From Asterionella formosa (Eukaryota), in NCBI GenBank assembly GCA_002256025.1, contig NKIB01013611.1, forward strand, positions 1 through 54,806: a stretch of DNA of 54,806 bases, read 5' to 3'. Below, piece after piece: positions 1-54,806 of this stretch. The translations under genes and the position numbers were made by a program. A model generated the notes under the pieces. The model saw only the letters and a list, made by a program, of their open reading frames with translations, did not search any database and was not told where the DNA came from. Numbering within the stretch: the stretch's first letter is position 1; each line of letters begins with the position of its first letter.

Positions 1-1479
1 TGCTTCCAAAGCATCCAGAAGTCACAGAGATATAGCTTCAAATGCTCCGCGAATGAATGGAAAGGCGATTTCGATGATTATTTCGAGGAAAATCAAGAGC
101 TCCTGATTTCTGACCTGTTTCCTCAGGTGGCAAAGCCCGAGGATCGCTCGGGGACACAAGTGAGACAATTCATTCTGGGGCAAGATGTGGTGCTCTCAAA
201 TTACGTAGGCAGCATGGGGTTTGATGAGGTGACAGACTGGGAATACTATCGACAAGACGAGGATGGCAATGATAGGAAGGCAGTGCAGCCCAATCCTATG
301 GATCCATCACAGCCGAAACGCACGAGAGCATCGAGTGGGAGTGTTGTTAGAATTTTCAGAGGAGAATTTGTTGGGGCTCTTGGAGCGTCCGTACGAGCGC
401 AGGGATTGGACAAGAGAGTGTTAGTAAAGGAGTTCACAGGGCAATTAGCATTGGACCTCGCTCGAGCAGAATGGATGGCGGTGGGGAAGCTCCAATCCAA
501 TTTGGTTGCCAAGGGGGTGGATTGGATCCAAGCTGCTTCCTCGCGCTCCGTTTTGTCTCGAACAGACAATCAAAACGTTGTGATGTTGTGCCAGAAACTT
601 ATCAAGTCGCCCTACCTTGGGATCCTCGGTGAAGTCAACTTGGCAGAGTTGGAAGGCAACATGGAGCCCAATGAATTCTACCGAGCTCTGGGTGTCCCTC
701 CGCCAAAACCAAATGCGATTTGGATTGTCTATGAATACGCTGGTCTCACTTCGCTCCAGCTATACTGTTTGCCACCCTCCATTCGTCGCGCAAATTTGCC
801 TCCGAAGCGAGGACTTCTTGGATATCAGGGCCAACCTCCTTTGCCACTATTTCAAGATCGCGCAAGATACGTCAAGGCCATTATAAAGCAAATACTGAAT
901 GCACTAGCGGAGCTGCACGAGGCTGGAATCGCCCACAAATCTATCGGTAGGTCCTCGATTATCCTATCCAGCACAGAAATGGATAAGACTGTGGCGTCAA
1001 ATGTATTCACGACAAATCCGTCTCAGCTGGTAGTCAAGTTGGCCGACTTTGGATTCTCGACTGAGTTGGGAGTCTATGACACTGATCTACAAGGCCGCGC
1101 TCGAACCTTTGGAATTAAAATAAGGACACCAGAAAATGCGGTTCCATTCATGCAAGCAGAAGATTTACATGCATTAGGCTTTGTCATTGTTGGCCTTCTC
1201 TTGACATCACTAGCAGACATCGAAACACCAGACATAAAAATGCCGGCAACTGACGAAGATTCGATTCAAAGACTTTTGGGTGATATTTTTGACAAGGATC
1301 TTGAACAATTTCGGGACTACCTGGATGCCGAAGAAGGTATTTGGTCGAACTTGGTTGAGTGGCTAGATGCCGAGGACGGTTGGACCATGTTGGAAGGATT
1401 ATGGCTAGCACGAGAGCAAGTCGCAGCAGGCAAACCAGCGACAGCACGAGACTTGTTACAGCTTCCTTTCTTTCGCTAG
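1..1479 (+). CDS. Protein kinase-like (probable pseudokinase) resembling the kinase domain of plant fibrillin-11/PAP14; 5' partial
   Basis: Frame is open from base 1 to TAG at 1477-1479. Kinase motifs VLVKEF, IVYEY, LAELHEAGIAHKS (HRD replaced), VKLADFGFS. C-lobe SIQRLLGDIFDKDLEQFRDY...WLDAEDGWTML resembles FBN11 kinase as recalled. Confidence 0.8.
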   Translation, partial: CFQSIQKSQRYSFKCSANEWKGDFDDYFEENQELLISDLFPQVAKPEDRSGTQVRQFILGQDVVLSNYVGSMGFDEVTDWEYYRQDEDGNDRKAVQPNPMDPSQPKRTRASSGSVVRIFRGEFVGALGASVRAQGLDKRVLVKEFTGQLALDLARAEWMAVGKLQSNLVAKGVDWIQAASSRSVLSRTDNQNVVMLCQKLIKSPYLGILGEVNLAELEGNMEPNEFYRALGVPPPKPNAIWIVYEYAGLTSLQLYCLPPSIRRANLPPKRGLLGYQGQPPLPLFQDRARYVKAIIKQILNALAELHEAGIAHKSIGRSSIILSSTEMDKTVASNVFTTNPSQLVVKLADFGFSTELGVYDTDLQGRARTFGIKIRTPENAVPFMQAEDLHALGFVIVGLLLTSLADIETPDIKMPATDEDSIQRLLGDIFDKDLEQFRDYLDAEEGIWSNLVEWLDAEDGWTMLEGLWLAREQVAAGKPATARDLLQLPFFR

Positions 1480-1650
1480 AAAAGGGGTTTTTGTCATATC
1501 ATGAAGGACTTGTCATTCCTACTGTTCTCGTTTTTAACCTGCCCTCCTACAGGAGTGCACCCGGGAGTATAGGAAGCTACATAGATAGATTTAATTGTGA
1601 AACTAGGAAAAAATATTCAATTTCCTTTTTTGATACAGCGTGATATGCTT

Positions 1651-2646
1651 TTACTCTAACACCACTTCTTTCTTGGCGTCACCGAATACTGCCTTTGAAA
1701 TTCCATCGAACAAGTTTTCTGGCGCTACAAGTGCATCGTCCAATTCTTGTTTCGTGGGTTGAGTGACAAATTTTCTATCCTTGATGAAGCCTGCCTTTTT
1801 GAGTCTCATAGCTTGTGGATTCTCTAGCAGTGTATAGCTGTTACCATCTGCGTTTAGAATAACGACTTGGCGGTCAAATGGTCCAAAGGAAGCGGACTGG
1901 AGAGAAGGAAGACATGAGTTTGTGTGATCCATTTACGAATGTATAGCATCGGATGCAACGCCTCAAGAACTACATAATCCAACATGGCACACGACCAAAA
2001 AAACTCACTTGATCATTTTCCAATGTCTTTCTTCGCACAATGGAATCATTCTTCTCCTTATTGTCCTCTGTTTGCTGTCTTAGTTTGGCAATTAGAGCGT
2101 TCCCTTCTGTTTCCTTTTCCAGAGCCTCAGCATCCTTGCGTTGCTTGACCATTAGTGCAGGGTCCTTGAAGTACCGCTTGGCCCTGTCATTGTCATTCAA
2201 TTCTGTTCGAACTTCTGTCTCCAAGCAAGCTCCCAGAGGTCCTCGTTTTTTGCAAATCTTGATTGGAATGAAACAAAAACATTAATACCAAATATGGTGC
2301 CACAATGCTGTTTTGACTCACACACAATTCCTAGTAGTAGTCTTTGGTCCATCAAGCAACGATGATGGAAAATACCACTCACCATTACGGATTCTCCTGT
2401 AAAGAGCGTCGGTGCCTCTGTCTCCCTTCCAATCTCATCTGCCCAAGCTGGAGCTGCTACGACCAGTGACGCTACCAGCACTGCCGATCCCAAGAATTTG
2501 CTCCAAACGTCCACAACTTTAGTGGTACTAGCAGCAAGATCTACATGGCGAGGACTAGGTCGGGTATTAGGTGGTGCAAAGGATGCCACCAAAGTCACTG
2601 CAAGTAGGATGAAAAGAGGCCTCGCCGCCGTCGTTCTAGTTGCCAT
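1651..2646 (-). CDS. Plastid, probably thylakoid-lumen, protein; exons 2646-2383, 2257-2009, 1896-1651
   Basis: GTGAGT donors and AG acceptors join three exons in frame. Signal peptide + VASFAP motif, then a second hydrophobic stretch ending A-W-A (lumen peptidase-type site). Confidence 0.75.
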
Positions 2647-3411
2647 GATGTTGATGATGTGAGTGTAAACGTGTAAGTAATATATCGGTCATTATAGTAC
2701 CAGGTACCGTACCTGGTATCGTACATAGATGAGCGAACATAAATTCATATTTCGGTACCTGAATATGAATTTGTATTGTAGCAATACACATATTAACCTA
2801 GGTAGTATGTGTGCTACAGACTAGCAGGAGAGTTGCCGTAAACGAGGGTACCTGGTACTTACTATCCGGAATATACAGCTAAAATGCTGCTCACAGCAAC
2901 TTGGACGGGGGGTACCAGGTACCAGGTACCTGGTACGGTAACTGCTTGTAGGTAAGGTAGACGGTAACATGGTGCCGGTAACAGGTACCGGTACACCAGA
3001 TACTTGGTGGTTGCCCATTTTTTCTGACGTATGTGGTCTGGCCACCTCCTCCAAAAGGATCCATCTGAGTGACGATGATGATGGTGTCAAAACGAAAACA
3101 CCGGTATGTAGTAGCTATGTACCGGTATGCCAATAGCGGTAATTGTCGCGATGCAATTGGCAGCCCAACAATGGAGCAACGAGCTGTTTCTCGTTGGTCG
3201 GATTGCTAAAACGCTCTCATAAAGAAAAACATCGTTCGTATCTATCACATGTGTAATTGATTTGAATAATATATGATCAAGCCTTCCTTTTGTGAGGTTA
3301 CAATACATACAAGAAGAAAGATCAAGAAAAGAAGCGACCCCACCCTCGTGTATTGTCATAGAAAGTCGCACCGAAACCGTACAACAACGAAACAAACCTG
3401 CTATTGCTATA

Positions 3412-3906
3412 ATGATCCGACAAATCACGCCCCTGTTCTTCCTTATGAGCATCAGCGTCCTCTTGTTGGCTATTTCGGTCACTTCCTTTTCGATGCTACC
3501 ACAACACACAAGAACTGGCACTAATAGTTTTATGACTACATCAACAGCAAGATTTATGATTTTACAAGACACGCACGGCAATAACATTGCCGTCGGCAGT
3601 GTCGTTCGAATCAGCGCTCCCAACCTGAAAGCATATCAAGTCCAACCCAAGGCCTTTGGTCAATTTCAAGACGGTAAATTTGTGCCCTTGTCTTCGGAGA
3701 GCAAGGAACGAAGCATGAAGAATTTGGTCCTACCAGTTGGTATGAGGGGTGTTGTGACAAAGGTGTACGATTCTGAGGGGGCTGTGTCGTCGAATCTACC
3801 CGTTCAAGTCAAATTCGTCCCAGGCCAACATGTGGAGGAAGGCTTTGATCCGCCAGTGCCCTTCCTGATGCACTTTGAAACGTTTGAGATTGACGCCGTG
3901 GTGTAA
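3412..3906 (+). CDS. Ferredoxin-thioredoxin reductase variable (alpha) chain, plastid-targeted
   Basis: VGSVVRI...GMRGVVTKV...SSNLPVQVKF...FLMHF..FEI matches the FTR variable-chain pattern; N-terminal signal peptide + TSF. Confidence 0.8.
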   Translation: MIRQITPLFFLMSISVLLLAISVTSFSMLPQHTRTGTNSFMTTSTARFMILQDTHGNNIAVGSVVRISAPNLKAYQVQPKAFGQFQDGKFVPLSSESKERSMKNLVLPVGMRGVVTKVYDSEGAVSSNLPVQVKFVPGQHVEEGFDPPVPFLMHFETFEIDAVV

Positions 3907-4136
3907 AACAGGGTGAGATGCATGAGACGAGCCTGCTAAATAAAATAAATAAGATGAAAGCATGTGAAAGCACAAACTCCATGGTAGCACCAAGCATGGA
4001 ATGGAAACAAAAGTGGACGTGTATAGATCCAGTAATGTTATTCTCTCAACAATTACAACAAAGAATAGAATACATCTTCAACATGCAGCATGATATTTAA
4101 CTTCTTTGAAAATTTCAAGTCGTACATTGAGTCACA

Positions 4137-4811
4137 TCAACGAAATCTCTCGTCAGAAAAATGCTCTCGACTTTGACGTTCATAATGTCTTTCCATAATA
4201 GACGCCAACAATGTATGATGTCCCACATTGAGATCCATGACTTGAGTAAATTCTGCAACAAACTGTGCTCCACTTCTACCCGGAGTTGTCAACGAGGAGA
4301 AGGGATACGAACTCAGTGGTGAATGTCCAGCATTTGAACTCGACCGTGGTCGATGGGGAAGGTTCCGCTGATGGACAAAGGGTTTGGGATTCCTACCGTC
4401 GGCGACGTCTTCCTCGCTCATGGATCGTTCGCAGGAATCCTTTTCCTTTAGCTTGGCTCTCAACTCATCATTTTCGAGTTCCAAACGTTGAATCCTTTCG
4501 TCTCGTTCACCTAGTGCTTGCTTGAGTGTTCCTACAGTTTCATTCCAATCATTCTTGTCGTTGTTCTTCATGCTTGGATCGTTGTTTCGGATTTCATTCA
4601 CAAAGAAAGGAGGGGATTGAACCGGATTTCCATGTGCATAACGACGAGTACTATCAGCAACAGTAGTCTCGGAGTGACCGTGGGGAGTTGAAGCAAACAA
4701 GGTGTGATCCTTGTCCGCATTGTCGACTTGTCGAAGGTCGGATCCCTTACTGGGATTTTCCCCATGGAAATTCCACATGGGATCATCCTCGAATGAAACA
4801 CTATGGTACAT
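4137..4811 (-). CDS. Hypothetical protein with central coiled coil
   Basis: Long ORF; heptads LKQALGERDERIQRLELENDELRAKLKE. Start at MYHSVSF chosen because the upstream ORF part runs through GTAC-rich non-coding-looking DNA. Confidence 0.6.
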   Translation of the reverse strand: MYHSVSFEDDPMWNFHGENPSKGSDLRQVDNADKDHTLFASTPHGHSETTVADSTRRYAHGNPVQSPPFFVNEIRNNDPSMKNNDKNDWNETVGTLKQALGERDERIQRLELENDELRAKLKEKDSCERSMSEEDVADGRNPKPFVHQRNLPHRPRSSSNAGHSPLSSYPFSSLTTPGRSGAQFVAEFTQVMDLNVGHHTLLASIMERHYERQSREHFSDERFR

Positions 4812-5826
4812 CCCAGGCTGATGTGAGTAAATGTGGAGGCTGGGGACTAGTCTCCAGGTACCGGAGAAAGTGGTATTTATTTTACCACGTGTATCCTCGT
4901 CCAGAAGGACTAAAGATTGAATATAAATACAGTACTGGCATGTCATATTGGTGGAGTACCGTATTTGAGCCATATGTTACCCGCCTGGTACCAGTACCAG
5001 TACCTGTTCTTTCATTTCATGCTCATACTGGTAAACCGAACATACCGGTACATACACTTGACCTAATATTTATTTACCGGGATTCCGGTAGACATACCGG
5101 TAGTCGACCGATAGAACCGGTATGATTCTTCCCTCCTACCGGTACCAATATGACTACAGAAAACAAATCTTTTAGTTATACAATAATGTGGTTGCATTGT
5201 CAACAACCAACCTTTTGTGTCCTTTCTTTGCTGATTCCTTGATTTTTAAACATTCTGGCGCACTCATGGATCCTACACAGTTGCTCTTCAGGCAATGGCA
5301 TCATCACAGGTATGTATTATTGGCATACAATATTATTATTCCATTTGCTGGTTCTGTCATTTTTGTTTTTATTTTTTTCTCACAGCCATAGTATCATCAA
5401 CACCCTATCCTAGAACCAATGGAAATCCTTGCTACTCTAGCAATGCTTGCAGGTCAAATTGAAGATCACAATATGCTTCTCAATTACAGCGAAAAGAACT
5501 TCATTAAATATTTTCGCCTTCTCGAGTGTGAAGTTTCCTTTTCATTGCACCAAGTGACCAAACAACTTGGAGTACATAAGCAAGCAAGTTCAGACAGATT
5601 TCCAGTCGAGCTTGCAAACATTCAAGCTACTAGACGAATCAAATGAAGATTAAGCTGGACGAAATATCAGATAGTAGTCCATGGAGGCAGTGGTTTGCCA
5701 ATCTTTGCTTTCGCAAACTTCACCACTTTTATGATGTCACAAGGATCTGTCTCATTATATTGGCTGGTAGTAGACATGACTTACAGTAAAATAAGTCGAC
5801 TTTGGGTTTACCACACTCCCATCAAA

Positions 5827-6108
5827 CACACGAGATTATTCCGGGTGAGACATTGAGCCAGACAATGTAGACTATTCAGAAGGCCAATAGTTTGATCTTA
5901 TGATGAATGGTTATAAACCAACTATCAATGAATAAGAGTTAGACATCAGTCTATCTATGAAAGTATAATTTTAAAAAAAGCAAACGACATGTGGATATTA
6001 GTTTGCTTGATTATTCAAATGGAACAAACCTAAAAACTAGCTTAAAAGCTCACAATAACAAAATAGCAAAAGAGAAATGAACATCTTTGTTTATTGATAG
6101 GTCTGCCA
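5827..6108 (+). repeat. Dispersed repeat family A, copy 1
   Basis: Colinear blocks shared with 44167-44460: gagcc.gaca, gtagactatt, aatggttataaacc, gtctatctatgaa, tagtttg.ttgatta.tcaaa, ctcacaataa. Confidence 0.8.
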
Positions 6109-6452
6109 GTATCTGGAAAACGAAAGCAATAATTTATCAAGCTGGTACCATACTCTGGGTAGGAATACCCGGTAGGTAGTGTACTTCATGGCTGCAGGAA
6201 GGTCTGGTAGTGCATGTTTTTTTCGCACCTTTTCAGTTTACAATTCACTTCCAATGATTCATAACATGGCTGCCGGATCAGATAGGCCAGCTTTCGATGG
6301 TTAAATAATTTTGGAAAACGATAATCTTATTGACCGTGACAATTTTCAGAATCAAACTCTGAACATCATAACTCGGATTTGCTGCCTGATCAACACCTTC
6401 AGCAAAAAGTCTTTTAGCTTCGGAATACAAATAGGAATAATTCTAGTACGCT

Positions 6453-6550
6453 TAGAACTTGCTGACTACGAATAGAATTTGCCAACAAAGAATAGAATTT
6501 TCTGACAATGACTAGAACTTGAGGGCGAATACCAAGAATAGATTTTCTGA
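6453..6550 (+). repeat. Degenerate 20-bp minisatellite, block 1
   Basis: Units tagaacttgctgactacgaa / tagaatttgccaacaaagaa / tagaattttctgacaatgac / tagaactt... Confidence 0.75.
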
Positions 6551-6914
6551 AGACCGTTATGCAAATGAAGTACCGGTATATAAATGAAAATACACAGCTA
6601 TGTACTATATACCCCTAATAGCCATGCTAATACTACTGCTAGCTATTCATTGAACATACATTACGTTATATCTATAGAAATAGTAGTAACAGTCATTCTT
6701 ATCACGCCTGATTCAATAGCGTAGTACAAGGTACCACCTGGTACCGCCGGCATATTTCTTGCAAATATCATACAGATCACATCTACTATGGCTTATAGAC
6801 ATACATACTACTAGAATATACTGTATGCTCAGGGTAGCCCTTGCAGACGATAGTATATAATTATATAGCTTAGATGTTGCGATTTGTTTCTATATAAAAA
6901 CGCTACAGTGTAGG

Positions 6915-7210
6915 AGTAGTAGTTCTTGTGAGCGGCTTGAGAATCCTGCATCATGCAGTCTCCGCCCGCCTGATCATGACGAAAATAATGAATTTCTTCA
7001 CGAAAAATGAGAATGATGCTTTGCTTTTGGGTACATAAATCATACAATCGTAAAATAATAATTGTCATAAAACTAATATTTAGAGTGGAAATTGAATTCG
7101 TCGATGGCGCATTTCTTCATGTAGTTTAGGCGATACAGCCACAATTCAAAATGACGACGACGTTGTGACAACCAAGATTTAACAGTTTCACAGCATGCAA
7201 CAGGCTACAC
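6915..7210 (+). repeat. Dispersed repeat family B, copy 1
   Basis: Shares in order gaaaaatgagaa.ga.gctttgct, actaatatt, atggcgcattt, cacaattcaaa, tttcacag with 40283-40595. Confidence 0.75.
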
Positions 7211-7330
7211 TACAGTAATCTGTAGGTTGATCCAAAGTTTGCCTGATTCTCTACTTATCAATAGATCAATTAATAGTCCATTGATATTTTCAAATGACTC
7301 TTTAATTTATGAGTACTGATCCAGTTGACG

Positions 7331-7443
7331 ACAAATTTGCTGACAACAACAAGAAATTGCTGACTATGACTAGAAATTGCAGACTATGACTAGAATTTGC
7401 TGACTACAAATAGAATTTGCTGACTATGACTAGAAGTTACTGA
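7331..7443 (+). repeat. 20-bp minisatellite, block 2 (about 5-6 units, consensus TAGAAwTTGCTGACTATGAC)
   Basis: Directly visible tandem units with 20-bp period. Confidence 0.9.
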
Positions 7444-8189
7444 GCAATTTGTGAACTCTATAACCAAACCATTTTCCAGTTCCTGAATAGCTACTGTCAC
7501 CTGCAGAAGTAGTTGAACACGATTTCAATGATCAGAAGACAACTTGGATTTATTGAATGATAATTTAACAGTATAGAAAGGCACTTATGACATTTTGGAA
7601 TGGAAAGCCAGCCTAACCCTTCAAGTAGGCATGGGACAAACCATTGGGAATGATTCAAAACTGAAGAACTGCGCATAAAACTTGCACTACTACTGGACCT
7701 ACCAACATGGGATCGACCTCCCCATGCACAGCAACGCATAACTCAACGCATGATTATACGACGCCGAACAGTACCTGGTACCCTGGTACCGGTAAATGCC
7801 CTGGTACTGAGATTATTTCTGCCATACCGGTAGTAGAGTAATACCGGTATTACGTACATACGGCATCCGATAATAGCCATCACGCTAGCCAATCTGGTGT
7901 CCAACATCACATACGTCGGCCTTCTCGTCGTTCCTCCCCTGATGAGGCTTGCTTTCCCATGGTTGGTTGAAGGTACCCTACATCATTTACTGTATACCGG
8001 TAGTAAAATTCATTTGATGTCATGTAGCATCATGATGCAGTGACACACGAGATTGTATTTTAGGAGGTGTTGTTCGTTTTCTCTGTTTTCTTTTCGTCAG
8101 TTCAATTCTGTCGTTCTGCATATTTGTGTCACCCTCGCCATTGCATTTCCTGATTGTACGACTCCTGCTCCACTGCACAGGCTCCGAAG

Positions 8190-9321
8190 ATGGCGTACCG
8201 CACTGCAAATGTACTTGTGGTCCTCAGTCTGTTATTGGCAACTACTGGCCCTGCCTCAGTAAATGCCTTTGTCTCGCCGCGGCCATGTTGCTCCAGAGAA
8301 AACGCCATACTTGCAGCCTCCATCGTTGCACGTCCGCAGCAGGATGTGAGCTACATCCTTTCAAGAGAGCAAGTGAAGCCACTGATCACCCTCAAGGAAG
8401 GCACTCCCAAAGAAAAAGTTATTAATTCTTTTGGGCTGTTGACTCTTTTTATTAGTATGATCACTGGCCCCGTGTGGATGATGGCCATGATGTTGGTGGA
8501 TGCCGTCTGCAAGGCAAACGAAGATCTGGATCCCAACCGAGCTTTCTTTGATGGAACTGGAAAGATATGGTCCAAGGTCTGGCTGGGATTGTCAAATTCA
8601 TATCCCACAATTACTGGAGAAGTCGAAGCCCTACGAGCCGGCCATGGCCCGTGTTTGTATGTTGCCAACCATGCGAGTTGGTTGGATATACCGGTGCTAT
8701 GCACTGTGTTAGATCCAGTCTTCAAGTTTATCGCCAAGAGTGAGCTAGAGAATGTGCCATGTATTGGACAGCAACTCAAGGGGGTAAGTTACGTGATCAT
8801 TCGTGCTAGAACTGTATCATGTTCCTATCGCATTATTGCGTTTGCTAACCACCTACTTCGTCGTTTTCTAGGGTAAGCACATCTTGATCGACCGTGAAGA
8901 CCGTAGGTCCCAACTAAGAACCTTCAAGGAAGGGGTTGCATGGCTCAACAAGGGTGTCCCACTCATGGCCTTTCCAGAGGGAATGCGATCACTTGATGGT
9001 CGTCTCATGGAATTCAAGGGGGGTATCTTTTCCATGGCCACTAGGAGCAAGGTGCCCATTATCCCCATATCTGTCAGCCATACACATGCCATAATGCCAA
9101 GTAATGCACTATTTCCTGTACAATCAGGTAGAGGAAAGCTTCGAGTTCATGTGCATGCTGCGATTCTAACAGAAGGAAAGACAGAAGAAGAGTTAGAAGA
9201 ATTGGTACGAGTTGCACTTTTGTCAGAATTGCCTATGAATCAGCACCCGCTGCCAAAGAAGGATACTACAGATGAAGGAGGACAAGAAGAAGACAAGAGG
9301 GTCTTGGAAACCATTCAGTGA
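8190..9321 (+). CDS. Plastidial 1-acyl-sn-glycerol-3-phosphate acyltransferase (LPAAT, PlsC family); exons 8190-8783, 8872-9321
   Basis: NHASWLD (HxxxxD), FIAK, IDR and FPEG motifs; signal peptide + VNAFVS; GT-AG intron restores frame. Confidence 0.92.
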
Positions 9322-10111
9322 AAAGCTGAAGTGCTAGCTAGTGATTGTGTGTAAATAAAAATCTACCAAATCAATTTTTTTTATGTTTTTCTTAGTTTAC
9401 AGCTCAAAATAGCCGGTTTTGTGTCATCAAATTCTGTTGCTGGGTTGTAGTTTCATCAGCTAAAATTTTGATTCTATGGCGCTCAGTATTTGTCCACTTC
9501 ACAGCAGTGTTTGTAACCTAATTTTGAAAATCAATGCTCTTATTCCTCAATCATGTAATACTGTATTTTTTCGCTCATTGAAACTATATCAAAAAGCTCA
9601 TGATGATTTTTATAAAGCTACCATTATGCAATTATAATTGTGACTAGTGAAAAGACACAAATATTTCTATGCACTTTACATCGTTACAATTGGTCATGGT
9701 TATTCATTGAAATTGTTATGCAAACAAGGGAAAACCACATCATGTTGCTAGCCCTTCATGCTGAGTGCATGTCATCATTTTTCCAGAAAGCCTCAGCCAA
9801 AACTACACATAAAACACTCCTGAGGCCCATACAAGCCTAGCTCATTCCAACAGGCAGTTAATAAGGTACTCGTACTTACTTTAAGTACCATAGTCTATTA
9901 TAACATCACTATGGATGTGAAGACTGACTTTTTTGCTTTCGAGATGTTCAGCATCTGACTGCTGCTCCAAACTCTGACAACTTGTTGCAATCTAAAGACA
10001 CTGGCACATTACCAGACAATAACCTGCTGTTGATTCAACAGGTCCCTTGTATTTGCACTGCTTCAATTGTTGTGTTTTCTACTCAGTCCCCTCCTTTTCC
10101 ACAACGCTAGG

Positions 10112-13100
10112 CTACTTTGCATCATACCAGTTCTTGTACTCAAAAGAACCGTCCACTAACAATGGTACAGCTGTCTCAGTCAGTCCGAAAACCCAAGGAT
10201 GCTCCATACAATGAATGACTTCTTCAAAAGCTTCTGCAGCAGTCTCTTCTGGACCTTCCAAAATTACCTCATCATGGATCTGAAGCAATAATATCCATCC
10301 CAATCGCTTCAATTTCTCGCTGTTGTTAATCTTGATCATGGCCATCATAGCAACATCAGCTGCCCCGCCCTGAATGGGCGTATTAATGGCGGCACGCTCA
10401 GCATGACCACGAGCTTTCATTTCCTTGCCTTTCGCATCAGGAATATGTCGGTAGCGACCCATCATTGTTCGAGTTATGCCTTTTTCATTGGCAAATTGCT
10501 TTGTTATACTTTGCCATTTCAGCACCTCGGGACGAGCATCGTACCATTTTTGGAGTGTTTTTTCGGCCTCGTCCTTGGAAATACCCCAGTCTTTGCTCAG
10601 CCCAAATGCAGTCTTTCCGTAGGCAATCGAGAAATTCAGGGTCTTCGCTTGTCGCCTCTCGGAAGCAAACATGTCCTTTAATAGAGGCTTCGGTGGAGTT
10701 CCTTTTTCGTAGTCCCATTCTAGCAGACAATCGCCATCTTGGACGCTCTTTCTTACATAGTCATACATATCGATAGCTGTTCGGGAGTGAAAATCTCCGC
10801 CAGCCTTGAAAGCGTCAATCATGGATACGCATTCTGTTAAACTTGCCAATAGTCGAAGTTCCAATTGGCCGTAATCTGCTACGATCAAATTATTTCCCGG
10901 CCTCGACTGAAATGCTTGTCGAATCTTGTACGTGTCCTTCTCGAGAGCAGGCTGGTTCTGTAGATTTGGTCGTCGTGAGGACAATCGACCAGTTTCGGTA
11001 TTGAGATTAAGTGAACAATGAACTCGGCTTTGTTCATCGGCAAGGCTCTGCAGGCTTGAGAGAAAATTTGTAATCATAGTATCTATGGAGCCAATAGCCC
11101 CTAGACTATAAAGAGCCTCACACGCTTCCCTTCCTTCATCCACCGAGTCAAAGAACTTCATGGCAGTTCCATATTTAGGCCTTTCTCCCAAAGGGTCCCC
11201 AGCCAGAGTTTTGATCACATCGGAAGTCACACTAGGAGCTCCACCAACTGTGAATTTTTCGGGGATCATTCCAATGCTGGTAATAGTTACGTCGACAAAT
11301 TTTGAGCCAATAGATCTTTTCGCATTTATCGCTTCAAGAGTTCGTTGAAGGTCTTCATTGCTTTCTGCAATCTTCTTGAGTGCTTGGCCAATGATTTCGT
11401 AACCGTTGCTACCTTCGGATGAAGACCCTGAACTTATTTCAAAAGCATAGGCACTATCCTCTTTCAACCAATCTCTAAGCTGCTTCGCTGAGCCCACGTA
11501 ACTATGCCCAGCTGTTTTGCATCTATCTTGAAGCTCTTCCAAACTCATGGTATCGAAATTTTCAATTTGCCTCTCAGGAGGGGCCAAAAAAAGACCACGG
11601 AGGCGTTCTTGTAACTCCGCCTTCTTTCCGTTTTGTTTCAAGCCATTTATTTTGCAGAGAAGTTTAAGATCAGCAGCAGTCATAGCCTCTAAATAATCGT
11701 CAGGTTCAGCAATTATTGAGCCTGTTGCTCTTTGTCGGTCACTGTCATAGGCTGCCAGTGCATTTTCCGGAATTTCCTCTCTAGGAACCTTGAAGCTACG
11801 AACTCTTTCAGTACCTTCTTTTGTCTTTGAATTTTTGGCCCCACCAAACAGGAATGTTGATAATTGGACTGAGCTCGCCGGGTTTAACGCAAGGCCGTCT
11901 GTTCCAATTTTTTTTGCGGCCCACTTTTGGAATGCCTCCAAATGGCGGGATCGGTCTTTTCGTGCTTGTACTTCAACTGCCGCCAAGTAGTCTTTAGCGT
12001 CCACCTGGATTCCTCGTCGCTCCATATCTGTCAAAACTTCACCAAAAATCCGCATGTACATCTCATAGTATTCAAACAAATTTTTCCCCTTTTGCCATTT
12101 TGTCAGAGCCAATTTGTCTTGGAGCACTTGACGAAGCATCCACGTGCTCTTGGCATCATAGCAAGAGTACTTGATCCATTCTGTACGAAATTGCGGATTT
12201 CGCTGCAAAACTTCCACAGGTGGAATGTCTGCCAATGCCCCTTCTGTGCCGTCCTTTTTGATTCTCTTGACGCCAAAAATCTCTTTCATGGGCACTTTTC
12301 TTCTTTCCAAATAGTCCGATGTCAAGGCTTCCAAGGAATATCCATTCCCTAGTCCAATTTTTGAGCGACTCGTATCTAGCAATCTTGCCATGTGCATTGT
12401 GTCACCGCCAAATCCACGACAATCAATCCCTTCATTCCACATGACATGCCGATCAAAGCCATAATTGTGCCAGACCTTCTTGAACCTCTCATCTTCAAAC
12501 CAGTCTTTAAATAGTTGAAGTATCCCAGCTGAGTCGTCCAAATTATCGATCCACAGCTCCATTCCTGCGCCAAATCCGTAATCAAAATCAGGCCCACTGT
12601 AGATACTTACACACGTGACGTATCCGTTTCCAATCGGTCCCTTGGTCCCTAAATCAATGGCCATGACTTCTGTATCACAAGCATGATATAAGGACGTGTC
12701 CGCAGCGTATAGATTTTCCAAGACAATCTTCGCCTGTTCCTTTGTGCGCACAAGCACCACATCAGGAATCACCAAGTCGTCTACAGGAAAGTATCCCTCG
12801 TCACCTGGACCGAGTTTGACCAACGGCGCAAGGTGCTTGGCGGTTTCCAGCGAACGTCGTCCAAAGTTAGCAGCCCATCTGAGGGGATCGGCGGGATTCC
12901 AGTTGCCTCCAGGTATTGGCTTCGATTTAAGATCAGAAATGTCGAATGGAGTGTTGGTCCGAGCGGTCGCGGCTGGTTCGATCAGGGTGACAGCCATATA
13001 ATCAGGCAGGTCAACATTTGTAGTGGCAGAGTGCATTGAGGGCTCGTCCAACGTTTCCTCCTCGGCGTATGCTCCGAGCTCCGAATCAATGTCAAAACTG

Positions 13101-13405
13101 GTGACCGAATCGTCCGCATCGAGCCTCGGCTTTCCTTGCTTGTAGCGTCCGTCGTCGTCCATGACACTCAAGGAAGCGATGTCCAACATGGCTGAATGCA
13201 GAGTCGCGAGGTGACGGTGGAAGGACGGGTCAGCGCGGCAGGTCCGATGTATAGCCTGAACTGACAATGGTTGCCTGCACGACAGTCGAAGAGCTTGTCG
13301 CATCATGCTGCTACTGTAGGACAAGGCTTCCGTCGAGGCAATAATAAGGGCGGACAGCAAGAGGACGAGTCTGGCCGCAATTGTGGGAGGGGAAAGCGTT
13401 GACAT
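10112..13405 (-). CDS. Organellar DNA polymerase I-like (POP, family A) with 3'-5' exonuclease domain
   Basis: HACDTEV, KVWHNYGFDRH, TETGRLSSRRPNLQNQP, ADYGQLELR, AKTLNFSIAYG, QIHDE; N-terminal targeting peptide; no intron. Confidence 0.95.
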   Translation of the reverse strand: MSTLSPPTIAARLVLLLSALIIASTEALSYSSSMMRQALRLSCRQPLSVQAIHRTCRADPSFHRHLATLHSAMLDIASLSVMDDDGRYKQGKPRLDADDSVTSFDIDSELGAYAEEETLDEPSMHSATTNVDLPDYMAVTLIEPAATARTNTPFDISDLKSKPIPGGNWNPADPLRWAANFGRRSLETAKHLAPLVKLGPGDEGYFPVDDLVIPDVVLVRTKEQAKIVLENLYAADTSLYHACDTEVMAIDLGTKGPIGNGYVTCVSIYSGPDFDYGFGAGMELWIDNLDDSAGILQLFKDWFEDERFKKVWHNYGFDRHVMWNEGIDCRGFGGDTMHMARLLDTSRSKIGLGNGYSLEALTSDYLERRKVPMKEIFGVKRIKKDGTEGALADIPPVEVLQRNPQFRTEWIKYSCYDAKSTWMLRQVLQDKLALTKWQKGKNLFEYYEMYMRIFGEVLTDMERRGIQVDAKDYLAAVEVQARKDRSRHLEAFQKWAAKKIGTDGLALNPASSVQLSTFLFGGAKNSKTKEGTERVRSFKVPREEIPENALAAYDSDRQRATGSIIAEPDDYLEAMTAADLKLLCKINGLKQNGKKAELQERLRGLFLAPPERQIENFDTMSLEELQDRCKTAGHSYVGSAKQLRDWLKEDSAYAFEISSGSSSEGSNGYEIIGQALKKIAESNEDLQRTLEAINAKRSIGSKFVDVTITSIGMIPEKFTVGGAPSVTSDVIKTLAGDPLGERPKYGTAMKFFDSVDEGREACEALYSLGAIGSIDTMITNFLSSLQSLADEQSRVHCSLNLNTETGRLSSRRPNLQNQPALEKDTYKIRQAFQSRPGNNLIVADYGQLELRLLASLTECVSMIDAFKAGGDFHSRTAIDMYDYVRKSVQDGDCLLEWDYEKGTPPKPLLKDMFASERRQAKTLNFSIAYGKTAFGLSKDWGISKDEAEKTLQKWYDARPEVLKWQSITKQFANEKGITRTMMGRYRHIPDAKGKEMKARGHAERAAINTPIQGGAADVAMMAMIKINNSEKLKRLGWILLLQIHDEVILEGPEETAAEAFEEVIHCMEHPWVFGLTETAVPLLVDGSFEYKNWYDAK

Positions 13406-14002
13406 GCAATTCGAAACCTGGGTCAAGAGAGTACGATGACGATGGATCTTGGAAATTACGGATCAATGTTGAAGAAATGCAACAATACCAGGTAGAGCAA
13501 ACGAGTGATTACGGACGGTAAAAAGGATACCTGGTACGGTTTTCTAGACGATGATGAGAATACCGGTACCGGTAGTATCGTAATAAGTATTCCCAATAAT
13601 AAGTCTAACTGTTGGAAGCACATTTGTGGTGCGCAAGAAGGCAATGCATATAAGAATTGCATGATAGGAAGTCGCGTGGTTCGATTCTTCCCCGTGACTT
13701 TTCTGATAAATGAATTGTTGTCCTCAGACTCCAACTCCACCATCAGCAGTCCTACTATTATTTAAATGCTGTACCAGGCACACTACCAGTATTGCTTTGG
13801 AACAGGTAACTGGTTTCTGGTACATGTTACCTGGTACCAGGGTACCAGGTACTGTGCTCGCTTGTGGTATCTGGTACCGGGTACCAGGTACCTGGCACTA
13901 AGGAAGAGGACCAGTGCTGGTTTACGCAGCAATGCAAGAACACGTTTAATACATAGACCACCGACAAAAATATGTTTCTTTCATTTAATTAGTTTTTGAA
14001 GT

Positions 14003-14740
14003 ATGAACTCCGCTGCTGACCCCTCCGTCATGGAAGCTATAGACCGAGGGCACTGCGTCGTCTTTCTTGATGTAGCCCTTGGTGAAGGAGCACAAGTGGC
14101 GGAAGTGGGCCGCATCAAATTGGAGCTGTTTGTGAATGATGTGAGTGGAGAAGAATCCTTCGTTCCTTGTTGAATTGCACTGAATGGATCAGATTGCTGA
14201 CCCATATTTGTTTTCCTTTCTTTTGTAATATACAGTGCCCCAAGACATGCGAAAATTTTCGACAGCTGTGCACTGGTGAATATAGAAAAAATGAACAACC
14301 CATCGGATACAAAGGGTCAGCTTTTCATCGCGTCATTAAAGACTTCATGATTCAGGTGCGTTCAGAGTGCAGGGACACAGGGACAAATGCATCACTATTC
14401 CCATAGTCACTCACCCGTAGTCTTCTAGGGAGGGGACTTTGTCAATGGTGATGGAACTGGGAAAGATTCAATCTACGGTGGGCCCTTCAAGGATGAAAAC
14501 TTTCTTCACAAACACACTCAACCGGGCATGTTGTCCATGGCGAATAGTGGGCCGAATAGCAACGCCTGCCAATTTTTTATTACCACGGCTCCAGCTGAGT
14601 GGTTGGATGATAAGCATTGTGCCTTTGGCAAAGTCCTAGATGCAGCTAGTATGTTGGTGGTGCGCAAGTGTGAAGCTGTGCCCATAAATGGCCAAAAGCC
14701 GAGAATACCATTGAGAATAGTGGAATGTGGCGAGTTGTAG
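14003..14740 (+). CDS. Cyclophilin-type peptidyl-prolyl isomerase, PPIH-like; exons 14003-14140, 14236-14355, 14429-14740
   Basis: [59 protein letters not shown]; both introns GT-AG, phase 0. Confidence 0.92.
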
Positions 14741-14910
14741 GTACTAGCATACCGGTAGTGTACTAGTTCATCGGCAGAGTAGCATTAAGAAATATTAATT
14801 AAGGTTCCGTTCCTACATTGGGAGGAGATAGAAATTGTGATGCAGCTGATTATATAAACAACACGTTCACCGAAAGCGTTTACTTTCCATTTATGCCAAC
14901 GTTCACTTCT

Positions 14911-15677
14911 TTATTTTGTCTTCTTCCCTGTAGAAATAACTCTCGATCCCTTGGCAAACATCAACATCGCTTCATCTTCATCAATTTCAGACTCTTCCTG
15001 AGCCTTTTGAGCCTTCTTTTCTTTCTTAGTCATGCCAGCCTGTTTGGCAGCTGCTTTTTTCTCTTGGGCCAATCTTATTTCCAGCTTCGCAAGTTGCTTA
15101 CGTTGTTTCTTTGCAATCTCTTCTTTTTTGCTTGCGTCTGCATTACCTTCGTCACCCACTAGTTCCTTTACAAAGTCTTCATCCAACACTTCGAGTTTGG
15201 CATCAGAGTCTGTACCGAAATTCCAAATCGAGGCAAGAGCACTTGGTAAGTGCACATATATATATATTTTTTTACATGTAAGCCAATGAACAAACACACA
15301 ACAGTCAAGTACCGGTAGGCAAATGAATCAAAAACAATAGTTTACTTACGAGCTTTGACTCTTGCTTTCAGTTGATACACAACAACAAGAATTACAAGTG
15401 CAGGCAATCCATACTGCAGAGGGATGTATTTGAAAAATGCCTAAATTCGCAAAAGGTTAGCAATTACATCCAGAAAGAATTTAAAAATATCCGTTGCGAG
15501 CTCGATTCTCGAAAAAAGATACCATCACATCCAAATAGCCGGTACCAGTAGTTTTATTGGTTCAAAAAGCATTTGTTTGAACGCTTCACTCACATACAAA
15601 GAGCACACCAGAATTAATGGCATGGAGAACGCCAGATTCTCTGTTGTTAGAAAGATGTTGTTGTTTGGTTCGGGCAT
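14911..15677 (-). CDS. Small hypothetical membrane protein with charged C-terminal tail; exons 15677-15594, 15440-15350, 15209-14911
   Basis: Splicing at GTGAGT/GTAAGT donors gives a continuous ~157-aa frame with two hydrophobic segments and a Lys/Glu-rich tail. Confidence 0.65.
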
Positions 15678-16329
15678 GGTGAAGGGAGTTTTGGGGTCTA
15701 CGCTGGATGATTTATTGGCTGCGAGTGACAACAATGATGCCTGGTTAATTTCGTGTTTGTCGTGAAGAATTACCGGAATATAGGAAGGTACCTGGTACCA
15801 GTACCTGGTGGAGTACCAGGGTACGCACCTCCTCTCCTCTCTGATAATGAAATTGTATACCAGTAGTATGCTACGGAGTACATGTAAATGCCTGTATAAG
15901 TAGCGGTGAGTGAGATTGTATGTATGTATGTATGAGAACGCAATTCGGAGTCGTTGGAGTCGAATTCCAAGTGCGACTTCACAACCACCACCACAATTGT
16001 CGAGTTCTTTAAGAAATAGTGTTGAGTAAGTATGTGTTAAATTCCTTACACCAGTAGCAGTACACGTTTGTACACGCTGCTGGTGGATGCTATAGTCTTT
16101 CTTTTAGACAAGTCAAATGTAGACAGCAATGTTTTCCTTCCTTATTTTATTGTGAGCTTGCTTATAAAACTATAAATCGATTTGCAATCGATTCAACTCC
16201 ACTTATTTCAGATCAGTTGGAGCTTGGATCTTTTGTCCAAACTTTCATATAGATAACCAAGTAATGATAATGATCTGTTCCTGATCATTCAATCATTCTT
16301 TTACTTCATAAAACATATAGAATATTATT

Positions 16330-17170
16330 TTACTTACATTGTCAGCAGCTCCAATGGCGACGACATTAATTGTATGTTTGTCTTCATTAACATTAGTTCA
16401 AATATTTCTTCACCGGAAATAGTTTCTCTGTATAATACTGACGACATGTACATTGATGGAATGCTGTTAACCCTAACTCAAATCATCCTAGATTTTGTCT
16501 TTCTCCTCATTCCAGCAATCCATTGTCCCAATGCCATTTCTATTGTTTGTATCCACAGCTGTGAAAGAATGAAGTTAAATGCATCCTGTGTTGGATAATA
16601 AGGTAATAGTGAACCAGCAAAGGGAACAAGCATCACATCAGACAATATGTATCCTGCATCGCTGACCAGATCAAAACCTGTATCGAATGCTGCAACATAA
16701 TCGAAAATGGAAGTTTGTTCAAAAGTTACTTAGTCACTGCATCTTCCAGGTGCAATCACACCAAAATAGATAAACCTTGAGTAAGCATCGAAACAGCCTG
16801 GACATTGATTCCATAAGTCATATAGTGACCTGAAAAAAGCACACAGACTGTTGGCACTTTGGACAAAAGTTTGGCGGTTGATTATGGCTAGGAAGCCGGC
16901 AATACCAGCAACTCATCCTCTTATTAAGCCTTTGGAGTTTTTGAACTGAAATTCATAGGCCAATTTAATAAAGTCTTCTCTTTCCTCTGGAAAAACAACC
17001 TTTAATCCTTCACAATTGAGCACAGCATCAAGGAAAAGATCACGGCATCGATAAATTGAAGCAATGTTACAACTGTAGCATGTGGAACGTCAATGTAACT
17101 GCCACCAGACAGCCATCGCAAACCAATTTCGGGAATTGTGTGATACAATTTCATTGGAGAATGGAGGAAA
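16330..17170 (-). mobile_element. Decayed PIF/Harbinger-like transposase with stops and frameshifts
   Basis: Minus-strand fragments IGLRWLSGGSYID, FSGHYMTYGINVQA, YFGVIAPGRCSD*, LVSDAGY, DAFNFILSQL, IEMALG match DDE_Tnp_4 motifs. Ends approximate. Confidence 0.85.
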
Positions 17171-18332
17171 TTCAGTTCAAATTGACTTACTGTTGCTGAT
17201 ACATTTAAAAAACTTCAAATGAAGTGATACATGATGAAAAATGATAAGAATGGCCCTTATTCCTGCCTACAATTATTTTAGTCCAGACATCATATAATCT
17301 AGTCTACATACATCCTATTATGGGAGTTCTAAGTACTGGTAAGCTGCTGGCTACAATCATATCTGTAACAGATACGCACATGCTATGCTATGTGCTATTC
17401 ATGACGTATACATGACAGGCAAGGATTAACCACCACAGAATAATACTGGTGGTGAACAATTTCTGTTGCCGTACTACGGCCAGATCCACGTACACATTCT
17501 GTGCATCGCAGAAAGTTACGGGCTACAGGCGCCAGGTACCAGGTAGTTTGATACCTATGTATGACAATACATAGTTTTTACCTTGGACATGGTACCATAC
17601 CGGTACCAGGTACCATCTTGCAACCGGTCGCTGGAAGCTGTAAAACCCTTTTTAATTAAGCCAAGATAAATCTAAATATCTCGATAACCAGACCTTCCCT
17701 TGCACCTGTAGCAGCTCCATAGGCAGATCCGGTAAATAACGGTTGTCACTACTAAGAAAACCAAGCTAAATACCGGTACCTGATTTACCGCAACTTGCAT
17801 TTTTCCACCAAGTGCAGGTTCGGTAAAAGACGGTTCCAACTACCAAGAAAAGAGCTAAATATCTCATGTACCTCAACCCTAACATGGGTGCCGGTTTTTT
17901 CCAGGATGCATGTCATGTACATACATGCGCACCGGTACACAAATCGTATGGAAGTGGCGGAACAAAGATATTTCCCCTGCCCTGATGTTGCTCCCTCACA
18001 TCGTCATAGCCAGCCAGTATTAACTCTTGGCTGAAATTTCGCAAGTGGAGAAAGGCAGAAAAAGATGCGCTTGCATCGGTTCGTTCTTCTGTCAAAATCA
18101 TCCAATTCCGTTGCTGTGACCCTACGTATAGTCACACATCCAGAGTTCTCGCCTTGCAGGTTTTGTTGATTCCATTCATCCCAAACACTTAGTAGTCCAT
18201 CTTTGTGTTCGCTCGCCGATATCTCAGTTATTTCCCCATTGGAATAGCGTTTAAACGGAGCCATCAGCACTCTTCCTGCATCGAAATAGCCGATAGGTCT
18301 GAGATACCACAGCCAGCGGCAGAAGAAGCATA

Positions 18333-21300
18333 ATGCGATTTTCTGTACTAACTGTCATTGCAGTCTTGACGCCAGCGAATGCCTTCGGGCCTCACTTCGC
18401 ACTGAGTAGCAAGCGCCTCGCGGTCACCGCGCCATCTGTCGCAACGTCAACTGCCACAAACAGATGGACCAGGGACCAGGGCTTTCGAACAGCCCTGAAC
18501 ATGGCGTTTGAAGGGACGCCAAAGACCTCCAACATGTTTGACGGGCCAGGACCTCTGGTCAGAGAGCGAGACGCTTGTGGAGTCGGTTTTATTGCCAATA
18601 CCAAGTCAGGAGGTACGTCACGGCTTCAGTACAAGATGCAGCGCCGCTCTTAGATCACATATCAACTAACTAGATTCCGTATTGCCCTTCGCTTTCACTC
18701 TTGCCTACCACGACGTATGACTCGTTACAGACGAGTTTGGGACACACAAGGTCCTTCAAGACGGCATTGCCGCTCTCACGTGCATGGAGCACCGCGGTGC
18801 GTGTGGCGGAGACGGTGTTTCCGGCGACGGGGCCGGTGTCATGACACAAATCCCCTGGAAGCTCTTTTCGGAATATCGGTCCGAGAATTGCCCTCGACCT
18901 GGGGTGGGCATGGTTTTCCTTCCACGAGACGAAACACGTCGAAACTCTGTCAAAAAAGTGATTGAAGATGTATGCCGTGCCAATGAACTGGACTTTGTTG
19001 GGTGGCGTCAAGTGCCAGTTGATCCAACCGTATTGGGAAGGATGGCGCGATCCGTCATGCCAAGTATTTGGCAATTCTTCGTCAAGGCGCCAGCTCGTCT
19101 TCGTGACGATGACGCGGAAAGAGATGGGTTTGAACGAACACTCTACTTGGTACGCCGTCGTTTTGATGTGGAACGCAAATTGAGGGGATTGGTGTGGAAT
19201 GACGACGACTGTGAAGCGTATGTGGCTTCGTTTAGCTCACGCACTATCGTATATAAGGGTATGGTGCAGTCAGCTGTCTTGCCACGTTTTTACAAGGATC
19301 TCACAAATGAAGACTACACTACCAAGTTTGTTATCTATCACCGACGTTTTTCGACCAATACCAGCCCTCGGTGGCCTTTGGCACAACCCATGCGTGTGGT
19401 CGGACACAACGGCGAAATCAACACTCTTTTGGGAAATGTGAATTGGATCAAGGCTCGTGAAGCCGCCAAGGGACTTCCCATTGGGTCGGAATTTGATGTT
19501 GACGAGTACACATTCCCGATGATGAACAGTGACACAAGTGCCGGTGACGTCCGGGATTTGGTAGACTATGATTCTACACTGAACATTGTCACCATGTGCA
19601 ATACTCAAGATATTCCTTCGGTTTTGGAGCCTCTCATTGACTTGAACCGATCCGATTCAGCCAATCTTGATGCCGTCTTCGAGCTCATGTGCAGGTCTCG
19701 GCTCCTTGCTCCATGTGCATTGATGGCCCTGGTGCCGACTGCATATGAAAACAACCCAGATCTCAAGGACTATCCTGAAATTGTTGACTTTTACAAGTTC
19801 CATGGAGGCATTTTGGAAGCTTGGGATGGACCTGCGCTTTTGGTATTTTCTGATGGAAAATCAATTGGTGCATCTTTGGATCGCAATGGTCTTCGCCCTG
19901 CTCGTTATTCCATCACAAAGGATGGAACTGTATACATGATGAGCGAGACTGGTGTCATTCCTGACATGGATGAATCTCTTATTATTGAAAAAGGACGTCT
20001 TGGGCCTGGTCAAATGATTCATGTTGATTTAGCCACTGGAGAGTTCAAAGGCAATCTCAAGATCAAGTCAGAAATTGCCAAGCGTAAGTAGCACCTGCAG
20101 AGTAAACTGGAAGTCTGCATAAGTGGGAAAGGTGGACTCAATCATTCTGATTTTTTCATTAACAGGTCATCCATACGGTGAGTGGATAGCCAATCAGCGA
20201 AAGGAAGTCAAGAAAATGGATTTTGCTCCTGAACGTATCTACGACGATGTAACTGCTACTTTTGCTCAAGGCACCTTCGGATGGGGTCTTGAGGATATTG
20301 GCATGCAGATTGCGGATATGGCGGGATCTGCCAAGGAGACCACGTATTCTATGGGCGATGATGCTCCGTCTGCGGTCTTGTCTGTGAACCCGCAGCCTCT
20401 GTACAATTATTTTAAGCAGCGATTTGCCCAAGTTACCAACCCTCCTATCGATCCGCTCCGTGAGGGTGTTGTGATGTCGCTTGGTATGGCTCTTGGAAAG
20501 AAGGAAAGTATCTATCGGGTTTCTGAAAAGGGGGCTCGCCTTATCCACCTTGATTCACCTGTAGTCAATGGCCCCGAGATGGACCTGATTAAATCCTACG
20601 AAATTAACGGAGGATTCAAGCATGGTACTCTCAGCACTCGGTTTGATCTTGCCGATGGTCCCGATGGCATCAAGGCCGCTCTTGATAAACTTTGTGACGA
20701 CGCTGTAGAACAAGTTAGTAGCGGTGTAGAAGTTCTTATTTTGAGTGACTACGCTGAGAATAAAGGCGTGCTTGAGGAGACAACCTATATTCCTCCTCTA
20801 CTCGCAGTCGGTGCCGTCCATCACAGACTGATTGAGCGTGGACTTCGTATGGACACCGGTATTATTGTTGAAACTGGTGGAGCCTGGTCCACACATCACT
20901 TTGCTTGTTTGGTTGGATACGGTGCCAATGCTGTTCATCCATACCTCGCTCTGGAAACGGTTCGTCAGTGGCACGGACAAGAGAAAATCCAGAAGATGAT
21001 GGAGGCCGGAAAGCTTAAAACCACTACCCTAGCGCAAGCCCAAGCCAACTACCGTGTTGCAGTCGAAGATGGGCTCAATAAGATTTTGTCAAAGATGGGT
21101 ATTTCCTTGTTGACTTCTTATGCCGGAGCACAAATCTTTGAGGCCATTGGACTAGGAGAAGAGGTGATTAACTATAGTTTCAAGGGTACGACCAGTCGTA
21201 TCGGCGGTATGTCGTTGTCGGAGATTGCGTCAGAGACTGTAATGATGCGCCCAGAGGTTGACTCTGCTAAGATGAAGCTCATCAACTACGGGTTTTACAA

Positions 21301-23656
21301 ACCCGTTCCAAAATTAGGCGAGTACCATGTCAACTCCTCTGACTTGGCAAGACTCTTGCACAAAGCTATCGGGCTTGACAAAGGTGTAAGTGCAGCTACT
21401 AACCGCGACGAGCTTGAGAATGACGGAGTCCAAGCTGCCAGTGCTGCCGACTATGAAATCTTTAAGAAGAGTTTGGAAACTGCTCCACTTGCTAATGTTC
21501 GAGACTTGCTCGATTTTGACTCCGACCGTGAGAGTATTCCAATCGAGGAAGTCGAGCCTTTGGCGGAAATTATGCAGCGTTTCTGTACCGGAGCCATGTC
21601 CTTAGGTGCTCTTAGTCGCGAGGCACACGAGACCCTAGCAATTGCGGTTAACCGCATCGGAGGGAAGTCTAACTCTGGCGAAGGTGGAGAAGATGTTATT
21701 CGGGGGAAAATTATTTCGGATGTAGATGGCAATGGCCGTAGTCTATCGTTCCCTCACCTCGCTGGATTAAAAAATGGTGACTCCGCCAACTCTTTCATTC
21801 ATCAGGTTGCAAGTGGCCGTTTCGGCGTTACCCCTGAATTTTTGGTAACAGCAAAGCAATTGGAGATTAAGATGGCGCAAGGTGCCAAACCCGGCGAGGG
21901 TGGCCAGCTTCCGGGGCCGAAGGTGTCTGAATATATAGCTACTTTGCGGTCCAGCAAACCTGGTGTCACTCTCATCTCCCCTCCTCCACACCACGACATT
22001 TACTCCATCGAGGATCTTGCGCAACTAATCCATGACTTGCACGCGATCAACGAGAAGGCTGGCGTTTCCGTCAAGCTCGTGTCATCAATTGGTATCGGAA
22101 CTGTTGCATGCGGTGTCGCGAAGGCTAACGCTGATGTTATCCAGATTTCAGGAGGTGATGGAGGAACAGGTGCTTCTCCCCTGTCGTCGATCAAACACGC
22201 TGGATGCCCATGGGAGTTCGGTCTTGCTGAAGCCCACGCTGCCCTGACCAACAACGGTCTCCGAGATCGTGTTACCATTCGTGTGGATGGAGGTATCAGA
22301 ACAGGACGTGATGTCGCCATTGCTGCCATGATGGGAGGCGAAGAATTTGGATTCGGGACTATTGCTATGATTTCTGAAGGCTGCATTATGGCTCGTGTTT
22401 GCCATCTCAACACATGTCCTGTTGGTGTAACTAGTCAGAAAGAAGAGCTTCGTAAGAAGTTTCCTGGAACGCCCGAACATGTTGTCAATTTTTTCCATTT
22501 CGTAGGGGAAGAGGTTCGTCAGTTAATGGCTCATCTCGGATACTCGCGCTTTGAAGATTTGATCGGGCGTACTGATCTGTTGAAGGAGAGCAAGAAACAG
22601 AAATTGCGTGTTGCCAAGACGAAAGGAATTGATCTCAATAACTTCTTCTCTGGTGCTCCTGACACTAGAATTGACCGTTCGTTCTTGCGGGCCAAATTGG
22701 AAGATGGCACCGAGATTCCCAAAGAAGAAAATATTCATGTAAACGGCTTCAGTTCCCATCTCGACCGTGAGTTGTCTGGGAACGCTGGTATCAAGAAGGT
22801 TATTTCTGAGAACACCGGCGAATTCGTCGTGACGTATAATATTTATAACACCGACCGAAGCGTCTGTGCCATGCTCTCGGGAGACATTGCACGTGCTCAC
22901 GGCAATAATGGCTTTGAAGGGAAGATCACTGTGCAGTTCAACGGAAGTGCTGGTCAGTCGTTCGGTGCGTTCGTTCTACCTGGCTTGAACGTTCGCCTTC
23001 AAGGCGAGGCCAACGACTACGTTGGAAAGAGCATGCATGGGGGAGAAATTGTTGTTGTTCCTGACTCCAATGCTGGCTTCGTCGCTGCCGACTCCAGTAT
23101 TGTTGGTAACGCATGTCTCTACGGTGCAACTGGGGGTGATTTCCATGCCAATGGACGCACTGGAGAACGTTTCTGTGTCAGAAATAGTGGCGCCTTTGCT
23201 GTTGCTGAAGGAGCTGGCGACCATTGCTGTGAGTACATGACCGGTGGTGTTGTTGTGATGCTTGGCAGCGTAGGCCGCAATGTTGGTGCAGGTATGACAG
23301 GAGGTATTGGATACTTTTACGATGCTGATGGTTCCTTCCAAGAGAAGGTTAATCGTGAGATTGTGAAAGTGCAACGTGTAGTGACCGTCGCTGGTGAAGC
23401 ACAACTCAAGAGCATGATCGAGCGGCACTTTGAGAAGACTGGAAGTGAGAGAGCTGAAGAAATTTTGAATGACTGGAAAACCGAAGTTGGCAAGTTCTGG
23501 CAAATCTTTCCCCCATCCGAGGCCCAGTCTACGGTAGTGAACGACATTGCAGTAGGAGTTTTAAGAGTTTCTGCGGCTGCACCTGAAGGCGATCTGTGTT
23601 TTCTTTCTGTAGGTGATCAACTATCCCCTGACCAAACCGCTAGATGCGCAGACTAA
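18333..23656 (+). CDS. gltB: Plastid glutamate synthase, ferredoxin-dependent type; exons 18333-18612, 18731-20083, 20166-23656
   Basis: ERDA/CGVGF Ntn cysteine, HRRFSTNT, HNGEIN, GAMSLGALS, QGAKPGEGGQLP, 3Fe-4S CIMARVCHLNTC, GXGXG domain; no fused NAD(P)H beta domain; signal peptide + ANAF. Confidence 0.96.
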
Positions 23657-25776
23657 TCTTAGTATCATCACTTGTATTGAATTTGCATGAAGCTTACCTG
23701 AACAAATATAAGAGGCACTGGTAGTTATTGATTTTCTTTGGCAGTTACCTGGATCTGACAAAGTCAAGTGTTGCACAGATTTACATTCCTTGAGATGGTT
23801 CACTTCCTAGCAGACGAATCCCCCTAATAGGGTATATGAACTTGCACTTTGCATTTAAACACTTAAAAAATAACCAGTACCTGGAGTATGAAAAAGGAAG
23901 TTGACATTTGTTCAAAGGTTTTGTAGAATTTTGTAAAATAACATGTGCTGATGTGATGTTTGGAGTAAACCCGAAGGTTCCAAACATGATTTGCAACTCA
24001 TCTGTTACTTTGAATCTAAAATATGCAATTGAACATAAAAATTTGGGTTAAGCGTTTTTGATTAATTCTTGCATGATGGGCAGATGGGGTAAATTGCATT
24101 TTTTTGTTTTGACCAAATGATGAAGGAGACTGAGTGGACTTGATTATGTTCGTGGGATGAGAAGCAATAATCCTGTGAACAGCATGCATTACGAAGCTGC
24201 AAACAAAAAATATTAAAAATTAAAAAAAGAAATAAATGGTGTAACAACATGATCAAAATTACTTTTCTGTGTAGCTAGTAGCTAAGTGCAACAATACATG
24301 AATTCTTTGTGGAAAAATCGCTCCATGAGCATACATGTGGATGATAGTAGGGATACTGAATTTCATTCGACAGCCTACATACTGATGCTTTGGCATGCAT
24401 TTTATTTTTGGCAATGAGAACGAACAAGAAATAGGTGAAAAAATGTGGAGCATGTGTTTCTGAACAAGAAAATGTTTGTTCATGCAGACAAATGGCAAAT
24501 AATAGCTGGCAATTAAAAATGATGTTAGATAGCTTATGATCAATCTAAGTTCAAACATGTTTCATTGAAACACAGCTTCATTCACCATTGAGAACAACGA
24601 CAACTGTGTTCCTAATATTGGTCTATTCAATGACATTCTTGCTAAAATCATGCTACTAGCTACTAATCCAGCCACTGCTACTCAATGTTCGCCAGTACAT
24701 TGGTAGAAGCCTCACTGGCTGTTGGCTGAAGCAATTACACTTTTTAGTAGTTGGTAAGTTTTCCAATCATGATGTCAACTTCGGCAGCACCATCATTATT
24801 GTTACTGTTGATTATTTTTGACACTTATGTCCTCCTGTCGTTTTTCTGGAAGACAGTGGATGATTCAATATGGAGGAATGGCATGGGAGGTGACTAGATG
24901 CTGGGCATGGAACAGGCAGGAAGAAACACGTAGTCATCAACTGTTGATCAACTTACTACTGCATCTTAGATGTATGTATCACCAGCCAGGATCAGGGGGG
25001 AGGAGGGGGGAATTAGATTTGGAAGATAATTGGCAAGTCTGTGGTCCCATGCAGTGTTGGCTGACATCCAACAATCAACAACTCGGATTCTTGAGGAGGA
25101 CTCCATGAAGTGTAGTAGATATAGGGTTTCTACTGTTGACTAGCACCCTCTAGCTGTTTCTTGACTAGCAACAATGACGTCTATCATCCTGGATGTGATT
25201 TGGTGTAAACAAACAGCAAACAATTCAGATGTTGAATACCATTGTGAGTCTGAGGTTTAGCCACCAAAACAAAGGGGCCTGAAAACCTGCTAAAAATTGG
25301 TAAACTATCAGATAAAATTGGGAAACTAAAATAACCCATGTGCTGATGATGGCTGCTGATCAGCCTCTGTGGCTGATGCATTCATTGGCTGACTGTGTCT
25401 GTGGAAACGAAAACGAGCGAATGCACACAATTCAGCTGCATCAGTCTGGACGACGACAATCAGACAACACGGTATCATGTACTGTGTATGATACCGGTAT
25501 TAGGTGTTCCAGGTACTACAGGTACTGGCAGCACACCAGAGGATCCTTCTTGAACGACAATCGAATCAAACAAATACGGACCGGTCCGAGCGGTGGGTTG
25601 GCATCTGCATTTTCTCCAGCATAACTGTTCCCCTGTAAATGATCCACTCTTTGACGTCGGACCAAACGGCTTTGTTACTATCTCACCTGCCGTCATACTC
25701 TCGAGAAGCGACGCAGCAACGTAGTTGATCTTCAAGCTCATCCTAGTTCCGATACATCACAATTCTTTTGCATCAA

Positions 25777-27621
25777 ATGAGATCTTATTCCTTGTTCGTT
25801 GTCGCCGTTCCGCTGAGTTGCGCTTTTTCGCCATGTCCTCCGCTTGCCACCTCGTTTGCTAAAGACAGAAAGCAACCTTTTTATCTCTTCATGAGTGAGA
25901 GTCAAGATGGTGAGGTTCTGCAGTCTCTATTCGCCAAGCAGTGTGATCCTGATGGTCTCATGACAAAGGAGACTCTGACTCAAGTGCAGTCCATCTCAGA
26001 TCTTCTGGTACGTTTCTTAGGATATCTGGGAAAGAAGTTGAGACTGCCGCTGATGAAACAAACATGCTCTAGAATTACTCCGCGACAATGCAGGATAATA
26101 CATTTCCAAAATGAGGCGGTCTCAACACTGTGTTGAACTTTTGGTTTCATTTACAGCAATTCAGTATGTGCTCACAACTGCTCCTTCCACTTTCGTCAGG
26201 CTGAAGGTGATTTATTACCAGAAGAACTTGAAGATATCTGGAATGCAGCGCCAAAATTTCCTACTACAGACGATAGAATAGATGTTGACTCCTTCATCCA
26301 AATCTATCGGGATATTGATGACTTGTTTGATGACGGAGAACAGGCTGCGCCTGTTCCTGCCCCAACTCAAACAATGGCCGAAGCTCCCGTCACAGAAGAT
26401 GAAGAAGACCCAGATGAGCAAGACATGGCGACTGTGTTTGCTGGATTATGCGACAATGAAGGTTTGGTCTCGAAAGAGTCTCTTCGCAACTGGGACGAAA
26501 TACAGGAGCTTATCAATGAGGGACTTCTGGGTGAAGATGAACTTGACGAAATCTGGACGAAAACCATCAAATCACCTGGATCCAATAATCGCATTGATGT
26601 TGAAGGTTTTCTATCATTGAATGTTGCACTAGATGAATTGTTTGTCTTTGATGAAGACGAAGAAGCAGGTCCGGCACTCGATGCTGCCACAGAAGTTGCT
26701 GCAACACGCAAACCTGTTAGTGCTCCTGCAAAACGTGAAATGGTGTCGGGAGCAGATTTACCACCAGGTGTACTCTTCGCCGCTCTAGCGAACGAAGATT
26801 ATCTTGTTGGGATGAAAGAATTGTCCAAATGGCAAGATCTTCAGGATATGTTGCGAGAGGGAGATTTATTGCCAGAAGAACTCTTGGATTTGATGGCAGC
26901 CAACGCACCCAATGGACTGTTGGACGAGGCTGGATTTGTTGCCGTTTACGAGGCTATTGATTCCCTCTTTGAAGACACATCCACTGAAGGTAGCAAAATT
27001 GCTTCTGCAAAAGGAGGGCTTCTGAATTTCCTGAGTGCTCTCAACAACGACGATGATCGACTCCCATGTGGTCTGGAATGCACGGACAGGGAAATCAATG
27101 AAGTTATGAGAATGGTTACCAGCTTGGAAAATGAGAACTCCAATGTTGTTCGTCGACGACAAGGAGATATTCGACTGAACGACTTGACAGGAAAATGGGA
27201 ACTGCTTTATTCAAGTTCCTCGGCCATGAAATTCAACAAAGGTCTTAGCGGGCTTGGCGGTAGCTTTCCCAATGGCAAGTTTGCTGGGCTTACCATGCTT
27301 CTAACAAGTAGCAAGTTTATGAGTGATGTAGAATACTTGGAACGTATTGAGGTCAATCCGTCTTCAGCGTCGTTCGATGTCAAGGTCAACGGGGACTGGG
27401 GGCTTCGAAAATCTGTTTCCTTGTTCACGGGAGAACCTTCCACGGTTCTCAATGTGGTACCAGAACGCGTTGAATACGGACCCACTTCAACGAGAGCTGA
27501 TCACTGGAAGTCGCTTGGACCTATGAACATGCTAGATTTGACTTATCTGGACGATGATCTCAGAATCATGAGGGGCAACACTTCCACGGAGAACATTTTT
27601 ATCTATAAGCGAGTTTCATGA
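25777..27621 (+). CDS. Plastid-targeted protein with three EF-hand-like repeats and C-terminal PAP/fibrillin domain; exons 25777-26007, 26200-27621
   Basis: Signal peptide + SCAFSP; LTGKWELLYSS and LTYLDDDLRIMRG are fibrillin/lipocalin motifs; three ~75-aa acidic repeats. Confidence 0.85.
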
Positions 27622-27693
27622 GCTAATCACTGCTAGTAACGCTATGATGTACTGTTATGCAAGCCATTGTACAATGCTGCGGCAAACGCCAGT

Positions 27694-28677
27694 CTAGGAA
27701 GTGAGATTTTGCGCATCGTCCTTACTAACTTCTGGTTGACTTTCAAGCACTTCTCCAATTGGAGTCTTGTGCTTGGATGCCAATACTGACACATCCAACT
27801 TTGATGCCAAAAGCCACGGAACAATTTTCCCTAGGGTCGATTGCTTCCGAACCGTCAATAAATGATCCATTGTGCCATAAAACTGAAATTCAGGTAAATA
27901 AAGTGCCATGTAAAAGCAACGCATCACCTTACAGATAAATCGCTGGAACTAGTATGTACAGGTCAGGTTGGTTCGCACAATTTTGAAACATCCAGGGTTG
28001 ATCCTTGCCCAAGAATCGATCCTTATTGGCATCTAAAGGCTCATAGTATGTCTTGGTCCGTCGCAGAAGTCCCTCTTTATGATGAAACCACCACCAAAAT
28101 AGTTTTCCTGAATCAGTTGTCGCACATCTAAAAAGATACCCTGCTTCTTTCTGAGATTTTAAGGGAGATATCGAATCATGCGCTTGTAATAAAGCAAAGG
28201 GTTTCGAAGATAACCCATGTCGACCCAAGCAAAGAAATCGGAATTAAAAATAATTCTCAGGAATTGCAAGGTCCACAAGTCACAAAGTGGCCTTTTTCAT
28301 TCCAAACAATAGATGTACTCCACCTGGTACCTGGACATCTAGTAAGGACCTAGTTAGTACCTGCAAGTTGAGGTAATTGTGCTGAATATAAAGATTTAGC
28401 TTCCTTTATCCCATATTATTAAATTGTTTATTTAGGCGAAATTACCGTAATATAGAGCAAAAGTTGCGATAAATATGATGAAGCGACGATTTGGACATAA
28501 ATTAGTAAGACATTCACCCCAGCCAATCCAATACTTAAAGAAATACTCTCGCCGACTCATATAAACGTTATCTTCCATTCGTGGCATCGCTGATCTTTTT
28601 GAACCGTTTTTCCCTGGAATTCGATTCAGCCGGAAATATTTAGTATAGTGAAACTCAAAGTCTTGAAACTCAAACAA
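27694..28677 (-). pseudogene. Possible disrupted or multi-exon gene of unknown function
   Basis: Three consecutive minus-strand ORFs, two separated by a stop and 1-nt shift at 27928-27931; no family recognised, no clean splice model. Confidence 0.25.
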
Positions 28678-29341
28678 GGTAGTTTCAACCTGTAATTCTA
28701 CTTATACAGACAATTTAGGTAAGGACGAAGATGGCTAAGTGAGTAGCTCTGGTGATATTATCAGAAATGCGTCAAAACATTGGTTTTGATAACGACAGCA
28801 TCTTCCTAATCGGGGACGAGGAGGCAAGTTTGCGCGTCTACAACTCTGCCTATATGGTGGTATATACGGCTATGAAGGAGAAGAACATGAATGTCTCGAC
28901 GAATACTGGACAAAAACAATATTCCGGACCAAGGCATAAATTTGTCCAATGTACGCCTGATAAGTAGAAAAGGTCGATGACTTCTGGTAGTGTGGAGTAT
29001 TGCCTAATACCGGCATATATCACTGTTGAATATCGGCAATCTAGAAGTACAGCCAGCATCGTGATTCATGCTCCTTTTGTCAATGCAATACAGTACTGTC
29101 ATACTGGTTGTCGCTATTGGCCACTACTACCGGCTAGGGTCCAACAGGAAAACAAGAGGATTAATCCCCGCATCATATTACTCGGTCGCCTCTTCGGAGA
29201 CATCCGTGTGTGTCCAACCGGTTAGATCATTTTGCATAACTCGGTTAGATTCCTGATTCGTTCCTTCCTCTTGCATTGATTGCCGAGCGCACCGTCAGCA
29301 TTGACGTGAGTTATATTTCGGTACTAGTGTAGTCTTGAAAT

Positions 29342-32300
29342 ATGGGTTTGCCGAAGGAAGGAGCCGTCGTTGATGAAGACCCTTACGGAAACTTTTCATA
29401 TAATGATACCAGACGGGCCCATGAAGATGACGATTCATCCTCGAGCTCATCAAGTTCAAGTAGCAGTGCTTCATCAGCAAACTACTCGTCGAATTCCCGC
29501 TCAGAATCTCAGTCGGAAAGTTCGCACAGCGAGACATCTCGAAGTGAATCCTCGCGAAGTGCAACTTCCCAAAGTGAAAACTCCTCACAACACGTAACGA
29601 CGAGCCCCAGTGAAAGCAGTTCGGGCAGTGCAAGTGAAAGCTATTCATCAAAAAGTCGGTCGAGCGTGTCAGAGAGTGATTCAAACAGTCTGGACAGCGA
29701 GGACTCAGAGTCTTCTGACAGTGAATCAGAAGAAAGTGGTTCGCGAAGGTTGGAGAAAGATGACAACTACGATGGGAAAAGTAGTCGATCGGGAACTTCA
29801 GAAAGTGTGTCGGAAAGCGAGTCGGATTCTGAGTCGTCCAGCCCATCTGAATCGTCATACTCAGAGCTAGAGGAAGACCCAGTCGACAATCGACGAAGGG
29901 GCACGCGTTCCGAGGGCAACAAGCCTGAGCTAAATACCGGTGATTCACCGCGTGGATTCAGCGATGACTACAGAGACCACTTAGGTTTTCAAGAAGAATC
30001 TCCATCCGGGTCAACCCCGTACGATGGAGAAGGTCACGATGGTCGACGGTCCCTGGAGCGAACTATTTCAAGTGACCAAGGTGGCGTTCCTCTTAGACGT
30101 GCCCAATCGCCGACTACAACTGTCTCGTCACTCAGTGCTTCACTGGTTACTGGTGTTTTTAGCATGTCCCAAGCGAAAAGGCGTACTCATCACGACCATG
30201 ACGACGATGAGGACACCCTGGATGAAGAGCCTGTTGTCAAACCTCACCGTCGGAAACGTCGAGGACAACGCTCTTCTGCACTTGATGAGCTCGAAGCAAA
30301 TTTGGCAGAAACGATGAGTGTCCTCACACCAGAAGAAAATCGGAAAACAGTTCGTGAACTTGTTGCCATGAGAGAAAAAGGGGAGGGGTATGATCGTGGC
30401 GAAAGTGTTGACGTAACCACTCACACGTCTCATCATTTGCTCCATGGATTTGAGGCGCTGCTTGGTGCCCTGCTCCAGCTATCAGATGAACTTGAGTTGA
30501 TCAGTACCTTTGGTGGTGTCACATTAGACGGGCAATCTACCGTGGTTAGTTCCGATGCATTAAATGCAGTATTGAGTCATGCTCCAACTCTCGATCAAGT
30601 ATTCACTTCACTTAAGCCAATTCTCCAAAACTACCTAGAAGAGGAATCTGACGATGAAATGGATCATTTATTAGGACGTGCACAAAAGCTCGTCCGCCTT
30701 TTATGCGAAATTACTTACCGTGTCTGTCAACGGCAAGAATGGAATCCACGAGCTGAAACGGCATATGTGACTCTGCTTGAGCTACTGGAAAGAACAACTT
30801 TGGAAATTGCATGCGTGTATGAAGATCAGTCTGTTCCGGAATACCAGCTGTCAGGTAATTTGCGAAGAGCGTGGGCTGCGACTGGGCACGTGGAAGAGTT
30901 GAAAACACTGTATGTGACCAATGATACTTGGCTTTTTCGCCAAGTATGCTACGAAGTGTTGGTATCAACAGATCAGTGGTGCCCCAATACTCGTGATCTT
31001 GGGTCGGTCTGCGATGTAGCCAACTCAGTTATGGACGAAGAAGCTAGTGTCCCTGATCCCGAAGCGCGGCTAGCACCGACACCTCAGGCTGCTTTGCAAG
31101 TCTTGGACAAAATAAATGGTGAACCCCTTCTGCGATCATCAATGATGGCGTCGATTTTGCGGCGCATCCTTCCTCCGCATGCTATGACAGACACAGCCGT
31201 TTTGGACAGCTTTTCTTCCATTAGATCAACCATTCGAAATCCACTGGGGCTCTCTGGCACTACCAATACAGTTGCAATTTCGTCGATTTCCGAAGACTTA
31301 AGTGATCCCAAGGCGATGGGTATGGCTGGAGTGGGAAAGACAACAATGGCTGCATTGGTAGCCAGGCATTCTGACGTCCGGCGATTTTTTAAGGATGGTA
31401 TCGCATGGGTTCATGTAGGGAAGGAGGAGTTGGACTATAAGAGATATACACAGTGTTTGCGCGAGTTGGTAGCTCAATTGGTCTTTTACGATGGCGATCC
31501 CCTCTTTGCTGAGCTTTTGCACACTCCTGGTGAACCGTCGTCTAAGAGGAAGCGACGAGAAGAAGGCTTTATGATTTACGCTCGCGATACGGTGACTGAT
31601 CTCTTGCAAATGAGAAATGTGCTCGTAATTCTTGACGACATCTACTATGAACAAGACCTAGAATGGTTTCATTTCATCCCGCAGGTACCCCAAAAATCAC
31701 GTCTATCGAAGAAGAAGGAGGAAGCTTTTTCATCAAGTCTTTTAGTGACTACGAAAATGAGAGACCTCTTACCAGCTGCGGATACTGTCGAAATCGATTT
31801 GCTTGAAGAAACAGATGCTATTAAACTCCTGGTAACTGAATCTGGACAATCATCTGATCACGTGATGGCATCATCGAAGGAAGCGCGACAGGTCGTTCGC
31901 GAATGCGCCAACCACCCGTTGGCTGTTAAAAGTGTTGGGCGTTGGCTGTCTCTGAAGCATGCAACCGCTGGAGTGATTAGTAGTGTGGAAGAAATTCACG
32001 AAGATGTTGTGAAATCGATTGACAAAATTTTGAATGGAACAGATAAAGAATCTGATATGATTTATGAAATTATGGGAATGAGCTTTTCCCCAGCAGTCAA
32101 TGGTCAACCGACAAATGTGATCAAGTTTTGCTTTGCTGCATTTGTACAGGTTTTCTGTTGTGAAAAATATTTGTCGGAGTTTACTCCGTCGAACACCCCA
32201 CCAATGGTTCCGTGGGCAACGGCTGCGCTGCTTTTTGAAACACTTTTGGAGATGGAAGAAGAAACATTGTTCCAAGAAGGAAGTCTGTTTTATTCTCAGC

Positions 32301-35110
32301 GAAAAGAGGCTACAATTCTCATTCCAGAAGCCCTTTCTGCCCTTGGGGTTTTGAAGCTAATCACCACGTACGAGGAAGACGACGATGAATCTGATGACAA
32401 CTCAAGGGGAAGCCTTGGCGAAGAAAGGTTTCTGCAGATCATGCATGTCATTCAACATGAGTATGGGGAATATCTTTCTACTGAAGAAAAAGGAATGAAG
32501 GAACTTACGCACGATGCAGAGCGTCGATGGAATCGAGCCTTCGTCGAAGCTTACATGATGCAAGCCGAAGATTGGGATTCGGAACTTCCTGATTCGTCAC
32601 GTGATTATGCGTTAGAACTTCTCGTCTCGCACATGCTTCGAGCTGAGATGTTCGCTGAAGCCGCTAAATTGCTGGCTGACGAGAGCTTTGTGAGGGGCCG
32701 CATGCTTGCACTCGGCAGGGAAAACGCAACCCGTCGTCACATCAAGGACTGCGAACTTCTTTACAAGCTCGTATCTGTAAAGGTGGAAACAACGAGAGTA
32801 TCTACCGATCCAAGAACAGCAATGATTCGGGCTTACGAAACTCTAGGAAGTCTGTTGAGGACGGAGGGTGCAGGGAACAATATAGAGGAAGGACGAATGC
32901 TCTCCATCGAGGCTGGTCGAGCACACTACGAGATCGGTTTTTCTCTTTCCGAGAAACGATGCTTGGATGCAGCAATCGCGCATTGGGAGAGTAGCCAGGA
33001 ATTGCTTCTCTCTTCTCTTGGCATGGTCGAGTTTGTGGCTGCAATTTTATACAATGTTGGAGTAGTGTACGCTGAAATGAACGAATACGAGCAAGCGCTC
33101 GCGTCATTGAAGCAGTGTCTTCGTATTCGAGGAGCCATCCATGGAGAAGAGCATATTCTCTACGCTCAGACCATTCAAAAAATTGGTGACGTCTTTCTTG
33201 GTATGAGTGACTACACTGAAGCAATGGAAAGTTACAACTGGGCAATTGATGTGATGCACATTGAACCCAGTCATCATCGAGTTGATATCGGTGATATCCT
33301 TGATAACATGGGCAACACACATTACAGTAAGGGTGAGGTTCCAGAAGCACTACGATGTTATCAAGATGCATTACGATCGAAGAAAGTTGAGCTTGGAGAT
33401 GACCACCCCGAGCTCGCTGTCACATACCAACACATTGGAAACTGTCTCTCAGACCAAGGTGACACCGACGAAGCTATTGCTCACTTTGAAGAAGCTATCC
33501 GGCTGAAGGAGCTAGACCCTGATGGGGAAGCCGAAAGAGATGCCGATGTGCTGTCCATAGAAGGCGTGCTCAACAACTTGACTGGACGACAAGAGGATGG
33601 GTTACTGTGCTACGAAAAGTCGCTCGAAATCTTGGTTACCAAGGTGCCTCATAGAAAGGAAAAAATTGCGGCCTTACTTCACTTGATTGGTTGTGTTCAC
33701 TTAATGAATGGCGAACACAAAAAGGCCATGAAGCTTTTCGAAGAAAGTTTGCAAGCTCGACGAAAAGTCCTTGGCTTTGTCCACTTAGATGTTGCCAGCA
33801 CATTATTCAATATGGCTTTCTTGCATCAAACCCGAAATCGCCTCGACAAGGCCCTGAAATGCCTAGAAGAGGCCTTGAAGATCCGTCAGTTACGGCTTCC
33901 AGACAGTGAGAAGGTTGCGCTTACTCACGAGAAGATTGGCACGCTCGCGAAAGCGATTGGGAAGAGTAAGAAAGCAGAAATATCATTTGAAGAAGCACTG
34001 CGCATTCGTCGCCTAATTCATGGTGATGAGCACGAAGCTGTGGCGACTGTTCTGCATGAAATGGGTGACCTTATGGATGATCTTGGAGAATATGACGAAG
34101 CCATGAACAACTATGTTGACGCCCTCAACATTCGACGAAAACGACTCGGGCTGCACGAAGATGTTGCTGCTACTTTGTATAGCATGGGATTCACGCTTCA
34201 CAATCAAGATCAATCTCAACGCGCCCTGAAGTGCTTCGAGGAAGCTCTGAATATCCGGAAGGCCCGACTCGGTGAAGAGGCTAAGGAGGTAGGAGACACG
34301 CTCAATATGATGGGATTTCTTCAAGCTAAAAGTGGGGAACTAGACAGCGCTCTCACGCTTCTCTGGGACGCGCTTCGCATCCGCAAGGCACACAAAGATG
34401 ATGTAAAGGTCTCCGAGACGCTTAAAAATATCGGCAATGTCCATCGTGAAAAGCAAGAACATGAACTTGCTGTCGAATGTTATGAAGAATGCCTCAGAAT
34501 TCGTCGTAGCGAACTTGGTGACGACCACGAAAAGGTTGCTGATGCGCTCATTGCTATTGGAAACGTCCGCAGTGACATGGAAAGAATAGACGATGCAATG
34601 CGGGCTTATCAGGAAGCCCTCCAGATTCGCACCGTGGTGCATGGTGAAAATGATGAACGCGTTGCTGCCGTCCTCCAGTATATGGGCACAATGGAGTTTC
34701 GAGCTGGTGATTTAGACCGAGCTCGTGCTTTCCTGGAGGATTTCGTTCGCATTCGCAAACAGAACAATTCACAAAATGACGGCGACTACGTCAACGTTTT
34801 GTTCATGATTGGTAATATCCACAAGATTCAAGGTGACGATATTGCAGCTAAGCGATGCTGGTCGGAAGCATATGATGTGTTCCAAGAGCTTGGATTGGCC
34901 AGTGAGAACCCACAGATTGCCCGTGTAATGGATAGTCTCTTGCATGGAAGTAGAAGTACCCGCGCACCATCTCAAAAGCGACCTCCTCAGGATGATGAAA
35001 GAATGCCAAACAGGCCGCCAGGTGGCTTCATTGGTCGTATTACTGCTAGTCTCAAGGATACATTGCGAGAAGAAAAATTGCCAAAGTATTTAGGCCCAAA
35101 TAAGCATTAG
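29342..35110 (+). CDS. STAND NTPase (NB-ARC-like)-TPR protein, NLR-like architecture, 1922 aa, no intron
   Basis: Walker A GMAGVGKT (31319-31342), Walker B VLVILDD (31619-31639), sensor-like LLVTTK, GLPL-like CANHPLAV, MHD-position MHV (32441-32449), then many ~42-aa TPRs; Ser-rich N-terminus. Confidence 0.9.
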   Translation: MGLPKEGAVVDEDPYGNFSYNDTRRAHEDDDSSSSSSSSSSSASSANYSSNSRSESQSESSHSETSRSESSRSATSQSENSSQHVTTSPSESSSGSASESYSSKSRSSVSESDSNSLDSEDSESSDSESEESGSRRLEKDDNYDGKSSRSGTSESVSESESDSESSSPSESSYSELEEDPVDNRRRGTRSEGNKPELNTGDSPRGFSDDYRDHLGFQEESPSGSTPYDGEGHDGRRSLERTISSDQGGVPLRRAQSPTTTVSSLSASLVTGVFSMSQAKRRTHHDHDDDEDTLDEEPVVKPHRRKRRGQRSSALDELEANLAETMSVLTPEENRKTVRELVAMREKGEGYDRGESVDVTTHTSHHLLHGFEALLGALLQLSDELELISTFGGVTLDGQSTVVSSDALNAVLSHAPTLDQVFTSLKPILQNYLEEESDDEMDHLLGRAQKLVRLLCEITYRVCQRQEWNPRAETAYVTLLELLERTTLEIACVYEDQSVPEYQLSGNLRRAWAATGHVEELKTLYVTNDTWLFRQVCYEVLVSTDQWCPNTRDLGSVCDVANSVMDEEASVPDPEARLAPTPQAALQVLDKINGEPLLRSSMMASILRRILPPHAMTDTAVLDSFSSIRSTIRNPLGLSGTTNTVAISSISEDLSDPKAMGMAGVGKTTMAALVARHSDVRRFFKDGIAWVHVGKEELDYKRYTQCLRELVAQLVFYDGDPLFAELLHTPGEPSSKRKRREEGFMIYARDTVTDLLQMRNVLVILDDIYYEQDLEWFHFIPQVPQKSRLSKKKEEAFSSSLLVTTKMRDLLPAADTVEIDLLEETDAIKLLVTESGQSSDHVMASSKEARQVVRECANHPLAVKSVGRWLSLKHATAGVISSVEEIHEDVVKSIDKILNGTDKESDMIYEIMGMSFSPAVNGQPTNVIKFCFAAFVQVFCCEKYLSEFTPSNTPPMVPWATAALLFETLLEMEEETLFQEGSLFYSQRKEATILIPEALSALGVLKLITTYEEDDDESDDNSRGSLGEERFLQIMHVIQHEYGEYLSTEEKGMKELTHDAERRWNRAFVEAYMMQAEDWDSELPDSSRDYALELLVSHMLRAEMFAEAAKLLADESFVRGRMLALGRENATRRHIKDCELLYKLVSVKVETTRVSTDPRTAMIRAYETLGSLLRTEGAGNNIEEGRMLSIEAGRAHYEIGFSLSEKRCLDAAIAHWESSQELLLSSLGMVEFVAAILYNVGVVYAEMNEYEQALASLKQCLRIRGAIHGEEHILYAQTIQKIGDVFLGMSDYTEAMESYNWAIDVMHIEPSHHRVDIGDILDNMGNTHYSKGEVPEALRCYQDALRSKKVELGDDHPELAVTYQHIGNCLSDQGDTDEAIAHFEEAIRLKELDPDGEAERDADVLSIEGVLNNLTGRQEDGLLCYEKSLEILVTKVPHRKEKIAALLHLIGCVHLMNGEHKKAMKLFEESLQARRKVLGFVHLDVASTLFNMAFLHQTRNRLDKALKCLEEALKIRQLRLPDSEKVALTHEKIGTLAKAIGKSKKAEISFEEALRIRRLIHGDEHEAVATVLHEMGDLMDDLGEYDEAMNNYVDALNIRRKRLGLHEDVAATLYSMGFTLHNQDQSQRALKCFEEALNIRKARLGEEAKEVGDTLNMMGFLQAKSGELDSALTLLWDALRIRKAHKDDVKVSETLKNIGNVHREKQEHELAVECYEECLRIRRSELGDDHEKVADALIAIGNVRSDMERIDDAMRAYQEALQIRTVVHGENDERVAAVLQYMGTMEFRAGDLDRARAFLEDFVRIRKQNNSQNDGDYVNVLFMIGNIHKIQGDDIAAKRCWSEAYDVFQELGLASENPQIARVMDSLLHGSRSTRAPSQKRPPQDDERMPNRPPGGFIGRITASLKDTLREEKLPKYLGPNKH

Positions 35111-35778
35111 CTCCTAAATTGCCATGTCAATATAATCATTAGAGCATATCAAATTATGAGCATCAGTTGCAGCGCTCTCCTTCACATCCTTTTTTTATGT
35201 AGATCTGATTGCACTTTAAAAAGGTGTCATGCAAAAGGTACATATGAGGATAGCCTTATGAAGTAGCAAGATGCACATGGCTGATAGCATACATATTCAG
35301 CATCGTACAGAAATCTATCAGAGAATCTTCTTTTACACGTTTGCCAAAGTAAATCATAATATTCCCATGGCCTCTTGCCGAATTAGCACTCTCCAATTTT
35401 TAGGCCCTGCGACATTTCAACCTAATTCGCCTGCCAATTCAGCTGCTGCTTGAGGCGATAATAACGTTTGTTGATTTTCGTGTTGCTGGACATGTTGGAG
35501 GATGGTTGGTGGAGAAAAACAAAGATTGAAGCTAGTAGCTAATAGTACAAGTATTGATGATGCATTATGTCAGTTAGCTAGTATGTGGAATCCTTACTGC
35601 ATCACCACAAAGCTCTTGTGAAATTGTCTATGCATGTTGCTCTAAGCAATCTGATCTGACAATTGACCATTCTGGATTCAAGGGCCCCTTGGACGTTCTG
35701 GTGAGTCATACTATGACTTTGGCCTTTTGGTGAGAAGACAAGGGGACTGCAAAGGATAAGGAAAGGTTGTGAGCAGGT

Positions 35779-36296
35779 TGGGCCTATCAGCCAGGAAGCC
35801 CACCAGATCTGCATTGTGGTGCATGGTGAAAACTGTGAACACATTGCTGCCTTACCAAAGTATACTACGAGTGTAATAGAATTTCGTCCTGGCAATTTAG
35901 ACTGAGTTCATGATTTCCTGGGGCATTTCATTTGTATTTGCAAGCAGAACAATCTACAAAATGATGGTGACTAGCTATGTCTATGCACATCAACATTTTG
36001 TTCATGACTGGTACTATTATTCAGTAGGTTCAATCTGATGATATTGCAGCTATGTGATGGTGCTGGTTGGAAGTGCACAAAGTACACCAATGGCTTGGAT
36101 TGGCCAGTGAGAACCCTCAGAATTCCCATTTAATGTATATTAGTTGCCCACCATCCTCTCAGAAGTGACATGATGTTGTAGTTTCAGTGTCAAACAGGTC
36201 AATGGTTGGCTTCATTGTTGGCCAATACTACCACTGCTGGTCTCTAGGACACATTGAAGGGAGAAAAGTTGCCACAGTTTGTTAGGCCCTAAACAG
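35779..36296 (+). pseudogene. Decayed tandem duplicate of the last ~500 bp of the NB-ARC-TPR gene
   Basis: Colinear with 34601-35105 (gtggtgcatggtgaaaa, cagaacaat, ttttgttcatga, gatattgcagcta, gcttggattggccagtgagaaccc, ttaggccc) but with indels and stops. Confidence 0.92.
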
Positions 36297-36512
36297 TTTT
36301 TCCTATACCTGATGGTACTCTATTTCTATCTCAATACCGGTAAACCACCGGCATCACTTGAATTACTATGAGCAATTTCATGTGATAAAAGAACTACCTT
36401 TAGCCGTCACCGCACAAAAAATGCACAGAAGAGAACCATTATTTATGCATGTCATGATATATTTTATCTGCATCGTGAAATCTTGATTCCGTGTTGTGAT
36501 AGTTTGGCCTCA

Positions 36513-38073
36513 ATGATCGCCATGAAGGGGTCAGCGTCTGTGTTCTTTCGGCGACGATCGCTTCCACGAGGTTGCTATCACCATGTCGATCTCTCCTGTT
36601 TCTTGGGTAAGAATGAGAATGACCGGCAAAGGAGGCAGCGATCGTTTCTAAGCCAACCTCCAATGCCAAGATCATCACTCACCAGAAATGCTGAACCGAC
36701 ATTTTGTTCCACGCGGCCAATGTCAATGATGCCTGATTTCATGTCGAACCTCCACTTCTGGGGCGGTGCCGGCGTTATGATAAAGGCGATTCACTTTAAT
36801 GGAGCCATTCCATATTGGACCTCCATCGCGCTCTTCAATGTTTCGGTCCGAACAGGACTGTTTCCTTTCGTCATTTATTCAGCGCATAACGCATCCAGAT
36901 TCGCCAAAGTGGCCCCCGAAGTGCAGTTCGCCATCACTGTTTTCCAAAACGATTTGAAAAAGAGTCGAGCAGAAGGAACAAGCCCGAAAGAGCAGGCTCG
37001 TCTCTTTCGCCAAGTCCTAGAGCTCATTTCGGGATTATATAAACTTCACAGTGTTAATCCACTCAGTGTATTCATTTCGCCACTCTGTCAGATTCCCATC
37101 TTTTGGTACTTTAGCGTCGATTTGAGAAAAATCATCAATGGAGCGGACCCGGGCCTGGCGCAGCAACTGACTGAAGGAGGCATGCTTTGGTTTCCAGATC
37201 TCACCAACCCGGATCCTTGGTTCGCTTTGCCTGTATTAAGTGGCCTATTGCTATACTATAACGTTGAAGTCGCAGTGGGTAAAGCATCTCTGAGCGGGGA
37301 GGTCGCTAGTAAGAGTAACTTGGCTATGATTTTGAAAGACGCATTTCAGAGTACGTAACGAATGAAGCACCACTGCAGGTCAATACTACGCTTGAACCTA
37401 ATCACTGACACACCCATATTAAGGCCTTGCTATCTTCATGCCGGGATTCGTGTCCCAATCTCCTGCCGGTGTTCAAATTTATCTGCTGACATCGTTCACT
37501 TTCACGCTTTTTCAGAGCTATGCTCTCCGCAGTGACACATTTCGAAAAATCATTGGCCTTCCCCTGAAATCCAGCGAAGTCCCTATTGAACCTATTTACG
37601 CCAAGGGTTTCATCGAATTGAAAAAATGGGAAAAGAAAGCAATAGCAGCATGGGGAAATCGGCCAATGCCTGGTGATGGAATCATGGCCGCAGGATTCAA
37701 GATAGCCATGCCTGGGAGGAAGCGACCTTCAACCATAAAGGGGAGCGGTATTCAACCACTAGACCTTGATGATATGTATATACCAACTCCTCGCATGCAG
37801 ATTCCGCAGCAACATGTTACGTTCATTCATGGTATATCGGCTCCGATTGAAGAAATGCCCTTTGCAGTCACGGAGCCCAAAGAAGAGAAACACGCACCCA
37901 CATTGGTTACGACGATGAATGTTTCAGACTTAGACATGGAGCGAGCGAACCGCGGAGAAGTACCACTCAAGTATCTCAAGAAGATTGAACCAGACGTCAG
38001 ACCCAATGAACTCAACCTTAAACGATTCAAATTACAATCGACCAAGAAGAAAGGAGTTGGGAAAAAACGTTAA
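36513..38073 (+). CDS. Oxa1/Cox18 (YidC family) mitochondrial inner-membrane insertase; exons 36513-37350, 37424-38073
   Basis: PYWTSIALFNVSVRTGLFP, PLCQIPIFWYF, GGMLWFPDLTNPDPWFALP, PAGVQIY; Arg/Ser-rich presequence. Start codon uncertain (36513 or 36522). Confidence 0.88.
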
Positions 38074-38379
38074 GCACTAAATTGATTTTGCCAAGTCCTG
38101 GTACATGGGTATGTAGCGCCACCTTCAACAATAGCATACTGGCACTCCGATTGCTGCCTGGTAGACATGGTACCTGGTAGTGTCCATTTTCCAACTTGCT
38201 TGTTGGTGGAGAGTATTGTGTGATGCCTGTATTTGCAGGCACATGACCCCAGCTGTCACGAAGTCACGCTCTTATTGTATAAAATGATAATTCAAAGATT
38301 TGAAACGAGTAGGACCTCAAACCTCAACTATGGAGTCAACCTCCGTAGTAGAAATGACTCAGTTCTATGACTGCATTTT

Positions 38380-38870
38380 GGTAGTTTCTTCAGTGACCTT
38401 GAATGATGCCATCGGGAATAAAATGTCAATGCAGGACTATTTTATCGTAAGAATCATGTGTAATTCAATAATGACAATTTTTAAGTGTTCAAACCCTTGG
38501 ACCATGCAGGTTATATTCAAAATGGACGCAAATGGAGTGCTTAAATCAGGCAGTCATACATGTTGCTTTATATCTGGTTGGATGAAAATGATCTACCCAT
38601 GCATCCCCATTCCACTGAGTGAGTGAGTCAACACACTTACTGTTACCTACTTTCGCCCACCAAGGCTGCCATTCCACAGCTATGAGTGTACCACAGATAC
38701 ATGTACGGTTAGTATGCCGACTCAGTCCGGCCACAACATATCCTTGGCCAATGCAGACAACAGTATATTAGCCTTTTAGCACCTTCACTCCTAGCTAATA
38801 AAAGACCATTCCTATTGGTAGTACAACAACACCAAAACCAATCATGTGATCTGGATTGGTTTGGCAGTAT
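38380..38870 (-). mobile_element. Possible highly decayed copia-type RNase H remnant
   Basis: Weak minus-strand echoes GMVFY*LGV...TVV and IVLH*HFIPDGIIQG of copia RNase H; many stops. Confidence 0.2.
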
Positions 38871-39109
38871 CTGCGATGGCACTGGAAGATTTTAGGAACT
38901 ATCAGATTACTATGTGAATACCTAAAGAACACCATTCACCCGTTCAGCACAATGTTAGTGCTAACAAATTGTCTACTAGGTATATTTAGGCGGGTGTTGG
39001 CGAAAGATTGCTCACCTGGGTAACTCTCCAAAAAGTGCGCCTGACTTGTTTAGAGGATTGTAGGTCATTTTGGCCCAGTAGCAATTTCAAAATAGGGCTG
39101 TCTGGTGAA

Positions 39110-39600
39110 GATATGTTGATGACAAGCGACACTTGGAAAGCAGATCAAGTGCCTGCTTGCCCATGAAGACATTGTCATCCAACATGTCACTCATGCAACC
39201 AAAAACACAAGGCTGGATGAAGAGAAGATTCCGAATTTTGTTGTCTACATCAACAATTAATTTTACATTCGAATTGCATGCTGGAAAAATTATTAATTTT
39301 GATGAGACAAACATCAATTTAGACATGATTGGATCAAGGACTATAGCAAACCATGGCAATAGGACCATCGCTCGGGCTTCGAATTATGCATAGAGAATTC
39401 AAATTGTTGCACTTTGTTGCTTGTTAGGTGTCATAAAAAGTCACCGCCATTCATTGTATTTACAGGAACAACAAGGGATGGAAGCATTGCCAGTCAATTG
39501 CAATCATTAGATAACAATCAACAAAATTTTCATTGCAGTATTAAATATATTGATAAAGACATATTCTTACAATGGATCAAAAAAGGTTTGGCATTCATTT
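39110..39600 (+). mobile_element. Decayed pogo/Tc1-mariner-like (DDE_1) transposase fragment
   Basis: KIINFDETNINLDM..RTIANHGNRT, KKSPPFIVFTG...G.I, DKDIFLQWIK; interrupted by stops and frameshifts. Confidence 0.75.
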
Positions 39601-39659
39601 GCTTTGGGAAAAGGCGGCAAGCCTACTCACATTATTGCAAATGTTTTTACTTTTCACAA

Positions 39660-39760
39660 GGTAGAATATTGGCAGTGTTTGATAATAATGCTACCAGTTG
39701 CTATGACAGGATACTAATCAATTTGGCAATGATATGTGAATGGAGACTGAGTGTTCTAAG
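39660..39760 (+). mobile_element. Non-LTR retrotransposon reverse transcriptase fragment
   Basis: AVFDNNATSCYDRILINLAMICEWRL resembles the D..KA(F/C)YDR motif of non-LTR RTs. Confidence 0.55.
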
Positions 39761-39879
39761 CAATGGACGAAGCTGTGATGGCGCATTTGGAAACGCTAAG
39801 AGAACGTCATCAACTCTCTCTTTGAATCGACAGCATCACAACTTGTTAGTGATGCAAATAAGTATTAGACGAAAATAGT

Positions 39880-41140
39880 CAAAATGAGGCAAATGGCCGA
39901 AAAAAGAAAATGACAATGACAGGGGCAATAGAGGGGTGGAATGAAGCAAAAGTAAGAAGTCTTGTTAACTTTGCTTTATTCTATCCAAACTCAAAATCAT
40001 TCTTTTTCCGGCCGAGCGAAGCGATGAAAACAACCAATAATGAACGGTTCTATATTTATTAGGATTTGAATATTCATATGCTTGCATCATCATATGTAAC
40101 AACTATTGGTACCTGATATAAGTCATATTTTCATACCACAATTTGCATGTTGGCTGGCTGGACTTATGCTGCTCAAGGTTTTAACTGAGGTAGCACTTGT
40201 AAGCCATTGTAGATTTGGCTTATATTACTCGATTCTTTTGTATATCATGTATGCATACCAGTATAGCACTACGAAATACTGTGTAGTCATCGTGAGCAGC
40301 TGGCGAATGCATGGTGCATCATGTCATGATCTCAGCCTTGACCATGAAATATTTAATTAATATCTCAATGAAAAATGAGAACGACGCTTTGCTATGACTA
40401 GGCACCAAGTACATTTATTAGGCACGATTATGAAAATACAATTGCAAAAGAATAGCTGCAATAACACTAATATTGACAAGGAAAAAAGAAATATCCAATG
40501 GCGCATTTTAAAATGAAATTTATAGATTCACAATTCAAAGCAACAATGTTATCAGCGGATTTTAAAAACTTTCACAGGAGCTGTACAACAACTAGAAGAC
40601 GACTAAAACAATAAAATGATAAATTAAAGCAAACTATTTCAAACAAGTAAATTATTAGTTTGATATGATTGTTTGTATTGAAGATGAAAAAAGGATGTAT
40701 TGTTTCATGGGAATGATGGAAGCATGATGGTGATGAGATTTCAAAAGTGTTTGTTTATCATAGCTATAAGTACTGTTATGCATACTATGTTCTATCTTCA
40801 TTAGTCGACAGTTGACAGTCGATATAGCCAGTAGCATGGTGGTAGCTTACAATTGTAGTATACCTAACATGAATATGTACTGTACATACATAATTTATAA
40901 TCCTACTAGGAAAATTGGGTTGTTTGGTTTGATGGTGCTGGCAGTTACAAACTTCCAATTGCAATGAATTTGAAAACTTTAATTGAGATAGGTTTTTTCA
41001 TCACTTTGGCTGGAAAAAGAGAACGATTTTGAGTTTGGAGAGAATAATGGAAAGTAAGCAAGACTTGCTTACTTTCAGGCCACCTCTCTATGATTGCCCT
41101 GCCGGTCATTGTTGTGTTTTGACATTTCCCTGTTGTTTTG
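39880..41140. repeat. Pair of ~150-bp inverted repeats (39880-40035 and 40991-41140) enclosing ~950 bp
   Basis: Left tattctatccaaactcaaaatcattctttttccggcc...gatgaaaacaacc versus reverse complement of right tattctctccaaactcaaaatcgttctctttttccagcc...gatgaaaaaacc. Confidence 0.85.
40283..40595 (+). repeat. Dispersed repeat family B, copy 2
   Basis: Colinear with 6915-7210. Confidence 0.75.
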
Positions 41141-42759
41141 AAGAATATAATTATTAGGATAAAACAAATTTCACTAAGTGGTGATCATATACTGTAAAAA
41201 AACCTTAGATACCAGCATCCTCCTTTGTACATATGGCGCAATGCTCCCAAATATTTCATGTGTACAGAAAAAATAACAGTGTATTATTGTATTCTAGCTA
41301 TTTGTTAATGTATTTATAATAGAATAGTCTTCTTACCAGTAACCATCTTGAAACGACAATCAACACCAACACGAGCGATGCCAATGACAGTTGCAATAGC
41401 AATACCCTTGGCCTGAGATCTATTTCAAGAGTTGAAGCTGCAAGTTGCAAGTTTGTTGTGACACGATTATGAAGCTGAACACGGGCCACTATAGGCTTAG
41501 GCAGTGCTGGCCTTGATGTTGTCGGCTTGCCGGAAGCGGTCATAGTAATATCCATCACAATCCAAGTCGTAAAGTTTACACAAATTAATATTGTTGTAGA
41601 AATAAGTACAAAAGATTACACACTCTAGGAATTAGTATTGATACCATCACGAAACTCTGGCGCAACAGTGCACCAACAATAGAAATTCTACTGATCAGCC
41701 ATAGAAACCGTTTGTACTTACGACAATATATCTATTAAATATTGCTTTTTTCGTTTTAGGCTACGGATAAAAAGGTGGTGAAGTTGGTTTTTTCACAATG
41801 TTGGTTGATCAGAAACGTACCTACCGGTATATCTTGTATTCCCCTCTTAGTAAAATCAGTCGTGGCTGTGTACATAGAAGGATAGGAGACACCTGGTTTT
41901 GAGGTACCGGTAGACGATTTTAAATACCGGGAGTGAATTTGTGACGTTTTCTATGTACCCTGTATTTTAACGCCTGTCCTGCGTCATATTTTCAATTTCA
42001 GCGAAATGACCGCAACTTGCAGGAAACTGTCCTGCGCGGTTCTTCAGCTGCCTGGTTCTACCAGCTACCAGGTAGACTATGCATACTGGTATAGTAGCAT
42101 TTAATACATGCATTATACTAGATACCGTAGCGGACTACCGGTAAGACGACCGAAGTGATGTCGTCAATCGTGACCTTCGAACTTGAGTGCCAGTTTACCA
42201 ATAAGTGAAGCGAAGAATGCAGCGATCAGATGCCTGCCATCAACGGTTCAATTGAAGTTGCAGATACCACATCCCCATCACTGCGGATACTCTGTTACTG
42301 CCTTCCCCTTTGGAAGACCTGTTTGGAACAAGGAGAGGAGATGATCACTAAGGTGCCAATATGAGCTAACAAAATACCGTGAGTAAGTCGTGACTACTTT
42401 CACCTTCAGGTTCACGGACCAGACTCGTCGGGGGCGCAGTTATCTATGGCATAAAGTCAGTTATACATGAATACACGAAGAAACTGTTATAATATTCTAT
42501 TCATGTAAAATAAATGTTCTATATGATATGTAAATGACAAATTGTGGCTTGTGAAATCTTATGTCTTGTGTTTTCTGTAGCGCAGGTACACTCTAACTTT
42601 TCTTGTTGTTTCTGGAAGTGATTCAGTGGCGAATATTTAGGGCGCAACTGGCGCCAAGCTTGCTGCTCCATAGTATACGGTTGTGCACAGAACTTTTTGT
42701 GTTCTTTTCTTTGTCTCTCTCTATAGCCTCTATTTATTCGATCATTCGAGCCTGTGATC

Positions 42760-43143
42760 TCACAGGTCTAATTGGAAGATTTCGCCGTCATAGATCAACT
42801 CTGGTTCCGCTTGCGAATCTTGAATCGTGTCGAGAATCTCGCTGCCGTCGTTGGCATGGTTGACACAATATGAAATACCAGAGGATCCACCTCTTTTGGA
42901 GGATTTGAGTCTTGCCTGCACAATTCGGTTGTACATGAGCCAGGTCTTGAGGTCATATTCCGCTTTTGTGGAACACCCAGTGGAAGATGAAGCGGTCTCA
43001 TACTGGTGATAACCTCGCCGACTTTGACACTGAATCGGCAATGATCTTTGTTTTGTTGAATTCATTGGGGGCGATCTATTTATAGAGACGTTGGTGCAAA
43101 GGATGTTGGACCGGGCATTGATTAGAGATCTGGAATGGGCCAT
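42760..43143 (-). CDS. Small hypothetical protein (~127 aa) with YDLKTWLMYNRI motif and C-terminal EIFQLDL
   Basis: ORF from first ATG; mostly polar/disordered composition with one helical motif and an acidic-hydrophobic C-terminus. Confidence 0.7.
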   Translation of the reverse strand: MAHSRSLINARSNILCTNVSINRSPPMNSTKQRSLPIQCQSRRGYHQYETASSSTGCSTKAEYDLKTWLMYNRIVQARLKSSKRGGSSGISYCVNHANDGSEILDTIQDSQAEPELIYDGEIFQLDL

Positions 43144-44166
43144 TATGATTGCCACGTTGCTAATCAGAAAGGATTCTTCGAATGATTTCTTGCTTTTGTG
43201 AGAAAAATATGATTTTGGGAAAATTTGTGCGGCGCGGAGCGACGCAGCCTGATGAGACTCCACTTTTCTCGTTTAATTCGTCTGTGTTCTCATTCAATGT
43301 GTGGTGATAACGAGGCACTTGTACTGACGGTAGATTCGATTTCATGAGATTTGAATCCACCAATATTCACTCCTTAGAAGGCTATGTTCGCTACTCGTAC
43401 GTAAATTGCCTTTGAGAAAAATTGTATATTGCTCCGACGAACTCGATGTGAAAATGCAAAGAAGTGCAGTCGAATTCGTCCGATGAATGGAATCTTGACA
43501 GTACACAGTACCTGGTACAAGTACCAGGTACTACCGGGTATTGGTGATAGATTCGCTACTGCCCGTTTCAACTTGGTGTTACACGATTGCCAGTACGTCC
43601 TTAGGCAGAAGTATACCGGTCTACAGTAGTAGCAATGTACTTGTGTACTCACCGGCACATACCGGGACCAGACCTACCAGATACAATACAGGTATACCAG
43701 TAGCGGTTACCGTCAGAGAATCAAATCATTGCTTGTGAAGCACATGATTCTTGTTATAGCTGACGTCACTGACAGCATCGATGTCACCATTTGAAATCCG
43801 ACGTGATGGTTCCTTGAGCGCGCATTACAACTCTCAGGAAGTAAAGAAAACTGTAGAACATATACTATATAGTTTCTGTACGTCAATCTGTGGTTGATTT
43901 TGTCCGTATTTTTCCTAACGGCCAGTTCAGTCAGCAGCGGTTTTCGCTTGCTTCCGCCGTGATTCATTTTTTCGGCCCCTGCTTAACGGAAAAATGTGGA
44001 TGATTTTCACCGGTACCAGGTACCTGGTGGAGAGTTGAGAGTACGTACTGGTACCGGTACAGGGTACCTGGTACTGTGTTGTCAAAGTGAGCTCTTCATC
44101 TACCGGTACCGGTACGTAGTTATGACTCGCAGTCGACTGAGTCGACTTTTGATGTACGTGGTACCT

Positions 44167-44460
44167 CACATGATATTATTCTGCTATAATGAGCCGGACA
44201 AAATACCGGTAGACTATTTGGAAGACTGATAGTTTGAATCAAACGATCAATGGTTATAAACCTATGATCAATAGGTGTGAGATAGACATGGGTCTATCTA
44301 TGAATTTATGTTCTGACAAATGCAAACAGCATCTGGAGAAATAGTTTGTTTGATTACTCAAACTGAACAAAACCAACTAGTTTGCTTAGTAACTCACAAT
44401 AAGAATCTAGAAACAAATGTCTCTATCTATTGTCTTCTTTGTCAAATGATAGATCTATCA
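44167..44460 (+). repeat. Dispersed repeat family A, copy 2
   Basis: Colinear with 5827-6108. Confidence 0.8.
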
Positions 44461-44897
44461 ACTAAAAGGTAATACTTTAACACCATGTAGTAAATTAGAG
44501 GTTGTGTGGGCAGACCAGGTATACCAGGTAGAGTACCTTGTACCAGTAATACAGGGAGAATCTGGAATTCAAGGTCCTCACCAGCATAGAATTACACAAT
44601 TTCAGCCACCATCATGGAATGGCAGAAAATAACATTCTGTTCTCCGCCTGCTCCGCGCTGTCATTTCTTCTTTACATTTCTACTAGGTACTTCCATGCCG
44701 CTGGCAGGCAAAAAATGGCTTTTAGTTGATGGTTCGTGACTATCAGCCTTCTGAAAATTAGCCAACTCAATACTTGCTGCATTGATTCGTCAATCGAGCT
44801 CGTTCACGTGGACTAGTCTATTGAATCGCCTGCTTGCTATACTGCTTAACTCCGCAAAGTTTCAATACTTTCTTCCTCGCAGAAGCAAGCCTCAAAA

Positions 44898-46476
44898 ATG
44901 TCCGAATCCGACGAACTGGTCTGTCAGTTTATGGCCTTCTCTGGCTGTTCTGATGCTGAGCGTGCACAGTCGTATTTGGAAATGAGTGGAAATAATCTTG
45001 AGATGGCCATTTCCTTGTACATGGACCACTCAAGTGGAGGTGGAGCCGCGGATGCTGATGGCGACGCTGGCGTTGCTCCAGGCTTGTCGGAAATACGAGC
45101 TCCCGACGCGACACAACGAATGCAACTCATGGACGTCGGACTCTCGGGGTATGGAATGCACTTGGCCGACCCTGAACCAGAACCAATGAATATTCCCAAC
45201 GCCTTTGCTATCGATACCGATATTAGAGCCGCCATTAATGCTGCGGTGATGGGAGAGCACTCCAATGATGATGGCGAGGACGACGATGATGACGAGGAGT
45301 ATATTCAAGTCATCGGGAGACCTGTTGGCACTACTGGATTGCAAACTATGTTCTCTCCGCCGACGCACCTCATGTACACTGCGGGAGGATTTCAGGGAGC
45401 TCGATCGGCAGCCAAGGATGCTAGACGGTGGTTACTCGTTAATATTCAGAGCGATGCTGAATTTAGCAGTCATGCTTTGAACAGAGACGTGTGGAGAGAT
45501 GATTTGGTGGAAAATTTGGTTCGAGAAGGCTTCATTTTTTGGCAAACTGTGAGTATTTGATATTAAAATGGAGAATCGTCATATTGCGCGTGACATCGTG
45601 TCGGAGAAGAATTCTCAGAGCGAAACTAACTCCTTGTGTTTCAATTTCACTCACCCTGGTCGTTCTAGTACGACGTTACACCTGATGGCCGGACGTATGC
45701 CCAAAGATACGATGTCCACGATTATCCCCACGTTGGCATTATCGATCCTCGGACAGGCCGCTTATTGTGGAGAAAGGAAGGTTGGACACAGGAAAAGCCC
45801 ATGACAGCTGAAACTTTTGCGGAAATGGCCATGGATTTCTGTTCGCGTCATTCCTTCGACAAGGAACCACAGGCTCCACGAGCGGCATCTGCGAGTATCA
45901 ATAACGGAGAACGAAAGCGTCCCTTCATGACTGAACAAGAACAGATACAAGCCGCCATGGTTGCTAGTTTGAAGAAGGACACAATAACAGACGTTGCCAC
46001 TGACAATGGCGATGGCGATAACGAATACTGCATGGAAGCCGATGACGATGACGAAGAGATTGAATGCTTGGGCACTGAGGAAGAAATGAAACAAGTAGCT
46101 GAACCCGCATTTATTGAAAAGTTATTGGATGTGACTGTACCAGCTGAACCGTCGGACAGTGTTGCTCGTGTGCAAGTTCGCATGCCAGACGGAAAACGGC
46201 TGGTTCGAAAGTTTGCCAACACCGACAAGTTGCTGATAATTTATGCATTTGTGGCGGTAAGTGCTTTTAATTATTATTCACATTGGTGCTAGCATTCCCA
46301 GAATAATCCTAACACCTACACCATTTCGACAGCAAAACAATGACGAGGCCAAAGGCGGCAAAGAGTTTATATTGATGGCTGGCTTTCCTCCCAGGGATCT
46401 GTTGGCTAGACTCAATGACACTGTAGAGTCGTGCAAGTTGGCAGGGGAAGCAATATCGGTCCGATGGAAGGAGTAA
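44898..46476 (+). CDS. UBX domain protein (UBXN7/PUX7-like: UBA-like, UAS, UIM, UBX); exons 44898-45548, 45669-46256, 46333-46476
   Basis: AQSYLEMSGNNLEMAISLY, RWLLVNIQSDAEFSSHALNRDVW, EQEQIQAAMVASL, RVQVRMPDGKRLVRKF, GFPPR; introns phase 0. Confidence 0.92.
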
Positions 46477-46575
46477 AAAGATCATTCTAAGACCCTCTGG
46501 TGTATAACGAAAGGGTATAGCTTGTTGCTCTTTAAAAGTTTTTAGTATCCCACTTGTTTCTGTTATTAGTCAATC

Positions 46576-46752
46576 TTAGTGGCCAACTGACTTGCGTTTA
46601 GGAGGCCCATACATTGTGTACTTGTAAGCATATTCCAGACACATGTACGCTCCGTAGATCACAACCGCTTTCCTTAGGCCAGGGAAGGGATCGTGGTGCA
46701 GATTGCGAAAAACGGGGTGATCTCTCCAGGCATCTTGTCCGCGAAAAACCAT
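46576..46752 (-). CDS. NDUFB3: NADH:ubiquinone oxidoreductase subunit B12 (NDUFB3-like), 58 aa
   Basis: Manual translation MVFRGQDAWRDHPVFRNLHHDPFPGLRKAVVIYGAYMCLEYAYKYTMYGPPKRKSVGH*; the D.WR.HP...PGL + TM pattern is that of B12. Confidence 0.8.
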   Translation of the reverse strand: MVFRGQDAWRDHPVFRNLHHDPFPGLRKAVVIYGAYMCLEYAYKYTMYGPPKRKSVGH

Positions 46753-47226
46753 GATATATTGGAAATCTGTATAGAAACAATGTAACTAGGTTAGTTGGTG
46801 ACCTGGTAGTATTCAAACGGGCGTGTTCTTGAGCAATGATATATGCCATATCGGAGGTTTAGTGCGACAAACAAAAAACTCGAGAATCGAGGTCTGACGA
46901 GCGCTAATGCTCGCCGAGTGACAGAATCGCCGAGTGCTGTGAATTTCTCGATTGATATTTCAATCGTCTCGTCTCCTCTGTTTCTCTTCAGTACATCGGC
47001 AGTAAACATGTCGCAGCATACGGATTGCAATGCTGAAGGAACGCACCTGGGAAAACAGTGGAAAGAACTGATTGTAGGCTGACAACAATTGTTTGTTACC
47101 GGTAGTCAAGTGCTACCTGATGAAAAAGGAACGCCGCGACTTGATAGAACTGATTAACTATTTGCACAGACAAAACATTTATCTGGCACGGAAACCAAAT
47201 AAAAATCGATCATGACATCGAGCGAC

Positions 47227-47242
47227 TTTTGGCGCGCCAAAA
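47227..47242. promoter_or_regulatory. Palindromic double E2F-type site TTTTGGCGCGCCAAAA
   Basis: Perfect 16-bp palindrome containing TTTGGCGC on both strands, ~215 bp upstream of the NASP-like ATG. Confidence 0.6.
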
Positions 47243-47455
47243 TTTCACATCACATCATTTAATAATTCCATTATTTTAGGATACCAGTAATTGATCGTTG
47301 CAGCTGGATCAAAAACTTAAAACGTGCATATGTTCCTGAATCAGCGTCCTGCACTTGCTTACTGTCCTCGTTGTCATTTATTTGATCCTTTCGTGCCTCT
47401 CTTTTCGTGGCTACAGCAACAGTAACAGTAACGACGCAAGACCAAGGCATTCAAC

Positions 47456-48805
47456 ATGGCCGCGCCAAAGCAAAACTCGCCCGTTCAAGCGACCGAGTCG
47501 TCGACACTGAAGGCGGCTCCTCAAGATCCTCCTGCCATGAAGGACCCTCCGTCTGGAACTCCAGCCACTCCGCACAACGCAGCTTCGACGCATATGACGT
47601 TCCCTATGGATCCTCCTGCTGCTGATGCAACGGAGCCTGTTGAGGATCCCCCAGAGCTCACCTACGCCGGCACGGAAGCATCGGCCGCATATTGCACCGC
47701 CAAGATTCTCCTCAATGACGGGGAGTTTGATCAAGCCCTGGAGATTATAGGAAATGCCATGGCAAGGACCATGTCTAGGCTCCCGGAGGAATCTGGAACT
47801 CTCCACGAATGCATGGCTCCTTTTTACTATCTCTACGGAACAACCCTACTTTATTCAATTGAAGAATCCTCGGACAATCTCGGACCCGAAGCGCCCGACG
47901 AAGAGGATGGAGGAGAAGACGCGGAAGACATTCAGATTGCCTGGGAAAATCTCGAAACTTCTCGTCACATTGTTTCCATGATGCGCGGGAAGGACTCGAC
48001 CGATGATAAGCTCACGCTCGACTTGGCCCAAATCCACATGCGACTAGGCGATGTGCAAAAGGCAAATGACCGTTCCGCTGAGGCACTGGAAGATTACCGT
48101 AGGGCCTTGGAACTTCGTCAGCCACTCTTGGGCATGTACAATCGCAAGGTGGCTGATTTGTACATGCAATCCGCCATGGTATATATGACCCTGGCTAGTG
48201 CGGAGGGTGTCTCTGACGCACAAAAGGGGGAGTATACAAACCAGGCGTTGGAGCACTATATGGCTTGCGGCAAGTCGTTTGCTGGACTTATTGCATTTAC
48301 CTGTGGACATAATCCAGAAGTTGTCACCAAGGATCCCGAGATATTTGTTGGTGGTAAGACATCTGGAATGACGGAGGACGAACTACGAGTAAATCAAATG
48401 TCCCTCACCTTGAAGAACATTCGTGACCGTGTGGCCACCATGGGAGTAAATGACGAGCAGGTTCATGAGTGGAAGGAAATTCTCACAGAAATTCAAGAAA
48501 CGATTGACGAAGCTGAACAGGCGGGAAAAGCCATGACAGAAGTGACTGAAATGAAGATTCAAGCGAAAATGGCAGCTGATGCAGAGGTGGATACTCCAAA
48601 TTTGGATGGGAGTACTACCTCGATTGGATTTGGGGGAGTTACTGTAGCTGCGGTGACGGCGAATGTAACTAGCTTGGATGTGGCGTCAACTGGTGGGGCC
48701 AAACCAATGATGGTGGTTCGTAAAAAGAAGAAACTGGATCCCCCTGAGAACGACCAGAAAATGCCGGATGAAGGAAATATGAGCAAGCGAACAAAGAACG
48801 TGTAA
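47456..48805 (+). CDS. NASP/Sim3/Hif1-like histone chaperone (SHNi-TPR)
   Basis: CMAPFYYLYGTTLL, acidic insert, DIQIAWENLETSR, LAQIHMRLGDV...ALEDYRRALELR, TTSIGFG, basic VRKKKK. Confidence 0.85.
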   Translation: MAAPKQNSPVQATESSTLKAAPQDPPAMKDPPSGTPATPHNAASTHMTFPMDPPAADATEPVEDPPELTYAGTEASAAYCTAKILLNDGEFDQALEIIGNAMARTMSRLPEESGTLHECMAPFYYLYGTTLLYSIEESSDNLGPEAPDEEDGGEDAEDIQIAWENLETSRHIVSMMRGKDSTDDKLTLDLAQIHMRLGDVQKANDRSAEALEDYRRALELRQPLLGMYNRKVADLYMQSAMVYMTLASAEGVSDAQKGEYTNQALEHYMACGKSFAGLIAFTCGHNPEVVTKDPEIFVGGKTSGMTEDELRVNQMSLTLKNIRDRVATMGVNDEQVHEWKEILTEIQETIDEAEQAGKAMTEVTEMKIQAKMAADAEVDTPNLDGSTTSIGFGGVTVAAVTANVTSLDVASTGGAKPMMVVRKKKKLDPPENDQKMPDEGNMSKRTKNV

Positions 48806-51800
48806 GGTGTGCTATTAATTATTACTTTGTAGAGTCGAAATTTAGGCAAAATGATTTGTCGTCCACTGGATACCAATACGTGAGTCAATTTTGTTTCGAT
48901 GTTTGCATTGCAAAGAAAGTTATAGAAGGGATGAGAAACGTCGCTCATATATGCATTTCAGTAGGTATTTAGTAGTCTGGGGGGCGCACAATCATCGCAG
49001 TGATTTGCATGATGCATTCGCTATGATGGATAAAAATGCGTTCATTTAGCGAAATACTTCTAATTTAACTCCAAAAGAATCGGCCAAATAAATTAGCATA
49101 TACATTGCGATTGCTGTATAGTGTGGCAAGTAGTAATTCACTCTAACGTCACCTCATTTATTAAGTGCCTCAAGACTACTTGAGTGTTGGTAGGGTAGCC
49201 CATATGGCACATTCTGGCATTCACACCCCAAGTTTTTTCAATACTTTCTTATGCCAAGAAGTATTAGGGGGCTGGTTGAACTTGTGGAATGGCAGGAGTT
49301 ACAACACAACAACCAACAGGAGTCGACGTAGAGTGTGTGACAGTAGTAGGTACGGAAGAGGATGAAACTGATTGAGGAGTTTCAGGTGGGAAAGCACTAT
49401 TGACCTTTTCAAAAACAGGAACGCGAGCCTGGTGATGCATCTCCATTGAAAGATTCTGATATCTGGAGTTATTTCTGTGAAAGAGTGTCTAGATTTATCA
49501 AGAACATATGTGGTTGGAAGAGAAGCAGTTGAGTTTACCAGAGCAGAGATCATGCCTTTCTCCTGCAATGAGCTGTGCAACGATCTGGCTTCTTCATCCC
49601 AGAAGCAGCCAGTTGCAAGGTCTACGCATATCCTAGTTGCATAAACTTTTCCAAAACAGTCCCCAACGCTTCATAAAAAATATCTAGTTTACGTTGTTGT
49701 TGTGTAAATATAGAATCAAACAAAACAAATGTACTAGCAAGCAAGCATGCAAATATATATTATTGACATGATTGTCAAGCAAAAAGGAAATTTTATAAAC
49801 AATGAAGTCAAGCACTTACCTTAAGTTCCTTCTAAGGAGCTCTCCTTCTTCGAAAAAAACTGTTCATTGCTAGCAATCATCTCAGGAGAGCAAATGTTAT
49901 GACGGTAGTGATACACAATTTTCACAATGCAATTAAGGTCGCACGTGTCCTCGATCATTGTGCACTCGTGTAAACTGGCGTACCTGACCTATGGTACAGT
50001 ATGTACCACGCTAGATCTACTATATCATTAGATGGTATAAGTCCTATGTAACGTTAACCTCATAGGCTCTTCTATACAGACCATATACTTCTTTACTCTC
50101 ACTGTACTGTAGAGATTTACACAATACACACTGTGTATGTATGCCACGTCAACCATAAGTGAAAGGTGTACCCTTTTACATTACGCACACGACTACCATG
50201 GAACCCATACGTAGTACATATACATGTACACGAGAGTGGTCATGATTAGTACTTGATGCTATAGACACGGTTACTAGTATGTAGCTCGTAGTACATATTG
50301 CATTATGTACCCGCAGGTATATGTTACGTGATAACTACCGTTTATTGGTACAGATGTATCTCTAGAATAGACGTACCAATGCTAGGCTAAAACATGACAC
50401 CTAGCATGGACTCTTGACCTAGTACATGCCCTTCTCATCAAGAACCGCCCTTGTGAGTCCCCTTGGACTAGGAGCTAATATAGATACACTAATCATTAAG
50501 CTCATAATTACCCAGAACCTACTTGTTGAATCCTGACAACCGTAGGGCAGTACCTACGCTCAGTTTTCTGTAGAGTAAGAGCATTTTTTTCTTAATCACT
50601 GGGATGAAGGACCACAGTGCACAGTCCATTCAAATACCGACGGTCACCTTATCGAATGTCAATTCTGACTTCTCGATCGACCCACTGACACAAAATGATG
50701 CCTTACCCAGCTCCATAGTAGAAGAGACTTACTGCAGTCGTTGTAGTAGTTCTCAAAAGGAAAGAGCCTCGTGCTGTGGACATGCATTTCCCCATCTTCA
50801 TGAGACAAACAACCTGTGAATACTTGTGATTTGTTGGAAGTATCAGGAGGTGGAGGAGTAGCAGGACAGGGTGCAATCTTCAAAGCTCTACATGATAAAC
50901 CGTGGTGGCAGGGCACATTAAGCATGACAACGCACAATGAACAAGCACATAACTATCTTCTTCGCTTGTACCATAGCTACGGGACAACGCGGTATGCCAA
51001 ATCTCTTCATATTCCTTTTGCTTGGCAGACTTCGAGATAACCAATGTCGACTTTTCGGTGTCATTGTAGTCAATTAAAAACGCGCATAAAGTAGGAGAAG
51101 TAATATTGTGATTAGAAAACATAGAACAGTGCTATTCTAGAGAGGAGGAATAACCAACAAAATAGCACTCAAAGTTGCTGCCGATGTCTTATATCAGGCA
51201 GATATATCCATAGAAAACACATCAGTAAAAATATTTATATTTTAACATCTGAAAACTGCTGATGATTATTGCTAATCTGAGACCATGGAAGCCTCAATTG
51301 GATATCCTGTCTGCCGTTGCTCAATTCGGGCTTGCAACAGGGACCTTTTGACTTTCTCTTGATCCCATAGTCTGCTGCTTGTTATGCTGCCTAGTTAGAG
51401 CAGATTGGTCAATATACCAGTGAAACAATGGATGTGCGATGTAGATTCTATTTGTCCTAGTATTTGCGACTTGATTACTTACATTGTCTGTTTTGATCGT
51501 TTCTGTCTTGTTTTTCGTTCCGCTCTGTTATTTTGGTTCAATTGTATCTATCAACACAAGAGTCAATATACTATGTATCAATGCATACTCTTCAAAGATG
51601 CATTGATGTTGATCTTATTTGTTGATTTGTCAAAATTGCCACCAAGCAAAACTTTTCTTGTAATAACGCGCTTTGCTACCTTTCTACTCAGGGTTTGTAT
51701 CATAAATTATGTATCAATATTCAGCTAGAGGGAGTTGATAGCAGTTGAGCAGCCTGGTGATCATGCTTGGTGCTCAGAATGGAATTATCAGGGTTGTTTG

Positions 51801-52927
51801 GTGGGAGGAACAGAACTGTGGGCGGAAGCACTCCTGCTAGTACGTGTGTCAGGTTACAGCTATGTGCATGGTTGCAGCAACCAGATGATCTACAATACAT
51901 CATGATACAGATCTCAGTTGGGTTCAGTTTTTTCTTCTCATCTGTTTTATTTCACCACTCTTTGATTGTGTGACGGAAAGTCAATGTTGGCTGTGTAAGT
52001 ACTACAATGCATATGTCTCCACTGAAACTCCAATTTTTTACTTCTTTTCTAACCTAAAACAATTTTATCTATTTCTCATTTGACACTATTAATTACATTT
52101 CATATCATACTTTGGTTGCTCCAAACACCGTGTTCAATTTTTATTGATATTGTATGCTACAAACATTCTCGTGTGTTCAATGCTTGTTTTCCCATTTCTA
52201 TGTAAATTACCGTTATTCTGGCTGTCATGCTAAAATCGGCAATTTTTTATCCCGAAAAATTCGATATGCCCCATATTGCCCCTAAACAAAAATTAAATAC
52301 TTAACAACAAGTTACTTAAAGTTTTAAAATTACTTAGAAGTGCCCAAGAGGCAAGTTCATAGATGGAACAGGAATTGCCTAGGTAATATCCTACTCGGTA
52401 GGAGTTAATTTGAGTATTCGACTTGGGAGTCCCTAGCAGGTTGCCCTTCTCCCAACGCCGGGGGTGCCACTCGTTCGGTCAACCTACCGGTACTCGCGCC
52501 TCCCAAGTCGAGTACCCGTACTGTGCATACACAAAAATACTCCTCGCAGGCAGTCGCCACCCGGTCGTGTCTAGTACTGGTACCAGGTACCTTCAACATT
52601 ACCCACGGTACCAGGTACGAGTTTGCAAGAAGGCAGGCAGTGCGTTGAATTGTCCTTGCTTTTCTTCTTGGCGATCGCTCAGCAGCAGGTATGGAATAAT
52701 CTATGATTTCATATGGTTATGAGTTTGCTTGATGGCTGGCTTTATTTACACATTCATCATCTCATACTACATCCAGCGTACAGCACAGAAAACATAGTGT
52801 ACTGGTCGTGCATATGATAACAAGTAATAATCCGGCAGAGACCATACTACACGGTAATAACAAACAATTGTATTGATCACATGCAAATGTAGGTGCAGTC
52901 ATCAGTATACCCTTCGAAAGCATCACC

Positions 52928-54313
52928 ATGGCCGACCGATCATCCTCGTCTGGGGAACTCGCCGCTCCGAGGAAAGAGATTTATACGTATAAGGCGCCAT
53001 GGACTGTATTTAGTATGGCGTGGTCGCATCGGTACGTTACGTGTAGTGTTTCTATTCAATTGTTCCTTGAACAAATGGCCAAATGGTGTTGATTGTGCGC
53101 CACAGCCTCGTGTCTATTTACTCACAATTTACTTTGCATGCCATGGTATTACGTACCCGCAGTCCTGACCCGTCCTCTCAATTCCGTTTGGCCATTGGCT
53201 CCTATGTCGAGCAATATTCCAATTCAGTTTCTGTCATTAAGAAGAATCCAGAGTCGTCTCAACTTTATCAAGCTTGTGAATTCGATCATCCCTACCCCTG
53301 CACGAAAATCCTATGGAGTCCAGATGCTGGTTCACAAGGATCGAAAGATTTGCTTGCAACCACAGGCGACTATTTGAGAGTTTGGAATGTTACTGATGAT
53401 CCGCAATCTGGGAAAGGAATGTTGTTACCAACTAAGGAGGCCTTGTTGAATAATGTGAGTTATTGTTTGCCCTTTTTTGCAGTTATACAATTTGTAATTG
53501 TGTCTCTCTCTCTTGATTTGCTAAAACGAGTCATTCTTCCCTTCTTCGAGACCGCACAGAACAAAACGTCGGAATATTGTGCTCCCTTGACTAGCTTCGA
53601 TTGGAACGAATCAGATCCCAACATCATTGGCACCTCCAGTATTGATACAACATGTACCATTTGGGATTTGACCACACAGACTGCACGGACTCAATTGATT
53701 GCACATGATCGAGAAGTTTTTGATTTGGCATTTGCACGAGGGAAGGATGTTTTTGCATCCGTGGGAGCCGATGGAAGTGTGCGAATGTTTGATTTGAGGT
53801 CTTTGGAGCACTCTACTATTATATATGAATCTCCCAATTTAGACCCACTTTTACGATTGGAATGGAACAAGCAAGATCCAAATTATTTGGCAACCTTTAT
53901 GCTGGACAGTCGACGAACAATCATTTTAGACATTCGTGTGCCATCATTGCCAGTTGCAGAACTGGGAGGACATTTGGGATGTGTCAACGCCACTGCGTGG
54001 GCTCCACATTCATCCTGCCATATTTGCACAGCAGGAGATGACTCACAAGCACTTATTTGGGATCTAAGTCAAATGCCCAATCGACCAGTGGAAGATCCTA
54101 TTTTGGCATACAATGCTGATGGAGAAATTAACAATTTGCAATGGAGCGCTATTCAGCCAGATTGGATCAGTATTGCCTACAATGACAAACTTCAAATACG
54201 TGAGTACAATTTTTAACATTTCCGTTCGTGTGATCATATGTTTTTGTGTATGCTATTTCTAAATCTCATTGTTCTTTTTGTCACAATGTTTAATTTCTAC
54301 AGTTCGTGTTTAA
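52928..54313 (+). CDS. WD40 protein, DCAF7/WDR68/AN11-like; exons 52928-53031, 53163-53454, 53560-54199, 54303-54313
   Basis: KEIYTYKAPW, FDHPYPCTK, CAPLTSFDWN, TQLIAHDREV, GADGSVRMFDLRSLEHSTIIYE; splicing restores the family C-terminus LQILRV*. Confidence 0.95.
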
Positions 54314-54806
54314 TGTCTATTGTTCATTAACTTCATATTACAATTGTATGTGGCTTGGAACATAATCTATTGCAACCTAAAGAACCTTAATCTAACTCTG
54401 GCAATAGTAAATACTGGTGTATATTTCACTAGGTAGTTTCAGGCAAAAACACTAGGAACAGAAACTCCCATTGAATATACTGAGAGGTTATTGTAAGCCT
54501 TAACCCAATGAGTCATTTACTCCATCCAATGCCCACTGCTCCTTGACCTTTTCAGTTTCAGATAATTCATCTGCTCCCTGTCATGATAGCAAACTGGTTC
54601 CATTTGATCATCAAAACTTATCTTCATTTTGCTTTTCTGATTCCCAAGGAATGTTTTGTCATCATCCAGTAGACATCAGTCAAATATGACGACATACGAA
54701 GATTCATGAAATTATCAATCAAGTCTTATTGTATGTTAGAGCTATCCAATAATTGCACTCGTGCCCAAATAAATGAATAAATGGACACAATTAGGTTTCA
54801 TTCATC

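Follow-up and report, generated by a model that had tools for sequence, protein, structure and literature searches.

Proteins that join an NB-ARC nucleotide-binding domain to tetratricopeptide repeats (TPRs) have been described in the brown alga Ectocarpus, where Zambounis et al. proposed 24 candidates as immune receptors. The proposal rests on five hallmarks: the genes are clustered (12 of the 24), they undergo rapid birth and death, every TPR is encoded by a separate exon of 126 nt, the exons are shuffled, and selection on the TPRs is diversifying (PMC3341825). In diatoms, a proteomic study of Thalassiosira pseudonana names one detected NB-ARC TPR protein, Thaps3_22882, and discusses it as cell-death related (PMC5599023). 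The gene considered here lies within a stretch of Asterionella formosa DNA of 54,806 nucleotides (the window), and it was originally predicted to encode an NLR-like NB-ARC-TPR protein, a candidate immune or cell-death sensor. Diatoms account for about a fifth of global primary production, and their blooms end partly by regulated cell death and infection, processes for neither of which an upstream sensor is known to have been defined. It is proposed, with a probability of roughly 60%, that the gene encodes a conserved diatom NB-ARC-TPR nucleotide-gated switch, an old and vertically inherited gene that reads a conserved ligand.

The predicted coordinates of the gene proved exact, as 29342..35110 on the forward strand is one uninterrupted coding sequence of 1922 codons followed by a stop codon, with an ATG that is the first codon past the upstream in-frame stop. 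The gene is real and expressed, and it is read as an intronless poly(A) mRNA. A 6170-nt contig from one poly(A) RNA run (X1) is colinear with 28993-35160 and differs from the window at two letters and by an insertion of 2 nt within the 5' UTR, and a 5953-nt contig from a separate study (run X5) spans 29134-35086; no joints that would mark introns were found in the RNA contigs of any of the four runs aligned. The RNA contigs place the transcribed region at 28993..35160 (+), with a 5' UTR of about 350 nt and a 3' UTR of about 50 nt. Coverage by X1 and X5 is absent over 28500-28746 and 35169-35900, and over 28747-28993 that of X1 is only a trace (0.2). At least part of the stretch is present in 15 RNA runs, and the 17 data sets that contain it derive from 14 studies. 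Among the 17 open reading frames scanned in the 54.8-kb window, no second NB-ARC gene was found.

The layout of an N-terminal region, a STAND NTPase, and a long TPR array, as originally predicted, is borne out by Pfam, by the motifs, and by a structural match to Apaf-1, with the refinement that the N-terminal region consists of two parts, an unconserved Ser-rich stretch and a conserved helical domain. The first part, residues 1-344 (29342..30373, +), is judged from composition, identity, and dN to be a Ser/Asp/Glu-rich, low-complexity, and probably disordered region, which is unconserved and variable in length. Residues 1-330 contain 92 Ser, 37 Glu, and 30 Asp (a combined fraction of 0.47), and a basic cluster is found at residues 300-311. 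The equivalent region comprises 0-1749 residues in 91 homologs, and it shares 13-40% identity with the named orthologs and 64% with P0003, an 89% relative. The second part, the helical N-domain (residues ~362-560; 30425..31021, +), was delimited by a structure model and conserved positions. In the model it is all-helical, with four long helices and a small helical subdomain carrying invariant Trp/Cys positions, and the pLDDT is above 90 across model residues ~28-225. Its invariant residues (model numbering) are W133, E146, W177, D194, and W212, and matches to it extend to P0095, P0111, and P0137, which are more distant members of the family. No Pfam family matched residues 1-655 at E<=10, and the Foldseek search of the N-domain against the PDB returned no match at E<=1e-3; as modelled, this appears to be a family-specific helical domain outside known families. 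The linker from the N-domain to the NBD (residues 561-642; 31022..31267, +) is conserved, with a mean identity of 44-56% across homologs and conserved positions P247, L254, R273, R274, and P277 (model numbering), and its model is of low confidence (pLDDT 42-64).

The STAND nucleotide-binding oligomerisation module (NOD) occupies residues 643-1193 (31268..32920, +), as delimited by Pfam, the model, and Foldseek, and is divided into NBD (~643-820), HD1 (~821-900), WHD (~905-1050), and HD2 (~1058-1193). The Pfam NB-ARC profile (PF00931) matches residues 659-915 at E=1.9e-19 (70.3 bits vs a cutoff of 23.5; 24-246 of the 248 profile positions aligned), and APAF1_C has a weak match in HD2 (residues 1065-1131, E=0.014). 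The STAND motifs occur in order, and across the 91 aligned homologs they are nearly invariant. Walker A, the P-loop (residues 660-668, G660-T668; 31319..31345, +), keeps each of its G, G, K, and T in 88-90 of the 91, with K666 in 90, and Walker B (residues 760-766; 31619..31639, +) ends in Asp-Asp, with D765 in 90 and D766 in 86. Between them lies a conserved basic NBD insert (residues 727-749; 31520..31588, +), in which R736, R738, R739, E740, F743, and R748 are near-invariant in 46 aligned sequences. At the sensor-1 or RNBS-B-like motif, TTK at residues 803-805 (31748..31756, +), 88 of the 91 homologs have T, 90 have T or S, and 81 have R, the third position being K in the window and in three other homologs; the GLPL-like motif HPLA in HD1 (residues 858-861; 31913..31924, +) keeps H in 88, P in 81, L in 90, and A in 78 of 91. 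The MHD equivalent, "MHV" (residues 1034-1036; 32441..32449, +), adjoins the end of the WHD beta-hairpin, modelled as strands 365-370 and 389-394 with a helix from 397 (model residues). Its His is kept in 89 of 91 homologs, the other two being gaps, and its third position, canonically Asp, is variable (F, S, R, V).

Of the 101 PDB matches of the NOD model (pLDDT 81, pTM 0.78) at E<=1e-3, those to Apaf-1, plant NLRs, and Dark rank highest. Closed Apaf-1 is the best of them (3shf, E=4.9e-12, TMq 0.47; 1z6t, E=1e-11), and the Apaf-1 alignments extend over 584-587 columns, reaching through HD2 (E=4.9e-12 to 2.4e-11), whereas active apoptosomes fit worse (TMq 0.29-0.30); NRC1/NRC2, ZAR1, Sr35, and Dark follow in the ranking. 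With the Pfam model, Walker A and B, the sensor-1 and GLPL-type motifs, and the NBD-HD1-WHD-HD2 fold all found, which are the marks of a STAND NB-ARC or AP-ATPase, the protein is a STAND NTPase of the NB-ARC (AP-ATPase) clade, and the model places it in a closed, Apaf-1-like resting form. The predicted STAND class with ordered motifs is thus upheld.

The TPR array (residues 1194-1861; 32921..34924, +) consists of about 16 units of 42 residues of the kinesin-light-chain (KLC) type, as determined by Pfam and unit scoring, of which 15 were scored and one corresponds to an unscored 42-residue gap at 1403-1444. As with NB-ARC, the profile check suggested with the original prediction gave a match for TPR_12 (E=1.9e-94, in nine stretches); TPR_10 also matched (E=3.4e-63), and TPR_MalT gave 59.8 bits. 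The units were rightly described as diverged rather than near-identical, since their mean pairwise identity is 26% and the maximum 45% (105 pairs), and no tandem repeat of TPR period exists in the DNA. In 12 of the 13 homologs compared, the array has a one-to-one alignment along its full length (100%), Attheya being the other (43%). The C-terminal tail that follows (residues 1862-1922; 34925..35107, +) is poorly conserved by both identity and dN, with 0-51% identity to the named orthologs, 71% to P0003, and an occupancy of 0.42-0.49.

By comparison of homologous sequences, the TPR array is the most constrained part of the protein and evolves more slowly than the ATPase itself. Identity with Grammatophora, Nitzschia, and Odontella is 92, 78, and 57% in the TPRs, 77, 63, and 39% in the NBD, 80, 55, and 32% in the N-domain, and 40, 18, and 13% in residues 1-330; across NB-ARC, identity with Grammatophora is 77-84%, vs 92% in the array. 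Measured against two loci of 64-65% identity, dN is 0.15-0.18 in the TPRs, 0.22-0.29 in the NBD-ARC, 0.36-0.41 in WHD-HD2, 0.41-0.47 in the N-domain, 0.75-1.2 in the C-terminal tail, and 1.0-1.5 in the disordered N-terminal region. With saturation reached at synonymous sites (pS 0.77-0.91), dN is given and not dN/dS. Among the 26 ORF strain variants listed, beside which there are 61 further differences anywhere in the aligned stretch, those in residues 331-1922 are 9 synonymous and 2 nonsynonymous, and those in residues 1-330 are 5 synonymous and 10 nonsynonymous.

The homologs (n=91) share 29-100% identity with the protein and cover 41-100% of residues 330-1200. Organism names accompany 12 of the 91 homolog rows and 9 of 30 looked-up clusters, and every organism-named homolog is a diatom, in agreement with the predicted diatom origin; no brown-algal protein was present among the organism-named hits of an exhaustive search. 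The annotations borne by its homologs include "kinesin light chain", "nephrocystin-3", and "TPR repeat protein". In a FastTree phylogeny of 161 NOD sequences, a clade of 101 rows (support 98) contains each named species once, a copy number counted in databases clustered at 90% and 50% identity, in which recent duplicates are hidden. The clade is ordered as Odontella, Thalassiosirales, Attheya, araphids (the window and Grammatophora), and raphids, and the same clade was recovered by IQ-TREE with 47 rows (SH-aLRT 96). Paralogs of organisms represented in the clade lie beyond it, namely Odontella P0092 and SGILL_004141 of a Bacillariaceae MAG (SGILL_004247 of the same MAG being inside), and further paralogous NB-ARC-TPR clades exist in diatoms. 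The divergent P0102 and P0116 nest within the raphids in IQ-TREE, on a long stem (0.98, support 83), whereas FastTree puts both outside; they represent either a lineage-specific, fast-evolving duplicate or a long-branch artefact. As far as these trees reach, the gene belongs to an ancient orthogroup of diatoms that has been passed on vertically. The tree of the orthogroup agrees with diatom phylogeny, and its conservation extends over a large part of the diatoms, with mediophyte centrics at one end and raphid pennates at the other. The original prediction had held that a strict single-copy gene under purifying selection and with no infection response would speak against a sensor. One entry per named species and the lowest dN in the TPRs lean towards the first two of these features, but the clustered databases and saturated dS limit how far this can be taken, and the position of P0102/P0116 inside the raphids in IQ-TREE qualifies the ortholog count.

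If the protein is a conserved nucleotide-gated switch, then it would act as a cytosolic signal-transduction ATPase composed of a nucleotide switch core, a TPR sensor, and an N-terminal helical bundle placed behind a disordered region. By analogy with Apaf-1, CED-4, plant NLRs, and MalT, the WHD His, together with the repeat domain, would lock the closed ADP form. A ligand docking on the TPR solenoid would release this lock, allow ADP/ATP exchange, and lead to oligomerisation driven by the NOD, which would gather the N-terminal helical domains as the output. Since the TPRs correspond unit by unit between diatoms and change at a slower rate than the ATPase, the ligand is most likely a molecule that is itself conserved, be it a stress signal or an endogenous protein or peptide.

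A role in innate immunity, either as the sensor of a conserved pattern or as a helper NLR, is considered unlikely; in such a role the TPRs would bind a conserved viral or parasite fold or a conserved signal of other sensors, and the oligomer would let the N-terminal bundle execute death or defence. The tripartite STAND architecture is like that of NLRs, the helper NLR ADR1 is the sole sequence-level PDB hit of the NOD (E=1.2e-4), and the paralogous NB-ARC-TPR clades of diatoms could serve as the sensors. The conservation of the TPRs is compatible with immunity, because it is also a feature of pattern receptors and helper NLRs: conserved targets are recognised through conserved sensor domains by bacterial Avs sensors and by NAIPs, and the helpers ADR1 and NRC are likewise conserved. 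In fold searches of the N-domain, 7 of the 50 listed rows are NLR coiled-coil, CC-R, Sw-5b SD, or MLKL four-helix-bundle domains (Z 5.8-7.8), Rx-CC superposes over 97 of 107 residues at 2.4 A, and SesA, an N-domain of fungal NLRs, appears as one row of the atlas (score 0.77). However, these fold and atlas leads lie within the background, in which helical bundles reach Z up to ~13 and atlas scores below 0.8 are noise; the best Z of the wide search, 9.1, is inside it, and unrelated bundles equal or outscore the NLR-type rows (TMEM175, Z 9.1; HIP1R, Z 8.2). Neither the N-domain nor the NOD matches a PADLOC defence model. The position of the bundle is a further argument. The CC, HeLo, and MLKL executioner domains sit at the extreme N-terminus, which is needed for membrane insertion of the first helix, whereas here 344 residues precede the bundle (median 723 in the 91 homologs), a placement unlike that of CC, CC-R, HeLo, or MLKL executioners. 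The literature search yielded no report of an infection response, and for Thaps3_22882, which may or may not be an ortholog of the gene, abundance is reported to change little, 0.78-fold and 1.21-fold, under N and P limitation (PMC5599023). What remains of the predicted immune or non-self sensor is its architecture and its STAND class, while the hallmarks of a fast-evolving receptor are absent or contradicted, the TPRs being the most conserved region.

A constitutive scaffold or adaptor is judged quite unlikely. In it, KLC-type TPRs would bind conserved cargo or partner peptides (e.g., in trafficking or cytoskeletal organisation) and the NTPase would only regulate assembly, as may be compared with nephrocystin-3, a STAND-TPR protein conserved in animals without being an immune receptor. 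Among natural proteins of solved structure, KLC1/KLC2 are indeed the best relatives of the array (E=2.8e-20), TPR_NPHP3 is passed with 124.9 bits vs a cutoff of 100 (second-tier paralogs fall below that cutoff), and one Thalassiosirales member carries the UniRef name "Nephrocystin-3"; expression in many freshwater metatranscriptomes without known challenge and the housekeeping genes that neighbour the gene within the window are also consistent with a scaffold. As this had been the alternative named with the original prediction, it is worth noticing that TPR conservation does suit it better than an immune sensor, within the limits of the copy-number evidence and the P0102/P0116 offshoot. However, the automatic "Nephrocystin-3" name mirrors the TPR type only, and the full set of switch motifs is kept (Walker B Asp-Asp, sensor-1 Arg/Lys, WHD His). 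The closed Apaf-1-like NOD of the model, including HD2, argues for a working nucleotide-gated switch, and the helical domain conserved in the N-terminal part resembles an output module more than a passive tail. To our knowledge, pennate diatoms lack cilia, so NPHP3 function cannot carry over to the diatom gene.

A bolder form of the conserved-switch proposal, which we regard as a long shot, is that the orthogroup is the missing upstream initiator of regulated diatom cell death, apoptosome- or resistosome-like, in which the TPR solenoid would sense a conserved internal danger signal (e.g., a stress metabolite or a protein set free from an organelle), the clustered N-domain, of the four-helix type, would execute death or recruit metacaspases, and the divergent paralog clades would be pathogen-facing sensors feeding into this helper. 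A fast-evolving, polymorphic pathogen receptor of the Ectocarpus or fungal NB-ARC-TPR kind, with TPRs diversifying against variable non-self ligands, has in its favour the domain composition of NB-ARC and 42-residue TPRs, as given for the 24 Ectocarpus candidates (PMC3341825), and the possible raphid offshoot P0102/P0116, but it is contradicted by TPRs that are conserved one-to-one with the lowest dN, an intronless mRNA, the lack of near-identical repeats, the absence of a cluster of related genes within 54.8 kb, and a tree that matches the species phylogeny, and it is rejected as highly improbable.

The gene is thus an NB-ARC-TPR gene that does not encode a typical variable receptor, and a counter-example to the assumption that any protein with NB-ARC and repeats serves as an immune receptor. 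The conserved gene combines an intact switch core, a constrained solenoid predicted to bind the ligand, and an output-like domain of no known family, and it offers a tractable single target for study in transformable diatoms, provided that an ortholog is present in them. Even if the protein is only a scaffold, the annotation of its homologs as kinesin light chain, nephrocystin-3, or TPR repeat protein would be corrected.

Compared with known systems, the gene shares with the Ectocarpus family its stramenopile origin and the order of NB-ARC followed by 42-residue TPRs (PMC3341825), and differs in being intronless, in having no NB-ARC neighbour in 54.8 kb, and in its anciently diverged repeats and most constrained TPRs. 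Thaps3_22882 is likewise a diatom NB-ARC and TPR protein; T. pseudonana is not among the named Thalassiosirales members of the orthogroup. NPHP3-type STAND-TPR proteins and kinesin light chains resemble it in their KLC or TPR_12-type repeats and as conserved, non-expanded genes, but the diatom NTPase is NB-ARC and no similarity to the N-terminal part of NPHP3 was seen in the diatom protein. Prokaryotic STAND-TPR proteins of the MalT/AfsR type (PDB 6mfv, E=3.2e-5) also place a TPR sensor after the STAND NOD, although the match is far weaker than those of Apaf-1 and plant NLRs. In NCBIfam only a sub-threshold AfsR match was obtained (14.7 bits vs a cutoff of 1430). Plant CC-NLRs and helper NLRs (ZAR1, NRC2, Sr35, ADR1, NRG1) agree with it in the fold and motifs of NB-ARC (NRC1, E=3.2e-9; ZAR1, E=3.7e-8). 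Rx-CC and NRG1 CC-R superpose on the diatom bundle, of the four-helix type, at Z 7.3-7.7, not above background. These plant proteins differ in that the diatom protein carries TPRs in place of LRRs, possesses HD2, has a bundle that is not N-terminal, and belongs to an orthogroup in which the MHD Asp is variable. With Apaf-1, Dark, and CED-4 it shares the NBD-HD1-WHD-HD2 order followed by a repeat sensor, closed ADP-bound Apaf-1 being the best structural match, and with Apaf-1 also the weak APAF1_C similarity in HD2, the WHD His, and the character of a conserved gene and not an expanded receptor family. No CARD was detected in the diatom protein by Pfam in residues 1-655 or among the N-domain fold matches listed, although absence from such a list is no proof, and its helical bundle lies behind a long disordered region; its sensor is built of TPRs and not of a WD40 propeller, and sequence identity in the structural alignment is just 12-15%. 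By analogy, the logic of the diatom protein most likely resembles that of Apaf-1 with cytochrome c, unlike that of a polymorphic receptor tracking variable pathogen effectors, and a role as a cell-death or stress switch in the manner of Apaf-1 is possible.

The NB-ARC-TPR gene at 29342..35110 (+) is a single unbroken frame of 1922 codons, and its ATG is the earliest possible start because the stop-to-stop frame opens only three bases upstream. At least part of the gene stretch is contained in 15 RNA runs, and at least half of its sampled words in eight; the 17 datasets with the gene, from 14 studies, are labelled lake water, fresh water or an algal culture-like library. Window alignments were made for four runs, each of a different study. 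A 6170-nt contig of the poly(A) run X1 is colinear with 28993-35160, and a 5953-nt contig of run X5 lies on 29134-35086, ending 24 nt before the ORF does; no joint is present in any of the four aligned runs, and the mRNA is therefore intronless. Cover in X1 and X5 is essentially zero over 28500-28990 and 35169-35900, a weak hint of the transcript ends. Run X8 holds a variant of the gene at 95-99% identity, which is that of a related strain or species. In the 5' UTR (29161-29167), contigs of X1 and of a further run, X7, both carry a 2-nt insertion after 29161 and C>T at 29167, a small allelic difference found in two studies. An antisense ORF of 217 aa (29295-29948, -) runs across the Ser-rich part of the coding sequence. 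Most likely it arises from low-complexity codon repeats and does not represent a gene; the RNA contigs, being unstranded assemblies, are silent on the matter.

None of the 17 other long ORFs scanned in the window encodes a second NB-ARC. Among them are a fibrillin-like protein, a SHNi-TPR protein, a WD40 protein and a kinase fragment. The 1116-aa family-A DNA polymerase ORF at 10115-13462 (-), with 3'-5' exonuclease, SAP and polymerase domains (the last at E=3e-76), looks by its sequence like an organelle-type enzyme. A ferredoxin-type glutamate synthase (18721-23653, +) occupies two adjacent frames, 18721-20088 and 20123-23653, which suggests a short intron or frame change near 20090-20120. 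The Oxa1/Alb3-type insertase (36372-38070, +) and the UBA-thioredoxin-like-UBX protein (44850-46289, +) are each encoded by two nearby ORFs and probably have one intron each; unlike these split genes, the NB-ARC-TPR gene has no intron in its 5.8 kb. The window is richest in AT at 40001-42000 (GC 0.356 vs 0.39-0.50 elsewhere), and no ORF of at least 120 aa lies between 39875 and 42763.

A word-indexed protein search with residues 330-1200 returned 91 proteins, with identity from 100% down to 29%, and in 81 of them the match spans 95-100% of the query, N-terminal helical domain included. Twelve carry organism names, every one a diatom: Grammatophora (78%), Nitzschia (58%), a Bacillariaceae MAG (57%), Cylindrotheca (57%), Pseudo-nitzschia (label Psemu1, 55%), Amphora (51%), Mayamaea (51%), Fistulifera (48%), Epithemia (45%), Attheya (42%) and Odontella (39% and 29%). 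An exhaustive HMMER search of 1.84 billion representatives gave 491 proteins at E<=1e-3, 146 at E<=1e-10 and 64 at E<=1e-30. From its weaker tiers 30 representatives were looked up, and the nine with organism names are again all diatoms (Conticribra, Thalassiosira profunda, Cyclotella atomus, C. meneghiniana, Discostella, Corethron three times, and a second protein of the Bacillariaceae MAG already in the set of 91). Since the named homologs are all from diatoms and the second HMMER tier consists mostly of NB-ARC + TPR_12 proteins again, the family belongs to diatoms and comprises several old paralog clades. The organism-named matches include no protein of brown algae, fungi, plants or bacteria.

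What the gene encodes is secure in molecular terms: a STAND switch of the NB-ARC type, with TPR sensor repeats and, towards the N-terminus, a new helical domain. The tripartite layout with ordered STAND motifs, from which the original prediction derived an NLR-like immune or cell-death sensor, is real. Pfam NB-ARC (PF00931) matches residues 659-915 (E=1.9e-19, 70.3 bits vs a cutoff of 23.5) and APAF1_C weakly matches residues 1065-1131 (E=0.014), within a NOD module that motifs and a predicted model place at residues ~643-1193 (+). Walker A, Walker B (Asp-Asp), sensor-1 and the GLPL-like HPLA are near-invariant in the aligned homologs; sensor-1 is TTK here and TTR in 81 of the 91. His 1035, which directly follows the hairpin of the winged-helix domain, occurs in 89 of 91 rows, with gaps in the remaining two, and the Asp of the canonical MHD is unconserved. 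Searched against the PDB by sequence, the NOD matched ADR1 alone (E=1.2e-4), so that a structural search was required. The top matches of the predicted model (pLDDT 81, pTM 0.78) are closed ADP-bound Apaf-1 structures (3shf, E=4.9e-12, TMq 0.47; 1z6t, E=1e-11), aligned over 584-587 columns with HD2 included, followed by NRC1/NRC2, ZAR1, Sr35, Roq1, RPP1 and Dark. Because active apoptosomes and resistosomes fit worse (TMq 0.27-0.31) than closed Apaf-1, the model represents a resting-like form. The near-invariant motifs and the best match to closed Apaf-1 uphold the assignment of the NTPase to the STAND class. Between Walker A and Walker B, the NBD has a basic insert (residues 727-749, window 31520-31588) in which R736, R738, R739, E740, F743 and R748 are nearly invariant among 46 aligned family members. 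No counterpart is known from Apaf-1 or plant NLRs; the insert could touch nucleic acid or phospholipid, or act as a nuclear localisation signal.

The TPR signal is very strong (TPR_12, E=1.9e-94 in nine stretches; TPR_10, E=3.4e-63; TPR_NPHP3, 124.9 bits vs a cutoff of 100). The array, residues 1194-1861 (+), consists of 15 scored 42-residue units and an unscored 42-residue gap at 1403-1444, hence about 16 TPRs. Its units are diverged rather than near-identical, as had been proposed from the sequence: their mean identity is 26% and the maximum 45%, and no TPR-period tandem repeat was found in the DNA of the gene. The closest natural solved relatives are kinesin light chains 1 and 2 (E=2.8e-20). 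In the homolog comparison, the tail (residues 1862-1922, +) is poorly conserved.

At the other end, residues 1-344 (+) are rich in Ser, Asp and Glu (92 S, 37 E and 30 D in residues 1-330, S+D+E fraction 0.47) and unconserved, the equivalent region in the 91 homologs having 0-1749 residues (median 723). It is followed by the all-helical N-domain (residues ~362-560, +), whose predicted model (pLDDT above 90) has four long helices and a small helical subdomain; certain Trp, Glu and Asp positions in it are invariant among the aligned homologs. No Pfam family matches residues 1-655 at E<=10, and Foldseek of the N-domain model against the PDB gave 0 matches at E<=1e-3. In a wide VIA structural search the best Z was 9.1 and helical-bundle matches stood at the tool's own background level; seven of the best 50 listed are NLR coiled-coil, CC-R, Sw-5b SD or MLKL four-helix bundles (Z 5.8-7.8), and Rx-CC aligns over 97 of 107 residues at 2.4 A. 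The protein atlas gave for residues 355-640 a best score of 0.78, which is noise level, as is the 0.77 of one row, the fungal NLR N-domain SesA. The likeness of the modelled domain to NLR/MLKL bundles and SesA may thus serve as a lead only, at noise level. PADLOC models for the N-domain and NOD returned 0 families, and NCBIfam a single sub-threshold match, AfsR. A search for shorter, stand-alone N-domain proteins gave 13 matches, all 53-83% identical; most seem to be truncated pieces of members of this family, and none represents an independent stand-alone family. Prediction of self-association (two copies, residues 359-564) reached no verdict for or against, with a score of 0.00, the fold itself uncertain and the alignment not used.

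Trees place the gene in one orthogroup. For the NOD region, 179 sequences qualified, and after dropping 18 near-duplicate cluster members, FastTree with 161 placed the window gene within a 101-row clade (support 98), ordered as Odontella, Thalassiosirales, Attheya, araphid pennates (16 rows, with the window gene, its homolog P0003 and Grammatophora) and raphid pennates (68 rows, Bacillariales set apart from the rest). This internal order agrees with diatom phylogeny. IQ-TREE (LG+G4, quick search, 47 chosen rows) recovered the clade with SH-aLRT 96. Five window neighbours searched by tblastn against the metagenomic ortholog loci L001-L003 gave no match, and synteny therefore neither backs nor contradicts orthology. 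Each named species has one entry in the clade (two near-identical Cyclotella atomus records come from two assemblies), and second proteins of clade organisms, Odontella P0092 and MAG SGILL_004141, lie outside it. The claim of strict single copy is weakened by the divergent homologs P0102 and P0116, which IQ-TREE puts inside the raphid part on a long stem (0.98, support 83) and FastTree outside the orthogroup; they represent either a raphid duplicate that evolves fast or an artefact of long branches. With P0147 and P0149 they make up a small, very divergent set of NB-ARC proteins, and in P0116 TPRs are not detectable at E<=1e-5. The group may be a fast-evolving lineage-specific duplicate and, within the family, the best candidate for receptor-like evolution. 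A search from the Thalassiosirales protein P0106 gave a single entry for each of five named records (Conticribra, Cyclostephanos, a record labelled CCRYP and two Thalassiosira species). In that branch (P0106, P0108, P0302-P0316) many members are without precomputed Pfam NB-ARC annotation and the stem is long (0.87-0.97), and therefore the NOD is strongly diverged there, with TPRs still recognisable; one member is auto-named 'Nephrocystin-3'. T. pseudonana is absent from the named Thalassiosirales matches of the P0106 search, which thus gave no link to its protein Thaps3_22882.

Constraint is unevenly distributed along the protein. Identity to Grammatophora, Nitzschia and Odontella is 92, 78 and 57% in the TPR array, 84, 71 and 58% in the ARC, 77, 63 and 39% in the NBD, 80, 55 and 32% in the N-domain, and 40, 18 and 13% in residues 1-330. 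In the codon comparison with the metagenomic orthologs L001 (65%) and L002 (64%), synonymous sites are saturated (pS 0.77-0.91), so dN alone was compared. It rises from the TPR array (0.15-0.18) through NBD-ARC (0.22-0.29), WHD-HD2 (0.36-0.41) and N-domain (0.41-0.47) to the disordered region (1.0-1.5), a clear ranking that is the same in all three pairs. The partial ortholog at L003 (3-1990, 74% identical) has an open stretch of just 180 aa within its match, of which 178 codons were used; an intron, a frameshift or an assembly error may break the gene at this locus. The 26 ORF variants listed between strains (61 further differences anywhere in the aligned stretch lie outside this list) comprise nine synonymous and two nonsynonymous in residues 331-1922, and five and ten in residues 1-330. 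From identity and dN together, it follows that no part of the protein evolves more slowly than the putative sensor domain. The TPR solenoid most likely reads something conserved, because between Odontella and Nitzschia it can be aligned one-to-one and its rate of evolution is below that of the ATPase.

The best explanation, with a probability of roughly 0.6, is an Apaf-1-like logic. The switch mechanism, taken from the family, would start from a closed state with ADP; a ligand would bind the repeat solenoid, nucleotide exchange and then oligomerisation would follow, and the N-terminal domains would be brought into induced proximity. A solenoid reading a conserved ligand also fits a conserved-pattern sensor or helper NLR, an unlikely reading, and a constitutive NPHP3/KLC-like scaffold, which is slightly less likely still. 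Full-text searches found no study of this diatom orthogroup. In PMC5599023, proteomics detected an NB-ARC TPR protein of T. pseudonana, which changed 0.78-fold under N limitation and 1.21-fold under P limitation; on cell-death domains in diatoms that paper refers to Nedelcu 2009. PMC11378527 cites Teng et al. 2023 (Plant J).

The architecture is of a known kind; the family-specific N-domain, the diatom-wide orthology and the inverted constraint pattern are new. As described in PMC3341825, the NB-ARC-TPR candidates of Ectocarpus are clustered with rapid birth and death, carry each TPR on one 126-nt exon with exon shuffling, and are under diversifying selection. A polymorphic pathogen receptor of this type is very unlikely for the diatom protein, whose TPR array changes least: the pattern described for diversifying NLR-type receptors is the opposite of a sensor that is the slowest-evolving part of its protein.

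Follow-up and report, generated by a model that had tools for sequence, protein, structure and literature searches.

The DNA analysed here is a stretch of 54,806 nucleotides, called the window below. It comes from a pennate freshwater diatom and occurs in sequencing runs labelled as lake-water, freshwater and algae metagenomes. The part of the window that concerns us contains a gene for an NLR-like protein, a second and damaged version of the 3' end of this gene, and a gene for a membrane insertase.

29342..35110, plus strand: the parent gene, a single-exon ORF of 1922 aa encoding an NB-ARC and TPR protein (NLR-like)
34602..35116, plus strand: the source segment of the duplication as delimited by local alignment, comprising the final 169 codons and the stop codon, with about 6 nt past it
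35117..35479, plus strand: the 3' UTR/terminator of the parent gene and spacer, moderately CpG-poor, with RNA contig ends at 35086 and 35157
35480..36337, no strand: a CpG desert with 3 CpGs against 37.6 expected, consisting of the copy and 300 bp of non-homologous DNA
35780..36305, plus strand: the pseudogene copy of the parent 3' end, with 77% identity, five in-frame stops, frameshifting indels and 2 CpGs
36427..37358, plus strand: the first exon of the downstream gene, encoding an Oxa1/Alb3-type insertase (Pfam 60KD_IMP, E=3.8e-9)

The parent protein matches the Pfam families NB-ARC (E=1.9e-19) and TPR_12 (E=1.9e-94). Its named homologues are all from diatoms, with 84% identity to a protein of Grammatophora oceanica over residues 1400-1922. 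Two polyA RNA contigs (5950 and 5953 nt long) cover the gene and end at 35157 and 35086. Thus the parent gene is expressed and conserved across diatoms. Its ratio of observed to expected CpGs (o/e) is 0.98. Conservation of its NB-ARC and TPR parts is very strong in pennate and centric diatoms alike. Such conservation is uncommon among NLR-like proteins and hints at a conserved function in housekeeping or signalling. Approximately 300 N-terminal residues of the same protein (29342-30300) form a serine-rich and acid-rich low-complexity sequence.

Downstream of the parent gene, the region 35111-35479 contains 8 CpGs with 13.6 expected. The Oxa1/Alb3-type gene has a CpG o/e of 1.0. Its RNA contigs, from two studies, have their starts at 36427 and 36468. 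They depart from the genomic sequence at 37351, and this shared loose end points to an intron donor. The neighbouring genes are of ordinary housekeeping types, and a scan of 14 neighbouring ORFs found no transposon or DNMT domains. The window as a whole is gene-dense and TE-free. It also contains a family-A DNA polymerase with a SAP domain (10112-13405, minus strand) and a glutamate synthase (GOGAT) in two plus-strand ORFs, 18784-20091 and 20216-23656, presumably separated by a short intron. The ORF 4137-4973 on the minus strand has no Pfam match, and its GpC o/e is 0.50 compared to about 1.0 elsewhere in the window.

An earlier note on this DNA had reported a duplicate of the 3' end of the NLR-like gene, and local alignment, blastn and tblastn all find it at that place. 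The alignment of 34602-35116 with 35780-36305 has 488 aligned columns and 14 gaps. The pair is recovered by blastn with E=1.6e-53 and, when the parent protein is used as the query, by tblastn with E=1.5e-23 (match 35792-36135). The source is 515 bp long, and the copy begins on the same strand about 660 bp beyond the end of the parent ORF. The two sequences are 77.3% identical; when parental CpG sites are set aside, the value is 80.1% (438 columns).

The homology has well-defined limits. In comparison with shuffled controls, the upstream and downstream flanks score 10 and 14, below the respective 95% null levels of 14 and 15.5. The tblastn search of 35111-36512 with the parent protein gives nothing credible outside 35792-36135, and the spacer has no tblastx match in the window. 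Self-comparison of the window by blastn and tblastx reveals no further gene-derived duplicates. A second C-terminal match downstream of the orthologue was found in none of 17 metagenome loci bearing one, all of them distant (protein identity 38-75%); in only eight does the sequence continue for at least 1.2 kb downstream.

The five stops in the copy result from three CGA to TGA and two AAG to TAG changes, and its insertions are of 4 nt and 14 nt. A processed (retro)pseudogene was considered and rejected, since the homology reaches only about 6 nt past the stop codon and falls short of where the RNA contigs terminate (35086-35157), and no A-run follows position 36305.

The most prominent difference between the two copies is the loss of CpGs. 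When the 24 parental CpGs with both bases aligned are followed into the copy, 11 have become TG and 9 CA, and one each is found as CG, CT, GG and AA. The earlier note had counted about 17 conversions to TpG or CpA among about 19 CpGs in 34601-34870; our recount there gives 16 of 18, and the full alignment 20 of 24. It had also stated that the parent retains its CpGs, and the source segment indeed has 25 of them (o/e 0.86). The copy has two, one retained and one new (o/e 0.085), which is the lowest CpG o/e among the 2172 sliding windows of 526 bp in the 54.8 kb analysed.

The excess of changes is confined to the CG context. Transitions occurred at 21 of 50 parental CpG sites, while the 181 remaining C/G sites have 20 (Fisher p=2.8e-6, odds ratio 5.8), so that in the spectrum by dinucleotide context CpG transitions are significantly above non-CpG ones, and the absence of such a difference, which would speak against hypermutation, was not observed. 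By parental context, transitions were found at 10/76 CpA, 6/52 CpC and 4/53 CpT sites; the corresponding values by trinucleotide context are 3/39 in CHG, 17/142 in CHH and 21/50 in CG. The base preceding CG has no marked effect (ACG 8/14, CCG 2/9, GCG 6/12, TCG 5/15). The dinucleotide CG is kept in one case of 24, whereas retention of the 15 remaining dinucleotides ranges from 44% to 77%. Outside CpGs, the ratio of transitions to transversions is 49:38 and the divergence is about 20%. From the single survivor among 24 CpGs, with its binomial interval, and the non-CpG distances, the rate of CpG transitions is estimated at about 10.5 times the background (range 4.7-23.8). The CpG transition excess is CG-only and strand-symmetric (11 TG versus 9 CA).

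One might ask whether chance similarity, misassembly or an alignment-driven count could produce this picture. However, the E-values of the pair are far too low for chance similarity, and the copy is carried by the DNA contigs of two other studies. The number of TG/CA outcomes per CpG is stable under four scoring schemes (20/24, 20/24, 22/26 and 17/19) and in ungapped blocks (18/20). An artefact is therefore rejected as next to impossible. The DNA contigs of the two other studies span both the copy and the desert at the depth of the flanking genes, and thus the fragment is fixed and single-copy in depth. Near the copy these contigs contain one difference, at position 35759 just upstream. Across two DNA runs, seven substitutions were seen in 3.4 kb, and two of three C>T changes among them (35465 and 37118) are at CpGs, numbers that are too small for inference.

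The direction of the changes is given by seven orthologues (P0003-P0009), which are 79-91% identical over the queried region and allow for comparison of 152 gap-free codons; the closest of them, P0003 (91%), is encoded on a metagenome contig of 20 kb. The parent and the copy have 67 identical codons, 17 synonymous differences and 68 nonsynonymous differences. At the latter, the orthologues agree with the parent in 58 cases and with the copy in five, the remaining five being tied. Hence the changes occurred on the copy and not on the parent. The copy is a dead fragment, and nearly all of the divergence lies on its lineage.

The process was also long-lasting. CpG-creating transitions in the copy are found at 1 of 71 possible sites, compared to 28 of 186 other A/T sites (p=0.0008), and about 10.7 new CpGs would be expected if no loss had continued. 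This suppression means that the hypermutability was sustained, rather than acting as one burst followed by neutral drift. At five positions (34687, 34708, 34869, 34873 and 35019) one sequence has TG where the other has CA, a type of double mismatch that is more frequent here than double transitions elsewhere (5/75 versus 8/374, p=0.05). A loss of several synonymous CpGs from the parent could explain these positions, and so, equally well, could CpGs that appeared in the copy and then decayed.

The depletion is not limited to the copy. The non-homologous part of the desert, 35480-35779, contains one CpG with 12.6 expected, the same o/e as in the copy. In the entire desert TG+CA dinucleotides are in surplus (o/e 1.53), and the GpC o/e is 1.04. 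No other part of the window has a CpG-free gap as long as the one inside this desert (35885-36338, 453 bp). At 36338 the CpG density rises sharply to a normal level, some 90 bp upstream of where the RNA of the next gene starts. The CpG content of other parts of the window is as follows.

All ORFs, pooled: CpG o/e 0.90
8877-10111, intergenic: CpG o/e 0.32
23657-26373, intergenic: CpG o/e 0.50
54217-54806, intergenic: CpG o/e 0.35
27622-29341, non-coding: CpG o/e 0.89
46293-47455, non-coding: CpG o/e 0.96

In the depleted intergenic stretches the TG+CA o/e is 1.37-1.44 and no duplicate was detected within the window; the GpC o/e is near normal (0.83-1.16), and thus it is CpG alone that is depleted. 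The copy is below even the pooled intergenic level: if the local background o/e is 0.37, the probability to observe at most two CpGs is 0.008. Something specific to the 860-bp patch, possibly the duplicate itself, may be behind this extra depletion. Further CpG deserts are seen in non-coding DNA at 24476-25451, 9501-10301, 7176-7726 and 40826-41351, with minimum o/e values of 0.12-0.20 in 526-bp windows. CpG-free gaps of 401 bp (44244-44645) and 385 bp (54305-54690) also fall in non-coding DNA. Three of these overlap repeats that occur within the window, and the rest do not. The further deserts may be other methylated patches, and the pattern as a whole looks like a series of bounded CpG-poor patches, as would be expected of bounded methylated domains.

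Two pairs of non-coding repeats were observed in the window. The dispersed AT-rich repeat 5732-6184 / 44077-44537 is 73% identical over 429 aligned columns and has CG in both copies at one of 11 CpG-involving dinucleotide pairs. The inverted repeat 39852-40092 / 40930-41160 is 78% identical, with arms about 840 bp apart; the arms contain 7 CpGs (o/e 0.98) and 2 CpGs (o/e 0.27), and CG is shared at none of six CpG-involving pairs. With so few CpGs and no outgroup, the two pairs were set aside.

Genes are different from the copy in this respect. In the parent gene, CpGs spanning a codon boundary, where C>T is mostly synonymous, are near expectation, with an o/e of 0.86 (129 observed, 149.9 expected). 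The cross-codon o/e of five further long ORFs is 0.67-0.88. Expressed gene bodies thus escape the tenfold hypermutation. The suggestion of the earlier note that selection on the parent adds to the asymmetry holds for CpGs in arginine codons. However, this can be only a part of the explanation, as the cross-codon CpGs are kept as well.

One possibility is that methylation is not involved at all. Methylation-independent CpG mutability or a repair bias would then set a CpG-poor neutral equilibrium, codon selection would keep CpGs in coding regions, and the copy would merely have drifted to this equilibrium. In its favour, intergenic DNA is CpG-poor in much of the window, and the genes do have a mild cross-codon CpG deficit. 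However, the tenfold, strictly CG-specific and strand-symmetric excess of transitions, with the matching surplus of TG and CA, is the classical signature of 5-methylcytosine (5mC). Moreover, the depletion of non-coding DNA is uneven: 27622-29341 and 46293-47455 are close to normal, and the return at 36338 is sharp, which is better explained by bounded methylated domains. Finally, the cross-codon CpGs of genes are far less depleted than those of the copy. We consider an explanation without methylation unlikely. In the metagenome loci bearing orthologues the non-coding CpG o/e is mixed, about 1.0-1.3 in seven loci and 0.42-0.59 in three, all of these being small samples with more than 300 non-ORF bases each.

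PolyA RNA contigs of two studies (runs X8 and X12) cover both flanking genes, and none of them falls over 35614-36426. This absence is a weak hint that the copy is probably transcriptionally silent.

Taken together, these observations are probably best explained by a silent pseudogene that lies in a CG-methylated intergenic patch and decays by deamination of 5mC. What we infer in this explanation is methylation as the cause, as well as the mode of duplication. The 515-bp 3' piece of the NB-ARC/TPR gene would have been duplicated once, about 660 bp downstream and on the same strand. Having neither a start codon nor a promoter of its own, the copy would never have been functional. The intergenic patch around it (35480-36337) would not be transcribed, and would be CG-methylated now or have been so for a long time in the past. 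Spontaneous deamination of 5mC on either strand would convert CpG to TpG or CpA approximately ten times faster than other transitions occur, so that 23 of 24 CpGs would be gone and new ones also removed by the time about 20% of other sites had changed. The CpGs of the parent would be kept mainly because gene bodies escape hypermutation, purifying selection being secondary. With a tenfold CpG rate and about 20% divergence at other sites, the loss of CpGs is explained without a burst. The earlier note had proposed that the duplicate was methylated and hypermutated with a RIP-like outcome. Of this, the CpG-specific and strand-symmetric transitions on the copy, such as are produced by 5mC deamination, are borne out; the RIP-like trigger is not.

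This explanation agrees with the picture of silent DNA in published diatom methylomes, with CG as the context, repeats and unexpressed genes methylated, and expressed genes free of methylation. Methylation there is described as almost entirely CG and mostly on repeats, and in Pseudo-nitzschia multistriata about 70% of methylated CpGs are reported in repeats (10.1101/2023.10.11.561864). The near-silent genes of Cyclotella cryptica are reported as methylated in 95% of cases (PMC5124317), and in Phaeodactylum the loss of DNMT5a is reported to remove methylation (PMC9998398). However, as these sources present it, unique intergenic DNA of model diatoms is mostly unmethylated (10.1101/2023.10.11.561864, PMC5124317), and thus the broad intergenic CpG loss observed here is not simply predicted. 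Besides, of the five windows in which the CpG o/e falls under 0.25, three overlap repeats that can be detected within the 54.8 kb. This fits repeat-directed methylation and is a point against the explanation given above.

The silencing could instead have been triggered by the duplication itself, similarly to RIP or MIP: the repeat would be sensed and methylated de novo, perhaps via an enzyme of the DNMT4 clade, and then mutated enzymatically or by deamination. The copy is the most CpG-depleted of the 2172 windows and below the local intergenic level, and the overlap of three of the five deserts with repeats points in the same direction, as does the reported concentration of diatom methylation on repeats (10.1101/2023.10.11.561864). 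One study places diatom DNMT4 near the fungal RID, giving its function as unknown (PMC9998398), whereas a later survey of DNMTs, as far as its account goes, confines DNMT4/RID to fungi (PMC12344493). A duplication trigger is nevertheless improbable. The adjoining 300 bp of non-homologous DNA are depleted to the same extent, and so are stretches with no detected duplicate. The parent has no matching damage, 58 of the 68 differences being on the copy. There is no preference for CpA (10/76), and outside CpGs transitions hardly predominate over transversions (49:38). The deficit of new CpGs indicates a long-lasting process and rules out one burst followed by neutral drift.

On the other hand, a MIP-like trigger followed by slow deamination would be compatible with all points raised above against RIP or MIP. 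In such a scheme, diatoms would have homology-sensing silencing in which a duplication of 0.5 kb recruits CG methylation, possibly by a RID-related DNMT4, and the methylation spreads over a few hundred bases, is maintained for a very long time and erases the CpGs of the copy. We regard this more specific scheme as likewise improbable.

The preferred explanation, decay of CG-methylated silent DNA, has close parallels in other lineages. Methylation-dependent CpG decay is known from vertebrate and plant pseudogenes, and the CpG transition rate in mammals is about 10-15-fold. As in those pseudogenes and in silent repeats, here CpGs have turned into TpG and CpA on both strands, TG and CA are in surplus, and the expressed, presumably unmethylated parent is spared. 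The rate, about ten times that of other transitions, and the depletion to an o/e of about 0.1-0.2 are similar too. Unlike the vertebrate and plant cases, the host is a diatom, the depleted patch lies in gene-dense, TE-free DNA, and it is by inference that methylation enters the argument.

In diatoms, methylation is attributed to DNMT5-type enzymes and described as mostly confined to repeats (PMC9998398, 10.1101/2023.10.11.561864). As described for Phaeodactylum, Pseudo-nitzschia, Cyclotella, Thalassiosira and Fragilariopsis, the methylomes resemble the present locus in the exclusive CG context, in targeting untranscribed or repeated DNA, and in sharp boundaries beside unmethylated expressed genes. 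However, those descriptions concern the state of methylation, whereas here its mutational footprint is read from sequence; and the target is not a transposon, but a two-copy fragment of a host gene with its unique flank.

The resemblance to RIP of Neurospora and its relatives and to MIP of Ascobolus consists in a duplicated segment with many C-to-T and G-to-A changes and premature stops. The length of 515 bp is close to the minimum recognised by RIP. In contrast to RIP, the context here is CpG and not CpA, transitions at CpA (10/76) being no more frequent than at CpC (6/52). The parent is untouched, although selection on an important gene could mask damage. Transversions are many, and the process was sustained rather than a burst. 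The repeat and the mutated zone differ in extent, with the qualification that duplicates were searched for within the window and that RIP is known to leak into flanks. RIP proper is thus not supported: only one of the copies is seen to be damaged, transversions are too many for a burst of transitions, and CpA is not preferred.

In the literature searched, mostly by title and outside subscription journals, no description of CpG decay or of a RIP-like process in diatoms was found. Searches by title for mutation accumulation in Phaeodactylum, CpG depletion in diatoms and methylation of diatom pseudogenes gave nothing relevant. In the portions of the diatom literature that matched RIP, it is mentioned only for the fungal DNMT4.

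The locus is a clean natural experiment, with a dated and polarised pseudogene beside its expressed parent, although for any statement about duplicates in general it is a sample of one. It allows the hypermutability of CpGs in silent diatom DNA to be estimated directly (approximately tenfold, sustained and CG-only), and it demonstrates that expressed gene bodies escape this hypermutation. On the present evidence it does not reveal a new repeat-sensing mechanism; rather, a known process can be quantified here in a lineage for which there is little documentation of its mutational footprint. If the homology-sensing route were true, it would be a MIP-like genome defence outside fungi. The composition of the window suggests that methylation in this freshwater pennate species may have covered ordinary intergenic DNA, beyond transposons. 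Finally, the results support the use of CpG o/e maps as a proxy of long-term methylation in those diatom genomes and MAGs that come with no methylome.
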